A stretch of DNA of 64,000 bases. Source: an uncultured Candidatus Saccharibacteria bacterium (GTDB lineage Bacteria; Patescibacteriota; Minisyncoccia; Phycocordibacterales; JAACPR01). How positions within the stretch are numbered: position 1 is the first letter of the stretch; the number at the start of each line of letters is the position of its first letter. Shown piece after piece: positions 1-64,000 of the stretch. The notes under the pieces were generated by a model. It ran no database searches. It saw only the letters and a list, made by a program, of their open reading frames with translations, and was not told the origin of the DNA. Location of the stretch: positions 41,706-105,705 of the forward strand of contig CAZVRT010000002.1 in NCBI GenBank assembly GCA_964630375.1. The letters run 5' to 3'. Made by a program: the position numbers and the translations under genes.

Positions 1-1244
1 GCTTCAGCAGTCGGCTTCAACTGTCCAACAATATCTGAAACCAGCGCACGAAAATCAAAATTCACTTTTCGATAATTCACAGTTCCGTCTTGCAAGTTTG
101 AAGCATCAAGCAAAGATTTCACCATTTGCACAGCTTGTGTGTTTGTATCAAATCCAACATCAACCAACTTTTTCGCTTCCGGAGTCAACGCACCATACTC
201 CCCGTTTTTCAATGCATCAAAGATAAGTCGTGATCGAGTCAAAAATCCTTTCACTTGGTGGTTAATAAATCTCATCAAAGATTCTTGCTGAGAATTTGCT
301 TTTTGTAAATTTTGTCGAGCAACAACTTCGGACTTCACACTTCTAACCAAGAAATATCCCAAAATCGTAATCAACAACAAGTTCACGATAACAATCATTC
401 TCACCAAACTGATTGTTTGCAAAAAGAAAAGTGAAAGAGTTAGAACCCAAAGTCCAACAACTAAAACTTGAGTTGGTAAAATTTTTGTATTAAAAGCTCC
501 ATGTTTTGCAACCAAGTAAGATAGAATTCCGATAAAAATTGGCATTCCAAATAATCCATATTGAGCAACACTCCAATCCAAAGCTAAGCTTCCAAAAATA
601 TTTCCAAATGAAAACATCAATAAGAACATCAACGCACCAACAAAAATTAAAACATTTTTTGAAATTTTTGACTTGTCTTTTTCTGACTTAATAGATTTCA
701 ATCCAGAAATAATAATTAATCCAACTATTACTAACTCAACAAAATAAGCATATCTCCACAACGGGCCTTCAATCGCTTCTCTATCACAGTTCGTAAAATC
801 AAAACCTGTAAGGTTTAGAGCTGTAGGAGCAAGAAAAATTATTGGCAAAAACAAAATGAATAAAGTTATTGTATTAGAAACTGGTAATTCTTTCCTAAAC
901 AAATATTGATACACAAAAATATAAGTAACAATGTAAATTAAAACATCAAAATAAATCAGTGATGCCCAGAAAAACATAACGTAATCAACTCTTTCTGTAG
1001 CCCATAAAACTAAATCAATTAATGACCAGACAACAAACAAGCTAGAGAGAATAAACAAAAGACGATTTAAAGTGCCTCTTGGATTACTAAACAAAACAAA
1101 TACACCAAAAAGCAAAGAAAGAATAGATGGGAACAAATGAGAGTAATATATTAATGGAGAGAAAACATTGTCAGAGAAGATTAAAAAGTTGGCTGTATCC
1201 CATTCACATATCTCCGCACCAATTTTTTGAATATTTTCTAACAT
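1..1244 (-). CDS. Membrane sensor protein, probable histidine kinase; partial, the C-terminus runs off the window start
   Basis: ATG at 1244 on the minus strand. The N-terminal 270 aa are multi-pass hydrophobic. The C-proximal part has an H-box-like 'LMRFINHQVKGFL' and a following 'VNFDFRALVSDIV' segment typical of the HisKA / HATPase junction. It is missing from the ORF track because it is truncated by the window edge. Confidence 0.45.
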   Translation of the reverse strand, partial: MLENIQKIGAEICEWDTANFLIFSDNVFSPLIYYSHLFPSILSLLFGVFVLFSNPRGTLNRLLFILSSLFVVWSLIDLVLWATERVDYVMFFWASLIYFDVLIYIVTYIFVYQYLFRKELPVSNTITLFILFLPIIFLAPTALNLTGFDFTNCDREAIEGPLWRYAYFVELVIVGLIIISGLKSIKSEKDKSKISKNVLIFVGALMFLLMFSFGNIFGSLALDWSVAQYGLFGMPIFIGILSYLVAKHGAFNTKILPTQVLVVGLWVLTLSLFFLQTISLVRMIVIVNLLLITILGYFLVRSVKSEVVARQNLQKANSQQESLMRFINHQVKGFLTRSRLIFDALKNGEYGALTPEAKKLVDVGFDTNTQAVQMVKSLLDASNLQDGTVNYRKVNFDFRALVSDIVGQLKPTAE

Positions 1245-1496
1245 TTTACTTTCATTATTCCTCGACTTCTGGAATTCCGTCCTCAGAATAATAGACTTCG
1301 AAATTATCCCTTAATATATATTCTTCATAAATCCAAAAAATAGAAATCAAAACAAAAACAACAAAAACTACTATAAGTATTTTATTAATTTTATTCACTA
1401 TATTTAGATTGTAGTTGATAGATAAATAATTGCAATAATCTTATGAACAATTATTTTAAAAGAAAAACCTCCGATAATATTTCAATCGGAGGTCTG

Positions 1497-2123
1497 TTAA
1501 AGTTCCCACAGCATTGTGTAGCCTTTTGTAGCTAAATAAGCTGCGCCCGACCAATATGCAATATGCCAGCAAACCATTGGGAGAAGTTTGGCGACACTCT
1601 TTTTTATAAGATCATTCCCACATTCACATTTCTGTGTGTACATGAAAACGCTTTGCGGGTCGAAAACGTGCAGTGTTCCCACCAAGTACAGCAACCATCT
1701 GTTATTCAGTAGCCAGGATTGAAACTTAGTTTGAATCCTAACGTACATCCTTTGCAGAATATGCCATGCAACTTGTGGCTGTCTATCTTTCAACGAAACT
1801 AACCAGAGCTTCAATTGATTGATCGGATACAGAACGGTGTTCTTTCCAAATTTCGGTGGCCTTGTTTTGTGAGCTACTTCCTGCATGGCATGCATGCCAA
1901 AGAGATCTTCACCTCTCTCATACATCGCTCGATAGTGAACCGAGACAATGATTACAGAAAATAGAAAGTAACAAGGAACCGTCACTAGGAAGCAAACGAA
2001 CCAGCCGTAATGCAACGCAAGAAACCAGAGTAATGGATAGAAGATCAAGCGATCCAACCACCCAAAAAACTGATCCCAGGTCAAGGCTTTGACAGTGTTT
2101 ACTGCCAGGTCTTTGGTGCTCAT
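1497..2123 (-). CDS. Hypothetical polytopic membrane protein; GC is about 45%, clearly above the local background
   Basis: 208-aa ORF with several hydrophobic helices. It is Trp/His-rich with no recognisable family motif. Codon and GC usage are atypical for the window. Confidence 0.45.
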   Translation of the reverse strand: MSTKDLAVNTVKALTWDQFFGWLDRLIFYPLLWFLALHYGWFVCFLVTVPCYFLFSVIIVSVHYRAMYERGEDLFGMHAMQEVAHKTRPPKFGKNTVLYPINQLKLWLVSLKDRQPQVAWHILQRMYVRIQTKFQSWLLNNRWLLYLVGTLHVFDPQSVFMYTQKCECGNDLIKKSVAKLLPMVCWHIAYWSGAAYLATKGYTMLWEL

Positions 2124-2190
2124 TTTATAGGGCTATTCGGTTTATAATTGTTACATAAAAATAAGAAAAAGTCAAATTATTTAAAATAGC

Positions 2191-2739
2191 TTGTATTTTA
2201 TTGAAAAAATGGTTATGATAAAAACACACTTTTTAATAAAGTCAAAAAATGATTTTATTAAAAACTATAATGTAATGTTAATGGTCAAAACGAAGGTGAA
2301 AGAGAGTACCATCCCAGGCGCAGGCTTAGGCTTATTTGCGGACGAATTCATTAAAAAAGGAACTGTTACTTGGAGATTTTGCCCTGGTTTTGATCAGATT
2401 TCTTATGAAGACGACCTTTTAAGAATGTCTGAAACAGCAAGAATCCAATTTCTAAAATATTCTTACAAAAGTCTAGATGATGGTCACTATGTATCTTGTG
2501 GTGACGACGATAGATTCATAAATCACTCTGAAAATCCAAATATAATTGAAGGAGAAAATGAAGAAAATTCTGAACCTTTTTCAATTGCCGCTAGAGACAT
2601 TAGACCCGGAGAAGAAATGCTTTGTAACTATTTTGATTATGACGCCAATGCCGAAATGAAGTTGAGTAATAATTTTTCTTACACGCCGCAAAATAATTCT
2701 TTAAATGAAAATTCTGAGTTATCTACATTTCCTTCTTAA
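2191..2739 (+). CDS. SET-domain protein, a putative protein-lysine methyltransferase. The true start is probably an internal ATG near 2281 ('MVKTKVKESTIPGAGLGLFA').
   Basis: SET motifs are present: a GxG N-terminal 'IPGAGLGLFA', 'RFINHSENPN' (the NHSxxPN pseudoknot motif), and a C-terminal 'PGEEMLCNYFDYD' (the ELxxxY post-SET-like motif). Confidence 0.6.
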   Translation: MYFIEKMVMIKTHFLIKSKNDFIKNYNVMLMVKTKVKESTIPGAGLGLFADEFIKKGTVTWRFCPGFDQISYEDDLLRMSETARIQFLKYSYKSLDDGHYVSCGDDDRFINHSENPNIIEGENEENSEPFSIAARDIRPGEEMLCNYFDYDANAEMKLSNNFSYTPQNNSLNENSELSTFPS

Positions 2740-2816
2740 TTAATTCAATACCTCATTTACTTCCCTTTTATTATTCTTTTATCAAAATTTTATCCTCAAC
2801 TTTCTATAATTCTGAT

Positions 2817-3197
2817 GTGAAAAACTTTGATGAGTGGAATGAGGTTAAGAAAAAAACTGATAATGAAGAAAATAGATTATACACAATAAGAGAGATTTGG
2901 TGGTTTAGAATTGGTTTAAATATTGGCACTGAACAGAATGGTAATGGTAAGGAATATACTAGACCATGTTTAATAATTTGCGGATTTGGATTTCATGCTT
3001 GCATGATTGTTCCTTTAACGACTTCTCCGAAACAAAATAGATTTAGAATTAGAATAGGTTTAGTTGAAGAATTTGAAGCAAAAGCCAATATTTCTCAAAT
3101 AAAAGTTATCGACACAAAAAGATTAGTAAGAAAAGTTGGTTTTTTAGATAAAAAGATTTTTGATAATGTAATAAAAAACATCAAAGATTTACTTTGA
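2817..3197 (+). CDS. PemK/MazF-fold protein (toxin-like endoribonuclease fold), paralog 1; GTG start
   Basis: 'REIWWFRIGLNIGTEQNGNGKEYTRPCLII...VPLTTSP...IKVIDTKRL' matches the PemK/MazF signature 'GeiWwv.l.p..G.EQ.G..RPvlVv ... P.Ts ... q.r.iD..Rl'. No antitoxin ORF lies upstream. Confidence 0.5.
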   Translation: MKNFDEWNEVKKKTDNEENRLYTIREIWWFRIGLNIGTEQNGNGKEYTRPCLIICGFGFHACMIVPLTTSPKQNRFRIRIGLVEEFEAKANISQIKVIDTKRLVRKVGFLDKKIFDNVIKNIKDLL

Positions 3198-3344
3198 TGT
3201 TTTTTACATTTGCCTCATCTTTTAGATGTGGCGAGGCCGAAGCCAACTGTTCCTAAATTGTATATAAACAAAATACAAAAGTCAAATATGGAAATTTATC
3301 TTTTCTTTATCAAAACTTCATACTGCATTTTATATAATCCTAAA

Positions 3345-3746
3345 GTGAAAAACTTTGATGAGTGGAACAAAGAAAAACAAGAGATTCACAATACTCCTAC
3401 TAAAAAATTATTTATAAATCCACGAGAAATTTGGCTTACCAAAATGGGTCAAAATATCGGATTTGAAGAAAATGGAAAAGAGAATTTTTTAAGACCGGTT
3501 TTGGTAGTTAAAGTTGTCGGGAATATGTTTTTTACAGCAGCACTAACAACAGGAGGTAAAGATAATAAATTTTATCATAAAATAACTAAAATTAATTTAG
3601 AAAATCCAAAGTATATAGACTCTTCATACTTAATTCTTTCGCAGGTTAAAGTTATGGATAAAAAGCGTTTTTTCAAGAAAATAGGATTTGTAGAAAAAGA
3701 AGAATTTGAAGAGATAAAAACAAAACTCAGAGAACTGCTTCTCTGA
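3345..3746 (+). CDS. PemK/MazF-fold protein, paralog 2. The ORF-track start at 3210 is probably an over-extension, and a GTG at 3345 reproduces the 'MKNFDEWN' N-terminus of paralog 1.
   Basis: 'REIWLTKMGQNIGFEENGKENFLRPVLVV...' shows the same fold signature. A 23-nt stretch around the start, 'gtgaaaaactttgatgagtggaa', is identical to paralog 1 at the DNA level. A perfect 9-bp hairpin, 'ctcagagaa ctgc ttctctgag', overlaps the stop codon. Confidence 0.45.
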   Translation: MKNFDEWNKEKQEIHNTPTKKLFINPREIWLTKMGQNIGFEENGKENFLRPVLVVKVVGNMFFTAALTTGGKDNKFYHKITKINLENPKYIDSSYLILSQVKVMDKKRFFKKIGFVEKEEFEEIKTKLRELLL

Positions 3747-3880
3747 GTTTTGCTTCTTGTTTTGTCTCCTATTTCTAGGAGATGGATCCCGAAGGACATT
3801 TGTATCTACAAGTATATGCGAAATAAAATTTAAAGTCAACTTTAAAAAAGTTATCATTTCTTTATTAAAACTTTATAAAA

Positions 3881-4421
3881 TTAAAACTCAAATTCCTCCG
3901 ACAACTCATAAGCTAATTTGTATTTAGGGTCATTAGGCTCTCTTGTGTAACCCATCTCCCTCAAAACTTTAAACACAGGTATGTGTTTTGCAACGGTTTC
4001 ATCTTTATGAATATTGGTAGGAAATTTATTGTCTGTAAGCAAAACATGTATCAACTCATGTGTGAGTATTTCCATAAACTCATCGGGAGTATATCTGGAT
4101 CTCACAATCAACGGTGCGGACATGTCTCTGTCTGTGGCATTCACAATAAAAACATCAATTATATTTTTCTTAAATTCAAGACCTGTTATGTTGTGAATTT
4201 TTTCTAATGTCTCTGCCCCATTATTTTTAAAAGTTTTTTTTAAAGAGTTTTACTTTTTCTAAAACTTCTTCTGTGCTAGCAAAAATATGATTTGGATATT
4301 TTTTCAAAATATAATCCCTAAAAAATGGTTCCAGTAGTCGCCCGTGACGAATATTTATTTGTGGGTGGTTTTTCATGAATTTATAATTTTCATCATAAAA
4401 TAAAACAAATATAATTACCAC
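3881..4421 (-). pseudogene. Disrupted HExxH zinc-metallopeptidase-like gene, possibly DUF45/YgjP-like, split into two ORFs in different frames
   Basis: The downstream piece, 3881-4144, contains 'EILTHELIHVLL' (HExxH). The upstream piece, 4227-4421, sits in a different frame with an 80-nt gap. Together they would make roughly 180 aa. The family assignment is weak. Confidence 0.3.
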
Positions 4422-4448
4422 CTTGAAATAATTTGCTATTATTTAAAA

Positions 4449-4760
4449 GTGAATTCTGAATTAAGATTAGAAATAGCAAACCTTATAAAAGAACTTTTGA
4501 AAATAACTAAAGAAGAAGATTTAAATTCTGCTAGAAAATTTTATGAAAAAAATCTTCGTGAATTACTTTCTGTAAAAATCAAAGAAATTGACCCTGAATT
4601 TTATAATAAAAATTTTCCTTATTTTATAGAAATAAATGAAATGTTATATGTACATCCGTTTTTTACAAAACCATTCAGATACAAAGAAGATTCTATAAAA
4701 CTTATTCAAGAATTTTTAGAAGAAATTATTTCAAACCCAACTCCCCTTTCTGCTTCTTAG
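4449..4760 (+). CDS. Hypothetical small protein, 103 aa
   Basis: ORF only, with no motif. It overlaps the aspS 3' end by about 35 nt, convergently. Confidence 0.25.
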   Translation: MNSELRLEIANLIKELLKITKEEDLNSARKFYEKNLRELLSVKIKEIDPEFYNKNFPYFIEINEMLYVHPFFTKPFRYKEDSIKLIQEFLEEIISNPTPLSAS

Positions 4761-6135
4761 AAATATCCGCTGGTGCATTCATCATTAAATCTTTTCCGTC
4801 ACCTGTTTTTGCAAAAGCAATAGTTTCTCGAATGTTTGGCTCATTTTCAAGAATCATCATCAAGCGATCAAATCCCCAAGCGATTCCTCCATGTGGCGGA
4901 GCACCAAATTTCAAAGCTTCTAAAAAGTAACCAAAATTGTTTTCAATTCGAGCATCATCGTATCCCATTATTTCAAAAGTTTTTTTCAAAGCTTCAGCTT
5001 TGTTATTTCGAATACTTCCTCCACCAATTTCAAATCCGTTCAAAGTAATGTCATATTGTGAAGTTAAAATTTCTCCAATATTTTCTTTGCTCATAAATTG
5101 TTCAAAATGTGCATCTTTTGGTTTTGAAAATGGATTGTGTGTAAAAGTCCACTCACCAGTTCCATCAAAGTTTTCTTCTCCAGTTTTTTCAAACATTGGA
5201 AAATCTACAATCCACAAAAACGCCAAAAGGTTTGGGTCATTTTTATCTTCTCGAATATCAGGTCTATCACTATCATATTTCTCCATCGCTTCCTTATATG
5301 ACATCCTTGGAAAAGGAATTTGCTGAATTCTTTTTTCAGGGTAAAACTTTTGCACAATTTCAATTAAAAGTTTTTCATTTAATTGCATAACATCTTCTTC
5401 CGAAACAAAAGACATTTCGATATCAAGTTGAGTAAACTCAGGTTGTCTGTCGCCTCTTGTATCTTCATCTCTCATACAACGAGCAAATTGAAAATATTTT
5501 TCCAATCCTCCAACCATCAAAAGTTGTTTGTATTGTTGCGGAGATTGTGGAAGAGAATAAAATGTTCCTTTATAAATTCTACTTGGCACAACAAAAGATC
5601 GTGCACCCTCTGGAGTCGGTGCAGACAAAAGCGGAGTTTCAATTTCTGTGAAATTTTCATCTGCCAACAAATTTCGAATATGATTTTGAACCTTGAAACG
5701 ATTTACAATATTTTTCTTCAATCTATCATTTCGTAAATCAAGATATCGATATTTCAAGCGAATTGATTCATCAACAATTCTTGTATCACCATCCAAAGGA
5801 AACGGTGGTGTTAGAGATTCATTCAAAATATTTATATACAAAATTTCTAGCTCAATGTTTCCATTCAAAATTCCTTCTTTGATATTTCTTTCAGGTCGCG
5901 GATTTATTTTCCCTGTTACCTCAACAACAAATTCTTCTCGAAGAATTTTTCCAGTTTCCATCGCTTCGCTTCCAGGCAAAATAACTCCTTGAACAATTCC
6001 TGTTACATCACGAAAATCCAAGAAAATCATTTTTCCTTGATCTCGACGAACATTAACCCAACCTTTAATAACAACTTCTTCTCCTACTTTTTGAGCTAAG
6101 TCTTTTATATACACTCTATTATTGCCGTTATTCAT
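4726..6135 (-). CDS. aspS: Aspartyl-tRNA synthetase, short archaeal/non-discriminating-type, lacking the GAD insertion
   Basis: It has an OB-fold anticodon-binding N-terminus, class II motifs 'FQFARCMRDEDTRGDRQPEFTQLDIEMSF' and 'GGGSIRNNKAEALKKTFE', and 'HGGIAWGFDRLMMIL'. Length is 469 aa. Confidence 0.9.
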   Translation of the reverse strand: MNNGNNRVYIKDLAQKVGEEVVIKGWVNVRRDQGKMIFLDFRDVTGIVQGVILPGSEAMETGKILREEFVVEVTGKINPRPERNIKEGILNGNIELEILYINILNESLTPPFPLDGDTRIVDESIRLKYRYLDLRNDRLKKNIVNRFKVQNHIRNLLADENFTEIETPLLSAPTPEGARSFVVPSRIYKGTFYSLPQSPQQYKQLLMVGGLEKYFQFARCMRDEDTRGDRQPEFTQLDIEMSFVSEEDVMQLNEKLLIEIVQKFYPEKRIQQIPFPRMSYKEAMEKYDSDRPDIREDKNDPNLLAFLWIVDFPMFEKTGEENFDGTGEWTFTHNPFSKPKDAHFEQFMSKENIGEILTSQYDITLNGFEIGGGSIRNNKAEALKKTFEIMGYDDARIENNFGYFLEALKFGAPPHGGIAWGFDRLMMILENEPNIRETIAFAKTGDGKDLMMNAPADISKKQKGELGLK

Positions 6136-7192
6136 TGTTATGTTTATACACTAAAACCAGCTCTAAAGGAAGTTGAGGCACTGCGCTTCTTCCAACCATG
6201 TCGTGAGCTTTTAGAAGTTCCAGCAAAACTTCAGAATTGATTTTTGTTTGTTTATTGTCAGAAATTTCTGTTATAAATTTCATGTCTTCTTCTGAAAAAA
6301 CATCCGCAAATTGTTTTTTTCTAGAATCAGAAATTTTCATCAACATAATTGCACGAACCTTGCTCAAAACTAATTCCAAGAAAACTTTCATATCAAGATT
6401 TGCTTCGGCAGCTTTTGCCAAAGCATTCAAACCAACATCAATGTTTCCACCATCCAGTGCTTCAATATATTTATTTACCAAATCAGACTTTGGTGCACCT
6501 GTAACTTTTTCAACTTCTTCAACAGAAATTTTTTTGTCTTTTGAAGAGCTAATAACTTTTTGCAAAATTCCTTGTGCATCTCTAAAAGATCCGTCAGCAA
6601 GTAGACCCAACAAATCCGCCGCACTAGTTTCAAGAGAAAAACCTTCCGCTTCTGCGGTTTTTTCAATCATATTTTTCAGAATTTTCTGATTTGGTTTTTT
6701 GAAAGTATAAGTCTGACAACGAGAAATTATTGTTTCAGGAATTTTTTCAGGTTCGGTAGTAGCTAAAATAAAAATAACATGCGAAGGCGGTTCTTCTAGA
6801 GTTTTCAGCAAAGCATTGAAAGCTGACTTCGAAAGCATGTGGACTTCGTCCAAAATATAAACTTTGTATTTAGAATCAAAAGGTTGTGTATATACAGATT
6901 CGTTCAATGCGCGAATTTCATCAACTCCGTTATTTGAAGCAGCATCAATTTCGTACAAGTCGTCATTTGATGTGCCAATTTCTCTGGCAAAAATTCTTGC
7001 AATAGATGTTTTTCCAATTCCGCGAGTTCCTGCAAAAAGATATGCATGAGAAATATTTCCAAGTTTTATTGATTCAGAAAGAACAGAAGTTACATGTTCT
7101 TGTCCTAAAACATCTTTGAATTTTTGTGGTCGATATTTTGTATAAAGCGCAACTCGATCGTGTTGTATATTTGAATCTGATTTCTTCGACAT
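6128..7192 (-). CDS. dnaX: DNA polymerase III subunit gamma/tau. The true start is probably the ATG at 7192 ('MSKKSDSNIQHDRVALYTKYRPQKF'), and the ORF-track extension to 7309 runs through a terminator hairpin.
   Basis: 'YRPQKFKDVLGQEHV', Walker A 'GTRGIGKTSIARIFA', a DExx box 'VYILDEVHMLS' and sensor 'SRCQ'. Confidence 0.85.
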   Translation of the reverse strand: MSKKSDSNIQHDRVALYTKYRPQKFKDVLGQEHVTSVLSESIKLGNISHAYLFAGTRGIGKTSIARIFAREIGTSNDDLYEIDAASNNGVDEIRALNESVYTQPFDSKYKVYILDEVHMLSKSAFNALLKTLEEPPSHVIFILATTEPEKIPETIISRCQTYTFKKPNQKILKNMIEKTAEAEGFSLETSAADLLGLLADGSFRDAQGILQKVISSSKDKKISVEEVEKVTGAPKSDLVNKYIEALDGGNIDVGLNALAKAAEANLDMKVFLELVLSKVRAIMLMKISDSRKKQFADVFSEEDMKFITEISDNKQTKINSEVLLELLKAHDMVGRSAVPQLPLELVLVYKHNNE

Positions 7193-7225
7193 ACTGATGA
7201 AGAAGATTATAGCATAAAAGAGAAA

Positions 7226-7254
7226 GGGCCCGCGCTTGCTTCGCAAGCGGGCCC
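7226..7254 (-). terminator. GC-rich hairpin (GGGCCCGC..TTGC / GCAAGCGGGCCC with a 2-nt bulge) followed on the minus strand by a U-rich tract. It sits between an upstream transcript and the dnaX start.
   Basis: The minus strand reads gggcccgcttgcgaagcaagcgcgggccc then tttctcttttatgctataat. A candidate -10 'TATAAT' immediately precedes dnaX. Confidence 0.5.
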
Positions 7255-7364
7255 AGATGTCAGATATATGTCCTCCTTGATCATACGATCTCCTTTCTAT
7301 GCCTGCCATGCAGGCTGTTTCAAACTGATTCTGACATATATAAATACATTGTCAATATTATTTA

Positions 7365-7633
7365 AAAAAAGAAAAAGGCCCAGTGCACTTTCGTTGAGTA
7401 TTTATTTCCGAAGAAACAAACTAAACGACGCGACTGGACCAGGAAGTATAAACCTGAAAAGTTTTCCGTATAGGAAGGTTCATTGACTTCAATGTGCACG
7501 ACTTTTGGTCGTATCATACAGCTCTTGGGCTGTACAGTGCCGAGCTCAGCTCGGGATTCTTCAATTCTGGTCTGAAGAAACCTTCTCTGTACCTCGACTG
7601 GGTCAAGGTACAAAGGCTCAATGCGAACCCTCA
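7365..7633 (-). ncRNA. Candidate structured ncRNA of about 270 nt, identity unresolved
   Basis: A 550-nt divergent intergenic region with GC of about 45% (background is about 34%). The minus strand has TTGACA (7667-7662), a 16-nt spacer and TATATT (7645-7640), and a GGCC plus U-run end near 7365-7385. It contains a UUCG-capped stem 'guuucUUCGgaaau'. The only ORFs inside (7362-7685 minus, 7505-7714 plus) are low-complexity and unconvincing. Confidence 0.35.
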
Positions 7634-7743
7634 TTTGTAAATATACACCTTCCCTGTTTTTTGTCAACAGTTCCATTTTTATCACTTTTTAATATTTTAT
7701 TTAAATCAATTTAATACTATTTTTTGTAATCTTATAAAACTTT

Positions 7744-8115
7744 ATGAATAATTTTGATAACTGGAACCAAATTAAAAAAGAAATTGGAAAAAGAGATATT
7801 TTAATCCCAAAAGAATCTGAAATTTGGATTATAAACTTGGGATACAATATCGGTTTTGAAATGTATGGTAAAAATAAAAATTATGTAAGACTAGCTTTAA
7901 TTTTAAAATCTTTTGGAGAAAATGGTTGTTGGATTATTCCATTAACCTCAAAATTCAAAAAACATTTCTTCATTCACTCAGTATCCAAAAATAGTTTTGC
8001 AAATATTTTACAATTTAAATTTATAGACAACAGAAGATGTTTAAGAAAAATTAGTAATTGTAATAAAAAAGAGTTTAATGAAATAAAGTGCAAATTCATA
8101 AAACTACTCTCCTAA
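7744..8115 (+). CDS. PemK/MazF-fold protein, paralog 3
   Basis: 'MNNFDNWNQIKK...SEIWIINLGYNIGFEMYGKNKNYVRLALIL...IPLTSK' shares the N-terminal 'NFDxWN' extension with paralogs 1 and 2. There is no upstream antitoxin ORF. Confidence 0.45.
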   Translation: MNNFDNWNQIKKEIGKRDILIPKESEIWIINLGYNIGFEMYGKNKNYVRLALILKSFGENGCWIIPLTSKFKKHFFIHSVSKNSFANILQFKFIDNRRCLRKISNCNKKEFNEIKCKFIKLLS

Positions 8116-8117
8116 AT

Positions 8118-8146
8118 AAAAAGACCTCTTTGTAGAGGTCTTTTTA
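8118..8146. terminator. Bidirectional rho-independent terminator
   Basis: aaaa-AGACCTCT-ttgt-AGAGGTCT-tttt, placed between the 3' ends of convergent genes (a plus-strand gene ending at 8115 and dus ending at 8225). Confidence 0.55.
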
Positions 8147-8224
8147 TAATATATACGGAGCTAAAGCTCCTCGGCCGGTTATCAAAACCTATAATAAATA
8201 ATTGTATTAAATCATTTTGAAAAG

Positions 8225-9217
8225 TCAAATCTTTAAAAACTTCTCAACAATCTCCTCAACTTCCTCCAAATCTTTTGCATCCATTAGTTGAATGCGTAAT
8301 TCTTTTGCCCCATCAAAACCTTCAACGTAAGCTTTATAGTGCTTCTTCATAACAGAAAAATTTTTGTGGGGTAAAATTTCTAAAAAAAGTTTTGTATGTT
8401 CAATCATCACTCGCAATCTTTCTTCAACACTAATATCATAATCACGAATAATTTCCGGATTGAAAAACCAAGGATTTCCAAAAATTCCACGACCAACCAT
8501 TACACCATCAACACCAGTTTCTTCTGAAACTTGTTTTGCCTTTTCCAAAGAATCAATGTCTCCGTTTCCAAGTAAAATTGTTTCAGGAGAAATTTTATCT
8601 CGTAGCTCCACAGCTTTTTTTGCAAGTTCCCAATGTGCAGGAACTTTTGACATTTCTTGCCGAGTTCTCCAATGAATTGTTAAAGCCGCCGGTTTTGTAG
8701 AAAGAATTTCTGAAATCCAGTTTTCCATTTCTTCGATTTTGTTGTAGCCGATGCGAGTTTTTACCGAGATTGGTAGGAGCGGCGCGCCTTGGCGCGCCGC
8801 TCCTACCAAACTTTTCGCCAACTCCGGATTTTTAATCAACGCCGCCCCACTCTTTTGTTTTTCAACACCTCGATCAGGGCAACCCATGTTTATATCAATT
8901 CCATCAAATCCCAAATCTTGCACCAACTTCGCAGCACCCATCATCATCTCAGGCTTTCCAGAAAAAAGTTGTGCCACAATTGGTCTTTCCTCTTCTGTAT
9001 ATTCCAAATCTTTTAACAACTTTTGCTTTGAAGAAAACCCTGAATCATCAAAATTATCATCAGGTGCCATTATCAAACCATCAGCAGAAACAAATTCTGT
9101 CCAAGTAACATCCGGTTTTCCATATTTTGCAAACAAACGACGAAAAGGCGCATCTGTAACATCCGCCATCGGTGCCAAAACAATTATTGGTTTTTTCAAC
9201 TTCTGCCAAAAATTCAT
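8225..9217 (-). CDS. dus: tRNA-dihydrouridine synthase
   Basis: 'VLAPMADVTDAPFR', 'GFDGIDINMGCP' and 'ISVKTRIGY' are TIM-barrel Dus signatures. A 40-nt perfect GC-rich palindrome sits inside the CDS at 8770-8809. Confidence 0.85.
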   Translation of the reverse strand: MNFWQKLKKPIIVLAPMADVTDAPFRRLFAKYGKPDVTWTEFVSADGLIMAPDDNFDDSGFSSKQKLLKDLEYTEEERPIVAQLFSGKPEMMMGAAKLVQDLGFDGIDINMGCPDRGVEKQKSGAALIKNPELAKSLVGAARQGAPLLPISVKTRIGYNKIEEMENWISEILSTKPAALTIHWRTRQEMSKVPAHWELAKKAVELRDKISPETILLGNGDIDSLEKAKQVSEETGVDGVMVGRGIFGNPWFFNPEIIRDYDISVEERLRVMIEHTKLFLEILPHKNFSVMKKHYKAYVEGFDGAKELRIQLMDAKDLEEVEEIVEKFLKI

Positions 9218-9225
9218 CTGCCTAT

Positions 9226-10236
9226 TTATTCATATCGCACATTCTTTTGCAAGAACGACAAAATATTTCTTGTATCTCTCTCAATATCTTGGGTGTTCAA
9301 AATAATAATCGCAATTTTTCTTTCGCCAAAATCCGCATCACCATTCAACTTCACACTAAACAACCCAACATTCGTTTTTCCGGCTGCACTAATATATCCA
9401 TTCTTTCCTCCCAAATAATTTTTATCACCTTTAAATCTAGAATTCGAATGCCAAACTTTTCTTCCAAGACGATAATTTTTCTCTTGTGTAATTTCAAAAA
9501 TAAAACTTCTGTATTTATAAATATACTGACTTAGTGAAAATAAATCCTTCACACTTGAAACATTTTTTGAAGAAAGTCCACTCGGATCTTCGAAAGAAGT
9601 TTTTTCTAAATTTAAAATTTTTGCCCGTTCGTTCATATCAAGCAAAAAAGTATATCGATTATCAAATTCAGAAATAACTTCAGCCGCGTCGTTTGAAGAT
9701 TCCAACAACAGAGGATATAAAAGCTCTTCTATTGTATATTTTTCTCCTCTGTTTAAATTTCCCTGCTCGCCCGTTGTTGAAACAGCACGACTAGAAACAA
9801 CAGTTTCTTTTTCTAAACCAATCTTTTCATCAGCAATCACCGCAGTCATAAGTTTCGTCACAGAAGCAATTGGCACCGAAGCATCTTCTCCTCTGCTAAA
9901 AATAACCTGATTAGTTTCTATATCTCCAACCAAAAAATACTTTGCGGAAATATTCGGAAACTTTGCATCTTCTTCCACGTAATAATTTCTAAAATTTGTT
10001 GTTGGGACTTCTCCATTTCTATCAGAATAAGGTCCACCCAAACCTCCTCTAACAATAATATCTCTACCAAAACTTATTCGTAAATTATTTTTATATTTTT
10101 CAGAAGCAAAAACATAAACACCTTGAGAAACTTTCACAAAACCAACTCCTGCAAAATACAAAATCACTAAACAAAGTAACCCTAAAAGAGAGATAACAAC
10201 CTTATTATTTTTTAACAACAATTTCGCCGTTTTCAT
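9226..10236 (-). CDS. D-alanyl-D-alanine carboxypeptidase (peptidase S11 / PBP5-like), membrane anchored
   Basis: N-terminal TM segment, an SxxK motif 'SVTKLMTA' and an SxN motif 'ESSNDAA'. Confidence 0.65.
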   Translation of the reverse strand: MKTAKLLLKNNKVVISLLGLLCLVILYFAGVGFVKVSQGVYVFASEKYKNNLRISFGRDIIVRGGLGGPYSDRNGEVPTTNFRNYYVEEDAKFPNISAKYFLVGDIETNQVIFSRGEDASVPIASVTKLMTAVIADEKIGLEKETVVSSRAVSTTGEQGNLNRGEKYTIEELLYPLLLESSNDAAEVISEFDNRYTFLLDMNERAKILNLEKTSFEDPSGLSSKNVSSVKDLFSLSQYIYKYRSFIFEITQEKNYRLGRKVWHSNSRFKGDKNYLGGKNGYISAAGKTNVGLFSVKLNGDADFGERKIAIIILNTQDIERDTRNILSFLQKNVRYE

Positions 10237-12622
10237 TTGGAATCAACACTATTCTATCACCATTTTTAATATCTCCCTTAATAATCGCATCTGCAATCTT
10301 TTTCTCAACAACATCCTGAATTGTTCGTTTTATAGCTCTGGCGCCGAATTTAGGGTCAATTCCAACCTTTACAAGATAAGTTACAAGTAAATCCGTAAGT
10401 TCAATTTTCAGATTTTTATCACTCAATCTCTTATTTAAATTTGTCAGCATCAATTTAACAACCTCCGCCAACGCTTTTTCATCAAGTGGATGAAAAATCA
10501 CAACTCCATCAAATCGATTCAATAATTCTGGTCTAAAAATATTTTCACTGATAATTTTATCAATTATTAAATGCTGTTCCGCAACAATGTCAGATTTATT
10601 TTTTATAGCTTCATAAATCAGAGCACTTCCGGCGTTTGAAGTTGCAATGATAATTAAATTTCTTGCATTAATTCTTTCTCCGCGACCATCTGTAAAAAAT
10701 CCTTCATCCAAAACTTGCAAAAACAAATCTTGAACTTCTCTCGCACTTTTTTCAAACTCATCCAAAAGCAAGACTCCGTATTGTGATTCTCGTAATTTTG
10801 CCGCCAAAAATCCAGGTATGTTTGTATTATATGAACCAATCAGTTTTTCCAAAGAATTGTCGCTTGAATACTCTGACATATCGATACGAATAATTTTTTC
10901 TTCATCACCAAAGAAAACTTCTGCAAGTGCTTTTGTTGTTTCAGTTTTTCCAACTCCGGTCGGACCTAAAAACAAAAATGATCCCATCGGTCTTTTTGAA
11001 TCAGTTAACCCAGCTCGAGATCGACGGATAGAGGATGAAATTGAATTTATCGCCAAATCTTGTCCAACAATTCTTTCATGCAAGATATTTTCTAAATTAT
11101 TTAATTTATCCTTTTCGTCTTCACGAATTTCTCCTTGAGGAATTCCTGTTCTTTTTTCAACAATTTTTTCTACATTTTCTCGTGTAATTATTTTCATTTT
11201 CTTTCCATCAACAGAATCAGCTGCAACTTCATTTAAAATATCCACAGATTTGTCATACGAAGAATCATCGGCAAAATATCTCTCAGCACTTTTCACAACT
11301 TCCACTAAAGATTGATATGTAAAAAATACCGGCAACTTTGATTCGATAATATTCGCTTCGTTGTTTATTACTTGAACAATTGATTCGTAGCCCAAATCAG
11401 GAACAATAACTTTTTCAAAATACCTTGTTAATTCATGAGCAGTTTCAATTGTTTCGTGATATGCGCGGTTGTTTGCAATTGCAATAACCTGCAATCTCTC
11501 AGAAGAAAGCGCCTTTGATAAAAAGCTTTTCACATCAACGTCCAAAGAATCTGCACTCAAAATAAAATGCGGCAAATCTTTAATCACCAAGATTACATTT
11601 CCAGCATTCAAAACTTGAGCAAAAACATTATTCAACTCAGTTTCCAAATCAACCTTTTCTCGCATCGAATCAATAATTGCATCAGTATCAAAAACATAAA
11701 CTCGCTTCCCTTCAACCTCAGCACGAACAGTTCTATTTTCAATTTCTTTTCCCAAAGCAGAAACCCATTGCATTGCCAATGCAGTTTCATTTGCAATCAA
11801 CAAAATATTTGCACCACTTTGCTTCGCTAAAATTCGTTCTAAATTATTTACATCGTTTTCAAAAAGTGACAATCTTCCAATCACTGACTGAAATGCAGGA
11901 TCGTTTGAAATCGAGTAACCATACTTTTCCAAATTATAAATTTGCCCGTAAGACCAATCTCGTCCAATCGACGGAATCCGAGACAATCTGTCTTCATGCC
12001 ACCAAGCATATCTTTCAACAAAAGTTTTTTGATTTTGCGCCACCCAATCCAAAACACCTTTCCAAATATTTCCATCAACTCCAAAAGCTTTTAGAAAATT
12101 CGCAAACTCAATATCAAAATGCAAAATTGAACGCGCGTATTCTGAAATTGAAATAAAAGGATCTGCGTCATTTTCAATTACATAAAACTCATCTTTTGTA
12201 ACTTTATCTTTTCTTTCTTTTAAAAATCTTTTTACTTCTTTTTGAGAAATGCCCAATCTCAACATTACAAATCTTCCAACTTCAGAGCGCAAAAAACTTT
12301 TTGTAATATCATCTTCTGTCGTATCGTTAACAATAGTCGCAACTTCAAAATCCATTGATTTGTCTTTTGAAAAATAATAAGAATAAAACATTGCCTCGAC
12401 CATATAAGTGAAAATCCAAAAACTAAACAAAATGAAAAGAGCTCCGCGGATATTGTAAGTATATGCAGGAAACAATTTAAAAATCATCACTGCAAACAAA
12501 GTAAGAATAAACAAAGTTAAAAATCTTCGAATTTTTCTTCTAGTATTAAAAGAAACTATTTTCTCTAAAACCAGAGCCGGAAACACTTCTTCTACTTTTT
12601 GTGTTAATTGATGAAATTTCAT
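10205..12622 (-). CDS. Membrane-anchored Clp/Hsp100-family AAA+ ATPase with a degenerate first nucleotide-binding domain
   Basis: The C-terminal D2 is intact: 'GQDLAINSISSSIRRSRAG', Walker A 'FLFLGPTGVGKTETTKALA', Walker B 'GVLLLDEFEKS', sensor 'ATSNAGS' and 'GARAIKRTIQ'. The N-terminus has two TM helices. The D1-like region lacks Walker A. Confidence 0.65.
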   Translation of the reverse strand: MKFHQLTQKVEEVFPALVLEKIVSFNTRRKIRRFLTLFILTLFAVMIFKLFPAYTYNIRGALFILFSFWIFTYMVEAMFYSYYFSKDKSMDFEVATIVNDTTEDDITKSFLRSEVGRFVMLRLGISQKEVKRFLKERKDKVTKDEFYVIENDADPFISISEYARSILHFDIEFANFLKAFGVDGNIWKGVLDWVAQNQKTFVERYAWWHEDRLSRIPSIGRDWSYGQIYNLEKYGYSISNDPAFQSVIGRLSLFENDVNNLERILAKQSGANILLIANETALAMQWVSALGKEIENRTVRAEVEGKRVYVFDTDAIIDSMREKVDLETELNNVFAQVLNAGNVILVIKDLPHFILSADSLDVDVKSFLSKALSSERLQVIAIANNRAYHETIETAHELTRYFEKVIVPDLGYESIVQVINNEANIIESKLPVFFTYQSLVEVVKSAERYFADDSSYDKSVDILNEVAADSVDGKKMKIITRENVEKIVEKRTGIPQGEIREDEKDKLNNLENILHERIVGQDLAINSISSSIRRSRAGLTDSKRPMGSFLFLGPTGVGKTETTKALAEVFFGDEEKIIRIDMSEYSSDNSLEKLIGSYNTNIPGFLAAKLRESQYGVLLLDEFEKSAREVQDLFLQVLDEGFFTDGRGERINARNLIIIATSNAGSALIYEAIKNKSDIVAEQHLIIDKIISENIFRPELLNRFDGVVIFHPLDEKALAEVVKLMLTNLNKRLSDKNLKIELTDLLVTYLVKVGIDPKFGARAIKRTIQDVVEKKIADAIIKGDIKNGDRIVLIPNENGEIVVKK

Positions 12623-13020
12623 AATTTTGGAATCTTAAACAATGCAACCACACCTAAAATAAACATTCCCACCAAAACTACCGGCGCTACCAGCCACGCA
12701 AGAAAAAATACGAAATAAAATATTGTAAAAATTACAAATGAAAAAATTCCCAAAATAATAAAAAATGTTCGAACTAAAAATCCAACAATTCTCATTAGAA
12801 AATTTGTCACCAAAGCCGAAAAGAAAGCTTCTATATCAAATTTCTTTTCTGGTTTTACACTTAATCTTTGAAAAGGAGAAAACAAAGTTTTCAAGAGTAA
12901 ATTAATTGAAAACATATTCCAAATAAACATTGAGAAATCTTTAAACAAATTTACCAAATCAGAAATGGCTTTTGTGTAATGCCAAGAAATGTAATGAGGA
13001 AAAATTAATAAGAAATTCAT
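12619..13020 (-). CDS. Hypothetical membrane protein, 133 aa; 4-nt overlap with the Clp-like gene
   Basis: Hydrophobic C-terminal half. The overlapping stop and start suggest an operon. Confidence 0.35.
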   Translation of the reverse strand: MNFLLIFPHYISWHYTKAISDLVNLFKDFSMFIWNMFSINLLLKTLFSPFQRLSVKPEKKFDIEAFFSALVTNFLMRIVGFLVRTFFIILGIFSFVIFTIFYFVFFLAWLVAPVVLVGMFILGVVALFKIPKL

Positions 13021-13040
13021 CTCAAATATTATAACAAGAA

Positions 13041-13931
13041 TTATTTAAGCTTGTAGAATACCCTGTTACCAAATCTCAAATCAATGTAATCAATATTTGA
13101 AAACTGTGCTTGATTTATCGCATCTCGTTTTATTACAGTCTCCAGATTATCAAAAACATCCACAATATTATCTTTGCTATCTATATAAATTTTTACTTTT
13201 TCTTTTGTGACAAATGCATAAACTTCCCCATTTGTAGTCCAAACTTGATCAGAAACAATATTCAATCTTCTCAAAAGTTTTGTAAATTCAACCAAAGAAG
13301 CAAATGTTTTTTTATTTGCATAAGTTTGTCTCAAAGGATCAGAAGTAATCCCACCGAAGAATTTGATAACTTCTTGATTATTATCATAATCGGTTGGAGA
13401 AAATACAATTCCAGAATCGTTTAAGAAGAAACAATTTTGCCCGCTAAAAGAAGTTAAAACCTGAGGAATTGCACTTGAAACTTTATCTTGATTTTCTGCA
13501 TCATGAGAAAGCAAAGTAGCCGGAGTAACCGGCACATCGCACCAAATCGCATTCGCAACATACTCTTCAATCTCCAGTTCAATTTCAGTTAAACCTTTTA
13601 CATCAAGATCAACTTTTTTTATTGACGGGAAATTACTTTTTAATTCTTTATAAATATTTCCTCTCGGCAAAATAAAAATATTTGATTTAGCAAAAAGACC
13701 AAAAAATCTTCCGTCTAATTGATTTTTGGTAGCCAACTCAACTTCTTCCCGATTTGCATACTCCAATTCATTTACAACAATTCTTTGAACTCGAAAATAA
13801 CTTGCATTCAGCACGTAAACAAAAAAAACTAAAATAGAAATCGTCACAACCAAGAAAATAATAAGACGAAGTTTTTTTTGCTTCTTCTTTTTTTCTCGAA
13901 GTTTTCTAGATTGATAAGGATTAGCTTGCAT
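13041..13931 (-). CDS. Cell division protein FtsQ/DivIB-like (POTRA domain)
   Basis: Lys-rich N-terminus, then a single TM helix, then a POTRA-like 'FRVQRIVVNELEYANREEVELATKNQLDGRFFGLFAKSNIFILPRGNIYKELKSNFPSIKKVDLDVKGLTEIELEIEEY'. Confidence 0.45.
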   Translation of the reverse strand: MQANPYQSRKLREKKKKQKKLRLIIFLVVTISILVFFVYVLNASYFRVQRIVVNELEYANREEVELATKNQLDGRFFGLFAKSNIFILPRGNIYKELKSNFPSIKKVDLDVKGLTEIELEIEEYVANAIWCDVPVTPATLLSHDAENQDKVSSAIPQVLTSFSGQNCFFLNDSGIVFSPTDYDNNQEVIKFFGGITSDPLRQTYANKKTFASLVEFTKLLRRLNIVSDQVWTTNGEVYAFVTKEKVKIYIDSKDNIVDVFDNLETVIKRDAINQAQFSNIDYIDLRFGNRVFYKLK

Positions 13932-13944
13932 CCAAAATATTCTA

Positions 13945-15231
13945 CTACGATTTTATGATTTCTGTATCCCCAGTATATTTTCTTAGAACTTCTGGAATCA
14001 AAACACTTCCGTCTTCTTGTTGATAGTTTTCAATAATTGCAATTAACATTCTTCCAATAGCAAATAAAGTCGCATCGTTCATGTGAACAAATTCCAATTT
14101 TCCTTCCGGATTTTTATATCGAGTATTAAGGCGACGCGGTTGGAAACTTGTCATTAAGTCCGCTGAATGAGTTTCTCGATATGTATTTTGTCCAGGCATC
14201 CAAGTTTCAATATCAATTTGTCGATAATCTGGCAGACCCATATCACCTGTACAAACATGCACAACTTGATGAGGAAGATTTAATTTTCTAAGCATGTATT
14301 CTTGAATAGCAACTAAAAATTCTTGTTCTCGCAAAGAATCTTCAGGTTTTGTAAAAGATTCCATTTCCATTTTATCGAATTGGTGTTGTCGCAAAATTCC
14401 TTTTGTATCTTTTCCGTATGAACCGGCTTCTCTTCTGAAACATGTTGAGTATCCTAAATATCTCAAAGGCAATTCTTCCGCAGGAATAACTTCATCCATG
14501 TGCATAGAACCAACAGTATGCTCTGCACTTCCTGCAAGATAAACATCATCCTGTTCAAGATAATATTTATCTTCTTTTGGTTCTAGGCGAGCCATTCTGT
14601 TGTAGACAGCAGGTTTTACAAAAACAGGAGGAACAACAGGAATAAAAGGTTTTGTGCTTACATTCAATCCGGCTTCTTCTGAAATAACTTTCAAAGTTTC
14701 TTCATTCGTTAAAACATCAAACGCAAATTGCACTAATGCAAATTGAACTCGTACCAAATCGCCTTTTATGTATGTAAATCGAGAACCAGAAACATTAACC
14801 GCTCTTTCGCTGTCGATAATGTTTAAATCTTTTCCTAAATCCCAGTGAGCTTTTGGTTCAAAATTAAATTTTGGAATTTCTCCCCATTGTCGGATAACTT
14901 TATTTTCTGTGTCGTCTTTTCCGATTGGAGTATCAGCTGAAGGAATGTTTGGGATTTTCAACATCAATGAGATGAAATTTTTTTCAACTTCTGCAAGCTC
15001 AGCATCAACAGCAGAACCTTCTTCTTTTAATTGTTTACCAAGTTCAATATTTTGAGATTTAGCCGCCTCATTTCGTTTTGTGTTTATATCGGCAAGTTTT
15101 TGTCCTAAATCTTTCTTTTTATCAGCAAGGTTTAAAAGCTCATCAAGATCAACGACCTCTCGAACACTCTTATTCTGCATAGCCATTTCTACAATTTCTC
15201 GGTTTTCTCGGATGAATTTTGTGTCTAACAT
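13945..15231 (-). CDS. serS: Seryl-tRNA synthetase
   Basis: N-terminal coiled-coil arm and class II core 'YLGYSTCFRREAGSYGKDTKGILRQHQFDKMEMESF'. Confidence 0.9.
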   Translation of the reverse strand: MLDTKFIRENREIVEMAMQNKSVREVVDLDELLNLADKKKDLGQKLADINTKRNEAAKSQNIELGKQLKEEGSAVDAELAEVEKNFISLMLKIPNIPSADTPIGKDDTENKVIRQWGEIPKFNFEPKAHWDLGKDLNIIDSERAVNVSGSRFTYIKGDLVRVQFALVQFAFDVLTNEETLKVISEEAGLNVSTKPFIPVVPPVFVKPAVYNRMARLEPKEDKYYLEQDDVYLAGSAEHTVGSMHMDEVIPAEELPLRYLGYSTCFRREAGSYGKDTKGILRQHQFDKMEMESFTKPEDSLREQEFLVAIQEYMLRKLNLPHQVVHVCTGDMGLPDYRQIDIETWMPGQNTYRETHSADLMTSFQPRRLNTRYKNPEGKLEFVHMNDATLFAIGRMLIAIIENYQQEDGSVLIPEVLRKYTGDTEIIKS

Positions 15232-15246
15232 TTTAGTATTTCTTTA

Positions 15247-16188
15247 TTGGGACATAATAACAAAAATGATAAATATAAGCCAATGTTTGAAAAATGTAAG
15301 ATTTTAGAAAAAAATTATTGGTCGCAAAAGTTGAACGAAACGCCATTTCCGCCGAAAAAGTTATTTTATGTCGGAACAATGCCGAATTTTTTTGATGAAT
15401 CTCAGAAGTATTTGGCAATTGTTGGTTCGAGAAAATTTAGCTCGTATGGAAAGCAAGCGTGTGAACATATAATAGAAGGATTGCGTGGTTATCCGATTAC
15501 CATAGTTTCAGGATTGGCGCTCGGCATTGATAGCATCGCTCATCATAAAGCAGTTGAATGTGGCTTGCATTGCGTCGCGGTGCCTGGCTCCGGTCTCGCG
15601 CCCCAAACCCTCTACCCTCCCAAAAATCATCGTCTCGCCGAAAAAATTATTGAAAACGACGGATGTTTAATTTCAGAATTTGAACCGGAAATGCCAGCGC
15701 TACCCTGGATGTTTCCTCAACGAAACAGAATCATGGCTGGTTTGTGTGATGCGGTTTTGATAATAGAAGCAGAAGAAAAATCCGGGACACTTATCACCGC
15801 GCGACTCGCACTGGATTACAACCGAGAAGTTTTGACAATTCCGCATTCTATTTTTTCTGCCAATGGCACTGGCTCGAATAAACTTTTGAAAGACGGCGCA
15901 CATCTTGTGACTTCTGCGAAAGATATTTTGGAGATTTTGGGTTTTGATGTTGATGGAGATGATGGCGATGGTGAAAATTCACAAAACAAAAACCGACAAA
16001 AAAGTTTTGATTTCAAAAACTTCACCGCCGAAGAAATTTTAATAATTGAAAATCTAAACGAGCCACAAACAATAGAAGAATTAATTTTCAAAATCGACCT
16101 GCCAGCTGAAAAAATAAACCAAACTATTTCGTTGTTGCAGATTAAAAATATTATTACAAGAAATGAGAATTATATTCAACTAATCTAA
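15247..16188 (+). CDS. dprA: DNA processing protein DprA/Smf
   Basis: 'IVGSRKFSSYGKQACEHI', 'IVSGLALGIDSIAHHKA' and 'PQRNRIMAGLCDAVLIIEAEEKSGTLITARLALDYNREV'. A local GC-rich patch lies at 15520-15650. Confidence 0.8.
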   Translation: MGHNNKNDKYKPMFEKCKILEKNYWSQKLNETPFPPKKLFYVGTMPNFFDESQKYLAIVGSRKFSSYGKQACEHIIEGLRGYPITIVSGLALGIDSIAHHKAVECGLHCVAVPGSGLAPQTLYPPKNHRLAEKIIENDGCLISEFEPEMPALPWMFPQRNRIMAGLCDAVLIIEAEEKSGTLITARLALDYNREVLTIPHSIFSANGTGSNKLLKDGAHLVTSAKDILEILGFDVDGDDGDGENSQNKNRQKSFDFKNFTAEEILIIENLNEPQTIEELIFKIDLPAEKINQTISLLQIKNIITRNENYIQLI

Positions 16189-16830
16189 ATCAGAATTTTT
16201 AGCTTCTTCAAGGTACTCGGCAACTAAACCAAGCATAAGATTTTTTGTATCAGGATGTGAATTGTATACAATTTTCTTTTCTGTTAGTTCTTCTCTAAAT
16301 TGTGCAAGAAAACTTGGAATATCTAAAGTCTGCCAAGACGGCATTTTTTGGAGAGTTTCTTCCAAGTCATCAGTTACAGACATAACTGCAGGCACATCAG
16401 CACTTTCGCCAAGTGATTTAATTAGTTCATAACCACCTCGCATTGTTTTTGGAGCAAAATGAGTCGGTACAAAAACTCCATATTTCAAATATCCAAGCAA
16501 ATAACCTTTTTCTCGTTCACCAAAAGCAAAAGTTGAATCAAAACTCATTCCTTCAAAATGAGAAATAAATCTTTCTTCTTCCAACGGCTCTCTATCTCTT
16601 CGTGAAATAGCAGCTGAATACCATTCATGAATTTCTTCTAAAGTAACACCTTGTCTTTCAAAAATATCTGAAGTTGAAATCAAATCACTAGGAATTTCAT
16701 ATTCAGTTTCTGATTCTTTATCTTCTTTATCCTGCTTAAACTCTTCAAATTCTTCCAAACCCGCCTGAATTTCATCTTGTAAATCTTTTTCTTCTTTATT
16801 TTTAGTTGTCCAAAAATTTTCAAATCCCAT
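16180..16830 (-). CDS. Hypothetical acidic protein, 216 aa
   Basis: ORF with a Glu/Asp-rich N-terminus. No family motif recognised. Confidence 0.35.
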   Translation of the reverse strand: MGFENFWTTKNKEEKDLQDEIQAGLEEFEEFKQDKEDKESETEYEIPSDLISTSDIFERQGVTLEEIHEWYSAAISRRDREPLEEERFISHFEGMSFDSTFAFGEREKGYLLGYLKYGVFVPTHFAPKTMRGGYELIKSLGESADVPAVMSVTDDLEETLQKMPSWQTLDIPSFLAQFREELTEKKIVYNSHPDTKNLMLGLVAEYLEEAKNSDLD

Positions 16831-16973
16831 AACCAGAATTATAGCTTATTCTTATAATTTTAGATATTAAACTAAATGACACATCCCCACCAAAAATTTG
16901 CCAAACAAATAATCGTGTAGTATTACTTGAAGAGCGTTTAAAAAATAACTTCGCCAATTAACCAAGCAACTTT

Positions 16974-19145
16974 ATGTCAAAACTAGTAATCGTAGAGTCA
17001 CCTGCAAAGGCAAAAACAATTGAAAAATATCTTTCAGAAATCGGTGACTACCGAGTGGTTGCTTCTGTTGGACATATTCGTGACCTGCCAAAAAGTCAGA
17101 AAAAAGCTATTGATATTGAAAAAGGTTTCAAACCAAATTACGAAGTTGTAAAAGGAAAAGAAAAAGTTATCAGCGAAATAAAATCTCTGGCAAAAAAATC
17201 TGATGAAGTTCTACTTGCAACCGACCCCGACCGCGAAGGAGAAGCTATTGCTTGGCACTTAAAAGAAGCGGCTGATTTGAAAAAATCAAAGAGAATTGTC
17301 TTCAACGAAATTACAAAAGAAGCGATTCAAGAAGCCATCAAACATCCGCGTGCAATCGACGATGACTTAAAACAAGCTCAAGAAGCTCGACGAGTTTTGG
17401 ATCGACTTTTCGGTTATGGCCTTTCTGGTTTGATTTGGAAAAAAGTTCGCTACGGACTTTCTGCTGGACGAGTTCAATCTCCTGCTCTTCGTATATTAAT
17501 GGAAAGAGAAAGAGAAATCCGTGCTTTCAAGCCTGAAACTTTTTGGGTTATTACAGCCGATTTAAAATCTAAAAATGTTTCTTTCACTACGACTTGCAGC
17601 GAAGAACCTAGAGACAAAAAAGAAGTTGATCGTATCTTGGAAGAAGGAAAAAATGGAGATTGGATTGTAAAAGACATCAAAGAAACTCAAGCCAAAAGAT
17701 CTCCGTATCCTCCTTTTATTACATCAACACTGCAGCAAGCAGCTTCAACACGACTTGGTTATTCCCCTTCTCGAACAATGCAACTTGCACAAAAACTATA
17801 CGAAGCAGGACACATCACATATATGCGAACAGACTCAACAAATCTTTCAAAACAAGCTTTGGGACAAATTGCTGGGGTTGTAGAAAAAAAATACGGAAAA
17901 GATTATTTGTCATTTCGCACATACGGAAAAAAATCTAAAGGTGCACAAGAAGCTCACGAAGCAATTCGTCCGTCAAACATAAACAAAGAAAATGTCGGGA
18001 CAACAGAGGAACAAAAAAGATTATACAACTTGATTTGGGCAAGAGCAGTTTCAAGTCAAATGATTGATGCAAAACTTTTACGAACAAAAATAATTGCGAA
18101 TATAAAAGAAGATTCTATTCCAGATTTTAGTATCAACGGACAAAGAACTCTTGAGCTTGGTTGGATGAAAGCTGACCCTGTTGCAAGAAGCGAAGAAACT
18201 GAAGTGCCTGCAGTTAAGATTGGTGAAGATTTGGATTTGATTGACATCAAAGATGAAGAAAAACAAACTCAACCACCATCAAGGTATACAGAAGCAGGTT
18301 TGATTAAGGAATTGGAAAAAAGAGGTATCGGCCGACCTTCTACTTACGCCTCAATTATTAAAACTCTAAATGACCGAGGTTATGTAGAAAAAGAAGGACG
18401 AACTTTAATTCCGACAGACACAGGCGATGTTGTTTCTAGTTTTATCGAACAACACTTCGACAAATATATTTCTGATGACTTCACTGCCGAAATGGAAGAC
18501 GAACTAGATGAAATCGCTTCAGGAAAAGCAACTTATGAAAAAACTCTAAAAGATTTTTATGGACCTTTTATAAAAGATATTGATAAAAAAGAAGACATAG
18601 AAAAAATTACAAATCTTGGAGATGCTGATCCAAAATTCAAATGTCCTGTTTGTGGCAAAAAAATGCAAATCAAACTTGGTAAAGCAGGAAAGTTTTTGTC
18701 TTGTATAGATTTCCCGGACTGTACTGGAGCTCTTACAATCGATGGCGAAGAATGGAAAGAAAATGCACCAATCGGTGAAGATCCTGAAACAGGTTTGCCG
18801 GTAAAAATTCTTACAGGTCGTTTCGGTCCATACATTCAAATTGGAGAAAAAACAAAAGAAAATCCAAAACCTCGACGAGCAAGCATTCCAAAAGAAATTG
18901 ATCCAAGTACAGTTACAATGGAGCAAGCTTTGAAGTTTTTATCACTTCCTCGAACTTTAGGACAACACCCAGACACGGGAAAAGATATTATCGCCAACAA
19001 TGGACGGTTTGGTCCTTATGTAATGCACGACGGAGATTTTCGTTCTCTAAAAACTGACAATGTTTATGAAGTTGGGTTGAGTCGGGCGTTGGAGATTTTA
19101 GCTGAAGAAAAGAAAACTAGAAGAGGAAGAGGCAAACAAAAATAA
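16974..19145 (+). CDS. topA: DNA topoisomerase I
   Basis: TOPRIM 'LVIVESPAKAKTIEKYL', 'ATDPDREGEAIAWH', an active-site-tyrosine region 'GHITYMRTDS', and C-terminal zinc-ribbon repeats 'CPVCGKKM...CIDFPDCTG'. Confidence 0.9.
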   Translation: MSKLVIVESPAKAKTIEKYLSEIGDYRVVASVGHIRDLPKSQKKAIDIEKGFKPNYEVVKGKEKVISEIKSLAKKSDEVLLATDPDREGEAIAWHLKEAADLKKSKRIVFNEITKEAIQEAIKHPRAIDDDLKQAQEARRVLDRLFGYGLSGLIWKKVRYGLSAGRVQSPALRILMEREREIRAFKPETFWVITADLKSKNVSFTTTCSEEPRDKKEVDRILEEGKNGDWIVKDIKETQAKRSPYPPFITSTLQQAASTRLGYSPSRTMQLAQKLYEAGHITYMRTDSTNLSKQALGQIAGVVEKKYGKDYLSFRTYGKKSKGAQEAHEAIRPSNINKENVGTTEEQKRLYNLIWARAVSSQMIDAKLLRTKIIANIKEDSIPDFSINGQRTLELGWMKADPVARSEETEVPAVKIGEDLDLIDIKDEEKQTQPPSRYTEAGLIKELEKRGIGRPSTYASIIKTLNDRGYVEKEGRTLIPTDTGDVVSSFIEQHFDKYISDDFTAEMEDELDEIASGKATYEKTLKDFYGPFIKDIDKKEDIEKITNLGDADPKFKCPVCGKKMQIKLGKAGKFLSCIDFPDCTGALTIDGEEWKENAPIGEDPETGLPVKILTGRFGPYIQIGEKTKENPKPRRASIPKEIDPSTVTMEQALKFLSLPRTLGQHPDTGKDIIANNGRFGPYVMHDGDFRSLKTDNVYEVGLSRALEILAEEKKTRRGRGKQK

Positions 19146-19146
19146 T

Positions 19147-19215
19147 CGTGCAAATTTTTGCCAGTCCTCGGCTCACGCCTGCGGAAGCAAAAATTTGCAC
19201 GATTATTTTTGTTTC
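19147..19215. terminator. Long bidirectional terminator hairpin: an 18-bp stem with a 25-nt loop, flanked by an A-run on the left and a T-run on the right
   Basis: aatcgtgcaaatttttgc...gcaaaaatttgcacgatt, then atttttgttt. It serves topA on the plus strand and could also end a minus-strand transcript. Confidence 0.5.
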
Positions 19216-19244
19216 CCACTATCTCTAGTTTTCATAAATAAAAA

Positions 19245-19527
19245 GTGGGTTGAGCGACCTGCGAAATCGCTCAACCCTGTTTCAACATAGTGTATTATTT
19301 CCCTGCTCAGCGACAGTCGCTCGGGGCGATTGCGCTGGGTGGTTAAGTCGGCATACACTTTTTGTAACGGCACACAAACCAGAATACTGGACGGATATTC
19401 TATGCTTGGTTGAAACTAACCGCGAGTAGACGCGTCTTTGTGACTGACCCTAGCAAAACCACACATTACGTCAGCCAAGGTGTCGACTGCGCAACAGACT
19501 AAGACAAAGAACGGGCCACTGATTTTA
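19245..19527 (-). ncRNA. Candidate structured ncRNA of about 280 nt, identity unresolved. Some RNase-P-like strings are present but the call is not secure.
   Basis: GC-enriched block (about 50%). A minus-strand promoter TTGCGA-17-TATAAAAT lies at 19549-19522. The minus-strand 3' end is a GGGTTGAGCGA/TCGCTCAACCC hairpin followed by ACUUUUUAUUUAU. Plus-strand reading gives 'ACAGUCGC', 'UAAGUCGGC', 'GUAACGGC' and 'GACUGCGCAACAGA', which resemble RNase P P2/P4 strings. Confidence 0.35.
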
Positions 19528-19560
19528 TACAACAAAACAAAAAATATCGCAATAGCCTTC

Positions 19561-20523
19561 CTAAACTGTAAAATTGCTCAAAGAGAAAGTTTCCTCATCG
19601 TCCATTTCTGACGGCGAATTATCAACTTCCATTTCTGCAACATCTTCCTGAACTTGTTTCTGTATTTCCTCAGCTTTTTCCCGACTTGCATTTATCAAAG
19701 CCAAAATATTTCTTAGATCTTCTTCATTAAAATATTCAATACGAATTCTTCCACCAACTTCTTTTGGTTCAATGTGAACACGAGTCCCAAGAACATCACT
19801 CGCCTTTTGTTCCATTTCAAAAATTTCTGGTGCAAAAAACTTTTCCTTCTTTCGTACTTTTTCTTGTGCAATCCCTCTAGCAATTTTTTCCGCATCACGC
19901 ACAGTCATTTTTTTCAAGACAATTTCTCTAAACAAAACATTTTGTTCTTCAGGTCGATCAGAAAGCATTAAAAGTGGTCGTGTGTGTCCTTCAGAAATTT
20001 TCCCATCACCAAGTGCATTTAAAATTTCTTCCGGCAAAGCAAGTAAACGAATTGTGTTTGAAACATACTCTCTACTTCTTCCAACTTTCTTTGCAATCTC
20101 AACATGTTTCAAATTAAATTCTTCAGCCAATCTCTGGAAAGATCTTGCACGATCAACAGGATTCAGATCTTCTCTTTGCAAGTTTTCGATAATTGCCAAT
20201 TCAAGTTTCACTCGATCGTCATCTTCTTTTGCACGAATCAAAGCTGGTACTTCTCGCAACCCAGCAAGCTTAGAAGCCCGCAGTCTTCTTTCTCCTGAAA
20301 TCAACTCATACTCAACACCAATTCCTCCATCATCTTTCTGATACTCTTTTCGTGTCACAACCAATGGCTGCAAAATTCCGTACATTCGAATAGAATCTGA
20401 AAGGTCTTTTAATTTTGATTCATCAAATTCGTGTCTTGGTTGAAAAGGATTTGGCTTGATTTTATCAACTTCTATAAAGAAAACGGCGTTATTATGAAAT
20501 GCTGAACGTGATATATCTGTCAT
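19561..20523 (-). CDS. parB: Chromosome partitioning protein ParB/Spo0J
   Basis: 'ISGERRLRASKLAG', 'IIENLQREDLNPVDRARSFQRL' and an HTH 'EIAKKVGRSREYVSNTIRLL'. Confidence 0.85.
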   Translation of the reverse strand: MTDISRSAFHNNAVFFIEVDKIKPNPFQPRHEFDESKLKDLSDSIRMYGILQPLVVTRKEYQKDDGGIGVEYELISGERRLRASKLAGLREVPALIRAKEDDDRVKLELAIIENLQREDLNPVDRARSFQRLAEEFNLKHVEIAKKVGRSREYVSNTIRLLALPEEILNALGDGKISEGHTRPLLMLSDRPEEQNVLFREIVLKKMTVRDAEKIARGIAQEKVRKKEKFFAPEIFEMEQKASDVLGTRVHIEPKEVGGRIRIEYFNEEDLRNILALINASREKAEEIQKQVQEDVAEMEVDNSPSEMDDEETFSLSNFTV

Positions 20524-20604
20524 ATTGATGACATTCTAACACAATCTTTCAAACCTCAAAAAACATTGCATATTGAGCTTTTTTTTCGTAAGCTATTGTG
20601 ACAT

Positions 20605-20685
20605 GCCGGAGTGGCGGAATGGCAGACGCGCACGACTCAAAATCGTGTCTCTTCGGGGGTGAGGGTTCAAGTCCCTCCTCCGGCA
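20605..20685 (+). tRNA. tRNA-Leu(CAA), type II with a long variable arm; CCA not encoded
   Basis: Acceptor GCCGGAG/CTCCGGC, anticodon stem CACGA/TCGTG with loop CTCAAAA, variable arm 'tctcttcgggggtga', T-arm GAGGG-TTCAAGT-CCCTC. Confidence 0.85.
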
Positions 20686-20688
20686 CAA

Positions 20689-21531
20689 TTGAAAAAGCTT
20701 ATAGAAAAACCAAAAATTATTGTCGTTATCGGACCAACCGCTTCTGGAAAAAGTGATTTGGCGGTAAAAATTGCAAAAGAAAAAAACGGCGAAATTATTT
20801 CTGCTGATTCACGACAAGTTTACAAAGGTCTCGATATAGGAACTGGAAAAATCACAAAACGAGAAATGCGTGGCGTTCCTCATTATCTTTTAGATGTAGC
20901 TAATCCGAAAAAAACTTTCACTGTTGCAGATTTTAAAAAACTTGCAGAAAAAGAAATTGAAAATATTTTGTCTCGAGGGAAAATTCCAATAATCGCAGGT
21001 GGAACAGGTTTTTATATTGATGCTCTTGTTTATGATTTAGACTTGCCGGAAGTTCCACCAAATAAAGAACTCAGAAAAAAATTAGAGCAAAAAACAATCG
21101 AACAACTTTTTAAAGAATTAGAAAAAATAGACCCAGAAAGAGCTGTCGAGATTGATTCAAAAAATAAAGTTCGACTAATAAGAGCAATTGAAATTGCAAA
21201 AACAATCGGTAAAGTTCCAAAAATAAAACCTAAATCAAAATATAATATTGAATGGATTTATGTCGATTGGCCTGATGAAATTTTGAAAGAAAGAATTCAT
21301 ACTCGCCTGCTAAAAAGAATTCGTGGTGGAATGATAAAAGAAGCTCAAGATTTGCATTCAAAAGGTTTGTCATACAAAAGAATGGAAGAATTAGGATTGG
21401 AGTATCGATATGTGGCAAAATTTTTGAAGGGAGAAATTTCTAAAGAAGAAATGATTAGCGAGCTTTCAACAAAAATCTGGCAATATGCAAAACGCCAACG
21501 AACTTGGTTCAAGAAAACAATCGATTTATAG
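20689..21531 (+). CDS. miaA: tRNA dimethylallyltransferase. The probable TTG start is 3 nt after the tRNA, and the ORF-track start at 20611 reads through the tRNA.
   Basis: P-loop 'GPTASGKSDLA', 'ISADSRQVYKGLDIGTGK' and 'GGTGFYI'. Confidence 0.8.
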   Translation: MKKLIEKPKIIVVIGPTASGKSDLAVKIAKEKNGEIISADSRQVYKGLDIGTGKITKREMRGVPHYLLDVANPKKTFTVADFKKLAEKEIENILSRGKIPIIAGGTGFYIDALVYDLDLPEVPPNKELRKKLEQKTIEQLFKELEKIDPERAVEIDSKNKVRLIRAIEIAKTIGKVPKIKPKSKYNIEWIYVDWPDEILKERIHTRLLKRIRGGMIKEAQDLHSKGLSYKRMEELGLEYRYVAKFLKGEISKEEMISELSTKIWQYAKRQRTWFKKTIDL

Positions 21532-21988
21532 TATTCAAAACATCGCTAGAAGTCACCTCTGCTTTTAAAATATATTTTGTTGCACCAAGATTATTGCCTT
21601 TTTCCATAATTTCAGTTTGATCGCTCATGTTTGAAAGAATAACTTTTATTGATTCCCTTCCTAAATTTTCTTCTTGCATTTTTTGCATAAATTCCAATCC
21701 GCTCATTCCAGGCATAACCACGTCAATCAACATAAGATCGAAACTTTTTCCTGAACGCAATTCATTCAAAGCATCTTCGGCCGAAGTTACAGTCGTAACA
21801 TCATAGCCATGCTCTCTCAATCTTTTTGAATAAATATCCAAAAGAAATTGATCGTCATCAATGATTAAAATATTTTTGTCGGCGACGGCAGAATCAAGAT
21901 AACTTGTTGTCCGTCCACTCTCCTCTGCTTGAACAGCAGCGGCGCCAAATGAACCAATAATTCCAAAATTGTTTGCCAAGGTATTCAT
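21509..21988 (-). CDS. Single-domain response regulator (REC domain only)
   Basis: 'ILIIDDDQFLLDIYSKRLREHGYDV', the phospho-acceptor region 'DLMLIDVVMPGMSGLEF' and 'KVILSN'. No output domain. Confidence 0.7.
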   Translation of the reverse strand: MNTLANNFGIIGSFGAAAVQAEESGRTTSYLDSAVADKNILIIDDDQFLLDIYSKRLREHGYDVTTVTSAEDALNELRSGKSFDLMLIDVVMPGMSGLEFMQKMQEENLGRESIKVILSNMSDQTEIMEKGNNLGATKYILKAEVTSSDVLNTINRLFS

Positions 21989-22039
21989 ATGTAATTAATC
22001 TTATAATAAATTTCTGTTTTTTGAAACAGAAATATGCAG

Positions 22040-22111
22040 CGGGCCCACGAGGACTCGAACCTCGAACCTCGGTTTTGGAGACCGATGTTTTACCATTGAA
22101 ACTATAAGCCC
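22040..22111 (-). tRNA. tRNA-Trp(CCA)
   Basis: The minus strand reads GGGCTTATAGTTTCAATGGTAAAACATCGGTCTCCAAAACCGAGGTTCGAGGTTCGAGTCCTCGTGGGCCCG. The anticodon loop is CUCCAAA. Confidence 0.85.
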
Positions 22112-22155
22112 AATGGAGATACTTTAACAAAGTTGAGTAAATAAGAAAAGTAAGA

Positions 22156-22311
22156 TTATTTCTTAATCTCTTTATAAACTGTCTTCTTTCTCAAAATAGG
22201 GTTGTATTTTTTAAGCTCAAGCTTTTTTTCAACAGTCTTTCGATTTTTTCGAGTATGTCGAATATGCCCAGTTTCAGAACACTTAATTTTTACCAATTTA
22301 TCTTGTGACAT
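22156..22311 (-). CDS. rpmG: 50S ribosomal protein L33, 51 aa; absent from the ORF track because it is under 60 aa
   Basis: It translates as MSQDKLVKIKCSETGHIRHTRKNRKTVEKKLELKKYNPILRKKTVYKEIKK. This matches the L33 pattern 'v.L.Ct.C..rnY.t.KNkrn.perLelkKYcp..rkhtvhkE.K', and the adjacency to tRNA-Trp is the classic rpmG-trnW arrangement. Confidence 0.8.
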   Translation of the reverse strand: MSQDKLVKIKCSETGHIRHTRKNRKTVEKKLELKKYNPILRKKTVYKEIKK

Positions 22312-22371
22312 AGTTCATAGAGATTACCATAAGCTTAAAAATATGGCAATCTCGTTTTAAGCTCATTTTAA

Positions 22372-22405
22372 AGAAAAAAGCCTGCTCGCGGATTGAACAC
22401 GAAGC
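22372..22405 (-). terminator. Rho-independent terminator after the small secreted-protein gene
   Basis: The minus strand reads AAGCCTGCTTCGTGTTCAATCCGCGAGCAGGCTT then TTTTCTTT. Confidence 0.45.
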
Positions 22406-22427
22406 AGGCTTGATGGAGACCTCAGAA

Positions 22428-22652
22428 TCATTTTTTCTCCACCAGCGTAGTTCTGGTGTAGCTTTTCAGAGAACCCCGTCGGTATCCGGTTGGGGAGTTT
22501 TCATCTGGTACGAGATTGTACACAGGAAGGAGCGGACCTTCTTGTTCGTGCCAGATATCGGCAACATCCTTAGTCGGAAACAGCTCGTGGGTCAAATTGA
22601 CCAGTGCAGCTCCGAGAATGATTCCGAGAATGAACACGTGAATTTTCTTCAT
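22428..22652 (-). CDS. Small secreted or membrane-anchored protein, 74 aa, GC-rich (about 50%)
   Basis: Signal-peptide-like 'MKKIHVFILGIILGAALVNLT' followed by its own terminator. An alternative plus-strand ORF at 22410-22658 lacks these features. Confidence 0.35.
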   Translation of the reverse strand: MKKIHVFILGIILGAALVNLTHELFPTKDVADIWHEQEGPLLPVYNLVPDENSPTGYRRGSLKSYTRTTLVEKK

Positions 22653-22749
22653 ACTTGATTTGTTTTTTGTTGTTCAAATTTGGAAGGAATTTTCCGCTTT
22701 TAAATATATCACAAAAATATACTTTTGTCAAAGATAGATAATTGACATA

Positions 22750-24168
22750 ATGACTAAAATCTGCTATATTAATGGCGTTATGTCAAATACATCAAAAAGC
22801 TTCATCGGGAAGATTTTGTTTGTAATCGGGGTGATTATTATCCTGATTCTTCTTGCTTCCCTAATTATTAGATTCGTTCCAAAGATTTTCGGAGGTATTG
22901 CCAACATTGGTTCATCTCTTGGAGGTGCTTTTGGACAAAAAGAAGAAATTATTGTTACTGCCAGCGATGTGAACCTAAACAACGGTGAAAGATTTATCGT
23001 AAGTTGGGATTCAGATATTGACAAAGTTGGTGTATACAACGTTTCTTTTGGTTGTGTTGATAATGTAAATATCGACATTGAAACCACGAGTGGCGTACGA
23101 AGATTGATTTGTGAAAATCCATTCACACTAGGACAAAATCCCGGATCAGTAACTCTTATTGCAAACTTAAACAAAGAAAATAGCTTTGCCGATGTACCTA
23201 TTAAAATTAGTTTTACTCAAGGAAGTAAAGCTGCACTTGCTTCAAGTGAAGTTCTTGTGACAATTCAAAATGGAAATCCAAATGCTGGAACTTTTGGAAC
23301 AACTGGGAGCACAATCACAGCTGAACCGGTTGAACAAGAACCTAAACCTACTAACACAACAACCTCATCACAAACTACTTCAACAAGAACAACAACTTCT
23401 CAACCAAGAACTGTTGTATACCAACCGATTGCAACAGGACCTGCTGATTTAGCAATTTCAAATATTGCCGCAATTGGAAACAACAGAATTGCTTTCACAG
23501 TTTCAAATAACGGTGGAAGAGCTTCTGGAAACTGGTACTTCAATTACGCGACACCAACAAGTCCAAAAGAAACTATTACCTCTCCTATTCAAATGTCTCT
23601 TGGACCAAATCAATCAATGCTTTACACAATTACTTTCAATGCGAAAGCTAGTGGCAATCAAAGTGTAACAGTTCAAATTGATCCAAATAATTTGATTTCT
23701 GAAGCTTCTGAAACAAACAACATCGGAACAATTACTCTTTCAGGTTCTGCTTTTGGTGGAGGTTCATCAAATAATAATGATGACTCATACAACTCAAGAG
23801 AAGATGCTGATTTTGAAATTAGAGATTTACAAGTTGGTAGACTTTCTGGAAATAGATTTATTGAAGATGATGAAGCTGAAGAAGGAGACGATATTGCAAT
23901 CAGATTTGTTGTAAAAAACAGAGGTGGTGAAGAAACTGAAGATTGGAGATTTGAAGTAACTGGTCTTCCTTATCGAACAAGTGATGATTTTACATCAAAA
24001 GAATATCGATATCTTAAACCTGGAGAATCACTTGAAGTAACAGTAGAATTTGAAAATATTTACAGAGGTGATTATGAAATAGAAGTATTCGTTGATTCAG
24101 AAAATGATACACGAGAAGAACGAGAAAACAACAACCGACGATCAGTTGATTTGGAAGTTGTTAGATAA
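22750..24168 (+). CDS. Cell-surface protein with an N-terminal TM anchor, a Thr/Ser-rich linker and CARDB-like beta-sandwich domains
   Basis: An upstream TTGACA-17-TATATT promoter, 'TNTTTSSQTTSTRTTTSQPRT', CARDB-like 'DLAISNIAAIGNNRIAFTVSNNGGRASGNWYF', and a second acidic CARDB-like C-terminal domain. Confidence 0.45.
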   Translation: MTKICYINGVMSNTSKSFIGKILFVIGVIIILILLASLIIRFVPKIFGGIANIGSSLGGAFGQKEEIIVTASDVNLNNGERFIVSWDSDIDKVGVYNVSFGCVDNVNIDIETTSGVRRLICENPFTLGQNPGSVTLIANLNKENSFADVPIKISFTQGSKAALASSEVLVTIQNGNPNAGTFGTTGSTITAEPVEQEPKPTNTTTSSQTTSTRTTTSQPRTVVYQPIATGPADLAISNIAAIGNNRIAFTVSNNGGRASGNWYFNYATPTSPKETITSPIQMSLGPNQSMLYTITFNAKASGNQSVTVQIDPNNLISEASETNNIGTITLSGSAFGGGSSNNNDDSYNSREDADFEIRDLQVGRLSGNRFIEDDEAEEGDDIAIRFVVKNRGGEETEDWRFEVTGLPYRTSDDFTSKEYRYLKPGESLEVTVEFENIYRGDYEIEVFVDSENDTREERENNNRRSVDLEVVR

Positions 24169-24182
24169 TAGATAAAAACAAA

Positions 24183-24214
24183 AAAGCGCCGGCTCCGCCG
24201 GCGCTTTTTTGTTT
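24183..24214. terminator. Bidirectional terminator between convergent genes
   Basis: aaaaa-AGCGCCGGC-tcc-GCCGGCGCT-ttttttgtttt, with gyrB ending at 24221. Confidence 0.65.
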
Positions 24215-24220
24215 TAAAAA

Positions 24221-26281
24221 CTACAAGTCGATATCAGCAGATTTTGCGTTTGTTGTGATGAACGATTTTCGAGCTGGAACATCTGTTCCCATTAACATAT
24301 CAAACACCTTGTCAGCTTCTTCACCATCTTCGATACTAACTTGTTTCATTACTCGATTATTTTTATCCATAGTTGTTTCTTTCAACTCATCAGCGTTCAT
24401 TTCTCCAAGACCTTTGTATCTTTGAACTCGAATCTTCGGCGCACGCTTTGATTTTTCATCTGTCTCTTCTTCAATTTCAATTACATTTCCGTCTTCATCT
24501 AATTCATCTTCTTGTGGTTCTTCATCATCACCTAAATACGCTTTCTTTTCTTCATCAGAATACAAATAGACAACTTCTTTTCCTTTTGTAATTTTATAAA
24601 GCGGAGATTGAGCAATATACAAATACCCTCCTTCAATTACAGGTCTGAAATATCGGTAGAACAAAGTCAAAAGCAAAGTTGCAATGTGAGCACCATCGAC
24701 ATCGGCATCTGTGGCAATAATAATTTTGTGATATCGAAGTTTTGAAATATCAAATGTATCTCCAATTGCTGTTCCAAGTGCAACAACTAGATTTTTAATT
24801 TGTTCAGAAGAAAGCATTCTGTCCAGTCGTGCTCGCTCAACATTCAAAATCTTTCCTCGAAGTGGCAGCACAGCTTGTGTTCGACGATCTCGTCCAACTT
24901 TTGCAGTACCTCCGGCAGAGTCTCCCTCTACAATAAACAATTCAGATTCCTCAGCGCTTTTAGTCTGACAGTCTGCAAGCTTTCCAGGAAGTGTCATTCC
25001 TTCCAAAGCTCCTTTTCTAAGTACAGAATCTTTCGCAGCTTTCGCAGCTTTTCTAGCTTTCACAGCAAGAATCGCTTTTTGAACCATTGCTTTCGCATCG
25101 TCTGGGTTTTCTTCCAAGAAATACGAGAACGCTTCTCCAAAAACACTTTCTACCGCTCCTCTAGCCTCTACAGAACCAAGTTTTGCTTTTGTTTGTCCTT
25201 CAAATTGAATCTCTGGCATTTTTACAGAAACAACAGCAGTAATACCTTCAAGCACATCGTCTCCAGTAAAACTTTCAACATCTTTTGAATTTGTTTTTTG
25301 TTTCTTTACATAGTTGTTTAAACTTCTTGTCAGAGCAGTTTTAAAACCTGTTATGTGTGTTCCACCTTCAGGGTTGCTAATAGTGTTTGCAAATGCGTTT
25401 ATTCTCGCAGAAATATCATCTACATATTGAAGAGCAACTTCAACATTTACATCACCAACATCTTGTTGAACATGAAAAATATTTTTATGAATCGGAGATT
25501 GAATTTTATTTTGATACGCAACAAGCGAACGAAGTCCTCCTTCGAAATAGAAAGTTTTTGAAGGCGCTTCTGCTTCACAGTCACCCAAATAATGAACATT
25601 ATCTGGAATATCTTTTGGATCAGCTTTTCTTAAATCAACAACAGAAATTCTCAAACCACTTACCAAATAGGCTTGTTGTCGCATGTGATTAACACATCTT
25701 TTATAATCAAAAATAACAGTTTCAAAAATTGTTGGATCTGGTTGGAATGTAATAATTGTTCCTTGGAAATCTGATTTACCAACTTTCTTTACAGGACCTT
25801 TTGGTTTTCCAATATTATATTCTTGGACATATTTCGCTCCACCTGTATGAACTTCAGCTTTAGCAAAAGTAGAAAGCGCGTTTACAACTGAAGCACCCAC
25901 ACCGTGCAAACCTCCCGAAACTTTATAACCAGAACCCTCTCCTCCGAACTTACCTCCGGCATGAAGAGTTGTCATAATAGTTTCCAAAGCAGAAACTTTT
26001 GTAACCTTGTGAACATCAACAGGAATACCTCGTCCGTTGTCAGCTACTCTGATAGTGTTGTCAGGCAAAAACGCAATTTCGATATTGTTGGCATGACCAG
26101 CCATTGCCTCATCGCGAGAGTTATCAAAAATCTCAATAATAAGGTGATGAAGACCATCTGGACCTGTTGTACCAATATACATTCCCGGCCGTTTTCGCAC
26201 CGGTTCCAACCCTTCCAAAACCTGAATCTGATCTGCTCCGTAGTTACTCTTAGGTGCTTTTTTATCGTCGTTTTTTGCCAT
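24221..26281 (-). CDS. gyrB: DNA gyrase subunit B
   Basis: GHKL ATPase 'HHLIIEIFDNSRDEAMAG', 'DNGRGIPVD', TOPRIM 'ELFIVEGDSAGGTAK' and 'QRYKGLGEMNADEL'. Confidence 0.9.
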   Translation of the reverse strand: MAKNDDKKAPKSNYGADQIQVLEGLEPVRKRPGMYIGTTGPDGLHHLIIEIFDNSRDEAMAGHANNIEIAFLPDNTIRVADNGRGIPVDVHKVTKVSALETIMTTLHAGGKFGGEGSGYKVSGGLHGVGASVVNALSTFAKAEVHTGGAKYVQEYNIGKPKGPVKKVGKSDFQGTIITFQPDPTIFETVIFDYKRCVNHMRQQAYLVSGLRISVVDLRKADPKDIPDNVHYLGDCEAEAPSKTFYFEGGLRSLVAYQNKIQSPIHKNIFHVQQDVGDVNVEVALQYVDDISARINAFANTISNPEGGTHITGFKTALTRSLNNYVKKQKTNSKDVESFTGDDVLEGITAVVSVKMPEIQFEGQTKAKLGSVEARGAVESVFGEAFSYFLEENPDDAKAMVQKAILAVKARKAAKAAKDSVLRKGALEGMTLPGKLADCQTKSAEESELFIVEGDSAGGTAKVGRDRRTQAVLPLRGKILNVERARLDRMLSSEQIKNLVVALGTAIGDTFDISKLRYHKIIIATDADVDGAHIATLLLTLFYRYFRPVIEGGYLYIAQSPLYKITKGKEVVYLYSDEEKKAYLGDDEEPQEDELDEDGNVIEIEEETDEKSKRAPKIRVQRYKGLGEMNADELKETTMDKNNRVMKQVSIEDGEEADKVFDMLMGTDVPARKSFITTNAKSADIDL

Positions 26282-26377
26282 AAATAAATGATTTTAAGTC
26301 CTCTAATTTTATCAAAATACACCTTATTTACAAGGATTTTGTGTGGTGTAAATACATTTTTTCTGAGGTTTTTTAGG

Positions 26378-26406
26378 TTGACATTTTGCTAAAATATGTT
26401 AATATT
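26378..26406 (+). promoter_or_regulatory. Sigma70-like promoter TTGACA-16-TAATAT, 150 nt upstream of ORF 26557
   Basis: The only near-consensus -35/-10 pair in the 270-nt gyrB-upstream intergenic region. Confidence 0.4.
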
Positions 26407-26442
26407 AGGAGGTGATAGTTCTTTAAAAATTAACTTGCGAAA

Positions 26443-26497
26443 GGTCATAGCGAAAAGCGGTTTATGTAAATAACATAAACCTCTCCTCGCTGTGACC
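26443..26497 (+). promoter_or_regulatory. Structured leader: an 11-bp stem (GGUCAUAGCGA / UCGCUGUGACC, one G·U pair) enclosing an 8-bp inner hairpin GGUUUAUG-uaaauaa-CAUAAACC
   Basis: Nested complementarity read directly from the sequence. It lies in the 5' leader of a GC-rich, foreign-looking ORF. Confidence 0.3.
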
Positions 26498-26556
26498 AAT
26501 GAGTGGTCTAGTCAGTGTCTCCTGAAAGAGATTTAGTTTTCAACGCAAAATAAATT

Positions 26557-26922
26557 ATGAACATACCCTCTAGGCTGAAAGAATACATTACGAAGAGATA
26601 TAGTCCAGAAGTGGGATTGTGGGCTTGCTATGATATCGTTTTTGAAGGCAGAGAAGACATCCAATGCACGCTTAGTCTCTGGTCAGACATGAGACTGTGC
26701 TTGGTGTTGTATGGTACTGACGGAGAAGCAGCATCTGGAGTGGAGAATTATACAATTCACAATATGTCAGGTGTCATAATTGGAAGTTTTGACGAACACA
26801 GTCAAGCAATCGTGGAATCATCTTCTGTGGTTGAAGGATTTGAAATCAGAAACCTTCAAGGAGATGTCCTGAACGGAACGCTTTATGCAGTCGTTAAGAC
26901 AATTCCTCACATCATTGCTTAA
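26557..26922 (+). CDS. Hypothetical protein, 121 aa, GC about 43%
   Basis: ORF with atypical composition. No family motif. Confidence 0.35.
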   Translation: MNIPSRLKEYITKRYSPEVGLWACYDIVFEGREDIQCTLSLWSDMRLCLVLYGTDGEAASGVENYTIHNMSGVIIGSFDEHSQAIVESSSVVEGFEIRNLQGDVLNGTLYAVVKTIPHIIA

Positions 26923-27006
26923 GTGATAGTTGTGATTGCAATTGTCATTCAAAGCTCATACAGGTAATGCTGGTGGGTTTTTTCTTTTTCAAATTTAGTT
27001 GAGTTG

Positions 27007-27142
27007 ATAAATAAAATACTCCATTATAAATACGTAGCGGAGCCGTCCCAAACGGTGAGCTTCAGCGAAAATTAAAATCGCAGACACTTGTGTCTGCGAT
27101 TTTAATTTATCGCGTGTATTTATAATGGAGTATTTTATTTAT
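27007..27142. repeat. 136-bp nested palindromic element: perfect 27-bp terminal inverted repeats (ATAAATAAAATACTCCATTATAAATAC) enclosing a 19-20-bp near-perfect hairpin (AAAATTAAAATCGCAGACAC / GTGTCTGCGATTTTAATTT); MITE-like
   Basis: Left inverted repeat 27007-27033 and right inverted repeat 27116-27142 are exact reverse complements. The inner arms are at 27068-27087 and 27090-27109. The element abuts the stop codon of the 27143 minus-strand gene. Confidence 0.6.
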
Positions 27143-27715
27143 TTACCCAACAAAAATACAAAGCCTCCTCCAATACCTCTCAAACTTCTCTATCTCCACA
27201 AACAAATTTTTCTTTATTCCTCTCGGAGATTCTGGATCGTTATACATAAAACCAAGTACATCACCATTATCATCCAGATCATACCCTGTTAAAACAATCA
27301 GATGAGATGACTTATTATCTCCAAAACCAACATCAACAGAAACAATCACAGGTCTTCCCGCCTTTATCATTTTTACAATCTTTTTGATTCCAGCTTTCGC
27401 CATCTTCGCATCATAAATACTAGGCACACGAGAATTATTTCCATTACCAATCAACTGACTTTTAAATTCTTCCTTGTATGAAAAAATTCCTCTGTTGCGA
27501 AAAATCCTAACTAAAGATTCATGATCCCAACCATTTTCATTGTATCCACCAATTTTTACACCTTCATCAATCAAAGCATCTATACTTTCATCATTGTCTG
27601 GATAAAAATATTTGATAATCATTTTTGCAGAAGTGATTCCACAAGCACGAGAGCGCCACTTTTCTTCTAAAACATTTTGATATTGAGAATAATAAGGCAC
27701 ATCAATAAAATACAT
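27143..27715 (-). CDS. Papain-fold cysteine peptidase, C39-like (Peptidase_C39_2-type)
   Basis: 'VPYYSQYQNVLEEKWRSRACGITSAKMII' carries the catalytic Cys, and a downstream 'SSHLIVLTGYD' carries a His. Confidence 0.45.
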   Translation of the reverse strand: MYFIDVPYYSQYQNVLEEKWRSRACGITSAKMIIKYFYPDNDESIDALIDEGVKIGGYNENGWDHESLVRIFRNRGIFSYKEEFKSQLIGNGNNSRVPSIYDAKMAKAGIKKIVKMIKAGRPVIVSVDVGFGDNKSSHLIVLTGYDLDDNGDVLGFMYNDPESPRGIKKNLFVEIEKFERYWRRLCIFVG

Positions 27716-27734
27716 GTGCTTAATTGTACTACAA

Positions 27735-30065
27735 CTATCGAACCTTCCAACCAGTTTGACTGTTTAAAACTTGAGAAACTTTTTCCATTATCGAGTTAAT
27801 TTGTTCATCAGTTAATGTTTTTTCGAAAGATTGAAAAACTATTCTAAACGCATATGAAACGTTTCCATCTTTCTCAAACTTATCGAATAGGCGATTTTGT
27901 ACAACCAAATCTCCGGCATTTTCTTTTATTAAATTCCAAACATCTTCTTCTGAAACATTTTGTGGAACCCAAACAGCAATATCGCGCACAATAAAAGGAT
28001 AAATTGAAAACGCTTTATATTGTTTTGGAGAAAATTCTTTTTGAATTTTATAAAAACTATTTTGATCAACTTCCGGCAACTTTGAAATAATTTTATCTAA
28101 GTTTATTTCTGCAACTTTTTCTTTTATTTCAAAATCTGCATCACTTAGACTAAATTTATTTTTCAATTCCTCAATTGTTTTTTTCAAAGATTTTGCATTT
28201 GAGTTCGCAATTCCAAGTGTCAAAAATTCTTCTTCACCCTTAAACACTTTTCCAATTTCAAAAATTCGTACTTCACCCAAACCAAGTAAATCAATATTTC
28301 TTGTATTCAATTCTAAACTTTCTTTCAATCCGTCAGATAAATTATTTCTTAAAAAGCCTTTATCTTTTGTTAGAGGATTTGAAATCTGCACATCACCTTT
28401 TGATTGCAACGTATATGTCATCACATCCGTATACCCAAGACTCAAAAGAAAATCAGCGAACTCAAGAGAATAATATTGTGTCTTATCAAGCAACCGTGCA
28501 GTTTCTCTTTTTACCTCGTTGTTTCCAATATTTGAATAACCATAAACGCGTGCGATTTCTTCAATCAAATCTTCTTTGATTCGCACATCAATTCTTTCAT
28601 CCGGCACAGTCACCACAAATCTTTCTTCATCAGGATTTACAACTCTTCCATATCCAACAATATTTTGAAACCTTGTAGAATTTTTTATATCCTCGATAGT
28701 AACACCAGCATTGTTTTCTTCTGTACAATGAATCACTTCGTCATTCCCAAGATAAATTCCACAATGATCTACTCCTTCTGGAACTTGTATTCCTTTCATA
28801 AACTCGATACTTTCAGTATCTATTTTTCTATTTAAAATTCCTGTATTTGAAAAAATTAAATCTCCAGGCAACAAATTGTCTTTACCAATTTTAGAACTAA
28901 ATACATATTGATCTATCGACATTCGCGGAATTGAAGCTCCAGCTTCTTTGTACAAATAAGAAGTAAAAGATGAACAATCAAACGCTTCCGGTGCATCAAA
29001 CAAAACACTCGCTCCATATTTATAAGGTCGTCCAACAAAACTTTTTGCCATCTCAACGATATTTTCCAACGGCTTTACTTTATTATGTTCAAAATGCAAT
29101 CTATCCAAAATATTTGAAATTTCAGATTCAGAAAGATTTGTTCCAAGATATTTATTCACCTCGTTCACAGATACACCAGTTTTATATTGCCCTGCTTTTC
29201 TTGGATAAACATCAATAATGCTTCCAACTTTTGTATTTTCGTCAGATGCATACTTCAAAAGCATTTCTGTTAGCCGATTCATTGCAATCTCCGCCCACAG
29301 AGGTGTGATATCTCTTTCAAATCTTTTTGAAGATTCAGTATCAATTTGCAAAGCTCGTCTAGTTTTTCTTATTGCAACTGCGTCAAAGTTTGCAGCCTCC
29401 AAAAGCAAATTTACAGTTCCTTCTGCAACTTCAGCTTTTTTCCCTCCTTTAATACCTGCAATTGCTAAAACATCTTTTTCATCTGCAATCACCATTTCAT
29501 TTCCGGCAAATTTCACTTCTTTGTTATCCAAAGTTGTAAATTGAGTTTCGGCTTCAACGGTTCGCACCAAAATTTTCTTTCCACTCAATTTATCAGAATC
29601 AAAAGCATGAAGTGGTTGCCCTAAATCAAACATCACCACATTTGTACAATCAACAATATTATTTATAGATTTTTGCCCAATCGTTTCCAATTTCTTTTTC
29701 AATTCTTCAGGAGACGGACCAAGCTTTACTCCACGAATTTCTCGAGAGATATATCGCTTACAATTTTTGTCGTTCACTTCAACAGAAAATTCTGTTTCAA
29801 AATCAACTCGACTAATTTCATTTGGATAACCCTTCAAAGAAATTCCTGTCAAAACATTTACTTCTTTCGCAATTCCATAATGAGCAAAAGAATCATGTGC
29901 TCTGTTTGGTTGCACATCTATTTCATAAAGAAAATCATCTCCAACTTCTTTTACAGCTTCAACTTCATAAGCACCAACAGTCAAAGTGTGAGCAAGAGAT
30001 TTTGCATCAGGAAGTTTTCCATCTAAATGTTCTTGTATCCAATTGTACGAAACTCGCATACTCAT
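27735..30065 (-). CDS. pheT: Phenylalanyl-tRNA synthetase beta subunit. It lacks the N-terminal tRNA-binding domain and carries an inserted NlpC/P60 peptidase domain.
   Basis: B1-like 'SYNWIQEHL...VQPNRAHDSFAHYGIAKE', a B3/B4 editing region, B5 'VTVPDERIDVRIKEDLIEEIARVYGYSNI' and a C-terminal core. Residues about 335-475 are 'GRPYKYGASVLFDAPEAFDCSSFTSYLYKEAGASIPRMSIDQ...PGDLIFS...VDHCGIYLGNDEVIHC', the NlpC/P60 signature. Confidence 0.85.
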   Translation of the reverse strand: MSMRVSYNWIQEHLDGKLPDAKSLAHTLTVGAYEVEAVKEVGDDFLYEIDVQPNRAHDSFAHYGIAKEVNVLTGISLKGYPNEISRVDFETEFSVEVNDKNCKRYISREIRGVKLGPSPEELKKKLETIGQKSINNIVDCTNVVMFDLGQPLHAFDSDKLSGKKILVRTVEAETQFTTLDNKEVKFAGNEMVIADEKDVLAIAGIKGGKKAEVAEGTVNLLLEAANFDAVAIRKTRRALQIDTESSKRFERDITPLWAEIAMNRLTEMLLKYASDENTKVGSIIDVYPRKAGQYKTGVSVNEVNKYLGTNLSESEISNILDRLHFEHNKVKPLENIVEMAKSFVGRPYKYGASVLFDAPEAFDCSSFTSYLYKEAGASIPRMSIDQYVFSSKIGKDNLLPGDLIFSNTGILNRKIDTESIEFMKGIQVPEGVDHCGIYLGNDEVIHCTEENNAGVTIEDIKNSTRFQNIVGYGRVVNPDEERFVVTVPDERIDVRIKEDLIEEIARVYGYSNIGNNEVKRETARLLDKTQYYSLEFADFLLSLGYTDVMTYTLQSKGDVQISNPLTKDKGFLRNNLSDGLKESLELNTRNIDLLGLGEVRIFEIGKVFKGEEEFLTLGIANSNAKSLKKTIEELKNKFSLSDADFEIKEKVAEINLDKIISKLPEVDQNSFYKIQKEFSPKQYKAFSIYPFIVRDIAVWVPQNVSEEDVWNLIKENAGDLVVQNRLFDKFEKDGNVSYAFRIVFQSFEKTLTDEQINSIMEKVSQVLNSQTGWKVR

Positions 30066-30079
30066 AACTAAAATTGCAA

Positions 30080-30808
30080 TTAAAACTGATTGTTAAATCT
30101 TAAATCTCCAGATTGAAGAAGACGAATATCATCGATTCCATAAAGCATCATCGCAATTCTGTCCCAGCCAAAAGCAAAAGCATATCCTTGATATTCTCGT
30201 GGGTTCACTCCTCCTCTTTCCAAAACTTTTGGATGAAGCATTCCTGCTCCTAAAACTTCAATCCAACCAGACTGCTTGCAAACAGAACAACCTTTTCCTT
30301 CACATTTGAAACATGACATATCTACTTCAACTCCCGGCTCCACGAAAGGAAAGTATCCAGGTCGCAATCTTGTCGTTGTATTTTCTCCAAAAAGTTTTTT
30401 GAAAATTCTTTCAATCGTATATTTCATGTGGCCAAGATTTAAATCTTTTCCAATTGCAGCACATTCAAATTGATGAAACACTGCTTCGTGAGTCGCGTCT
30501 GTTGTTTCATTTCGATAAACTTTTCCGAAATATAAAATCTTTAAAGGCACCCCTCGCTCTCGCGGACCCTTCACTTGCCCAGCTGATGTTTGTGTTCGCG
30601 CAAGCATTCCCTGACGATTTTTCAACCAAAAAGTATCTTGTTCATCTCGAGCGGGATGAGAATCAGGAACATTCAAAGCATCGAAGTTGAAAAATTCTGT
30701 CTCAATCTCAGGAATTTGGAAAATATCAAAACCCATCTCGTCAAAGACTTCAATAACTTGATGCATTATTTGATTCAGAGGATGAATGTGTCCTTTCTGT
30801 TCGCTCAT
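30080..30808 (-). CDS. pheS: Phenylalanyl-tRNA synthetase alpha subunit: catalytic core only, with no N-terminal coiled-coil arm
   Basis: Class II motifs 'FGKVYRNETTDATHEAVFHQFE' and 'GWIEVLGAGMLHP...GFAFGWDRIAMMLYGI', plus a CxxC...CxxC insert 'CFKCEGKGCSVCK'. Length is 242 aa. Confidence 0.85.
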   Translation of the reverse strand: MSEQKGHIHPLNQIMHQVIEVFDEMGFDIFQIPEIETEFFNFDALNVPDSHPARDEQDTFWLKNRQGMLARTQTSAGQVKGPRERGVPLKILYFGKVYRNETTDATHEAVFHQFECAAIGKDLNLGHMKYTIERIFKKLFGENTTTRLRPGYFPFVEPGVEVDMSCFKCEGKGCSVCKQSGWIEVLGAGMLHPKVLERGGVNPREYQGYAFAFGWDRIAMMLYGIDDIRLLQSGDLRFNNQF

Positions 30809-30823
30809 ATTTTTAGAAGTTTA

Positions 30824-31825
30824 TCAAATTTCAGCGCGATATAACTCTTGACCGTCTTTTATAAATATAGTGTTACCTCGCAACTTAAATTCAGGCTTTT
30901 CGCCTTTAAATATAGTTTGAAGGTTTTGTCTTGATCTATCGTCAGCCTCTACAGCAAAAATGTGATTTTGTGTAGCAACAATAAAAGCGTCATCTCTGTT
31001 TGGATAAAAATCAAATTGCGAAATATCCGTATTCAAAGAAACTTTTATATTATTTTTACAATCTCTAATATTACAGAAGAAAAACGGAGTCGCCTTTACT
31101 TCACCTGTCCAATAAACTTGAATATCACCAGATTCCAACCAAGCAATCATCTTTCCAGATTCTCTTAATTGTTTTTTGTTTTCAATATCTTTGATATTTA
31201 ATTTATTTAAATAATCAGGAATTATTATTTTTGAAGAAGTTGCAGGTTTTGTTGAAGTTGTTTTTGTCGAAGTCGCAGAAGAAGTTGAAACAATAATTTC
31301 TTCTTTAAATACAACTAGGTTTCTATCCGGAGTTGTAGTTGAGGTAAAAATAGCCAAAGTGTCTTCGTATTCTTTATTCAAAGTTCTAGTTGTTGTAGAT
31401 TTTTGATCTTTGTCTAAAGTTTCTGTTTCAGTAAATTGTTCAATCTTTTTGAAAGGAATTTCAATCGGCAACATCAAAATTCTAGCCTCTGTCACGATAT
31501 TCGGATATACATTTAATTCTTTATACCAAGGCAAGTATCCGTCTTTCTCAACTCGAATTTGATATGACTGATTTGATTTCAGATTTTGAACCAAAATATT
31601 TCTCAAAAGCAAACCTCCTGATTCTGCAAATTCTTCGTCAACAAACAATCTGGTATCAGATAAATCAGAGTGAATAAAAAATCCACCAGTCTTTTCAAAA
31701 GTTAAGTTCTCCCAATCCAATCTATAACCAGAAGAGTACGCCAAAAGAAACGGAATAGAAATTATAAAAATTAAAAATAAAAATCCCAATGAAAATGATC
31801 TTCGTTTTTTTGATAATGGTTTCAT
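30824..31825 (-). CDS. Membrane-anchored PEGA-domain protein with a Thr/Ser-rich linker
   Basis: N-terminal TM 'FLFLIFIISIPFLLAY', a PEGA-like 'YQIRVEKDGYLPWYKELNV' and 'TSSATSTKTTSTKPATSS'. Confidence 0.4.
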   Translation of the reverse strand: MKPLSKKRRSFSLGFLFLIFIISIPFLLAYSSGYRLDWENLTFEKTGGFFIHSDLSDTRLFVDEEFAESGGLLLRNILVQNLKSNQSYQIRVEKDGYLPWYKELNVYPNIVTEARILMLPIEIPFKKIEQFTETETLDKDQKSTTTRTLNKEYEDTLAIFTSTTTPDRNLVVFKEEIIVSTSSATSTKTTSTKPATSSKIIIPDYLNKLNIKDIENKKQLRESGKMIAWLESGDIQVYWTGEVKATPFFFCNIRDCKNNIKVSLNTDISQFDFYPNRDDAFIVATQNHIFAVEADDRSRQNLQTIFKGEKPEFKLRGNTIFIKDGQELYRAEI

Positions 31826-31837
31826 TTAATTTACTAA

Positions 31838-33401
31838 TTATTTTACCTCACTTCTGTGTTTTGGTGTAACCCAAAATCCCATGTATTTTCCAAACATTAA
31901 TCTTGTTTGCGCATCTAATCCAGGAATCGCACCGAAGATAACAATTGTAAATGGAATCAAAAACCATTGAACAGCCATAATGAACCATTTCCATTTTCTG
32001 TGTTTGATATACGGTGGCATTTTTGGAATCAAAGTGAAAGCAATCACCGCAGAAACCACAAGACCACTCATCGCAAGAATCATTAAGTTTCTTGTAATAA
32101 TCGGCAAATTGTAAGAAAGAATTGTTGTTCTAAATTCCGATCCTCCTAGAATTAAAGGTAACCAACCTAAAAGCAAAATCACAAGCGGATTGGTAGCCAA
32201 AGACCAAAAACCTTCCAACTGAATCAAGCTGTACTTAATCTTATCTTTCAAAGCAATTTTCTTATGCTTCATAAAGTTGAACAACATATATGGAACATTC
32301 TCCACTCCCCAACTCCATCGTCGGTGTTGCTTATAAATATTCACCATTGTTTGCCAGAAAGTTGGCGCCAAGTTTGCATCCATAGAAACCGGATACGAAA
32401 TAGGAACAACTCGATAATTTCCATCATGCGCAAAATACAAATTCCAAAAAATTCTTGAATCTTCCGAAACCATATTTTTTTGCCAATAACCAATTTTTTG
32501 CAAAACAGAAAACGGAACAGAATGCGAAGAAAAAGTAGTAAGCTTTTCTGGCCGCTCTTGTTGAATCATTTGCCAAAAAGTAGAAGACATCGCTGTCACA
32601 CGAGAGATCGCCGGTGCTTCCCAAATATTATTATTGTACAAAGGCACAGGTTGATAAGAAGCATGATATCGGTCTTCTGTTGTTAGGAAATACCAAGTTA
32701 GACAAAGAAGATATTGCTCCCAAGCCACAGTATCAATATCAAAAGCAGAAACCAAAACATCTTCGTAAGGAATTTGATTTACATCCAAAACTTCAATTCT
32801 TGCTCTTTCAGCAGCATAAGAAATGTTTGAACCTTTTCCAGCCATTTCACCAACAATATCTGCAGGATGTCTTGTTGTAATAAAATGTGCAAACTCACCA
32901 GAATATTTTTCCTTCATCTCTTGTGCCAAAGCCCAAGGTTCTTCTCCGGCTCTTTCTTCCGCCGCCAAAACAACAATGATTTTTTTCTTGTCATATTTTG
33001 TCTTCAACAAAGACTGAATACTTCCTTCTACAACATCAATTCCTTCTTTATAAAAAGGAAGAATGACCATGTGATAAATATGTTCGTATTTTAAATCCTT
33101 CAATTGTTCCTCCCAATCAACTTTTATATTATGTAAAAGCCTCTTCCAATTGTGTCGGTGATGGTATGACAAGTGAATTGTTTTCAAAAGCCAATACAAG
33201 TCGAAAGCAATAATGAAAAAAGCCGCCCAAACAGGTTTGAAAATCGAAAGAATAACTATTATTAAAATTGTTCCCCAAGAAAGTGCACCTGGCAATATTT
33301 CTAAAAGCCTAAAAATTTTTCTGTCTTTACCTTGTAGATGAAAAGCATGTCCTGCATTAAATCCGGGGATTTTTATATACTCCTCATTCATGGAGCCACT
33401 T
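31838..33401 (-). CDS. Processive family-2 membrane glycosyltransferase (cellulose/chitin/hyaluronan-synthase-like). The probable start 'MNEEYIK' overlaps the tRNA-Thr 3' end by 1 nt, and the ORF-track start at 33451 reads through the tRNA.
   Basis: N-terminal TM helices, a GT2 region 'KIIVVLAAEERAGEE', 'FDIDT', the processive-GT2 hallmark 'QHRRWSWG' (QxxRW) and multiple C-terminal TM helices. Confidence 0.55.
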
Positions 33402-33476
33402 GTCGGGCTCGAACCGACGACCTGCCGTTTACAAAACGGCTGCTCTACCAACTGAGCTAAAGTGGCGTGTTTACTA
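33401..33476 (-). tRNA. tRNA-Thr(UGU) with genomically encoded CCA
   Basis: The minus strand reads GCCACTTTAGCTCAGTTGGTAGAGCAGCCGTTTTGTAAACGGCAGGTCGTCGGTTCGAGCCCGACAAGTGGCTCCA. The anticodon loop is UUUGUAA. Confidence 0.85.
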
Positions 33477-33854
33477 TTCTACCTCACTTTTTAGTTGACC
33501 TTTATAAGAATCAACAGCTTGCAAATGTTCTGAAACATAGCCTCGTACAGAGCCATCTGCGCGACCTTGTACTAAACTAACTGCTTTCAAAGTTTTTCGC
33601 AAGGCATAACCCCAAACAACAATCAGCACATGCAAAACGTAAACAAAAGCTTTTTTTAAGGTTTGCAATACTTTTTGTTTTTTCTCTGACAACCAATCAG
33701 AACAAATTTTCCAAATATCAAAGATCAACTCATCAAATGCTTCTCGAAAATTTTTAGAAATAATATCACGACCCAACTTGATTTCAAATGCTCTAAATAG
33801 CACCATTGAAACTAGTATAATTGCCGAAACGGCAAAGATATTTAATAAGGTCAT
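33474..33854 (-). CDS. Hypothetical membrane protein, 126 aa
   Basis: Two hydrophobic helices. No motif. Confidence 0.3.
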   Translation of the reverse strand: MTLLNIFAVSAIILVSMVLFRAFEIKLGRDIISKNFREAFDELIFDIWKICSDWLSEKKQKVLQTLKKAFVYVLHVLIVVWGYALRKTLKAVSLVQGRADGSVRGYVSEHLQAVDSYKGQLKSEVE

Positions 33855-33860
33855 GATGGG

Positions 33861-34448
33861 TTATTCTACCACTGAAAATCGCGCGATGCGACCAACTTCG
33901 ATTCTTTCTCCAAGCTTTTGAATAGCTTCTTCAATAAGTTTTGCAACTGTTTTTGAAGAATCTTTAATGAATTCTTGTTCCAAAAGAACTTGTTCTTTGA
34001 AATAAGAATTCAATTTTCCTTCCAAGATTTTTTCTTGCATATCTGCAGGCTTGTCTTGAATTTCATTTTGGAAAACTTCTGTTGCTTTTTGTCTTGAAAC
34101 TTCATCAATTTCCGCAACTCTTACAAACTTTGGATTTGTTGCAGCAATTTGCATAGCTAATTCTTTTGCTAGATTTTGAAATTCTTCATTTTTTGAAACG
34201 AAGTCAGTCTCACACAAAAGCTCAACCATTGCTCCAACATTTCCACCTGAGTGAATGTAAGAAGATACTGTTCCAGCTCCCAAATCTCTATCCGCTTTTT
34301 TAGACGCAGCTTTTGATGAAAGTTTTTGCAAGATAATTCTTGCTTTATCCATATCTCCACCCGCTTCTTCCAAAGCGTTTTTACATTGCATCATAGATAC
34401 ACCAGTTGCTTCTCTTAGTGCTTTAATTTGGTCAGTTGTAACAGCCAT
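33861..34448 (-). CDS. tsf: Elongation factor Ts, short form
   Basis: UBA-like 'IKALREATGVSMMQCKNALEEAGGDMDKA' and 'GAMVELLCETDFVSKNEEF'. Confidence 0.85.
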   Translation of the reverse strand: MAVTTDQIKALREATGVSMMQCKNALEEAGGDMDKARIILQKLSSKAASKKADRDLGAGTVSSYIHSGGNVGAMVELLCETDFVSKNEEFQNLAKELAMQIAATNPKFVRVAEIDEVSRQKATEVFQNEIQDKPADMQEKILEGKLNSYFKEQVLLEQEFIKDSSKTVAKLIEEAIQKLGERIEVGRIARFSVVE

Positions 34449-34473
34449 AAAAATTTAAAAAATTAATTGTAAT

Positions 34474-35199
34474 TTATTTTGTTGCAGGAGCTGATTTCTT
34501 TCTTTTTAATCCTGCTTGGTATGAAGAAACGATTTCTCCAAGAACATAGTTTATTGTAGCAACAGAACTGTCATTTCCAAGTACTGGGTACTTGATATCT
34601 GAAATATCACAGTCTGAATTTGAAAGAGTAATAACAGGAATTTTTTCCAACTTAGCTTCAGCAACAGCGTTGTCTTCTTTTCGAACATCAACAATGAATA
34701 CTGCAGCCGGTTTTGATTTCATGTTTGTGATTCCACCAAATCTTTCGTTTAGTCTTTCGATTTCTCGATCAATCAAAAGTCTTTCTTTCTTTGTGTATTT
34801 AGCCAAAAGTCCTTTTGCTTTTTCCATTGAAAGTTTTTCAAATCGAGAAACTCTTTTTTGAATTTCTTCAAAGTTTGTAAGAGTACCTCCAATCCATCGT
34901 CCAGCAACGTAAGGTTGGTCGATTTTTTCTGCAAAATCTTTTACTGGTCTAATAGCTTCTCTTTTTCCTGAAACAAAAAGGATTTGTTTTCCTTGTGCGC
35001 CAACTTCTTCAGCAAAAGCTTTTGCTTCTTCTAGTTGAAGTGAAGTTTTTTCAAGATCAAAAATTTCAACTCGATTTTTGATACCAAAAATAAAAGGTGC
35101 TACTGAAGGATGTCTTCTAGATTTTGAATAACCAAAGTGCGCCCCTGCTTTAAACAGAGCTTCTACCACATCTTTGTTAACTGTCTTTTCATTAGTCAT
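34474..35199 (-). CDS. rpsB: 30S ribosomal protein S2
   Basis: 'LFKAGAHFGYSKSRRHPSVAPFIFG' and 'WIGGTLTNF'. Confidence 0.9.
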   Translation of the reverse strand: MTNEKTVNKDVVEALFKAGAHFGYSKSRRHPSVAPFIFGIKNRVEIFDLEKTSLQLEEAKAFAEEVGAQGKQILFVSGKREAIRPVKDFAEKIDQPYVAGRWIGGTLTNFEEIQKRVSRFEKLSMEKAKGLLAKYTKKERLLIDREIERLNERFGGITNMKSKPAAVFIVDVRKEDNAVAEAKLEKIPVITLSNSDCDISDIKYPVLGNDSSVATINYVLGEIVSSYQAGLKRKKSAPATK

Positions 35200-35251
35200 G
35201 TAGGCACGAGTTTATCAGAAAGTAAGAAATATCGCAAGAGTTTCAATACAG

Positions 35252-36208
35252 TTACTCTGCTTTGGCAAACTCTTCGATTTTTTCGAAAATATCGTCCAAA
35301 TCGCCAAGCATAATTTCATCAATATTGTGCCAGTTTTCCTTGATTCGGTGGTCTGTAACACGGTTTTGAGGAAAGTTATAAGTCCTGATTTTCTCTGATC
35401 TATCCCCTGTTCCAACCTGATCTTTTCGCTCTGCTGAATACTTTTTCGCCTCTTCTTCTTCTTTTAAAGCCTCTAATTTAGCAATCAAAATACTCATCGC
35501 TTTTTCTCGGTTGGCTTGTTGGCTTCTTTCTGAAGTTGAACGAACATCAATACCTGTTGGCTTATGAACCAATCTCACCGCAGTCTCAACTTTGTTAACA
35601 TTTTGCCCTCCAGCTCCTCCAGAACGAGAAAATTCCATTTCAATATCATCGGGTTTAATTTCAATTTTTGTCTTTTTTCGAATTGGCAAAACCGCAACTG
35701 AAGCAGTCGATGTGTGAATTCTCCCTTGTTTTTCTGTTGCCGGAATTCTTTGAACTCGATGAACACCAGTTTCGTGACGCAAAGTTTTGTAAACCCCTTG
35801 ACCTCGGATTTCAAAAGCCGCTTCTTTGTATCCACCAATATCGTTTTCTGAAGAGTGAATTTTTCTTACTCCCCAACCCTTTTTTTCAGCATATCTTTGA
35901 TACATTTCTGCTAAGTTATATGCAAAAATTGACGCCTCATCTCCACCTGCGCCACCTCGAACTTCTAATATAATTTCATTTGGAAACTGATCTTCTTTTT
36001 CTTCTTCTGCAAAAATAGTGTCCATTTGTTCTAAAATAGCTTTTTGTTGAACATCAATTTGAGTTTTTTCTTCTTCTGCAAGCTCTCGCATTGTCTCGTC
36101 TTCAGACATGGCATCCAAATCCACTCTTTGCTTTTCTAAGCGCTCAAACTCAGACGCCAAAAATTGAGTTTTATGATTTTCTTTATATTTAGTTAAATCA
36201 ATTTCCAT
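35252..36208 (-). CDS. prfA: Peptide chain release factor 1
   Basis: GGQ motif '[25 protein letters not shown]' and the RF1-type PxT tripeptide within '[16 protein letters not shown]'. Confidence 0.85.
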
Positions 36209-36339
36209 ATATTTAGTTTATCAGAAACACTTTTGTGAGAAAATAAATTTAAAAAACGTTGCCGAATAGTGCATCCGCAGGTTGTATAACGAAGTTATAC
36301 AAAACCGAGGACCGCACTGAGAGGCAACGTTTTTTAAAT

Positions 36340-36546
36340 TTATTTCTTCGCAGCAGCTCTTCGCGCCTTGAACTTCTCAACTCGTCCCGCAGTATCCAAA
36401 ACTTTTTCTTGTCCTGTATAGAAAGGATGGCAAGCGCTACAGATTTCCACATTCAATTTTTCTTTTGTAGAACCAATAACAAAAGAAGCTCCGCAGGCAC
36501 ATACCGCGTTTGAACTTGCATAAAAATCTGGATGAATATCTTTTTT
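36340..36546 (-). CDS. rpmE: 50S ribosomal protein L31. The start is '[10 protein letters not shown]', and the ORF-track N-terminal extension is unlikely.
   Basis: '[47 protein letters not shown]' contains the CxxC...CxxH zinc ribbon. Confidence 0.8.
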
Positions 36547-36600
36547 CATAGTGACAAAGACTATATCAGATAAAATGAATAATAGCAATATACCCTATTT

Positions 36601-36993
36601 CTAGGCCTTATTGAACAAAATAGTCGTCATATTCTTCTCCACAACTGGACCATAGCTATTGATGGTTTCATCTCCTCTTTTGAATACCAAGTATATGAAA
36701 AGTATGATGTTTACAGGAGAAACGAAGTAAAATAGAGCCCATTTCCAATCTTGATTGAAATCCTGCAATCTTCTAACAAACATAGAAAATTTAATATAAA
36801 GCAATAATGTCATATCTATAATAAATGCAACCATCAGAATAAAAGCAACAAAAATATTATCTACAAACATATAAAGTAATCCAAAAGCAACCATTGTCGA
36901 CAGTGCCGCAAGAAAACAAACAAGCAACACACCGATAACAAACTCTTTTCTACTCAACCTTCCACTTAAAACATTTTTTAACCAATTTTTCAT
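36601..36993 (-). CDS. DUF805-like small inner-membrane protein
   Basis: 'GRLSRKEFVIGVLLV' and three hydrophobic helices. The start was chosen at 'MKNWLK' to avoid overlap with the upstream gene. Confidence 0.35.
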   Translation of the reverse strand: MKNWLKNVLSGRLSRKEFVIGVLLVCFLAALSTMVAFGLLYMFVDNIFVAFILMVAFIIDMTLLLYIKFSMFVRRLQDFNQDWKWALFYFVSPVNIILFIYLVFKRGDETINSYGPVVEKNMTTILFNKA

Positions 36994-37009
36994 AAAATTA
37001 TTTTTATTT

Positions 37010-38455
37010 TTAATCAACGTCTGACAAGAAATCAATTTGATCTTGGAATCCAGCAGCATGACTCAATACTGAATTTCCGTAACTTTGACCAGGACCTCCT
37101 GCATAATTATTTCCTGCATAATACTTTGCAGCTGCTGTATGTTCAGCCGAATATCCTCCAGCAGCAGCCCCCAAATCTCTCAAGTAAAGAGCAGTTGCAG
37201 TAAAAGCGTGTTCTGGGTTCCAAGGGTTCGGAGTTGAGATTCCAAGCGCAGCAGCAATTTTTGATTCGTAAGATCTCCAAGTTGTAGGAATAAATTGTGA
37301 AGGTCCCATCGCTCCTCCCCAACCACCGACTGAAGCAATCGGACACGACAATGGAGTGGTTTCATAATCCATTCCAAGTTTTCTTGTAATTTCTTTAAAG
37401 GTAGTTTGGTCATCTCTCCAAGAACAAGGCGACGCAGCTCCGGTACATGAGTTTCCATTTGCAACATAGTTGGCATAGTGAAGAGGTCCAGGCATGATCA
37501 CTGTATATTTTTTCTCAGCTGGGTCTCCGGCACGGTTACATGTCCCTACATTATTACCCAAATCAGATTCTTGTTTCAAAATAGCCAAAATCAATGCCGG
37601 ACGAACTCCAGTTGCTTTTCCTGCGACAGTTGCGTATTTAACAGCATCTCCAAAAGAAATTCCGGCAGAGTCTCTCAATCGGAATAGTGCTGAACGAATT
37701 TGAGCAGCCTTTGCTCTTTTTTCTGCTAAATAAGATTCTAGTGTTGCTTCAGCATTTTTTGAATGAGACAAAAGAGTAGATTGTTCGTTTTCTTTAGCTC
37801 TAACTTTTCTTTGTTCTGCTTCAATTTCTGCTTTTACATCTTGTTCTTCTGCTCGTCGTTTTTCCAGCTTGGCTTTTTCTTCTTCTGTTAGACCTCTAAT
37901 GTCTCTGATTTCAGCGAACAATTCTTCCAGTGAAGATTGCAATAAGTTATATGTATCCGCTGCAACGAAAAATTCTGAAAAATCTTTTTGCGACAAAATA
38001 ATTTCCACTAAAGAAATATCATCAAGTTCGTTCTTCTTTTTTATCAGTTGAGCCAAGTTGGTTTTCCCTCTTTCCAACTTTGCATTCAATTCTTGAACAG
38101 TTTGATCTCGTAAAGAAATATCCCCACTTAATTGTTTAATTTCAATATTTTTCTTATCAATTGAAAGTTGAGATTGTTTGATTTGTGTAGTTAGTTTTGA
38201 AAGCTCGGTTTGAATAGAAGCTGATTGTGCTTTTTGTTGTTGAACAGAACCTTCCAAAGCTTTTTCTTCCTGACTAATACGTTCGTATTCGTCACAAAGC
38301 CTTTTAGTTTCTGTATCTTCTGGCTTTCTACAAACTTCTTCTACTGATTGAGCAAATAAAGAAGTAGCTGACATAAACAAAAATGCAGCAAAAATTATCA
38401 AAAATATTGAATAACTTAAAACTCGTTTTACAATAAATTCTATCTTTTTATCCAT
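37010..38455 (-). CDS. Secreted coiled-coil protein with a C-terminal lytic transglycosylase (SLT/MltB-like) domain
   Basis: Signal/TM 'IFLIIFAAFLFMSATSLFA', a coiled coil of about 200 aa, then 'ILKQESDLGN' and 'GAMGPSQFIPTTW'. Confidence 0.55.
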   Translation of the reverse strand: MDKKIEFIVKRVLSYSIFLIIFAAFLFMSATSLFAQSVEEVCRKPEDTETKRLCDEYERISQEEKALEGSVQQQKAQSASIQTELSKLTTQIKQSQLSIDKKNIEIKQLSGDISLRDQTVQELNAKLERGKTNLAQLIKKKNELDDISLVEIILSQKDFSEFFVAADTYNLLQSSLEELFAEIRDIRGLTEEEKAKLEKRRAEEQDVKAEIEAEQRKVRAKENEQSTLLSHSKNAEATLESYLAEKRAKAAQIRSALFRLRDSAGISFGDAVKYATVAGKATGVRPALILAILKQESDLGNNVGTCNRAGDPAEKKYTVIMPGPLHYANYVANGNSCTGAASPCSWRDDQTTFKEITRKLGMDYETTPLSCPIASVGGWGGAMGPSQFIPTTWRSYESKIAAALGISTPNPWNPEHAFTATALYLRDLGAAAGGYSAEHTAAAKYYAGNNYAGGPGQSYGNSVLSHAAGFQDQIDFLSDVD

Positions 38456-38483
38456 AGGTAATTATTATACCTAAAAATAGAAA

Positions 38484-39116
38484 CTATGCCTCCTCTTTTT
38501 CCGACTCAGCTTTCTTTAGTTCTCCTTCTGTTTTTACAGCGTTTGGATCAAATTCTACTGATTCTTCAGCTTCTTCTTTGTGAGCTTGTACCAAAACAAT
38601 CACTTCTTCTTCATCTGTAAGAAGTGTAACTCCTGATGGCATTACCAGGTCTTTTGCGTGAATTTGTGCATCTAGATCATTTAGAGATTCAATAGAAACT
38701 TCGATTTGATGTGGAAGATCTTTTGGCATAGCCTCAACTTCAACTTCGTGCATAACTTTCACAACAACTCCACCAAGAGATTTTTCTGCAAAAGATTCTC
38801 CAACGAATTCCAGTGGAACATGAACAGAAACTTTCTTTCCTTTTTCAATAGCGTAAAAATCAACATGACGAACATCGCCTTTTACCGGATCTCTATCGAT
38901 ATCATGGATAAGAACATCGTGTTTTTCTCCATCCACAGAAAGCTCAACAACTGTTGATTCTCCAGATTCTTTGTAAGATTTTTTAAAGTCGGCTGTACTT
39001 AATTTGATAGAAATTGACTCTTGTTTAGGGCCGTAAACAACCGCAGGAATAAAGCCACCTTTTCTAATAAAGCCTAGATTTTCTTTTATATCTCTTTTTT
39101 GCGCTTCTAAAGTCAT
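38484..39116 (-). CDS. rplY: 50S ribosomal protein L25 / general stress protein Ctc, long form
   Basis: 'RKGGFIPAVVYG' and 'HVDFYAI', with an acidic C-terminal tail. Confidence 0.8.
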   Translation of the reverse strand: MTLEAQKRDIKENLGFIRKGGFIPAVVYGPKQESISIKLSTADFKKSYKESGESTVVELSVDGEKHDVLIHDIDRDPVKGDVRHVDFYAIEKGKKVSVHVPLEFVGESFAEKSLGGVVVKVMHEVEVEAMPKDLPHQIEVSIESLNDLDAQIHAKDLVMPSGVTLLTDEEEVIVLVQAHKEEAEESVEFDPNAVKTEGELKKAESEKEEA

Positions 39117-39185
39117 GCTTAAAATTTATATATTAGTGGGCTTGATTATACACACAGATTTAAAATTGGCAATATTCAAGCTTGG

Positions 39186-40841
39186 TTATTTACCAACAAT
39201 ATGGCTTTCGATATATTCTTTGCTTCCGCCAACTTTTTTGCCTGGATTAAAGATATTATTTGGGTCAAAGATAGATTTAACTTGCTCAAAAAGCTTATAA
39301 ACATCATCGCCAAACATTTGCCGAACATAAGGAGTACGCATAATTCCATCATTGTGCTCAGCGGTGATTGTTCCATCATATTTCAAAACTAGATCATAAA
39401 TCTCATTTGCTGCTGGCAAAATTTTGTCTCGTTCGCTTTTCTTTGAAAGATCCATCAGGGGAATAATATGCAAATTACCTTCTCCTGCGTGACCTGTAAT
39501 ATTCACAGTAATTTTATATTTATTCAAAATTTTAATTATCTTTGGCAGGAACTTTGGCAAATGCTCTGGACGAACACAAACATCATCAACAAACGGAGCA
39601 GTTTGTTTGTCTTTAACTTTTTGTCGCAGCAAATTGAAACTTTCTCGACGCATTGTCCAATATTTTTCGGCTTCTTTTTCATCTTTAATAACTCGATAAT
39701 GCAAAGCTTGTCCTTTTAGAGTTTCAATAACTTGATCAACTTTTCTATCAGCTTCTTTTTCTGTTGATTCTGCAACTTCAACTAAAACAATCAATTTTGG
39801 CAAACCACCAATTTTTAGACCAATAACAAACTCAGGCCAGAACTTAAACAAAAATTTTATTAAGTTTGTTTTTGCTTTCTTTGCAATTTCTGGCATAAAT
39901 CTCAAACCTAGTTTCAAAGTCGTATCATCAAAAGTCTCCATGCTTTGAACACCAATTGGAAGAAGTTTATTTACAGCATAAGGCAAATCATCCCAACTTT
40001 TGAAAAATAATGTAACCAGTCTTTTATGCTCTTTTAATTCAACAACTCGAATTTCTGCAGAAGCCATAACTCCCAAAGTTCCTTGTGAGCCAGTAAATAG
40101 CTGAGTTAAGTCAAAAGTTCCTTTTTCTTTGTCATAAACATCCCATAACGCATATCCTGAACTATTTTTTAGAGTTTTTGGTTTTGCTGATTTTATTAAA
40201 TCGTAATTTTTATTTATCAAATCAAAAGTTCTTCGATATATTTCCCCTTCAAAATCTTTTTTATTCATCTTTTCTTCCAGCTCATTCATTGAAAGTTTTT
40301 TGAAAGTGTATTCTCTTCCGTTTGCCAAAACCATATCTAATTTTTCAACAAAATCTCTCATTTGTCCGTAACGCAAAGAGTTTTCGCTTCCACAATTGTT
40401 CATTATCATTCCACCAAGTGCTGCAAGATTTTTTGAAGCCGGGAAAACTGGCATTGAAACATGCTCGGGTAAAGTTATTTTTTCAAAATCTCGATAATAA
40501 ACTCCAGGACCAACATTTGCCCGAAGTCGCTCAATATCAACTTCTTGATGATTAAAATATTTTGTAAAATCTAAAATTATTCCCTCACCAATTGCACCTC
40601 CAGACATGTCTGTTCCGGCAGATCGAGAAGTCAAAGAAAGATTTGGAAATTCTTTTTTGTTTTGTTGTGTGAAATTAATTATATTTTCCAAATCTTTTAT
40701 ATGTTTTGGAAAAACAACAACTTGAGGTCGTACTTTGAAAAGGCTGGCATCTCGACTATATTTTTCTAAAGTTTCTGAATCAATTAAAACTTCTCCTTGT
40801 ATAACTTCTTTCAACCTATCTGCTAAAACCTTTGATGACAT
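39186..40841 (-). CDS. FAD-linked oxidoreductase (GlcD/Dld family, FAD_binding_4 / PCMH type)
   Basis: 'RSAGTDMSGGAIGEGIILDF' is the FAD-binding signature, and a C-terminal FAD-oxidase_C-like region is present. Confidence 0.65.
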   Translation of the reverse strand: MSSKVLADRLKEVIQGEVLIDSETLEKYSRDASLFKVRPQVVVFPKHIKDLENIINFTQQNKKEFPNLSLTSRSAGTDMSGGAIGEGIILDFTKYFNHQEVDIERLRANVGPGVYYRDFEKITLPEHVSMPVFPASKNLAALGGMIMNNCGSENSLRYGQMRDFVEKLDMVLANGREYTFKKLSMNELEEKMNKKDFEGEIYRRTFDLINKNYDLIKSAKPKTLKNSSGYALWDVYDKEKGTFDLTQLFTGSQGTLGVMASAEIRVVELKEHKRLVTLFFKSWDDLPYAVNKLLPIGVQSMETFDDTTLKLGLRFMPEIAKKAKTNLIKFLFKFWPEFVIGLKIGGLPKLIVLVEVAESTEKEADRKVDQVIETLKGQALHYRVIKDEKEAEKYWTMRRESFNLLRQKVKDKQTAPFVDDVCVRPEHLPKFLPKIIKILNKYKITVNITGHAGEGNLHIIPLMDLSKKSERDKILPAANEIYDLVLKYDGTITAEHNDGIMRTPYVRQMFGDDVYKLFEQVKSIFDPNNIFNPGKKVGGSKEYIESHIVGK

Positions 40842-40842
40842 T

Positions 40843-41712
40843 TTATTTTATAAAGTTAAATAATTTTAATCTTTCAGTAACAACTTCTTTCATTGCATCT
40901 ACTGTTGGTTGCATTATTTTGTATGGTGCAATTTCTTTTTTATTTTCCTTTAAAGATTTCTTCAATGCTTCAACAAATGCTAATCGAATTTCTGTATTGA
41001 TGTGAATAGTTGAAATTCCGGCTTTGATTGCCTCTTGAAAGTCTTCATCAGCAATCCCAGAACCTCCGTGCAAAACAAGCGGCACACCACAGGCTTTTCT
41101 AATGTCAGCGATTCTTTGAATGTTTAATTTTGGATTTTTCTTTCCTTTCAACATTCCATGCATATTTCCAACTGCTGGAGCAAGCAAATCAACTCCCGTT
41201 TTTTCCACGAATTCTTTTGCTTCTTCTGGAGTTGTCAGATATTTTTCATCAGTTGCAACACCTTCAGGGATTTTATCTAGAATTTTTGAAGACTGACCAA
41301 TGTTTCCTAATTCAGCTTCAACTAAAACATCTCTTCCACAATTTCTGGCATATAAAACACATTCTTTTGTGGCTTTTATATTTTCTTCATAAGAAAGTTT
41401 TACTCCGTCGAAAATTACAGCATCAAAGCCGGCATCAATAGCTTTTTTTACTCCTTCAACAGTATAAGTGTGATCTGCATTTAAAAAAACCGGTTGGTTG
41501 TAGTCTTCGCGATAAGTGCGGATAAGCGCCGCCGCTTCGTGTACCCCCACGAAGTCGCGCTCTCCCTCGGAAACTCCTATTACTATAGGAAGTTTCAGTT
41601 CCCTCGCGGCGGCGCACACCGCATGTAATGCCTCTAAGTTTGAAATATTAAAATGTCCGATTGCAACTCCTTTTCTTTCTGCATCTGCAACATAATCTCG
41701 TAAATTATTCAT
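40843..41712 (-). CDS. fba: Fructose-bisphosphate aldolase class II
   Basis: 'HFNISNLE', 'LNADHTYT' and 'LVLHGGSG'. A GC-rich patch lies at 41510-41640. Confidence 0.85.
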   Translation of the reverse strand: MNNLRDYVADAERKGVAIGHFNISNLEALHAVCAAARELKLPIVIGVSEGERDFVGVHEAAALIRTYREDYNQPVFLNADHTYTVEGVKKAIDAGFDAVIFDGVKLSYEENIKATKECVLYARNCGRDVLVEAELGNIGQSSKILDKIPEGVATDEKYLTTPEEAKEFVEKTGVDLLAPAVGNMHGMLKGKKNPKLNIQRIADIRKACGVPLVLHGGSGIADEDFQEAIKAGISTIHINTEIRLAFVEALKKSLKENKKEIAPYKIMQPTVDAMKEVVTERLKLFNFIK

Positions 41713-41814
41713 CTTAATAATTCTAACACAACAATATAATTCACAAAAAACAATTTATAAAAAATGTTACAATAAAAACATATCAGGAAGTAAAAAAATA
41801 AATTTTTAAATTTT

Positions 41815-42822
41815 ATGCACAACAAAGATGAAAATAGAATTGATTTTTTAGCAATTGGAGATATTGTCACCGACGCTTTTATTGAACTACAAGACGCTTG
41901 GGTTGAAACAGACAATCCAGAAAAATCAAAAGAACTTTGTATGAAATTTGGAGATAAACTTCCGTTTAAAAAAGTTGATGTAGTTGCAGCAGTTGGAAAT
42001 AGTCCAAACGCAGCTGTATCTGCACACAGACTTGGCTTAAAAACAGCTCTAGTTACAAATGTTGGTGCTGATTTTTTTGGAGAAGAACAAATTCAAACAT
42101 TAAAAGCAAACGGAATTGATACAACATACGTTACAAAACACGATGGCATGGAATCAAATTATCATTATGTTTTGAGATTTGGTCCAGAAAGAACAATTCT
42201 AGTAAAACACACTGCTTTTCCTTACTCTTTTCCAGATATCCAAACAGCTCCAAAGTTTATTTATCTTTCATCTTTAGCCGAAAATTCTTTGCCTTATCAC
42301 GGTGAAATTGCTCGATATCTAAAAGAACACCCTGAAACAAAATTAGCTTTTCAACCTGGAACTTTTCAAATGAAATTAGGAAGAGAAACTTTGAAAGATT
42401 TATATGAGCTTTCTTATCTATTTTTCTGCAATAAAGAAGAAGCTCAAAAAATTCTTGAGACAAAGGAATCTGATATTAAAGTTTTACTAAAAATGATGAG
42501 AGACATTGGTCCAAAGATCGCGATTATCACAGACGGACCAAACGGTTCTTATGTATTTGATGGAAATGAATATTGGTTTATTCCAATGTACCCAGACCCT
42601 GCTCCACCAGTAGATCGAACCGGTGCTGGGGATTCTTTCTCAAGTACTTTCACATCAGCACTGGCATTAGGAAAAAGTATTCCGGAAGCATTGTCATGGG
42701 GACCAGTAAATTCAATGTCAGTTGTTCAACATGTTGGCGCACAAAAAGGTTTGTTATTCAAAGATAAACTAGAAATGCATCTTAAAAACGCTCCAGAAAG
42801 TTTTACACCACAAAAAATTTAA
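41815..42822 (+). CDS. PfkB-family carbohydrate kinase (ribokinase-like)
   Basis: 'DRTGAGDSFSSTF' resembles the DTxGAGD motif, and 'AIGDIVTDAF' resembles the N-terminal glycine-rich motif. Confidence 0.7.
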   Translation: MHNKDENRIDFLAIGDIVTDAFIELQDAWVETDNPEKSKELCMKFGDKLPFKKVDVVAAVGNSPNAAVSAHRLGLKTALVTNVGADFFGEEQIQTLKANGIDTTYVTKHDGMESNYHYVLRFGPERTILVKHTAFPYSFPDIQTAPKFIYLSSLAENSLPYHGEIARYLKEHPETKLAFQPGTFQMKLGRETLKDLYELSYLFFCNKEEAQKILETKESDIKVLLKMMRDIGPKIAIITDGPNGSYVFDGNEYWFIPMYPDPAPPVDRTGAGDSFSSTFTSALALGKSIPEALSWGPVNSMSVVQHVGAQKGLLFKDKLEMHLKNAPESFTPQKI

Positions 42823-42860
42823 TAACTTTTAAAAAAATATTTTAGTTATATAATTTTATT

Positions 42861-43175
42861 ATGGATAATGAAATCCAATTTGAAGAAGAATACGGAGATT
42901 CGAGGTTTCATATTAAATCTAGAAAGCTTTTAGGAGAACCAACAACTCCAACAATGATAAATTTCTTATTGGAGAAAAAAATAGCCAAAAATGAAAAGCA
43001 AGCAACTATTATGTTGGTTATAGCGATTGTGGTGTTTTTGGGATTTAGTGCTTTAATTATTAATGATTCCATATCCGAAAGCAGAGAGATAATTATAGTG
43101 AACAAATACGGTCAAGAAATACCTTTTGACCAGTATGTAGATATGTTAAACAGAGGGATTGATCCAATATTATAA
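42861..43175 (+). CDS. Hypothetical single-pass membrane protein upstream of the pilin gene
   Basis: ORF with TM 'IMLVIAIVVFLGFSALII'. Confidence 0.3.
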   Translation: MDNEIQFEEEYGDSRFHIKSRKLLGEPTTPTMINFLLEKKIAKNEKQATIMLVIAIVVFLGFSALIINDSISESREIIIVNKYGQEIPFDQYVDMLNRGIDPIL

Positions 43176-43182
43176 TATTATT

Positions 43183-43701
43183 ATGATTTCAAATACAAAA
43201 AAAGGTTTTACATTGATTGAATTGTTGGTTGTGGTTTCGATTATTGCACTTCTTTCATCAGTTGTTGTTGCCGCTTTAAGCGATGCAAGAGAAGGTGCAA
43301 AAAATAATAAAAGAAATGAATTGGTTAGACAATATGTAACAGCACTTGGTTTATATCATGGAGAATATGGAAAATATCCGGGTAACAATACTACAAGATA
43401 TTGTCTAGGAAGCGGATACCCTAGCGGAAATTGTTACGTTGTTGGTTCACACACAGAAAACCTTGCTGTAAATAACGCATTAACTGAATTTGCACCAGGA
43501 ATGCCGGCGAGTTTGGAATCTACTAATGCAGGTGGAAATACTTTTCTTGGTATTGCATATTCATGCTTAACATCAGATTGTGAAGATTACAAACTAGAAT
43601 GGGTTGTTAAAGGATCTGGAAGCAGCGCAGAATGTTTTGGAGGGGCAACAAAAACTAATTCTACTGGTGATTTAGGAATTTGTACTTACTCTACAATATA
43701 G
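43183..43701 (+). CDS. Type IV pilin-like protein (prepilin N-terminal cleavage/methylation domain)
   Basis: 'KKGFTLIELLVVVSIIALLSSVVVAAL', and Cys pairs in the C-terminal half. Confidence 0.65.
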   Translation: MISNTKKGFTLIELLVVVSIIALLSSVVVAALSDAREGAKNNKRNELVRQYVTALGLYHGEYGKYPGNNTTRYCLGSGYPSGNCYVVGSHTENLAVNNALTEFAPGMPASLESTNAGGNTFLGIAYSCLTSDCEDYKLEWVVKGSGSSAECFGGATKTNSTGDLGICTYSTI

Positions 43702-43706
43702 TCCAT

Positions 43707-44336
43707 CTACTCAGAAATATTTAAGCGGATACTAATTTTTTGCAAATCGTCTTTTTTAGAAAAGGCGATTTTGTTTTTTGATTTTGTTAAAAATAATTTT
43801 GCCATTTCATATCCTGGAGTTTCAGAAAGATTTGTTTTATCTTTCTGTGCGAATACAATTTTGAAAACCAAAACAATGTCACCTCCCTCTTTTTCAACAT
43901 CTAAAGATACATTCCCTTTATTTAAAGCCAACAATATTTCTTGAGAAATTGCAGAAATTGCTTGAACAAATAATTTTTTATTTGTAATTACTTTTGCAGT
44001 GCTTTGTCCTGAAAAAGAAAAATCTATTTTTCTGGTTTTAGCTAAGCGAATAAATTTTGCAACTGACTCATAAGTAACAGAAAGCACAGGAATGTTTTCC
44101 AATTTAATTTTTTTCTTATCATTTTCAACTTCAAATGACATCAACAAAAATTGAACCGCTGATAAAACTCTTTCAGAAGAATGGTCAATCTTATTGATAT
44201 TTTTTATTGCAGATTCCGGCAAATCAAAAGAATTTTTTAAAATTGCAGCATAACCTTGAATAAAAGTTATTGGAGTCAAAATTTCTTTTTCTAATTTACT
44301 CAAAAGTTGTATTTCTTTTTTATTTCGTTTAAGCAT
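43707..44336 (-). CDS. Histidine-kinase-like protein with degenerate catalytic motifs (pseudo-kinase?)
   Basis: A HisKA-like 'LSKLEKEILTPITFIQGYAAIL' where the phospho-acceptor His position is Lys. The HATPase-like 'VQAISAISQEILLALNKGNVSLDVEKEGGDIVLVFKI' lacks the N-box Asn. Confidence 0.35.
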   Translation of the reverse strand: MLKRNKKEIQLLSKLEKEILTPITFIQGYAAILKNSFDLPESAIKNINKIDHSSERVLSAVQFLLMSFEVENDKKKIKLENIPVLSVTYESVAKFIRLAKTRKIDFSFSGQSTAKVITNKKLFVQAISAISQEILLALNKGNVSLDVEKEGGDIVLVFKIVFAQKDKTNLSETPGYEMAKLFLTKSKNKIAFSKKDDLQKISIRLNISE

Positions 44337-45330
44337 TCTTTCTTCTTAAAACATTTTGAATTGCATTGTAAATAGAATCTTCACCCATGCCGTAATGTTC
44401 AATTAATTCTTGCGGTTTACCAGATTGTCCAAAAGAATCATTTACTCCAATAAATTCCATCGGAACAGGAGTGTTTTGAGCTAAAAATTCTGCAACACAA
44501 CTTCCCATTCCTCCAGCAATTTGATGCTCTTCTACAGTTACGATGGCCCCCGTCTCTTTTACCAAATTTAAAATCGCTTCTTTATCCAAAGGCTTAATGG
44601 TCGGTAAATTCAAAACAACAGTACCAACACCTTCATCCTCAAGCCTTTTCGCAACTCGCAATGCATTAAAAACCAAAGCACCTGTAGCTACAATTCCAAC
44701 TTCTTTTTGCAAATTTTTTGATTCGTAAAAACGATATGCTTTTCCAATTTCAAATGGAGTTTCTTCTGTTGTCATTAAAGGAGTCGCTTCTCGAGCAAGC
44801 CTGATATAAGTTGGTTCTTTTGTTTGAGCAGCAAGAAGCGTAGCTTTTTTTGCTTGCACAGAATCGCAAGGTGAAATTACTACCATATTTGGAATAACCC
44901 GCATTATCGCCATATCTTCAATCGCTTGATGAGTTCCTCCGTCAGGACCAACAGACACACCAGCGTGAGAACCGGCAATCTTCACAGGAACATCGTTATA
45001 ACAAATCGTAGTTCTAATTTGTTCCCAATTTCTTCCAGGACTAAACATTGCATAACTAGAAATAAAAGGAATTTTGCCCATAGCAGCCATTCCTGAAGCA
45101 ACTGAAGCTAAGTTTTGTTCAGCAACACCGACTTCAAAAAATCTATTTGGAAATTCTTTTGCAAAATCTTCCATTCTTGTTGATTCCAAAAGATCAGCGC
45201 ACAAGCCAACCACTCTTTCGTCTTTTCTTCCAGCTTCCAACAAACCTGCACCAAAACCAACACGAATCGGCGCAGATTCATTTTTATCTTCAAAAATATC
45301 TTTTCTTAATTTTAGTTCTGGGTTTAACAT
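44329..45330 (-). CDS. Transketolase, C-terminal subunit (pyrimidine-binding plus C-terminal domains)
   Basis: 'EVGVAEQNLASVASGMA' and 'SHAGVSVGPDGGTHQAIEDMA'. Confidence 0.8.
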   Translation of the reverse strand: MLNPELKLRKDIFEDKNESAPIRVGFGAGLLEAGRKDERVVGLCADLLESTRMEDFAKEFPNRFFEVGVAEQNLASVASGMAAMGKIPFISSYAMFSPGRNWEQIRTTICYNDVPVKIAGSHAGVSVGPDGGTHQAIEDMAIMRVIPNMVVISPCDSVQAKKATLLAAQTKEPTYIRLAREATPLMTTEETPFEIGKAYRFYESKNLQKEVGIVATGALVFNALRVAKRLEDEGVGTVVLNLPTIKPLDKEAILNLVKETGAIVTVEEHQIAGGMGSCVAEFLAQNTPVPMEFIGVNDSFGQSGKPQELIEHYGMGEDSIYNAIQNVLRRKNA

Positions 45331-45345
45331 AATTATTTCTTATGA

Positions 45346-46239
45346 CTACTCTCCACATTTTATTTTTCCTCCTAATGTTCTCAACTCTTTCATCGCCATA
45401 TCGCTCTGCTCTTCTTTTTTATAAATATTCTCAGGACCTTTTCCTGGAGGATTTCCATGCCAACGATAATCTCTTTCCATAAACGCAACACCTTTTCCTG
45501 GAATTGTATGTGCAATGATCACAGATGGCATATCAAAAATAGCTTTTGCTTGATTTACAGCTTCATCTATCGCTTCAAAATTATGGCCATCGATTTCCTG
45601 AACATGCCAGTTAAACGCTTCAAATTTATTTCTCAATGAATTTAAAGGCATTATGTCTTCAGTAAAACCATCAATTTGAATGTTGTTTCTATCAACTATC
45701 ACAATCAGATTATGAATTCTTTCTTTTGCAGCCATCATTATTGCTTCCCAGTTTTGTCCTTCATTTAATTCTCCATCACCTGTTAAACAGAAGAAAAATT
45801 TATTTGAAAGTCTTCCATTGTCAATTCTATCAGCTAAAGCCATACCAAGAGATTGCGACAAACCTGAACCAAGTGGACCAGAACTGTTTTCCAACATCGG
45901 TAAAAATTCTCTATGTGGATGACCTTGTAACCTTGAACCAAAGGTTCTCAGAGTTTCCAATTCTTCTAAAGGAAAATAACCAGCATGTGCCATTGTTGCA
46001 TACAAAACAGGACAAATGTGTCCGTTTGAAAGAATCAGTCGGTCTCTTCCTTCCCAATTATAATTTTTTGGATCGTGAGTCATTCCTCCAAAATATAAAT
46101 ATGTAAAAATATCTGCCATTCCCAATGGACCGGCGCTGTGTCCTGAACCCGCTGTTACCAACATCGAGATTATTGATTGTCTGATTCGATTCGCAGTTTG
46201 TTCAAGTTCACAAATTTTCTCGTCTGTAAGATTTCTCAT
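45346..46239 (-). CDS. Transketolase, N-terminal subunit (TPP-binding)
   Basis: 'GHSAGPLGMADIF' and 'GDGELNEGQNWEAIMMAA'. Confidence 0.8.
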   Translation of the reverse strand: MRNLTDEKICELEQTANRIRQSIISMLVTAGSGHSAGPLGMADIFTYLYFGGMTHDPKNYNWEGRDRLILSNGHICPVLYATMAHAGYFPLEELETLRTFGSRLQGHPHREFLPMLENSSGPLGSGLSQSLGMALADRIDNGRLSNKFFFCLTGDGELNEGQNWEAIMMAAKERIHNLIVIVDRNNIQIDGFTEDIMPLNSLRNKFEAFNWHVQEIDGHNFEAIDEAVNQAKAIFDMPSVIIAHTIPGKGVAFMERDYRWHGNPPGKGPENIYKKEEQSDMAMKELRTLGGKIKCGE

Positions 46240-46243
46240 TCTT

Positions 46244-47959
46244 TTATTCTACCAAATATAGAAAAAGATTCTCGCTACTTTTTCCCAAAAGTTTTATTCC
46301 TTCGCATTGAGTTTCAGGTATATAGAAGTATTGAATTTTTAATTTCTTTGCTGTTTGTAATTTTTCTTGGCAATTCATACTCAAAAAAATATTATAATTC
46401 ATCAAATTTACAGTGATTGTCGAAGGTTTAGTCACAATGGGAATATTTTTTGTTGCAACAGCAATTGTTAGGCCTTTCCAAGGAGGAGAAATAAATCTGG
46501 AATTTTTTATATCTTTAAATAAAGCCAAATCATCATCTGTTAAATATTTGCTCACAGGTGGAGCCGGATCAAAATTAAAAGTTTTGAAATATATCCAGCC
46601 TTCTCTTTTTGTAAATGAAAAACTTAATACAAAAAATAAAACTAACATCAAGATTAATAGGGCATTTTTTATTTGAAAGTTTTTCAGAAAATTATATTTT
46701 TGCTTTAAAAATTCAACTAAATCTTTTAATCCAAAAGCAGAAGCAATTAGAAGCAAGATTCCTGAAATAGCGACAGTTCGATGATAATCCATAACAATAG
46801 TTTCAATACCTAAAGAATACAGAAGCCATAAAATTAAAGTTATAAAGATAGGAACAGAAATAAATTTGTATTCTTTTCTGATTTTCCATAAACCATAAAG
46901 TGCAAAAGGCGTCATAAAAAATGGTAAGACTCGCCAAATTATAAATAATGGTGGTTCACCCAAAGCACTGTTTAATGGTCTAAATAAAAATTTGAAAATA
47001 AAATTAAAGCTATTTTTGATTGTGCTTAAATCGTTCAAAGAGCTTAATATTCCTGCAAATATAATTCCCAGCCCCAAAAATATTATGTAATTAATTTTCA
47101 GTTTTTTATTTATAGAAGTAAAAAATAAACTAGGAACCGCTAAAATACTTATCGGCGGATAAAAAGAAATTGCCAGTAAATTAAGTAGAATTCCAGTTTT
47201 CGCATAATTTTTCCTTATCGCAATAAAATAACTAATCAAAAATAATAATCCAATATTCCAAGGCAAAAGATTCCATAAAATCGGCAAGTTAGAAGAATTA
47301 GGCAAATAAGAAATCATAAAGACCACAAAAACAGAAATTCCAACTGAGATTTTCAATTCTCTCAAAAGAATATAAACGAATGACAAAAGCAGAATTGAAA
47401 AAATAATCGATAAAACCGGATAGAAACTTAATAAATCCAAATCAAACAATAAATCAATTTCAGAAATAAAAGATTGAAATACAAAAAGAAAATTCACAAG
47501 TTTTACGCCGTTAAAAGGATTGATCAAAGGTAGCCTTCCTGTTTCTATGATACTTTCAGAAACCGCAACTGTTATCCACTCATCAGAAAAAGAAGGAGCC
47601 GTTGATCGAAAATTTTCAACTTCCGAAACTCCAGTGTGACTAATAATTTTTCCTGAGTAGTTAAAATGAACAAAATAAAATTGCAAAGCAACAATAAATA
47701 ATGCAATCAAAATTGCCCAAGGAATTTTTTTACTAAACTTGAAATTAATTAATCGGAAATTTAATAAAATAGAAACCAAGGCAACTATAATATGCAAAAT
47801 TAAAAGCAAATTAAAATTAAAAATTCCAAAAATTTGCAACAAAATAGCAATGGAAGCATGTCCCGCAATCATCGCAGATGAAACCAAAACAAAACCAAAA
47901 ATTCGGTCTTTAAATCTTAAAATCCAGATGAGTGGCACCAAAATTAATAAAACAAGCAT
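46244..47959 (-). CDS. Large polytopic membrane protein, a possible GT-C-type glycosyltransferase or polymerase
   Basis: 571 aa with at least 12 hydrophobic helices. It sits at the edge of the glycan cluster. The family is not identifiable from sequence alone. Confidence 0.35.
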   Translation of the reverse strand: MLVLLILVPLIWILRFKDRIFGFVLVSSAMIAGHASIAILLQIFGIFNFNLLLILHIIVALVSILLNFRLINFKFSKKIPWAILIALFIVALQFYFVHFNYSGKIISHTGVSEVENFRSTAPSFSDEWITVAVSESIIETGRLPLINPFNGVKLVNFLFVFQSFISEIDLLFDLDLLSFYPVLSIIFSILLLSFVYILLRELKISVGISVFVVFMISYLPNSSNLPILWNLLPWNIGLLFLISYFIAIRKNYAKTGILLNLLAISFYPPISILAVPSLFFTSINKKLKINYIIFLGLGIIFAGILSSLNDLSTIKNSFNFIFKFLFRPLNSALGEPPLFIIWRVLPFFMTPFALYGLWKIRKEYKFISVPIFITLILWLLYSLGIETIVMDYHRTVAISGILLLIASAFGLKDLVEFLKQKYNFLKNFQIKNALLILMLVLFFVLSFSFTKREGWIYFKTFNFDPAPPVSKYLTDDDLALFKDIKNSRFISPPWKGLTIAVATKNIPIVTKPSTITVNLMNYNIFLSMNCQEKLQTAKKLKIQYFYIPETQCEGIKLLGKSSENLFLYLVE

Positions 47960-47986
47960 ATTTAGGTATACTTAATAATACTTGCT

Positions 47987-49144
47987 ATGGAAAATAAAGA
48001 CCAGCCAAAATTGAGTGTAATTCTCCCCTGTTTGAACGAAGAAGCGTCCATAGAAAAATGTGCTGAAAGCATACAGCAAGAATTAAAAAATAAAGTTGAT
48101 AGTTTTCAAATCGTACTCGTTGACAACAATTCGACAGATAAAACAAAATTTCTTTTGGAAAAATTGAAGCGAAAATATTCTAATATCAAAATAATATTCG
48201 AGCCTGTTTTAGGATATGGAAGCGCTTGCAGAGCAGGTTTTGAAAATTCAGACGGAAAATATCTTTTATTAATGGATTCTGATCAAACTTATCCTGTAAA
48301 TAAAATTATGCAGTTTGTTGAAGAATTGGAAAAAGGAAATGAGTTTGTAATTGGAAACAGATTTACAGGAGAAATTGAAAAAGGCGCAATGCCGAAACTT
48401 CATCAGTTCATCGGCAATCCAGTTTTATCTTTTATTTTAAGATTGTTTTTTAAAACTGAAATTCGAGATTCTCATTGTGGCATGAGAGCGATAAAAAAAT
48501 CTGAATATGAAAAATTACATTTTAGAACAATTGGAATGGAGTTTGCCAGCGAAATGGTTATGAAATCAATAAAAGCAAATTTAAAAATATCTGAAATCCC
48601 AATCAGCTATCACCCAAGAGTTGGAGAATCAAAATTAAAATCTTTCAAAGACGGCTGGAGACACCTTCGTTTTATGCTTCTTTATTCCCCGCTCTATTTA
48701 TTTCTGGCACCAGGAATGATTTTGTTTTTAATTGGGGCAATAACAATGACCGTTCTTTATTTCACAAAAATAAATCTAGCCGGAATTCAGCTTTTAGTTC
48801 ATCCAATATTCGTATCTTCTTTGTTAACAATTATTGGATACCAACTAATAATTTTTGCAGGTTTCGCCAAGATTTATGCAATTACACATTTAAGTGCAAG
48901 TAGTCCAAAATTAGAAAAAGCTTTCAAATTTCTTTCTATAAATAATGTCAGCTTGGTTGGATTGATTTTGCTAATAAGCGGATTCATTATTTATGTAGTA
49001 ATTTTAAATAAATGGATTGCGTCGAATTTTGGTTTCTTGGATGAAATTAAAAATGCAATTATCGGCTTAACTCTTATGGTTTTAGGAGTTCAAACAATTT
49101 CTTCAGCTTTTATGTTTAGTATTATTTCTATAAAAGAGAGTTAG
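47987..49144 (+). CDS. Family-2 glycosyltransferase with C-terminal TM helices (DPM1/GtrB-like polyprenyl-phosphate sugar transferase)
   Basis: 'LSVILPCLNEEASI', 'VLVDNNSTDKT', 'LLLMDSDQTYP' and C-terminal hydrophobic helices. Confidence 0.7.
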   Translation: MENKDQPKLSVILPCLNEEASIEKCAESIQQELKNKVDSFQIVLVDNNSTDKTKFLLEKLKRKYSNIKIIFEPVLGYGSACRAGFENSDGKYLLLMDSDQTYPVNKIMQFVEELEKGNEFVIGNRFTGEIEKGAMPKLHQFIGNPVLSFILRLFFKTEIRDSHCGMRAIKKSEYEKLHFRTIGMEFASEMVMKSIKANLKISEIPISYHPRVGESKLKSFKDGWRHLRFMLLYSPLYLFLAPGMILFLIGAITMTVLYFTKINLAGIQLLVHPIFVSSLLTIIGYQLIIFAGFAKIYAITHLSASSPKLEKAFKFLSINNVSLVGLILLISGFIIYVVILNKWIASNFGFLDEIKNAIIGLTLMVLGVQTISSAFMFSIISIKES

Positions 49145-51566
49145 ATTTAGAAAAAATATCATCTATTAAATCTTGTATTTTTGGCAATAAAACTTTACTG
49201 TCATATTTTTTTTGATTATGAATGGCTTTATTTCCCATTTCAATTCTTTTTTGTTTATCTAAAACCAAATTTTCTATTGCATCGGCAAAATCTTTTTCAT
49301 TAAATTCCTCAACAATTGTCCCAGCATCTTTTACAGCTGAATGAATTCCTCCTGCTTCTTTAAAAATTACTGCCGGTTTACCAAGAGACATTGATTCTAG
49401 TACAACCAAAGGAAACGGATCTTCTCTTGATGGAAGAGCAAAAATATCTGCTTGTTTCATGTACGGAAATGGATTTACTTTTTCTGAAATTAAAGTAAAA
49501 AATGGAGAATAAAAAGCAAAATCTGACATGAAGGGTTCTTTAAAAGGCTTGCTTCCAACCCAAATAAATTTTACAGGCAAGCCCTTTTCAACTAAACTCT
49601 TTGCTGTTCTCATAAAAATATCTGCACCTTTTCTATAAATAAACATCCCAACACTCATTACAATAATTTCATCTTCTTTCTTTTTTAATTCAGATAAAAT
49701 ATTGTATTCGGATATTTCATTGCTTTTTTGTATGTTCTTTTCAGAATCAACAAACGCATTTATTAAAACTACTTTATTCTGTTCACAATTTAAACTATTA
49801 ATTAAAATATTATAAACCGGCACAGAAACAGCAATAAAAATATCAGCAAAACTTTTAAAATCTTTTCTTTTTTGTCCTCTAAACATCATATTGATTGCAA
49901 TATCCAATTCATGGACATGAAAAATTGTTGGAATATTTAATTCTTTTGCAGCAATACAAAAAGGATGAGAACCAATAGAATTTGCATATACTACTTTCGG
50001 CTTAATCTTTTCAAGAATTTTTTTTGCCTGATCAACCGGCTCCAATTCACCATAAAGCTCATCAGGATACATAACAGTCCCAAATTCATCACTAAAATCT
50101 TGAGTCATAGAACCTCGTGCCAAAGACACCATAGCCACCTTATATTTTTCTTTTGAAGCTTTTGCCACATCAAAAATTATTCTAGGCGCTCCAGTTCTGG
50201 ATTCATCGTGAGTTATAAAAAGAACATCAATATTTGAAAAATTTTCTTTATTTCTCTTCCAAAACTCATCAGTATAGCTTGGCTTGTTTTTCTGAACTTT
50301 CTTTGCACTTTTAAAAAGTATTCCCGGAATTAATTCATTAAAAATTTTCTGATTAAAAGAAAGAATTTTTTCATATTGTTTTCGAATAAACGAACCTCTC
50401 GGAAAAAATAAATTTAAAAACATGTCCCAACCTTTTACAATTTTCCAAGTAAAACTTTGTTCGATATTTGTTAAGGCAATATTTAAATTCAAAATTTCAT
50501 TATCTTTAGAGTCAATTAAACTTTTTTGATATTGAGAATGTAAAAAATTTTTATGAACCAATTCTTTTTGGTACTCAACTTCTTTTTTCAGAATTTCAAT
50601 ATCGCTTTTATAATCATCTTTTATTTTTTGAATGCCTTTCAACAAAGCTGTGCTTTTATTTACCAAAACATCTTTCTCTTCAAGTTTTGCTTCATATGAA
50701 CCTATGATTTTTTGTAAGCTATCTTGTGATTGATTCGATAGAATTTCAAGCCTTTCCTCATATAAGCTGATAATTTCTTTTTGCTCGGCATCTTTTTGCT
50801 CCATCAAACCACTCAATAAGTCGGTTAAAAAATCTTCAGAAGAAACTTTGTTGTGACGCAAATTTATATCTAAAAAAGATTTGATAATATTTTCAGAATT
50901 AAATGTTTTTTCCAAACCATTATCAGCAAAAAAATCTGTTATATTTTTTATTGCACTTTCATAATTTTCAAAGAAATTATCATACCAAAAATCCAAATGC
51001 GGAGTGTTATATAATACAGAATCAATATTTTGATAATAATATCGATAAGTATTTATCGCTTCTAAAGTGCTTATTTTATTTCTTTTATAAAGAGACAAAA
51101 CAACATCTTGAACATTCCTACGCATCACAACAAACTTAGTATTGATATTTAATTCATTAAAAATTTCAATATAAACTTTTAACAAAATAGAAATCCTAGG
51201 GTCTTTTATCAAAAATAAATTCGTGTCTGCAAAATCTCTTTCTATTATCACTTTAATCTGTTTTTTGAATTCTCCTATTTTATAATCTTCCTGCCAATTT
51301 TTTGGAAGTTTAGAAAACAAACCATCTGAATCAATTCCAAAATAACTCAACAACTCTTTATTTAATTCAACAATGTCTTTATGCTCAAAAAACCCCTTTG
51401 GATTATCTGTATGAGACTCTATTAATTTTTTACTTAATTCTACACCCAAAATTCCTAAAACTCCGGACATAGTTGATGTGCCAGAACGGTGCATTCCTAA
51501 CACTAAAATACATGTCTTGGAATCTTTGGGTAACATAAAAAGAATACTACCCTTTTTTGTATTCAT
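49128..51566 (-). CDS. Tri-partite protein: N-terminal sulfotransferase domain, central coiled coil, C-terminal GT4 glycosyltransferase
   Basis: A 5'-PSB-like 'LGMHRSGTSTM', a 3'-PB-like 'VMRRNVQDVVLSLYK', about 150 aa of heptad-rich sequence, and GT4 'EPFPLVVLESMSLGKPAVIF'. Confidence 0.6.
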   Translation of the reverse strand: MNTKKGSILFMLPKDSKTCILVLGMHRSGTSTMSGVLGILGVELSKKLIESHTDNPKGFFEHKDIVELNKELLSYFGIDSDGLFSKLPKNWQEDYKIGEFKKQIKVIIERDFADTNLFLIKDPRISILLKVYIEIFNELNINTKFVVMRRNVQDVVLSLYKRNKISTLEAINTYRYYYQNIDSVLYNTPHLDFWYDNFFENYESAIKNITDFFADNGLEKTFNSENIIKSFLDINLRHNKVSSEDFLTDLLSGLMEQKDAEQKEIISLYEERLEILSNQSQDSLQKIIGSYEAKLEEKDVLVNKSTALLKGIQKIKDDYKSDIEILKKEVEYQKELVHKNFLHSQYQKSLIDSKDNEILNLNIALTNIEQSFTWKIVKGWDMFLNLFFPRGSFIRKQYEKILSFNQKIFNELIPGILFKSAKKVQKNKPSYTDEFWKRNKENFSNIDVLFITHDESRTGAPRIIFDVAKASKEKYKVAMVSLARGSMTQDFSDEFGTVMYPDELYGELEPVDQAKKILEKIKPKVVYANSIGSHPFCIAAKELNIPTIFHVHELDIAINMMFRGQKRKDFKSFADIFIAVSVPVYNILINSLNCEQNKVVLINAFVDSEKNIQKSNEISEYNILSELKKKEDEIIVMSVGMFIYRKGADIFMRTAKSLVEKGLPVKFIWVGSKPFKEPFMSDFAFYSPFFTLISEKVNPFPYMKQADIFALPSREDPFPLVVLESMSLGKPAVIFKEAGGIHSAVKDAGTIVEEFNEKDFADAIENLVLDKQKRIEMGNKAIHNQKKYDSKVLLPKIQDLIDDIFSKSNSLL

Positions 51567-52266
51567 TCACAACTTCTTGGGCGTTTCCAAACATTTTCAA
51601 CTCCCCTTTTTCGAGCCAAATAATTTTTGAACATTGTTTTAAAAGAAAATTATAATTATGACTGGCAATCAAAACCATTTTAGAGGAATCAATATATTCT
51701 TGTATTTTTTTTGAAACTTTATCTTTAAAATATTCATCCAAGCCGGCACCGATTGCTTCATCTAAAATTAAAATATCCGGAGATTTTGGCAGAGTAAAAA
51801 TTGTAATTGAAAAAACCGCCCTTGTCATCATCCCATTTGAAAATTTATACAACGGAACATCAACAAAATCTTTCAATTCACTAAACAGCAAAATATCATC
51901 TACTCTTTTTTTTATTTCTTTTAGAGACAAACAATTTAAAATACCGATTATAAAAATGTTATCTCTCATTGAAAGATTTTTATTTACTCCGCTATAAAAA
52001 CCACTTAAGTAAACAACATTCCCCTTAACAAATACATTTCCTTCAGTCGGCTTTAATATTCCTGCAATGATCTTTAAAAGAGTAGATTTTCCAGACCCAT
52101 TATTCCCTACCACCCCAAAAATTTTATCTTCTTGTAAATTTAAAGAAATATTTTTTAAAGCAAACAAATCTTGTTTTTCTTCATGTAAATTTGTAACAAA
52201 ATTTAAAAAGCCTTTTTTAGCTTTATTGATGATAAATTTTTTTGAAACAGATTCAACGTTAATCAT
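51547..52266 (-). CDS. ABC transporter ATP-binding protein (Wzt/TagH-like, no C-terminal carbohydrate-binding extension)
   Basis: Walker A 'GVVGNNGSGKSTLL', signature 'FSNGMMTR' and Walker B 'ILILDEA'. Confidence 0.8.
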   Translation of the reverse strand: MINVESVSKKFIINKAKKGFLNFVTNLHEEKQDLFALKNISLNLQEDKIFGVVGNNGSGKSTLLKIIAGILKPTEGNVFVKGNVVYLSGFYSGVNKNLSMRDNIFIIGILNCLSLKEIKKRVDDILLFSELKDFVDVPLYKFSNGMMTRAVFSITIFTLPKSPDILILDEAIGAGLDEYFKDKVSKKIQEYIDSSKMVLIASHNYNFLLKQCSKIIWLEKGELKMFGNAQEVVNEYKKG

Positions 52267-52267
52267 G

Positions 52268-53008
52268 TTATTTAATTCTCTCAGAGATTACATCTTTTCT
52301 GAAATCAAAAATTATTTTACCAACCAAAAAAGTCCCCAAAGAAATTACAAGACAAATTAAAATCAAATCAATAGAAACCGATTTAAAATCATATACCAAA
52401 TATCTTCCCAACTTTAAAAAATAATAAATTGGATTTAATTTAACCAACCAATTTTCATCTGAAACTGAATAATATATCGGTAATATAAACCATAAAATCT
52501 GACAAAAATAATTCCAAACGTACGTAATATCAAAAAACCTTGTTGATAAAACACATAAAATCTTTCCTAATCCAAAAATAAATAAGCTATATAAAGGCAG
52601 AATCAAAAAATAAAATATTCCATGATAATAACCAAAAAACATTAATATTAATAAAACTAAAATTGTTTCGAAAATATGGTGCCACAAAGAAACAAAAAAA
52701 TTTGATAGAACAAAAATTTCAGGATTTAATTTTTTTGAATTCAGCAATTCATAGTGTTTAGTAATCGATCCAGATACTTGCATGGTGCTTGAAATAAAAA
52801 AATGAACCATAATCACACCAATAAATAGATACGGAATAAAATTTTCTATATGCAAACCAATTAGATTACGCTTCACATAATAAAGCACTAAAAACATAAA
52901 CAAAGGCTGTAAAAAATACCAAACAAAACCCAAATATGTATTATGATTTCTAGCTTTTAGTTCAAAAAAAGAGAGTGTTAAACTTTTTTTAAAAATGTCT
53001 ACAGTCAT
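52268..53008 (-). CDS. ABC-2 type transporter permease (Wzm/TagG-like)
   Basis: Six predicted TM helices, ABC-2 topology, adjacent to and co-oriented with the ATPase. Confidence 0.7.
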   Translation of the reverse strand: MTVDIFKKSLTLSFFELKARNHNTYLGFVWYFLQPLFMFLVLYYVKRNLIGLHIENFIPYLFIGVIMVHFFISSTMQVSGSITKHYELLNSKKLNPEIFVLSNFFVSLWHHIFETILVLLILMFFGYYHGIFYFLILPLYSLFIFGLGKILCVLSTRFFDITYVWNYFCQILWFILPIYYSVSDENWLVKLNPIYYFLKLGRYLVYDFKSVSIDLILICLVISLGTFLVGKIIFDFRKDVISERIK

Positions 53009-53709
53009 TAGAAAATTTGCTCCATTAGCTCTTTTAAATTTTCTTCAGGACTTCCTTGAAAAATAAAAGAACCAGAAACCAATCTTTCAGCACCAGCTTC
53101 AACTAAAAATTTTGCAGTATCTAATCCAACTCCTCCGTCTACTGCTACAGGAATTCCTGGAAACTTACTTTTAAAATCTTTGATGTTTTTTAAAATATCA
53201 TCAACAAATTCCTGCTGTTGGAAACCAACTTTTTCAATTCCCATAAACTGAACACAATCAATTTTGTGCAAAATATTTTCAATTCTCGAATAATCTTCAT
53301 TTGGCAAAATAGCAATTCCAACTTCAACTCCGAGACTTTTTATTTCATCTATTAGACTTTCAAAATCATTATCCAAAGTTTTTAAATGTAAAATAATTCT
53401 TGCAGCACCAGCTTTTACCCATTTCAAAGATTCATCTTTTGGATTTAAAACCATCAAATCCAGTTCGTAATTTAAATTTTCCCAAAAAGGCATTCCTTCA
53501 TCTCCATTTAAAATATCAGAAAAATTTTCATCAGAAGAATATGGCCAAGAAACTGAAGGTGTATATCTTCCATCCATCACATCAACTTGTACCCATTTCA
53601 CTTTATTGCGAACCAAACCTGCTTTTGAAACCAAGTCATCATAATCAGTTGGCATAATAGCCGGAATAATTTCAATTTTAGTTGTGGTATCCATCATCAA
53701 TTTTTTCAA
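53008..53709 (-). CDS. rpe: Ribulose-phosphate 3-epimerase family protein
   Basis: 'IIPAIMPTDYDDL...VQVDVMDGRYTPS' and 'VAVDGGV'. Confidence 0.65.
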   Translation of the reverse strand: MKKLMMDTTTKIEIIPAIMPTDYDDLVSKAGLVRNKVKWVQVDVMDGRYTPSVSWPYSSDENFSDILNGDEGMPFWENLNYELDLMVLNPKDESLKWVKAGAARIILHLKTLDNDFESLIDEIKSLGVEVGIAILPNEDYSRIENILHKIDCVQFMGIEKVGFQQQEFVDDILKNIKDFKSKFPGIPVAVDGGVGLDTAKFLVEAGAERLVSGSFIFQGSPEENLKELMEQIF

Positions 53710-54184
53710 TTCTTCTTATATGTCTTTCTTCTCCAGAAAATTCTGTTTCTAAAAATAATTGAACTGCTTCAATCGATTCTCTTATACTCAAAAATCTAGC
53801 ACCTAGAGAAATTATATTCGCATCATTATGTTGTCGTGCTGTAACAATTTCATCAGGAACTTCTCTTCCATCAGCAGGATGGTATTGTCCATTAAAAACA
53901 ATCGCTCGAATTCCAGGAAATCTGTTGGCAACTATCGCTTCCCCTTGACCAGAACCTCCGATAACAATTCCCATTTCATCTGGATTTATTGCAACAGAAT
54001 TTGCGACCGGAGCAATAAAATCTGGATAATCATCCTCAGCTTCGTATTCATAAGCTCCATAATCAACAACCTCATAACCTTCGCTTTCCAACCATTCTTT
54101 AATAGCTTCTTTATGCTCAAAACCAGCGTGATCCGCCCCTATGTGTATCACTCGGTTATCTTTCATTGTATCTGGATTAGTCAT
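53678..54184 (-). CDS. rpiB: Ribose-5-phosphate isomerase B. The start is probably 'MTNPDTMKDNRVIHIG', and the ORF-track extension to 54337 is unlikely.
   Basis: 'IHIGADHAGFEHKEAIKEWL' and 'GIVIGGSGQGEAIVANRFPGIRA'. Confidence 0.75.
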   Translation of the reverse strand: MTNPDTMKDNRVIHIGADHAGFEHKEAIKEWLESEGYEVVDYGAYEYEAEDDYPDFIAPVANSVAINPDEMGIVIGGSGQGEAIVANRFPGIRAIVFNGQYHPADGREVPDEIVTARQHNDANIISLGARFLSIRESIEAVQLFLETEFSGEERHIRRIEKIDDGYHN

Positions 54185-54267
54185 TATCTCAATTCTATCA
54201 CGAATTTTAATCAAAAAATAATCCCTGAAATTTTGAGAAAATAACAAATTGTTTATAATAAAAAATA

Positions 54268-55422
54268 ATGATAGATAAAAAAAACATCCACATACTTGGA
54301 CTAGATACCCACATTCCAGATTCTGCATTCTTAACAACAGAGGAACTCGACAGAAAAGTTGGATCTAATAATGGCAACTTGGTTTATCATCATGCTATAT
54401 CTCAGATATTGGATCTGAAACCATTCGGAATTCCTTGGCATGCATTTTCAGAAGAAAAATATCCTGACATAAAAGTTTTAATACTTCCTCTCGCAAATCA
54501 ACTTGGCAAACACATAGACTTAAGCGAACTTATAGATATATTTTCCAGAATAAAAATTCCAATAGTTTCAGTTGGACTTGGATACCAATGCCAAAATAAT
54601 GACTTAGATATCACAGAAGTACCAGAAGGTACTTGGAAATGGTTCGATAAACTTATCAACCATGCGCCAAATAACAATCCGAATATTTCTCTTCGTGGAA
54701 ATAAAACTTATAATTTTATCTCAAAAACAGGCAAACAAAATCATTGCATTGTAACAGGTTGTCCTTCAAACTTTATCAGCCCAGAAATAAATTTAGGAAA
54801 ACTAATTTCGAAGAAAATAATTCCAGACAACCCTAGATTTGCTATAGCCGCAGGAAATCCTCTGTTTTTAAAATTTATAAAAATAGAAAGACAATTAATT
54901 GAATTATTAAACTCATCAAATGGTATATACATTATTCAAAGCCCACCCCCTTTAATCAAGTTATCCAGAGAAGGAATTGATGCGCTTCCGGTAAAAGATA
55001 AAATACTTATAAGAACATGGTTAGGTTGGTTTGTAAGTGATGCTGAAATATCAAAATGGTTCAGAGAAAAATCTCATGTGTTTTATAGCGTTCCAGAATG
55101 GATGGAAACATTAAAACGATTTGATATTGTAGTTGGAATGAGAATACACGGTGTATTACTTGGCATACAAACCGGAATACCATCTTTGTGCATATGTGTA
55201 GATTCGAGAACATTGGAATTATGCCAGATAATGAAAATTCCACACATAGATGCAAATGATTATTGGAAAGGCATTACAAAAGAAGAGATCATTACAATCC
55301 TTAAAAATTGGGACTGGCAAGAATACGATAGGACCAGAAAACATTTAGCTAGAATTTTAATGGACTTTTTTCATAAAAATGAGATTCCGACAGCTGATTA
55401 TTTCAAAAAATTATGTAATTAA
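54268..55422 (+). CDS. Polysaccharide pyruvyl-transferase-like protein (CsaB/WcaK family)
   Basis: An N-terminal 'GSNNGNLVYHHA' like GxxNxGD, and a C-terminal 'VGMRIHGVLLGIQTGIPSLCICVDSRTLEL' matching the R.H..I.a...G.P...i.Y..K pattern. Confidence 0.45.
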   Translation: MIDKKNIHILGLDTHIPDSAFLTTEELDRKVGSNNGNLVYHHAISQILDLKPFGIPWHAFSEEKYPDIKVLILPLANQLGKHIDLSELIDIFSRIKIPIVSVGLGYQCQNNDLDITEVPEGTWKWFDKLINHAPNNNPNISLRGNKTYNFISKTGKQNHCIVTGCPSNFISPEINLGKLISKKIIPDNPRFAIAAGNPLFLKFIKIERQLIELLNSSNGIYIIQSPPPLIKLSREGIDALPVKDKILIRTWLGWFVSDAEISKWFREKSHVFYSVPEWMETLKRFDIVVGMRIHGVLLGIQTGIPSLCICVDSRTLELCQIMKIPHIDANDYWKGITKEEIITILKNWDWQEYDRTRKHLARILMDFFHKNEIPTADYFKKLCN

Positions 55423-55432
55423 AGACAAGAAA

Positions 55433-55738
55433 TTACTTTTCACCACTCAAAATAATCCTTTCATCAAAGCCCCCTCGTTCTTCTTTTTTATTTTGCCTAA
55501 CAATTTCAACTTCCGTATATTCAGGAATATTTTTCAAAGCTTCTATCACCTCCAACACATCAGCAAGTTCTTCCACATCAAAGCTTTCTTTGAATTCTTC
55601 AACTTCTTCAAAAAGTTTTTGGATTAACTCAGCTTTATACTCATCATCATTAGCAATTCTCTTTTCATAACTAACACCTTTTTTATCAAGAATTTCTGGA
55701 ATTTTGTCTCTAACTAATTTGTTATAACTTTTTATCAT
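55433..55738 (-). CDS. MazG/HisE-like all-alpha NTP pyrophosphohydrolase
   Basis: 'YNKLVRDKIPEI', 'KLFEEVEEF', 'EELADVLEVIEAL' and 'KKEERGGFDERIIL'. Confidence 0.5.
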   Translation of the reverse strand: MIKSYNKLVRDKIPEILDKKGVSYEKRIANDDEYKAELIQKLFEEVEEFKESFDVEELADVLEVIEALKNIPEYTEVEIVRQNKKEERGGFDERIILSGEK

Positions 55739-55988
55739 TTTTAATATCCTTAATATCACTCTCAATAACTGTAACTCTTTTTTTCAAGTCACTTACATCT
55801 TCTTTTATATCAGCAATATCTTTTCTAACTTCAATAAAATTATCTTGAGTTTCTTTGAAACTATTTTGAATCATAATAGCAAACTCATTGAATTTTTCAT
55901 CAAGTTTTTTATCCAGTTTCTCATCAAGCTTTCTGTCCAAAAGCAGATCAATATATCGTCTATCACTTTTTGTTAGCATGTGGAACAT
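55722..55988 (-). CDS. Hypothetical coiled-coil protein, 88 aa
   Basis: ORF with 'KLDEKLDKKLDEKF' repeats. The call is weak. Confidence 0.25.
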   Translation of the reverse strand: MFHMLTKSDRRYIDLLLDRKLDEKLDKKLDEKFNEFAIMIQNSFKETQDNFIEVRKDIADIKEDVSDLKKRVTVIESDIKDIKNDKKL

Positions 55989-56109
55989 AATACAAAATTA
56001 TATCTAAAATTCTGATAAAGAATTACATTTTTCAAAAACATAACATAAAAACAAACTTCTATCCAGAAAATTCACAAAAAAATCCTTATTTATCTACTTA
56101 AAATAAATT

Positions 56110-57129
56110 CTATTTCTGACCCAACTTAATCACATGCTCAATCAGCGAATTTGTATACCCCATCTCGTTATCATACCAAGACAAAACTTTCACCAAATTT
56201 CCATCAACAACGCGAGTGAATGCTAAGTCTGCAATCGCAGCATGAGTGTTTCCTGTAATATCGCTTGAAACAACATCATCCTCTGTGACTGTAAAAATTC
56301 CTTTCCATCTTGGCATTTGTGCAGCACTTTTTAGAGCTGAATTAATTTCTTCAACACTTGTTGGTCTTTTTGAAATGAAAGTGATATCAGCAATTGATCC
56401 AACAACCACCGGCACACGCAAAGAAATTCCATCAAATTTATTTTCAAGTTGAGGTAAAGCCTTTGCAACTGCAATCGCAGCACCAGTAGATGACGGCACA
56501 ATATTTTGTGCAGCTGCGCGCCCTTCTCGCAAATCCTTTTTACTTGGACCATCAACAAGAGATTGTGAAGCGGTATAAGCATGAGTCGTACTTAAAACAG
56601 CTTTTTCAATTCCAACAACTTCATCCAAAATAGAAATCAAAGGACTTGATGCGTTTGTTGTACAAGAAGCGTTTGATGTTACAACACAAGTTTTTAATTT
56701 TTCATCATTGATACCCATCAAAACAGTGCCTTGAGTATCATTTGCCGGATCATCTTTTGCTGGAGCAGAAATAACAACTTTTCGTGCACCAGCTTTTGAA
56801 ACATGGACATCAGCATCAGCATATTTTGTGAAAAAACCCGTAGACTCAACAACAACATCAATTCCCAACTCTCCCCATGGCAAAGCCGCCGGATCCTTTT
56901 CAGAAAAAACAGAAATTCGTCGCCCGTCTACAACTAAAGTTTGTTCCTCTGCTTTCACTTCGTAAGGCAAAACCCCGTAAGCCGTGTCGTATTTCAAAAG
57001 ATAAGCTAAATTTTCAACAGAACCCAAATCATTTACCGCAACAATTTCTATCTCTGGACGATTTTTCGCCAGTCTAAAAACCGCTCTTCCAATTCTTCCA
57101 AAACCATTAATTGCAACTTTTATAGCCAT
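56110..57129 (-). CDS. gap: Glyceraldehyde-3-phosphate dehydrogenase
   Basis: 'INGFGRIGR', 'SNASCTTN' and 'WYDNEMGY'. Confidence 0.9.
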   Translation of the reverse strand: MAIKVAINGFGRIGRAVFRLAKNRPEIEIVAVNDLGSVENLAYLLKYDTAYGVLPYEVKAEEQTLVVDGRRISVFSEKDPAALPWGELGIDVVVESTGFFTKYADADVHVSKAGARKVVISAPAKDDPANDTQGTVLMGINDEKLKTCVVTSNASCTTNASSPLISILDEVVGIEKAVLSTTHAYTASQSLVDGPSKKDLREGRAAAQNIVPSSTGAAIAVAKALPQLENKFDGISLRVPVVVGSIADITFISKRPTSVEEINSALKSAAQMPRWKGIFTVTEDDVVSSDITGNTHAAIADLAFTRVVDGNLVKVLSWYDNEMGYTNSLIEHVIKLGQK

Positions 57130-57178
57130 ACAAATATTCGATTATTTTAATAATTTTATTATAGCAAAATTTTTAAAA

Positions 57179-57502
57179 TTAAATTATACCGACAAGTTCA
57201 GCTAGGACTCCAGCAAAAAACAAAAGAGAAGGAATCATAAGAGGAATAATTAGGAATTTATCTATTTTACTAAGTGGTTTTTCTTTTTTAAATTTTTTAT
57301 TAAATTTAACTAAAGAAACAATTCCTATAATTGAGATAACAAAACTGAGCAACAAAAAAGTTGAAGCCGCCTCACTTCCACCAAAACCGTGCGCAATAGC
57401 AAGAACAAGACTAATTAGAGCTAATGTAACAGTAAGTGAAACAATCCCCACAGATGCAGTAATTCTATAAACCTGTCTCCAAAAAATATATCTAGATTCC
57501 AT
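57179..57502 (-). CDS. Small membrane protein, 107 aa
   Basis: Three hydrophobic helices. Confidence 0.3.
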   Translation of the reverse strand: MESRYIFWRQVYRITASVGIVSLTVTLALISLVLAIAHGFGGSEAASTFLLLSFVISIIGIVSLVKFNKKFKKEKPLSKIDKFLIIPLMIPSLLFFAGVLAELVGII

Positions 57503-57561
57503 ACATTTTATTATATCAAAAAATATGCTAGTTTTGAGATAAATTGAACCCTAAATAAAAT

Positions 57562-57909
57562 ATGATATTAAACCAAACTCTGTTGCTTCACTTCAACAAA
57601 GAAGAGATTCAAAAAATTCGACTGATTGCTGAAGAGGTCGAAAAGCAAGTCCAAGACCAACTTCTCGCACTAGCACCTTTGCAGAGACCATCTGGATTGT
57701 ATGCTCCAGCGGCAAAAATTTCGATAGATTTGGAATTGCCGGATGAAAGCATTGCTCTTATCCTAGGCAACACAAATGTCGTTGCAACATACTTGCGAAG
57801 AATTCTTAGTCCTCATCAAAGGGACTGGCAGACTGTTGACATAAAAATCACTTCGCACGAAAACACGGTTAATTTTTATATCGAATTCACTCTTTGGGGA
57901 GGAGTATGA
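57562..57909 (+). CDS. Hypothetical protein, 115 aa
   Basis: ORF only. Confidence 0.3.
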   Translation: MILNQTLLLHFNKEEIQKIRLIAEEVEKQVQDQLLALAPLQRPSGLYAPAAKISIDLELPDESIALILGNTNVVATYLRRILSPHQRDWQTVDIKITSHENTVNFYIEFTLWGGV

Positions 57910-57970
57910 CTTCCCCTTTTTATTTTATATTTTAATTTGACAAAAATTTTTGAGCGTATAAAATATAGGC

Positions 57971-58041
57971 ATCTTAAGGTCTTGGACTTTGAGGGTACTA
58001 CATCCGAGGGCAGCCCTCCGCAAGGTGGGCTGTTATTTTTT
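57971..58041 (+). ncRNA. Candidate small RNA of about 70 nt with its own promoter and terminator
   Basis: TTGACA (57937-42), a 16-nt spacer and TAAAAT (57959-64). The transcript is AUCUUAAGGUCUUGGACUUUGAGGGUACUACAUCCGAGGG followed by a terminator CAGCCC-uccgcaaggu-GGGCUG-UUAUUUUUU. GC is about 50%. Confidence 0.3.
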
Positions 58042-58596
58042 ATCCTTATGTTTAAGTTTCTTTCCCCAAATATCATCTTTCACCCTTAAAATATCTATAT
58101 ATTTATTTGCACCTATTCGTAACTCTGTAGATACATTATTTCTTGAAGAATAGATATATACTTTCTTCCCTGTTTTTTGTATGTATTTTATTAACGGCAA
58201 AAAATCTGAATCTCCGGTAAATAAAATTGCCAAATCATATTCCTTAATATTATGTATTGCATCGATTGTTATTTCTACATCCATATTTCCTTTTTCCATG
58301 ACAAAATTATTACCCTTATCATCTTGTGCTTTTATTCTCTTGAGTGGTTTTTTAACCACAATAAAACTCAGTCTCTTTTTTAAGAAAACAAAGAAATTAT
58401 GTTTAACGGAAATATCATACTTTCTGGTTCCAATGTCAGGGTAGGCAACATAATAAAAAATGTGTAAATTTTTATCAGAAACTTGATATTCTTTTTCAAT
58501 ATGGTTTTTAAGTTTGGAAAAATCAAATAATTTTTTCTTTGATTTCTGTGCCGCCCAAATATTCGACGCATCTATAAAAACAAATAACCGAGTCAT
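58033..58596 (-). CDS. NYN-domain (LabA-like PIN-fold) protein
   Basis: 'LFVFIDASNIW' and 'DLAILFTGDSDFLPLIKYIQKTGKKVYIYS'. Confidence 0.55.
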   Translation of the reverse strand: MTRLFVFIDASNIWAAQKSKKKLFDFSKLKNHIEKEYQVSDKNLHIFYYVAYPDIGTRKYDISVKHNFFVFLKKRLSFIVVKKPLKRIKAQDDKGNNFVMEKGNMDVEITIDAIHNIKEYDLAILFTGDSDFLPLIKYIQKTGKKVYIYSSRNNVSTELRIGANKYIDILRVKDDIWGKKLKHKDKK

Positions 58597-58748
58597 GACG
58601 AATGAACTATATCATCAAGCAAAAATTCAAAATCTACATCGGTTCCAAAATTTTATTTGTATTTTATCCTTTATTTAGAATTTTTTAATATTATTTGTCT
58701 TAACCCAAATTTATGTTAGCTTTATAAACAAACTGAACCCTATAAATT

Positions 58749-59120
58749 ATGATACTGACCGAAGAACAAATTGGGGAATTTGCCACACAAATGGTTGAAT
58801 TCTTTTTGCCAAAGATTCAAGAAAAATCTCCAATAAATAGAAAAAAGAAAAAATCTGAAAGTGAGCATGCATGGACTTCTGTTGAATTGGATGACGAATT
58901 GGAATTCTTAAGATTTCAAGCAGCGGAGTTGGATATCAAAGCTCAAATTCACAAACAACTCTCTGAAAAGTTGCCTGACTGGGGCCAAATAGAAGTCGAA
59001 ATTTCTACTCAAACAGTTCCTCATAAAAATTTCCTACCAATTACTGATAGAGATTTTGAGGAGCTTGAGCTTCAGACATACGGAAGAGCTCTAATCACAA
59101 TCAAACTTTTCGCCAAGTAA
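58749..59120 (+). CDS. Hypothetical protein, 123 aa
   Basis: ORF followed by a hairpin GTAACC-tcg-GTTAC and a T-run at 59121-59150. Confidence 0.3.
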   Translation: MILTEEQIGEFATQMVEFFLPKIQEKSPINRKKKKSESEHAWTSVELDDELEFLRFQAAELDIKAQIHKQLSEKLPDWGQIEVEISTQTVPHKNFLPITDRDFEELELQTYGRALITIKLFAK

Positions 59121-59152
59121 CCTCGGTTACTTTTTTATTTTAAAACTTCAAT

Positions 59153-60601
59153 TTATTTAATTTTACTCAAAAACACTTCGCGCAAAACTTGTGGATTTGC
59201 AGAACCACGCGAAATCTTCATTCCTTGTCCGATTAGGAATTGCAGAGAGGCTTCTTTTCCGCCTTTAAATTCTTCCCATACAGATGGATTCTCAGAAATA
59301 ATTTGGTCGACGATTGCTTCCAGTGCATCGATGTCGCTTTGTTGCTTCAAACCTTTTTCCTCCGCAATCTTTTCAGGGTCACCACCTTCTGCTACCATAA
59401 CTGCCAAAATATCTTTTGCCCCACGAGATGAAATTTCATTTTTCAAAATCATTTCTATAAGTTTTTTAAAATTCGCAGCTTCAGGAAAATTTTGTCCGTC
59501 TTTCATCAAAGCCGCCAAATCAGATGTAATGTAGTTCGCCGCAGTTTTAATAAACTCTTTATCACTTTCGCCACCTTCATTTTTCGCAACATTCTTGCCC
59601 GCAACAACCTCATCAAAAAACTTTGAAAAATTCTCGTTCACCACAAAAATATCCGCCGCCATTTCAGAAATTCCAAAGTCTCGCACCAATCTTTCTTTTC
59701 TTTCCCAAGGCAATTCCGGTAATTCGCCTCTCATTTTTTCCAAATCAAAAACTTCATGCAAATTCATTTTTGGTAAATCAGGTTCGGGAAAATATCGATA
59801 ATCGTCTGAGGTTTCTTTTTTTCTTTGAGAAAAAGTCCGAGAATTGTTTTCGTCCCAACCGCGAGTCTCCTGCACAATTTCATCACCTCTTCCGATTTCC
59901 AAAAGATCAATCATTCTTTTTATTTCATACTCAATTGCTTTCTCTACAACTCTAAAAGAATTCAAATTTTTCACCTCAACTTTTGTTCCAAATTTATCAG
60001 TATCAGAAACAGAAATATTTGCTTCAATTCGCATTTCCCCTTTTTCCATATTTGCATCACCTGCCCCCAAATATCGCAAAAGAATCTGAAAACTTTTTCC
60101 AAACTCCACAGCTTCTTTTGCGCTATGAATCACCGGCTCTGTAACAAGCTCCATCAAAGGCACGCCCGCACGATTAAAATCAACCAAAGAAAAATCCCCT
60201 CGATCGTGCTTTGACAATCCAGTATCTTCTTCCAAATGAATTCGAGTCAAATCAATTCCATTCAAACTTCCACCAGAAACAATCGGATATGCATACTGAC
60301 TTATTTGATAACCTTTCGGAATGTCAGGATAAAAATAATTTTTTCGATCAAACTCGGTAAAATTCGCGATATGACCACCAAGAGCAAGCCCAACACGAAT
60401 CACATGTTCAACTGCTTTTTTATTTATAGTCGGCAAAGTCCCAGGATGTGCCAAATCAATCGGATGCACATTTGCATTCGGCCGAAATTCATCAGGGTCA
60501 TTTTTAGATGTAGAAAACATCTTTGTCGCCGTCTTCAGCTCAGCGTGAATTTCTAGCCCAATTGTAGCTTTATATTTTGGGTTATTTGTCTCCTCGGTCA
60601 T
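59153..60601 (-). CDS. gatB: Asp-tRNA(Asn)/Glu-tRNA(Gln) amidotransferase subunit B
   Basis: 'KATIGLEIHAELKT', 'RAGVPLMELVTEP' and a C-terminal GatB/YqeY domain. The start is probably 'MTEETNN'. Confidence 0.85.
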   Translation of the reverse strand: MTEETNNPKYKATIGLEIHAELKTATKMFSTSKNDPDEFRPNANVHPIDLAHPGTLPTINKKAVEHVIRVGLALGGHIANFTEFDRKNYFYPDIPKGYQISQYAYPIVSGGSLNGIDLTRIHLEEDTGLSKHDRGDFSLVDFNRAGVPLMELVTEPVIHSAKEAVEFGKSFQILLRYLGAGDANMEKGEMRIEANISVSDTDKFGTKVEVKNLNSFRVVEKAIEYEIKRMIDLLEIGRGDEIVQETRGWDENNSRTFSQRKKETSDDYRYFPEPDLPKMNLHEVFDLEKMRGELPELPWERKERLVRDFGISEMAADIFVVNENFSKFFDEVVAGKNVAKNEGGESDKEFIKTAANYITSDLAALMKDGQNFPEAANFKKLIEMILKNEISSRGAKDILAVMVAEGGDPEKIAEEKGLKQQSDIDALEAIVDQIISENPSVWEEFKGGKEASLQFLIGQGMKISRGSANPQVLREVFLSKIK

Positions 60602-60633
60602 TTTGTGAATATTATCATAAATCCACAAATTAA

Positions 60634-62334
60634 CTACCACCAAACTCCCTCTAAATTAGCATTCTTCATCTGTGTTCTTGTAAGTGGCCCAAAGTATCCA
60701 GAAGCTGGAGAGATTCCATTTGTGGCTTGGTATCTTGCAAGTGCAGACTGTGTTAAAGCACCAAAGAATTCTGTTTCATTTCCTAAAGAACCAGTACCTG
60801 AAGTTGTTATTATATATCCGTTTGAGTTTAGGAGTTTTTGTAGTGAAATAACATCTTGTCCTGTCATTCCTAACTCCAAGTTTCTAACTGGAATATTTGT
60901 TGTTGTATTGGTTGTTTGTATGTTTAGTATATCTAGTATGTTTTGTGGGAGAGATATGATACCTAGAGTGTGTAGTGTTGTTAGGGAGTCTTTGTATTGG
61001 AGTACAATAGAGTTTAGGGTGTTGTTTTTAGCTTGGAGGCTAGAAGGGACTGAGCGAGAAGAAGAGCGACGTGAGGGTTCTTCTGAGGGGGTTTGTTCTT
61101 CTGGTTGTTCTTCAATAGGGTTTTCCTCCCATATAGCATACAGTGTTGTATCAGAGTTTAGTGTGAATGAGTCACCTGGTTGGTATGAGTCTCCTTCACC
61201 ATCTGCTTGTGTGTTCCAGTTTAAGAAGGTGTATCCTTCGTATGTTGGTGAGGGTGGGAGTGTTACAGAGGTTCCTTCATCTTCTGTTATGTCTGGTATG
61301 GGAGATGCTCCTTGGGTGTTGAAGGAGAGGGTGTGGGATGGGAGGGTGAAGGTTCCGCGGTAAATGTAGTTACTATGTCCCACTGCAACTAATTTTGTAC
61401 CATCTGCAGAAGATGTGATTGACCTCCAGGACCTTGCACCAGCAGAAATTTGTTCTGTCCATGTGGCTCCTGAGTCTGATAAAGTGTGTATGTATCCACC
61501 ATTCACACCAGCCGCCAACTTTGTACCATCCGCAGATAAAGTTATTGCTTGCCAACTTCTTAAACCAGCAGAAGTTTGCTGGGTCCATGTAGCTCCTGAG
61601 TCTGAGGAGGTGTATATGTATTCACCAGCACCAGTAGCAGCTAGTTTTGTACCATCATCAGACGATGTTATTGCCCACCAGTTTCTAGAACCAGCGTCAG
61701 TAGAAGTTGCCCATGTAGCTCCTGAGTCTGCGGATGTATAGATGTATCCACCCTGTACCACTGCAGCTAATTTTGTACCATCTGCAGATGAGGTGATTCC
61801 ACGCCAACTTCTAGAACCAGCGTCAGTAGAAGTTGCCCATGTAGCTCCTGAGTCTGCGGATGTATAGATGTATCCACCCTGTACCACTGCAGCTATTTTT
61901 GTACCATCTGCAGATGAGGTGATTGAATCCCAGCTCCTGGAACCAGAATCTGTTTGTTCTGTCCAAGTTTCTCCGGAGTCTGTGGAGGTATAAATATATC
62001 TATCTCCTGAAGAACCACCAACTGCAGCCGCCAACTTTGTACCATCATCAGACGATGTTATTGCCCACCAGTTTCTAGAACCAGCGTCAGTAGAAGCTGC
62101 CCATGTAGCTCCTGAGTCTGAGGAGGTGTATATGTAGCTGCCAAGTGCAGTTGCAGCTAATTTTGTACCATCTGCAGATGAGGTGATTCCACGCCAAAAC
62201 CTTAAACCAGCCCCTGTCAACTCCTCCCACACCCACTCACCAGCAGCTTCTGCAGTTTGGGGTTTTATTATTAGAGGTGAGTAAGAGATTAATAAAGTAA
62301 ATAAAAGTATAAGGGCTGTGATTTTATTTTTCAT
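60634..62334 (-). CDS. Secreted BNR/Asp-box repeat beta-propeller protein with a Listeria-Bacteroides-type repeat and a C-terminal peptidoglycan-binding domain
   Basis: A signal peptide and at least eight copies of 'YTSxDSGATW' (SxDxGxTW) on about 42-aa units. There is a 'TFLNWNTQADGEGDSYQPGDSFTLNSDTTLYAIW' repeat and a PG_binding_1-like C-terminus 'GMTGQDVISLQKLLNSNGY...YQATNGISPASGYFGPLT'. Confidence 0.6.
   Translation of the reverse strand: MKNKITALILLFTLLISYSPLIIKPQTAEAAGEWVWEELTGAGLRFWRGITSSADGTKLAATALGSYIYTSSDSGATWAASTDAGSRNWWAITSSDDGTKLAAAVGGSSGDRYIYTSTDSGETWTEQTDSGSRSWDSITSSADGTKIAAVVQGGYIYTSADSGATWATSTDAGSRSWRGITSSADGTKLAAVVQGGYIYTSADSGATWATSTDAGSRNWWAITSSDDGTKLAATGAGEYIYTSSDSGATWTQQTSAGLRSWQAITLSADGTKLAAGVNGGYIHTLSDSGATWTEQISAGARSWRSITSSADGTKLVAVGHSNYIYRGTFTLPSHTLSFNTQGASPIPDITEDEGTSVTLPPSPTYEGYTFLNWNTQADGEGDSYQPGDSFTLNSDTTLYAIWEENPIEEQPEEQTPSEEPSRRSSSRSVPSSLQAKNNTLNSIVLQYKDSLTTLHTLGIISLPQNILDILNIQTTNTTTNIPVRNLELGMTGQDVISLQKLLNSNGYIITTSGTGSLGNETEFFGALTQSALARYQATNGISPASGYFGPLTRTQMKNANLEGVWW
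61370..62220. repeat. Tandem 126-nt coding repeats, some copies near-identical at the DNA level
   Basis: For example 61690-61770 and 61810-61890 share 'ccagcgtcagtagaagttgcccatgtagctcctgagtctgcggatgtatagatgtatccaccctgtaccactgcagct'. Confidence 0.6.
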
Positions 62335-62412
62335 ATCGTACTTAATTGTATAAGAGTACCCCCCCCCGCAAGAGGGTTTTCAACAAAAATATTAAATGTT
62401 TACTAAAAATTT

Positions 62413-63621
62413 TTAAAATGCCGAGCTAACATTATAAATCGGAATCAACACAGAAGCCAAAAGTGTTCCCACACCAAGACCAAGCAAAACAATCATTATA
62501 GGCTCAATCAAACCAACCAAAGTATCTACTGAGTTTGTAACTTCTCTTCGGTAAAATCTCGCAAGCGTTGAAAGAATTTCTCCCAAGTTACCAGTTTCCT
62601 CTCCAACTCTAATCATTTGAATCAAAATATTTGGAAACTCTTCATATCGAGAAAACGCTTCAGAAACTGCAGCACCAGATTTTACATCTTCTGTTGCACC
62701 TTCAATCGCACGCAAATAAACTTCGTTATCAACCACAGATTTAGTAAGCTCCAAAGATTTAACCATCGGAATACCAGAAGCAAGCATTGTATTTAAGTTG
62801 TCAGAAATTCTTGAAAGATAAAGCATTTTGTATAACTTTCCAACGTAAGGAATATTCAATCTAAAACTATCAAATGATTCTCTTCCAGCAGATGTATTTC
62901 TAAATCTGATAAGTAAAAATACTCCAACGATAAGCGCTATCAAAATATAAATTCCATAACTCACAAAGAAGTTTGAAATACCGATAACGATTTGCGTATA
63001 AATAGGAATCTCTTGTCCTGAGTCGATCAAAATCTGACTAATTTTTGGAATAACCAAAGTCAACATCAAAGCCATCACAGCAATAAAAGTTGTAATAACA
63101 AAAGCTGGATAAATCAAAGCATTTTTTGCTTTTTGAGTTATTTCATAAGTTCTATCCAAATAATCAGCAAGGAAAAGCAACACTTCATCAAGTCGTCCAG
63201 ATTCTTCTCCGGCTCGCACCATTGATACATAGAAAGCACTAAATACATCAGGGTGTTTTTCCAAAGCTCCTGCAATAGAACTTCCTCCTTGCAAATCGCT
63301 CACAATATCAGAAAGTTTTCTCGCCAATTTAGGATTTTCAGTTTCAGTTGCAAGCAATTGAAAAACACGCAAAGCAGAAACTTGAGCCTCAAAAAGAGTT
63401 GCAAGTTGTCTTGAAAGAATAACAATATCTTTGTTTGAAACTCTTTCCAAAAAAGCTAAATTTTTATTTAGAAATCCTTCTTTTGCGTCAGATTCAACAA
63501 TATTAGAAATAATGAAACCTCTTCTTTGCAAAGACGCAATTGCAATATCAATATTGATAGCTTCGATTGAACCATCTTTTTGATTTCCATCTTTATCTAT
63601 TGCTGAATATTGAAATAACAT
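62413..63621 (-). CDS. pilC: Type IV pilus assembly / type II secretion platform protein (PilC/GspF family)
   Basis: Two GspF-like repeats and three TM segments, next to the pilT-like ATPase. Confidence 0.75.
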   Translation of the reverse strand: MLFQYSAIDKDGNQKDGSIEAINIDIAIASLQRRGFIISNIVESDAKEGFLNKNLAFLERVSNKDIVILSRQLATLFEAQVSALRVFQLLATETENPKLARKLSDIVSDLQGGSSIAGALEKHPDVFSAFYVSMVRAGEESGRLDEVLLFLADYLDRTYEITQKAKNALIYPAFVITTFIAVMALMLTLVIPKISQILIDSGQEIPIYTQIVIGISNFFVSYGIYILIALIVGVFLLIRFRNTSAGRESFDSFRLNIPYVGKLYKMLYLSRISDNLNTMLASGIPMVKSLELTKSVVDNEVYLRAIEGATEDVKSGAAVSEAFSRYEEFPNILIQMIRVGEETGNLGEILSTLARFYRREVTNSVDTLVGLIEPIMIVLLGLGVGTLLASVLIPIYNVSSAF

Positions 63622-63628
63622 AATTTAA

Positions 63629-64000
63629 TTATAACAGCTTCTCTAGAACATTTGGTCTAAATGAGTGTAGATAAGCGTCTTCAACCGTAATCTCTCCTCT
63701 TCGCACCAAGTCAGCCAAACATCTGTTCATATCAATCATTCCGTGTTCCATTCCGGTTTCAATCACAGTATCAATTTCGTGTGTTCTGTTTTCACGAATT
63801 AAGTTTTGAACAGCATTTGTATTTATCAAAAGTTCATAAGCAGGAATCATTCCTCCAGAAATTCTTGGGATAAGTCTTTGTGAAAAAATTCCCATCAAAG
63901 AACCTGATAATTGAACTCTGATTTGATCTTGTTGTTCAGCTGGGAAAGAGTCAATAATTCTGTCGATAGTCTGAGAAGCGTTGTTTGTGTGTAATGTAGA
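63629..64000 (-). CDS. pilT: PilT/PilU-family retraction ATPase: C-terminal part only, the gene continues beyond the window end
   Basis: 'TLHTNNASQTIDRIIDSFPAEQQDQIRVQLS', 'QRLIPRISGGMIPAYELLINTNAVQNLIRENRTHEI' and 'GMIDMNRCLADLVRRGEITVEDA'. Confidence 0.7.
   Translation of the reverse strand, partial: STLHTNNASQTIDRIIDSFPAEQQDQIRVQLSGSLMGIFSQRLIPRISGGMIPAYELLINTNAVQNLIRENRTHEIDTVIETGMEHGMIDMNRCLADLVRRGEITVEDAYLHSFRPNVLEKLL

Follow-up and report, generated by a model that had tools for sequence, protein, structure and literature searches.

A predicted sulfotransferase, helical spacer and glycosyltransferase fused in one protein beside wzm and wzt in a Saccharibacterium, a possible sulfate-adding chain terminator

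A single gene in the 64,000-nucleotide stretch of DNA analysed here (the window; uncultured Candidatus Saccharibacteria bacterium, GCA_964630375.1 CAZVRT010000002.1:41706-105705) encodes three domains: an N-terminal domain (N-domain) with a sulfotransferase fold and PAPS motifs, a spacer whose length varies among homologs, and a C-terminal GT4 glycosyltransferase. Across its family, the N-domain is linked genomically to PAPS synthesis and to Wzm/Wzt exporters. We propose that the fusion works as a bifunctional enzyme, peripherally associated with the membrane, in an ABC-transporter-dependent pathway for a surface glycan in a CPR bacterium. It would both cap this glycan with sulfate and set its length, a proposal that we regard as evenly poised between right and wrong. 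Its function as chain terminator and as molecular ruler is suggested by architectural analogy with WbbB and WbdD. The gene and its parts are as follows, in window coordinates.

49128..51566, minus strand: fusion ORF, 812 aa, ATG start, uninterrupted; sulfotransferase, helical spacer and GT4
51474..51497, minus strand: 5'-phosphosulfate-binding loop GMHRSGTS, residues 24-31 (by conservation)
51093..51122, minus strand: 3'-phosphate-binding motif RRNVQDVVLS, residues 149-158 (by profile alignment to SULT1A1 and invariance)
50853..51515, minus strand: sulfotransferase-fold N-domain, residues 18-238
50403..50846, minus strand: proline-free helical linker, candidate coiled-coil spacer, residues 241-388 (148 residues)
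50232..50471, minus strand: conserved aromatic/basic post-linker segment, NIEQSFTWK..., residues 366-445
49131..50231, minus strand: C-terminal GT4 (GT-B, retaining), residues 446-812 (Pfam, Foldseek, pLDDT >90)

The earlier note had read these parts as one gene of 812 aa, and this reading holds. A second, independent Logan assembly (L001) carries the identical ORF, and the three-part layout is common to 26 homologs, at 32-54% identity and over 96-98% of the query length. Since the same ORF is found in an independent assembly and in 26 full-length homologs, the fusion is not an artefact of assembly or frameshift, and the alternative of two separate ORFs can be set aside. The real start may be Met11 at 51536, which would give a protein of 802 aa, as the homologs begin there and AAGGG lies 13 nt upstream of it.

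The identity of the N-domain as a PAPS-type sulfotransferase, and not a P-loop kinase, is supported by predicted fold, motifs and profile, in agreement with the earlier note. The best 12 Foldseek matches of the domain are all sulfotransferases, and in both fold searches performed, sulfotransferases rank above kinases. When a family profile was compared to all PDB sequences, the best 14 matches were all SULTs (E 0.0026-0.18), and RRNVQDVVLS was paired with VARNAKDVAVS of SULT1A1. Both motifs are present where they had been claimed, with RSGTS at residues 27-31. R27, G29, T30, S31, R150 and S158 are invariant in the 26 full-length homologs and in 29 more diverse relatives, as are M25, H26, E61 and the KDPR stretch (121-124); loop position 28 is S or T in both sets, and G24, invariant in the full-length homologs, is at least 90% conserved in the relatives. 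E61 (with the adjacent H62) and K121 are candidate catalytic bases by their invariance. A Pfam scan, which the earlier note had suggested, recognised Glycos_transf_1 in the fusion but left the N-domain below the gathering thresholds of Sulfotransfer_3 (18.9 bits, cutoff 27) and Sulfotransfer_1 (15.9 bits, cutoff 22); PF13469 is on record for many of the homologs, unlike the query itself.

The N-domain belongs to a very large family, 8,112 clusters at 50% identity (E<=1e-10), most of them unannotated; in public records, members from Pseudomonas and Paceibacterota are named just 'glycosyltransferase'. In 118 of 120 homologs, the domain lies N-terminally or nearly so (within about the first 50 residues). 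Behind it are GT4, GT2, RgpF or methyltransferase modules, or it is standalone (450-600 aa), and a heptad-periodic, proline-free stretch comes after it in 37 of 73 relatives, compared to 15 of 150 control ORFs. In 13 of 80 species genomes, an APS-kinase gene lies no more than 10 kb from the N-domain gene (binomial P <1e-6 at an assumed background of 3%), and the two genes are directly adjacent in L038, L050, L051, L060, L073 and L080. Neither an APS kinase nor an ATP sulfurylase was found in the 64-kb window. The locus of a full-length ortholog, L090, reads wzm-wzt(261 aa)-APS kinase-fusion-Sulfotransfer_3-GT4-GT2_TM_C, and an O-antigen-type locus of Pseudomonas atacamensis (L007) contains wzm, a wzt with Wzt_C, a gene for an N-domain protein of 1353 aa, an APS-kinase gene and a WbpL-like gene. 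Because N-domain genes adjoin both wzm/wzt and APS-kinase genes, and given the L090 operon, we conclude that PAPS-dependent glycan sulfation is well, though indirectly, supported.

Between the two catalytic domains, the earlier note had described a heptad-rich segment of about 150 aa. Its length stands, as the linker is 148 residues long, proline-free and helical, but its heptad signal is only moderate in the query (z=3.0 over 302-365, z=5.3 in local 42-residue windows), while being strong in most homologs (z up to 12). No heptad signal was detected over 243-290 of the query, and the linker as a whole gives z=1.0. AlphaFold2 predicts long helices at 243-290, 302-387 and 393-426, with a break of the spacer at 291-301. 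In all 26 homologs the linker is devoid of proline and has a best period of 3.50-3.58; its length ranges from 102 to 171 aa and the flanking segments are of constant length. The linker is a candidate coiled coil. In the segment that follows, S371 and W374 are invariant in the homologs, the distance from S371 to T458 is constant (83-90 aa in 20 homologs), the hydrophobic moment at residues 391-400 is above the 95th percentile of the protein, and the net charge rises to +5. Residues 366-445 are thus a candidate membrane-proximal or docking region.

The C-terminal domain scored above threshold with Glycos_transf_1 (1.2e-22, 80.7 bits) and Glyco_transf_4 (5.1e-9, 36.8 bits), and Foldseek returned HepE, PglA, BshA and MshA, with a target-normalised TM of about 0.8. 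The GT4 assignment made earlier is therefore retained, but the motif quoted for it lacked a D: the correct motif, at residues 715-726, is EDPFPLVVLESM. It contains the D716-x7-E724 motif of the GT4 domain, in which E724 is invariant.

The neighbours of the fusion in the window are listed below.

46244..47959, minus strand: 571-aa polytopic membrane protein, about 12-13 TM segments (TM scan; no Pfam match)
47987..49144, plus strand: GT2 with a C-terminal membrane domain, of the GtrB/AglJ/polyprenyl-phosphate-hexose synthase type (Glycos_transf_2 3e-29)
51547..52266, minus strand: Wzt-type ABC ATPase, 239 aa, nucleotide-binding domain only (ABC_tran 3e-20)
52268..53008, minus strand: Wzm-type ABC-2 permease, 246 aa, about 6 TM segments (ABC2_membrane 7e-12)
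54268..55422, plus strand: polysaccharide pyruvyl-transferase-like protein (PS_pyruv_trans 3e-18)

The wzm and wzt genes are directly upstream of the fusion, and the three genes overlap or abut. Wzt also matches Wzt/RfbE (6e-50) and TagH (1e-46), both under the equivalog cutoffs, and Pfam confirms that it is short: the carbohydrate-binding Wzt_C module is absent from it, as from the other Wzt of the clade (243-271 aa). The GT2 gene is convergent with the fusion and overlaps its 3' end; the protein has further matches to AglJ (TIGR04182, 3e-42, sub-cutoff) and GT2_TM_C, and its gene is kept beside the fusion in L002-L004, L006 and L088-L090. The 571-aa protein, possibly GT-C-like or ligase-like, belongs to an orphan family with just 17 homolog clusters, DUF6541 being present in two, and its gene is syntenic in CPR loci. 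The pyruvyl-transferase-like gene is missing from the sister loci examined, and we consider it a lineage-specific accessory whose membership in the cluster is uncertain. Finally, rpe, rpiB and a split transketolase (tkt) adjoin GAPDH, FBA and PfkB. As central-metabolism genes in such company, in a small-genome bacterium, they are probably housekeeping genes and not dedicated cluster members, so that rpe and rpiB are present as the earlier note had listed them, but probably have to be removed from a list of neighbours that is otherwise correct. The comparison of synteny across genomes that it had called for shows the wzm-wzt-fusion order to recur in L002/L003, in L090 and in the archaeal locus L006, and wzm-wzt followed by an N-domain gene was also found in L007 and in 10 further loci. 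In the sister loci L004, L088 and L089 there is no ABC-family Pfam match, hence no recognizable wzm/wzt beside the fusion.

In the mechanism that we propose, the GT4 domain, held near the membrane by segment 366-445, would work on the cytoplasmic face and elongate a polyprenol-linked glycan there, and the PAPS-dependent sulfotransferase would be placed at the far end of the spacer, which is helical, probably a coiled coil, and about 130-150 residues long. When the chain reaches it, the non-reducing end would be sulfated, which would block extension and set chain length. Wzm/Wzt would export the product afterwards, without gating by cap recognition, as the Wzt of the window has no carbohydrate-binding module. 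The GT2-TM and 571-aa membrane proteins would prime and ligate the glycan, or else add a side-branch outside the membrane. In this scheme, we infer the donor sugar, the docking at the membrane, the terminal position of the sulfate, the arrest of growth and the ruler function.

Polymerase-terminator systems are marked by a coiled coil that carries the terminator on its distal end (PMC11231755). The layout of the fusion is of this kind, with the modifying N-domain distal, then the helical spacer, the aromatic/basic segment and the GT at the other end. Layout and wzm-wzt linkage are as the earlier note had them, and so is the absence of a cap-binding module from Wzt, but every proven terminated system has a carbohydrate-binding module (CBM) on its Wzt (PMC11231755). 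The earlier note took the short Wzt to fit an export that is not gated by the cap; a non-terminating role suits it just as well.

This brings in a reading that we judge unlikely, but still a serious contender, in which the sulfotransferase decorates internal residues and yields a polyanionic, teichoic-acid-like polymer, the helices oligomerise or scaffold, and length is set by the coupling of synthesis and export, as happens in K. pneumoniae O2a, a CBM-less system. CBM-less transporters like that of the window have been tied to obligatorily coupled extension and export, with no terminator (PMC11231755). Moreover, the sister loci carry an additional, unrelated sulfotransferase gene, and L088 also a sulfatase, suggestive of bulk sulfation; given this second enzyme, sulfation need not be terminal. 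More than half of the wider-family loci are without Wzm/Wzt within 10 kb, which means that the N-domain is not restricted to capped systems. However, its nearly constant N-terminal placement and the variable spacer are hard to square with an action along the chain near the GT, and in many other phyla the N-domain genes adjoin Wzt_C-bearing transporters: 9 of the 10 long Wzt encoded beside them match Wzt_C, 8 of them above the Pfam cutoff.

We consider quite improbable the production of a short sulfated glycolipid or primer, in which GT4 would add one or a few sugars to a lipid carrier or membrane lipid, with the sulfotransferase sulfating the product, the ABC-2 transporter flipping it and the helices only dimerising. 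The single GT domain of the fusion, with no other cytoplasmic GT in the cluster, would suit such a product, as would the resemblance of the GT2-TM protein to AglJ and Dol-P-hexose synthases; an initiating phosphoglycosyltransferase was not found in the 64-kb window either. Nevertheless, with a short substrate there would be no need for the conserved 100-170-aa spacer that separates the active sites, and several polymerising GT modules, as well as O-antigen-type genes, are present in related loci. Very improbable, finally, is an N-domain inactive as a sulfotransferase, either a P-loop kinase phosphorylating the chain end (cf. the WbdD kinase) or a non-catalytic nucleotide-binding domain: the sub-threshold Pfam scores and the lack of PAPS-synthesis genes in the window would agree with it, but the loop is RSGTS and not the kinase Walker A GxxxxGK[ST], the invariant R...S motif aligned with SULT1A1 is specific to PAPS binders, and both the fold ranking and the co-localisation with APS-kinase genes argue against it.

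Coming back to the sulfate-capping proposal, a broader version of it is tentative, and we lean somewhat against it: ultra-small episymbionts from both domains, CPR bacteria and a DPANN-like archaeon, would share a horizontally exchanged module (wzm/wzt, the sulfotransferase-coiled-coil-GT4 fusion and GT2-TM) building a measured, sulfate-capped glycan without a cap-reading module, and the N-domain would act as a terminator, so far unrecognised, in thousands of glycan clusters of bacteria, among them the Pseudomonas loci of O-antigen type with Wzt_C and an APS kinase in the cluster. To our knowledge, sulfate has been demonstrated as a chain terminator in no organism. If the proposal is true, sulfate would be added to methyl, methyl-phosphate and Kdo as caps that end the chains of glycans made by ABC-transporter-dependent assembly, a function could be assigned to a large unannotated family, and the surface glycan of these CPR/DPANN cells would be negatively charged and length-controlled, which could matter for host attachment. 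Candidate sulfated O-antigen or cell-wall glycan clusters occur in cultivable bacteria (e.g. Pseudomonas, Paenibacillus, Dyella, Nitrosospira), and in several of them the prediction lends itself to a direct test through Wzt_C and an in-cluster APS kinase. A natural variant without the CBM also bears on whether a cap can be added without export being gated by it. The biosynthetic capacity of CPR genomes is poor, and the sulfotransferase reading raises the question of the PAPS source in such small genomes.

Among known sulfotransferases, TPST1/2, mycobacterial Stf1/Stf9 and the CurM/OLS domains share with the N-domain the 5'-PSB (xRSGT) and 3'-PB (R-x7-S) motifs, but identity is only 11-19%, their acceptors differ (protein tyrosine or small molecules), and none of them is part of a fusion with a coiled coil and a GT.

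WbbB (Klebsiella pneumoniae O12 / Raoultella terrigena) resembles the fusion in having an N-terminal chain-modifying domain, a coiled-coil or helical middle and a C-terminal GT in one polypeptide, encoded by a wzm/wzt-associated gene. It differs in its terminator, a GT99 beta-Kdo transferase using CMP-Kdo instead of a predicted PAPS-type sulfotransferase, in its two GT modules instead of one GT4, and in its partner Wzt, which bears the CBM that is missing here. The WbbB host is a diderm with LPS, whereas the CPR host of the fusion, going by the group in general, probably has no O-antigen acceptor. The likeness is architectural only: in PDB sequence searches with the protein and with the family profile, no WbdD or WbbB chain was among the matches.

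In Aeromonas salmonicida, a sulfotransferase-domain gene (ORF19, 'Hyp') lies between wzt and wbbB in an ABC-dependent O-antigen cluster (PMC4483657). Its product is standalone and of 216 aa, likened to the fusion by domain and cluster position, and the published O-antigen structure contains no sulfate, according to the authors (PMC4483657).

WbdD (E. coli O9a/O8) and ORF6 (K. pneumoniae O7) likewise combine one or more N-terminal small-group transferases, a coiled-coil ruler and a membrane-proximal C-terminal region. They cap with methyl or methyl-phosphate, drawing on SAM and ATP, whereas the fusion would use sulfate from PAPS; in the case of WbdD, moreover, the polymerase is a separate protein (WbdA, recruited), and in these systems export is gated by the CBM of Wzt. 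ORF6 of K. pneumoniae O7 has C-terminal GT modules besides, like the fusion described here, and some orthologs have GT modules while others lack them (PMC11231755), which is also the case in the N-domain family.

The fusion is encoded by one ORF of 812 uninterrupted codons on the minus strand (window 49128-51566). A contig from an independent assembly (Logan SRR16797977, locus L001) encodes an identical protein, and 26 homologs of 32-54% identity span 96-98% of its length, so that the fusion is genuine, as the earlier note had supposed in reading it as a single gene, and not two ORFs wrongly joined. In the homologs the start corresponds to Met11, whose ATG has an AAGGG 13 nt 5′ of it; the mature protein may be an 802-aa product starting there. 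A scan for transmembrane helices detected none in the fusion. Public annotation names the homologs from Pseudomonas and Paceibacterota only as 'glycosyltransferase'.

Searching the whole fusion against Pfam and NCBIfam detected the GT4 alone, and nothing in the N-terminal region. With residues 1-243 alone, Pfam returned Sulfotransfer_3 at E=0.002 (18.9 bits, for a threshold of 27) and a Sulfotransfer_1 match, likewise sub-threshold. Because of these low scores, structure and profile methods were adopted. The N-domain, modelled from a diverse alignment (pLDDT 91), had sulfotransferases as all of its top 12 Foldseek matches, and the 14 best matches of the family profile among every PDB sequence were sulfotransferases too. 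This profile aligned the family's 'vvRnplEVAaS' onto the 3′-phosphate-binding 'VARNAKDVAVS' of SULT1A1. The two motifs cited in the earlier note for a PAPS-type sulfotransferase were found at residues 27-31 (RSGTS) and 149-158 (RRNVQDVVLS), and M25, H26, R27, G29, T30, S31, N55, G58, E61, K121-D-P-R124, R150 and S158 are invariant in distant relatives. Given the fold matches, the profile matches and the invariant residues, the N-terminus does not score as a P-loop kinase, and its proposed identity is supported. We conclude that the N-domain belongs to the sulfotransferase fold superfamily, with TPST/Stf as the nearest branch.

The C-terminal domain is a regular GT4, as had been claimed: Pfam matches were above threshold (Glyco_transf_4 at residues 459-609, Glycos_transf_1 at 626-782), the AlphaFold2 pLDDT exceeded 90 over the region, and Foldseek matched the retaining GT4 enzymes HepE, PglA, BshA and MshA with a target-normalised TM of ∼0.8. 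The GT4 motif is present too, misspelled in the earlier note; its true reading is EDPFPLVVLESM (residues 715-726).

Between the two domains, residues 241-388 are proline-free, and AlphaFold2 predicted helices at 243-290, 302-387 and 393-426, with lower confidence. A 28-residue heptad score did not discriminate (1.49 for the linker, 1.56 for the 99% null), and the period-3.5 Fourier power of hydrophobicity, compared to shuffled sequences, was used instead. Significant periodicity was seen over 302-365 (z=3.0) and, locally, in windows of 42 residues (z=5.3), but was absent at 243-290, and the whole-linker z was just 1.0. The heptad-rich segment claimed for this region is thus a proline-free, predicted helical stretch of moderate periodicity, a candidate coiled coil. 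The linkers of the 26 homologs, 102 to 171 residues long, contain no proline and 34-49% charged residues or glutamine; their strongest period was 3.50-3.58 in every case (26/26), with a whole-linker z of up to 12. Taken as one continuous extended coiled coil with a rise of 1.48 Å per residue, the ∼125-residue linker would place the active sites ∼18 nm apart; the break predicted at 291-301 could shorten this distance. The stretch that runs from S371 up to the 'SRTGAPR' motif of the GT4 is constant in length: 20 homologs have 83-90 aa, and the six remotest 63-77 aa. Aromatic and basic, it opens with an invariant NIE(R/Q)S..WK, and its hydrophobic moments exceed the fusion's 95th percentile.

The genes around the fusion are the following:

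46244-47959, minus strand, 571-aa membrane protein, ∼12-13 transmembrane segments, no Pfam match
47987-49144, plus strand, GT2 with a C-terminal membrane domain, convergent with the fusion
51547-52266, minus strand, wzt, 239 aa, nucleotide-binding domain only
52268-53008, minus strand, wzm
53678-54337, minus strand, rpiB ORF as listed, 219 aa, TTG start
54268-55422, plus strand, polysaccharide pyruvyl-transferase-like gene, beside rpiB

Along transcription, the minus-strand order is rpiB, rpe, wzm, wzt, fusion. The exporter genes are thus confirmed, preceding the fusion on its own strand, and Wzt is indeed short. Neither a PAPS-synthesis gene nor an initiating phosphoglycosyltransferase was found within the 64-kb window. 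The inclusion of rpe and rpiB in the glycan cluster probably does not hold: together with tkt, present beyond the fusion as a split transketolase, they adjoin GAPDH, FBA and PfkB in a conserved housekeeping synteny, which disfavours a role as dedicated sugar-precursor genes. The Pfam match of the rpiB ORF begins at residue 64, and its orthologs are 168-176 aa long; the listed ORF is probably over-extended, and its overlap with the pyruvyl-transferase-like gene is therefore likely not real. The 571-aa protein keeps its synteny with the fusion throughout the CPR loci. Among 5.8 billion proteins, only 17 clusters hold homologs of it, and two of these clusters bear the tag DUF6541; that it acts as a GT-C-like or ligase-like protein is our guess. 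Together with the GT2, it possibly serves glycan priming (AglJ-like Dol-P/Und-P-hexose synthesis) and ligation or, alternatively, an extracytoplasmic system of side-branch glycosylation.

The window also encodes gyrB, topA, a class-I release factor, L25, S2, EF-Ts, GatB, T2SS-F, a type IV pilin and several aminoacyl-tRNA synthetases, and is bacterial and small-genome-like. An archaeal origin, hinted at by the AglJ-like match and an 'archaeon' homolog, is excluded by gyrB, topA, the RF-1/2 factor, L25, GatB, T2SS-F and the pilin. The closest named homolog of the fusion is from a Candidatus Paceibacterota MAG. Elsewhere in the window, the 776-aa phenylalanyl-tRNA synthetase beta subunit (27735-30065, minus strand) has an NlpC/P60 cell-wall-hydrolase-type domain inserted between B3_4 and B5 (residues 345-470, PF00877, 1.3e-16), which is unusual in a housekeeping enzyme. 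A SET-domain protein (2191-2739, plus strand, PF00856, 8e-15) and a PemK/MazF-type toxin (3210-3746, plus strand, PF02452, 9e-11) were also found.

The order rpiB-rpe-[wzm-wzt]-fusion-GT2_TM-∼590-aa membrane protein-tkt is kept in the sister CPR loci L002/L003, L004, L088 and L089. At the locus position beside the fusion, wzm and wzt are missing in L004 and L089, and the sole ORF in L088 is unannotated, 241 aa long. All sister CPR loci carry directly after the fusion a standalone Sulfotransfer_3 gene of 265-268 aa that the window does not have:

L002, 12382-13185, standalone Sulfotransfer_3 gene
L004, 12402-13205, standalone Sulfotransfer_3 gene
L088, 12539-13345, standalone Sulfotransfer_3 gene
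L089, 12370-13167, standalone Sulfotransfer_3 gene

This ∼267-aa protein was rejected as a paralog of the N-domain, their similarity being at the motif level only. The window's lineage, with a pyruvyl-transferase-like gene and no such Sulfotransfer_3 gene, may have exchanged sulfate for a pyruvate ketal, both being anionic modifications of glycans. L088 also carries a sulfatase gene (PF00884, 5388-6884) ∼3 kb upstream of the fusion and, downstream (18498-20437), a bAvd and reverse transcriptase pair resembling a diversity-generating retroelement, beside a Calx-beta surface protein.

Two other loci carry an ortholog of the fusion. A metagenome contig (L090) encodes a full-length ortholog of 34% identity in an operon (2672-10361) of wzm, wzt (261 aa), APS kinase (150 aa), fusion, Sulfotransfer_3, GT4 and GT2_TM_C. 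No other locus links the exact fusion architecture so directly with a short Wzt and with PAPS synthesis. This compact operon would be well suited, as a minimal cluster, to reconstitution in a heterologous host. The other locus (L006, MAG GCA_018651605.1, 10001-16916) has a 753-aa ortholog of 37-39% identity amid GT2, wzm, wzt, GT4 and GT2_TM_C genes, on a contig that encodes TFIIB, S8e, L7Ae and LSM and comes from a DPANN-like archaeon. This ortholog points to a horizontal passage of the module from one domain of life to another among ultra-small symbionts.

The N-domain alone matched 15,663 clusters at 50% identity with E<=0.001, and 8,112 with E<=1e-10; one peptide pattern recovered relatives from 537 or more species genomes spread over many phyla. 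The position of the N-domain is N-terminal or nearly so (within the ∼50 first residues) in 118 of 120 close matches. Proteins of up to ∼1,400 aa continue after it with GT4, GT2, RgpF or methyltransferase modules, and standalone proteins of 450-600 aa with ∼200-350 further residues. Coil length was taken here as the longest proline-free run, as the 'first proline after domain' rule failed in this wider family; a heptad-periodic proline-free stretch followed the N-domain in 37 of 73 relatives, compared to 15 of 150 control ORFs.

We annotated 80 genome loci with N-domain genes using phmmer/HMM seeds. Wzm/Wzt genes lay within 10 kb of the N-domain gene in ∼28 of them, 10 of which had the end of wzt at most 100 bp upstream. 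Wzt_C was assigned by Pfam on the long Wzt proteins, matching 9 of the 10 tested, 8 above Pfam's cutoff; an iterated Wzt_C HMM was discarded, as it drifted into the nucleotide-binding domain. An APS-kinase domain gene was present within 10 kb in 13/80 loci (binomial P<1e-6 even under a generous background rate), and Pfam confirmed all 10 of the genes checked, CysN-CysC fusions among them. N-domain, Wzt_C and APS kinase occur together in three loci (L063, L073 and L085). In Pseudomonas atacamensis (L007), wzm, a wzt with Wzt_C and a 1353-aa N-domain protein are accompanied by a GT1/RgpF protein, an APS kinase and a WbpL-like gene. An odd fusion was seen near the N-domain gene of an Aminobacter MAG (L072, 6284-7459, minus strand), where an APS-kinase domain is joined to a SAM-methyltransferase domain in 391 aa.

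What the analysis shows is a PAPS-type sulfotransferase fold whose cofactor motifs are intact, a GT4 and a helical linker of variable length, tightly linked in the genome to Wzm/Wzt and, in relatives, also to PAPS synthesis and cap-binding transporters. It is highly probable that the fusion joins a PAPS-dependent glycan sulfotransferase to a GT4 and belongs to a glycan pathway with ABC export. WbbB, WbdD and K. pneumoniae O7 ORF6 (PMC11231755) offer an analogy from which its action can be proposed. At the membrane, the GT4 end would act on a chain linked to polyprenol, the sulfotransferase being held at the distal tip of an oligomeric coiled coil; a chain reaching that tip would have its non-reducing terminus sulfated, its growth would end, and Wzm/Wzt would export the product. 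We give this terminator and ruler model about an even chance.

In all terminated O-polysaccharide examples Wzt carries a CBM, while the CBM-less transporters (O1/O2) couple extension to export and have no terminator (PMC11231755). Because Wzt is short in the window's clade, the main rival is a sulfotransferase that decorates the chain internally, with the coiled coil as a scaffold, a reading that we find rather unlikely. A short sulfated glycolipid as product would suit the single GT domain of the fusion but not its conserved long spacer, and seems improbable. That the N-domain is a kinase or inactive is highly unlikely, given its motifs, the ranking of the fold matches and the linkage to APS-kinase genes.

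The fusion may resemble WbbB/WbdD-type terminators in its mode of action, without homology: neither WbbB nor WbdD was among the matches when PDB sequences were searched with the fusion or the family profile. Its lineage also differs from the terminated systems by a Wzt devoid of the CBM. In the open-access literature, we found no paper linking sulfotransferases to WbdD/WbbB-type termination, none containing 'sulfotransferase' and 'WbdD' together, none tying a sulfotransferase to a bacterial polysaccharide molecular ruler, and none pairing the 2019 census of terminator chemistries with 'sulfotransferase'. This census, by Mann, Kimber and Whitfield, reportedly 'predicted new chemistries' according to its abstract, and may already list sulfotransferase terminators. 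We know of no experimental demonstration of such a terminator. The nearest published hint is in Aeromonas salmonicida, where an unexplained ORF with a sulfotransferase domain lies between wzt and wbbB (PMC4483657).

Follow-up and report, generated by a model that had tools for sequence, protein, structure and literature searches.

The window considered here, a continuous stretch of 64 kb from a bacterium of the Patescibacteria that PilC homologues assign to the Paceibacterota / Parcubacteria, carries on its minus strand the genes pilT, pilC, a gene encoding a protein with BNR repeats (termed here the BNR gene) and gatB, in that order, with a homopolymeric tract just upstream of the BNR gene; the coordinates of these features are collected in Table 1. 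The original prediction had taken the product of the BNR gene to be secreted and peptidoglycan-binding, and this is upheld by its predicted signal peptide and its BNR, Flg_new and PG_binding_1 domains. The propeller of the 566-aa protein is built of six 42-aa blades, which are coded by 126-nt tandem repeats, the PG_binding_1 domain is located at the C-terminus, and the N-terminus, MKNKITALILLFTLLISYSPLIIKPQTAEA followed by AG, reads by inspection as a Sec signal peptide.

Table 1. Features of the BNR locus and its surroundings, with positions in the 64-kb window
Feature	Position	Strand	Remarks
gatB, downstream neighbour	59153..60601	-	GATAAT box 9 nt before the ATG
BNR gene, encoding a 566-aa secreted protein	60634..62334	-	Signal peptide, BNR/Asp-box propeller, Flg_new, PG_binding_1
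Lineage-specific inserted segment, 1779 nt	60634..62412	-	BNR gene with the 78 nt ahead of it; flanked by pilC and the promoter of gatB
-10-like hexamer TACAAT	62345..62350	-	5/6 match to TATAAT; ends 10 nt before the ATG
Weak RNA hairpin ACCCUCUU-GCGG-GGGGGGGU	62358..62377	-	The tract forms the 3' arm
G9 homopolymer, candidate slippage tract	62359..62367	-	C9 on the plus strand
-35-like hexamer TTGCGG	62366..62371	-	3/6 match to TTGACA; 15 nt from TACAAT
pilC (T2SSF family), upstream neighbour	62413..63621	-	Own TGTTATAAT box 6 nt before the ATG
Alternative sigma-70-like match TTGGCT-18-TATAAT	62431..62460	-	In the 3' end of pilC; 10/12 matches

The repeats that code for the blades occupy 61380-62197, where 6.4 tandem copies of the 126-nt unit are found with 72% matches and where some adjacent copies are 85-86% identical. 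Recombination between these repeats could alter the number of blades, and repeats of this kind would fragment short-read assemblies. Pilin-like proteins seem to present the propeller in other lineages, the homologues P0024, P0031, P0103 and P0114 each carrying a prepilin-type N-terminal methylation domain, and this fusion of homologous propellers to prepilin N-termini points to a role at the surface or in attachment. Elsewhere in the window, at 27735-30065 on the minus strand, a phenylalanyl-tRNA synthetase beta chain is encoded in which the B3_4 and B5 domains are separated by an inserted NlpC/P60 peptidase domain (E = 1e-16, residues 345-470), an odd fusion.

The BNR gene is accessory. Five relatives that do not have the gene (L002, L086, L087, L088 and L089) carry gatB about 24 nt after pilC, and their PilC proteins are 87% (L002), 93% (L086 and L087) and 90% (L088 and L089) identical to that of the window; since pilC adjoins gatB in all five, the BNR gene and its upstream region form a lineage-specific insertion. 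The inserted segment has a G+C content of about 42%, compared to 34% for the window, and no flanking repeats or target-site duplication were found around it. The homopolymer lies 45 nt inside the insert, away from its junctions.

As originally described, the homopolymer was a run of nine C, or G9 on the coding strand, in 34%-GC DNA and 25-35 nt upstream of the ATG, and both statements are confirmed: the run is present at 62359-62367 in a window of 34.0% G+C and, counted from the ATG of the 566-aa ORF at 62334, it spans -25 to -33. No other G/C run in the 64 kb exceeds five bases, and for this stretch a first-order Markov model gives an expectation of 0.02 runs of at least nine. Under the same model shorter runs are also fewer in the window than expected, with none observed of 6-8 bases against 3.5 expected and eight observed of 5 bases against 15.5 expected, and runs of at least six are likewise depleted in 127 kb of low-GC relatives. 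Because G/C runs are depleted in the window, the G9 tract is a real outlier. When the Markov expectation is scaled to a genome size of about 0.6-1 Mb, assumed for the group, some 0.2-0.4 such runs would occur by chance in the whole genome, and the rarity of the tract is therefore not decisive on its own.

Considering the promoter in which the tract may lie, the window has a marked architecture of gene starts. TATAAT-like hexamers with at least 5/6 matches occur 6-9 nt before the ATG in 21 of 60 genes, where 1.8 would be expected (about 12-fold), and an SD-like motif is found upstream of just 2 of the 55 long ORFs. The same peak of -10 boxes at 6-9 nt before the ATG is seen, across G+C classes, in 84 loci of other Paceibacterota (L002-L081 and L086-L089). 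The boxes are often preceded by TGn, 24 of 37 having T at -3 and 16 having G at -2, and even pilC and gatB, which sit within a tight gene array, have a -10 box of their own. The scarcity of SD motifs and the presence of these boxes imply mRNAs that are leaderless or near-leaderless, with one promoter per gene, as far as gene-start patterns can indicate this. In leaderless genes of Actinobacteria, Deinococcus and archaea, the Pribnow box precedes the start codon by about 7 nt, and the genes described here are similar to these in lacking an SD motif and in carrying a -10 box at 6-10 nt from the ATG. A literature search found no paper on such a leaderless -10/ATG pattern in the phylum.

By these features the BNR gene is a unit of the leaderless type, with TACAAT 10 nt before its ATG and no SD motif. 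The distance of 10 nt borders on the 6-9 nt mode, is still within the distribution and, unlike that of leaderless genes proper, would give a leader of some 2-4 nt from the predicted start. Since TATAAT-like boxes cluster 6-9 nt before starts and SD motifs are nearly absent, TACAAT is a credible -10 element of the BNR gene, and taking it as such would place the G9 tract in the spacer immediately upstream. The BNR box is not preceded by TGn, an extension present in a third of the other promoters, and a promoter of this type should for that reason lean more on contacts further upstream.

The other half of the promoter is less clear. The hexamers named in the original prediction are all present, namely TTGCGG at 62371..62366, TCTTGC at 62373..62368 and TATACAAT at 62352..62345, and the final two bases of TTGCGG are at the same time the first two G of the tract. 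Among the strong promoters of the window, 5 of 23 have TTG at a 15-nt spacer compared to 0.7 expected, a count that includes the BNR promoter itself, and this peak was not replicated in the loci of relatives. When 124 TG-less promoters of the clade were pooled, -35-like hexamers at spacers of 15, 16 and 17 nt numbered 8, 10 and 11 against 5.2 expected, which suggests a mild enrichment, and the aligned promoters show no conserved -35. Use of a -35 element at the BNR promoter is thus possible, if weakly supported by these counts, and were the element unused, the length of the spacer would matter little. The placement of the tract within the core promoter is backed on the -10 side by the genome-wide enrichment of boxes, and is less well supported on the -35 side, where usage in the clade is weak.

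Promoter homopolymers of this kind are known from Neisseria meningitidis, in which the tracts of porA, fetA and opc sit between the -10 and -35 elements, so that slippage alters the spacer and with it the level of transcription; the porA tract is a poly-G and those of opc and fetA are poly-C (PMC2791445). Homopolymers of at least 8 nt in this species are mostly variable, and the G9 tract is long enough to reach the hypermutable threshold of about 8 or more taken from the same study (PMC5084427). The BNR locus resembles porA, opc and fetA in having a G/C homopolymer of about nine or more upstream of a gene for a surface protein, in its case between a putative -35 and a predicted -10 hexamer, and its product can be classed as surface-exposed or secreted by the signal peptide read by inspection, the domains and the accessory status of the gene. 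It differs from them in being a candidate switch predicted from sequence, in that its -35 is no more than TTG-like in a clade where -35 use is weak, in that it is carried by a member of the Patescibacteria whose genes are of the leaderless type, and in that it is a lone tract and not one among many contingency loci. In the opa genes the repeat, CTTCT, sits in the coding region. As precedents the original prediction had listed opa, nadA and fetA, of which fetA is apt and the other two are not, the proper parallels being porA and opc: nadA has a TAAA tetranucleotide repeat upstream of the core promoter, which works through NadR/IHF spacing (PMC2791445), and for the opacity protein the associated repeat is a pentanucleotide, CTTCT (PMC5084427). 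Both share with the switch proposed for the BNR locus the principle of a surface-protein switch through slippage at a simple-sequence repeat, whereas neither is a homopolymer in a promoter spacer.

With the layout TTGCGG, 15 nt, TACAAT, 10 nt and ATG, and with the tract in the spacer, the following mechanism can be proposed. Replication slippage at G9 would make the spacer 1 nt longer or shorter, this change would alter the distance of the -10 box from the -35-like TTG and from the A/T-rich DNA further upstream, and the shift would turn transcription of the secreted, peptidoglycan-binding beta-propeller protein up or down, giving a stochastic and reversible switch of the porA/opc/fetA type. 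If the genes are leaderless or nearly so and have no SD, the promoter would be essentially the sole signal for expression, and for this reason an altered spacing could work as a genuine switch. Among tract lengths that show high-frequency switching, nine G is one of the shorter. In favour of the proposal are the outlier tract, the presence of a -10 box belonging to the gene itself, the TG-less promoter and the accessory secreted gene directly after pilT-pilC; against it are the weak -35 signal of the clade, the single tract, the depletion of G/C runs otherwise, a -10 at the edge of its mode and, further upstream, the TTGGCT-18-TATAAT match, which is closer to the promoter consensus. We tentatively regard a functional promoter-spacer switch of the BNR gene as a serious possibility, and as a phase-variation candidate of the porA/opc/fetA kind the tract is plausible but unproven.

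Slippage would be expected to leave alleles of different tract length, and none were seen, the sole second copy of the tract being an identical one. This is Logan contig L001 (SRR16797976), which is 100% identical to the window over 1666 nt, has G9 as well and possibly derives from the same reads. Position 1999 of this contig corresponds to 62335 of the window, and the contig thus stops one base before the BNR start codon and 24 nt past the tract; bubbles of tract length at k=31 would probably not break a contig there, and the cause could be low coverage or strain variation at the start of the gene. Exact look-ups of the BNR protein and of GatB gave no matches in the protein collections, the N-terminal 124 aa of the BNR protein used as query found no near-identical fragments, and PilC as query led to one Logan contig, identical to the window. 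A gapped pattern of the flanks of the tract retrieved just unrelated phage-like contigs from the metagenome contigs, and nothing from the viral contigs. Comparison with related genomes, which had been put forward along with the original prediction, showed that the five relatives (87-93% PilC identity) are without the whole gene and that a 53%-identical full-length homologue (L085) is without the upstream tract.

Other tracts of the same type are equally scarce. In about 650 kb of relatives (84 loci) no intergenic G/C tract of at least eight bases was found, the single other G/C run of that length lying inside a coding ORF of L048, and most of the 7-base G/C runs in relatives whose flanks were read are Gly-Gly codons within genes. 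The run in L048, a Kaiserbacteria MAG contig of 56% G+C, is a G9 at 1842-1850 in a reverse-transcriptase-like ORF (...QGGGT...); the other strand carries a four-helix-bundle-like ORF, and the G9 site would be prone to frameshifts. The 64 kb of the window, which is part of the genome, contains no second G/C run of at least six bases and hence no repertoire of contingency loci, or phasome, and nothing nearby suggests that the lineage relies on several switches of this type. MutS-like domains were absent from the ten ORFs scanned with Pfam, of which nine were the longest in a crude gene list.

The tract may instead be a mere passenger of a horizontally acquired segment of 1.78 kb, with no regulatory role and with the -10 box alone driving the promoter, as seems to hold for most promoters of the clade, in which case slippage would be neutral noise and expression constitutive, perhaps weak from a G/C-rich spacer. 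The lineage-specific occurrence of the segment and its base composition (42% G+C against 34%) fit such an account, as do the want of a conserved -35 in the aligned promoters, the tractless upstream region of the L085 homologue, the lack of further tracts in the window or intergenically in relatives and the 0.2-0.4 runs per genome that the Markov model, with its assumed genome size, allows by chance. A neutral G9 should decay, however, given that G/C runs of 5-8 are under-represented, and its position exactly between a -35-like TTG and the -10 of a TG-less promoter, ahead of a surface-type gene of the class usually placed under such switches, also speaks against a passive origin, which we consider rather unlikely. 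A role in transcribed RNA is a more distant prospect. The BNR gene could be read from a promoter within pilC or be co-transcribed with pilC, and a hairpin between the G-run and the upstream CCCUCUU would then affect mRNA stability, processing or partial termination. If the TTGGCT-18-TATAAT promoter, a 10/12 sigma-70 match read from 62460 to 62431, were used, the tract would become part of a 5'UTR some 90 nt long; the genes run in one direction with little space between them, and a stem of 8 bp with three G-U pairs is predicted to use the tract. Yet sigma-70-like matches are no commoner in the region than in shuffled controls, the intergenic fold does not surpass that of shuffled sequence (z = -0.36), and the pattern throughout the genome is one of a separate -10 box just ahead of each ATG. 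The possibility of an intrinsic terminator was dismissed, the scan being empty at the site and the hairpin being followed by ACUCUUAUAC, with no U-tract, and so was that of a structured RNA family, the Rfam matches being at chance level (E of about 7-10, far below gathering scores). On balance an RNA-level role appears quite improbable. The sigma-70-like match is itself unique to the lineage of the window when compared with L086 and L087, arising from two synonymous changes at the 3' end of pilC (CTG to TTG and AAC to AAT), which may be simple A+T drift.

Two further explanations are both very improbable in our judgement. The run might be an artefact of sequencing or assembly, or its assembled length might be wrong. 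Two-colour Illumina chemistry yields poly-G tails, which would be a possible source, and the corroborating contig L001 may stem from the same reads and ends 24 nt past the tract; against this, the run lies in the interior of the sequence between unique flanks, two assemblies agree on G9, and the tract is 45 nt within the insert and not at a junction. Poly-G tails are moreover confined to the 3' ends of reads and should be unable to join two unique flanks on one strand. The second concerns the flanks of the tract, AACCCTCTTGC ... TACTCTTATACAAT, which recur exactly in L082 (2447-2481), L083 (1870-1904) and L084 (1214-1248), three phage-like metagenome contigs homologous to one another, with agreement at each of the 25 specified flank bases and a 10-nt core replacing the G9. 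In these contigs the element forms, in the opposite orientation, a conserved 5'UTR between the sigma-70 promoter TTGACA-16/17-TATTGT and an SD with ATG, and a small gene (MAKTARKTIEVG...) is found downstream. The flanks could be left over from a regulatory module of a mobile element or phage on the opposite strand, in which a G/C run has taken the place of the core, and the 25/25 match to a conserved 5'UTR in three contigs is what commends the idea, the chance expectation of such a match being 0.01-0.1 by a rough estimate. The similarity nevertheless ends at the two flanks, no ORF follows the SD-like GAGGG on the plus strand of the window, no matches were found in viral_contigs or GenBank phages, and translation in the phage-like contigs is SD-led, unlike that of the organism studied here, and the resemblance is probably coincidental.

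Returning to the proposed spacer switch, its interest lies in the organism and the gene, as the mechanism itself is a textbook one and no new principle is involved. The Patescibacteria, ultrasmall and for the most part uncultured, are believed to spend their lives on the surface of host cells. A literature search did not find repeat-mediated phase variation reported in this group. That the tract is the first simple-sequence contingency locus in the Patescibacteria (Candidate Phyla Radiation), with a leaderless-type promoter whose poly-G spacer provides stochastic ON/OFF control of a recently acquired, peptidoglycan-binding propeller protein encoded beside type IV pilus genes, is a claim we regard as doubtful at present, and a promoter homopolymer that controls an accessory wall-binding protein next to pilus genes would provide a cheap and testable example. 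The position of the -10 box near the ATG, together with the missing SD, may also aid gene calling and promoter prediction in the group. If the proposal is true, the switch would diversify, within a population, how the surface of an episymbiont meets its host or phages.
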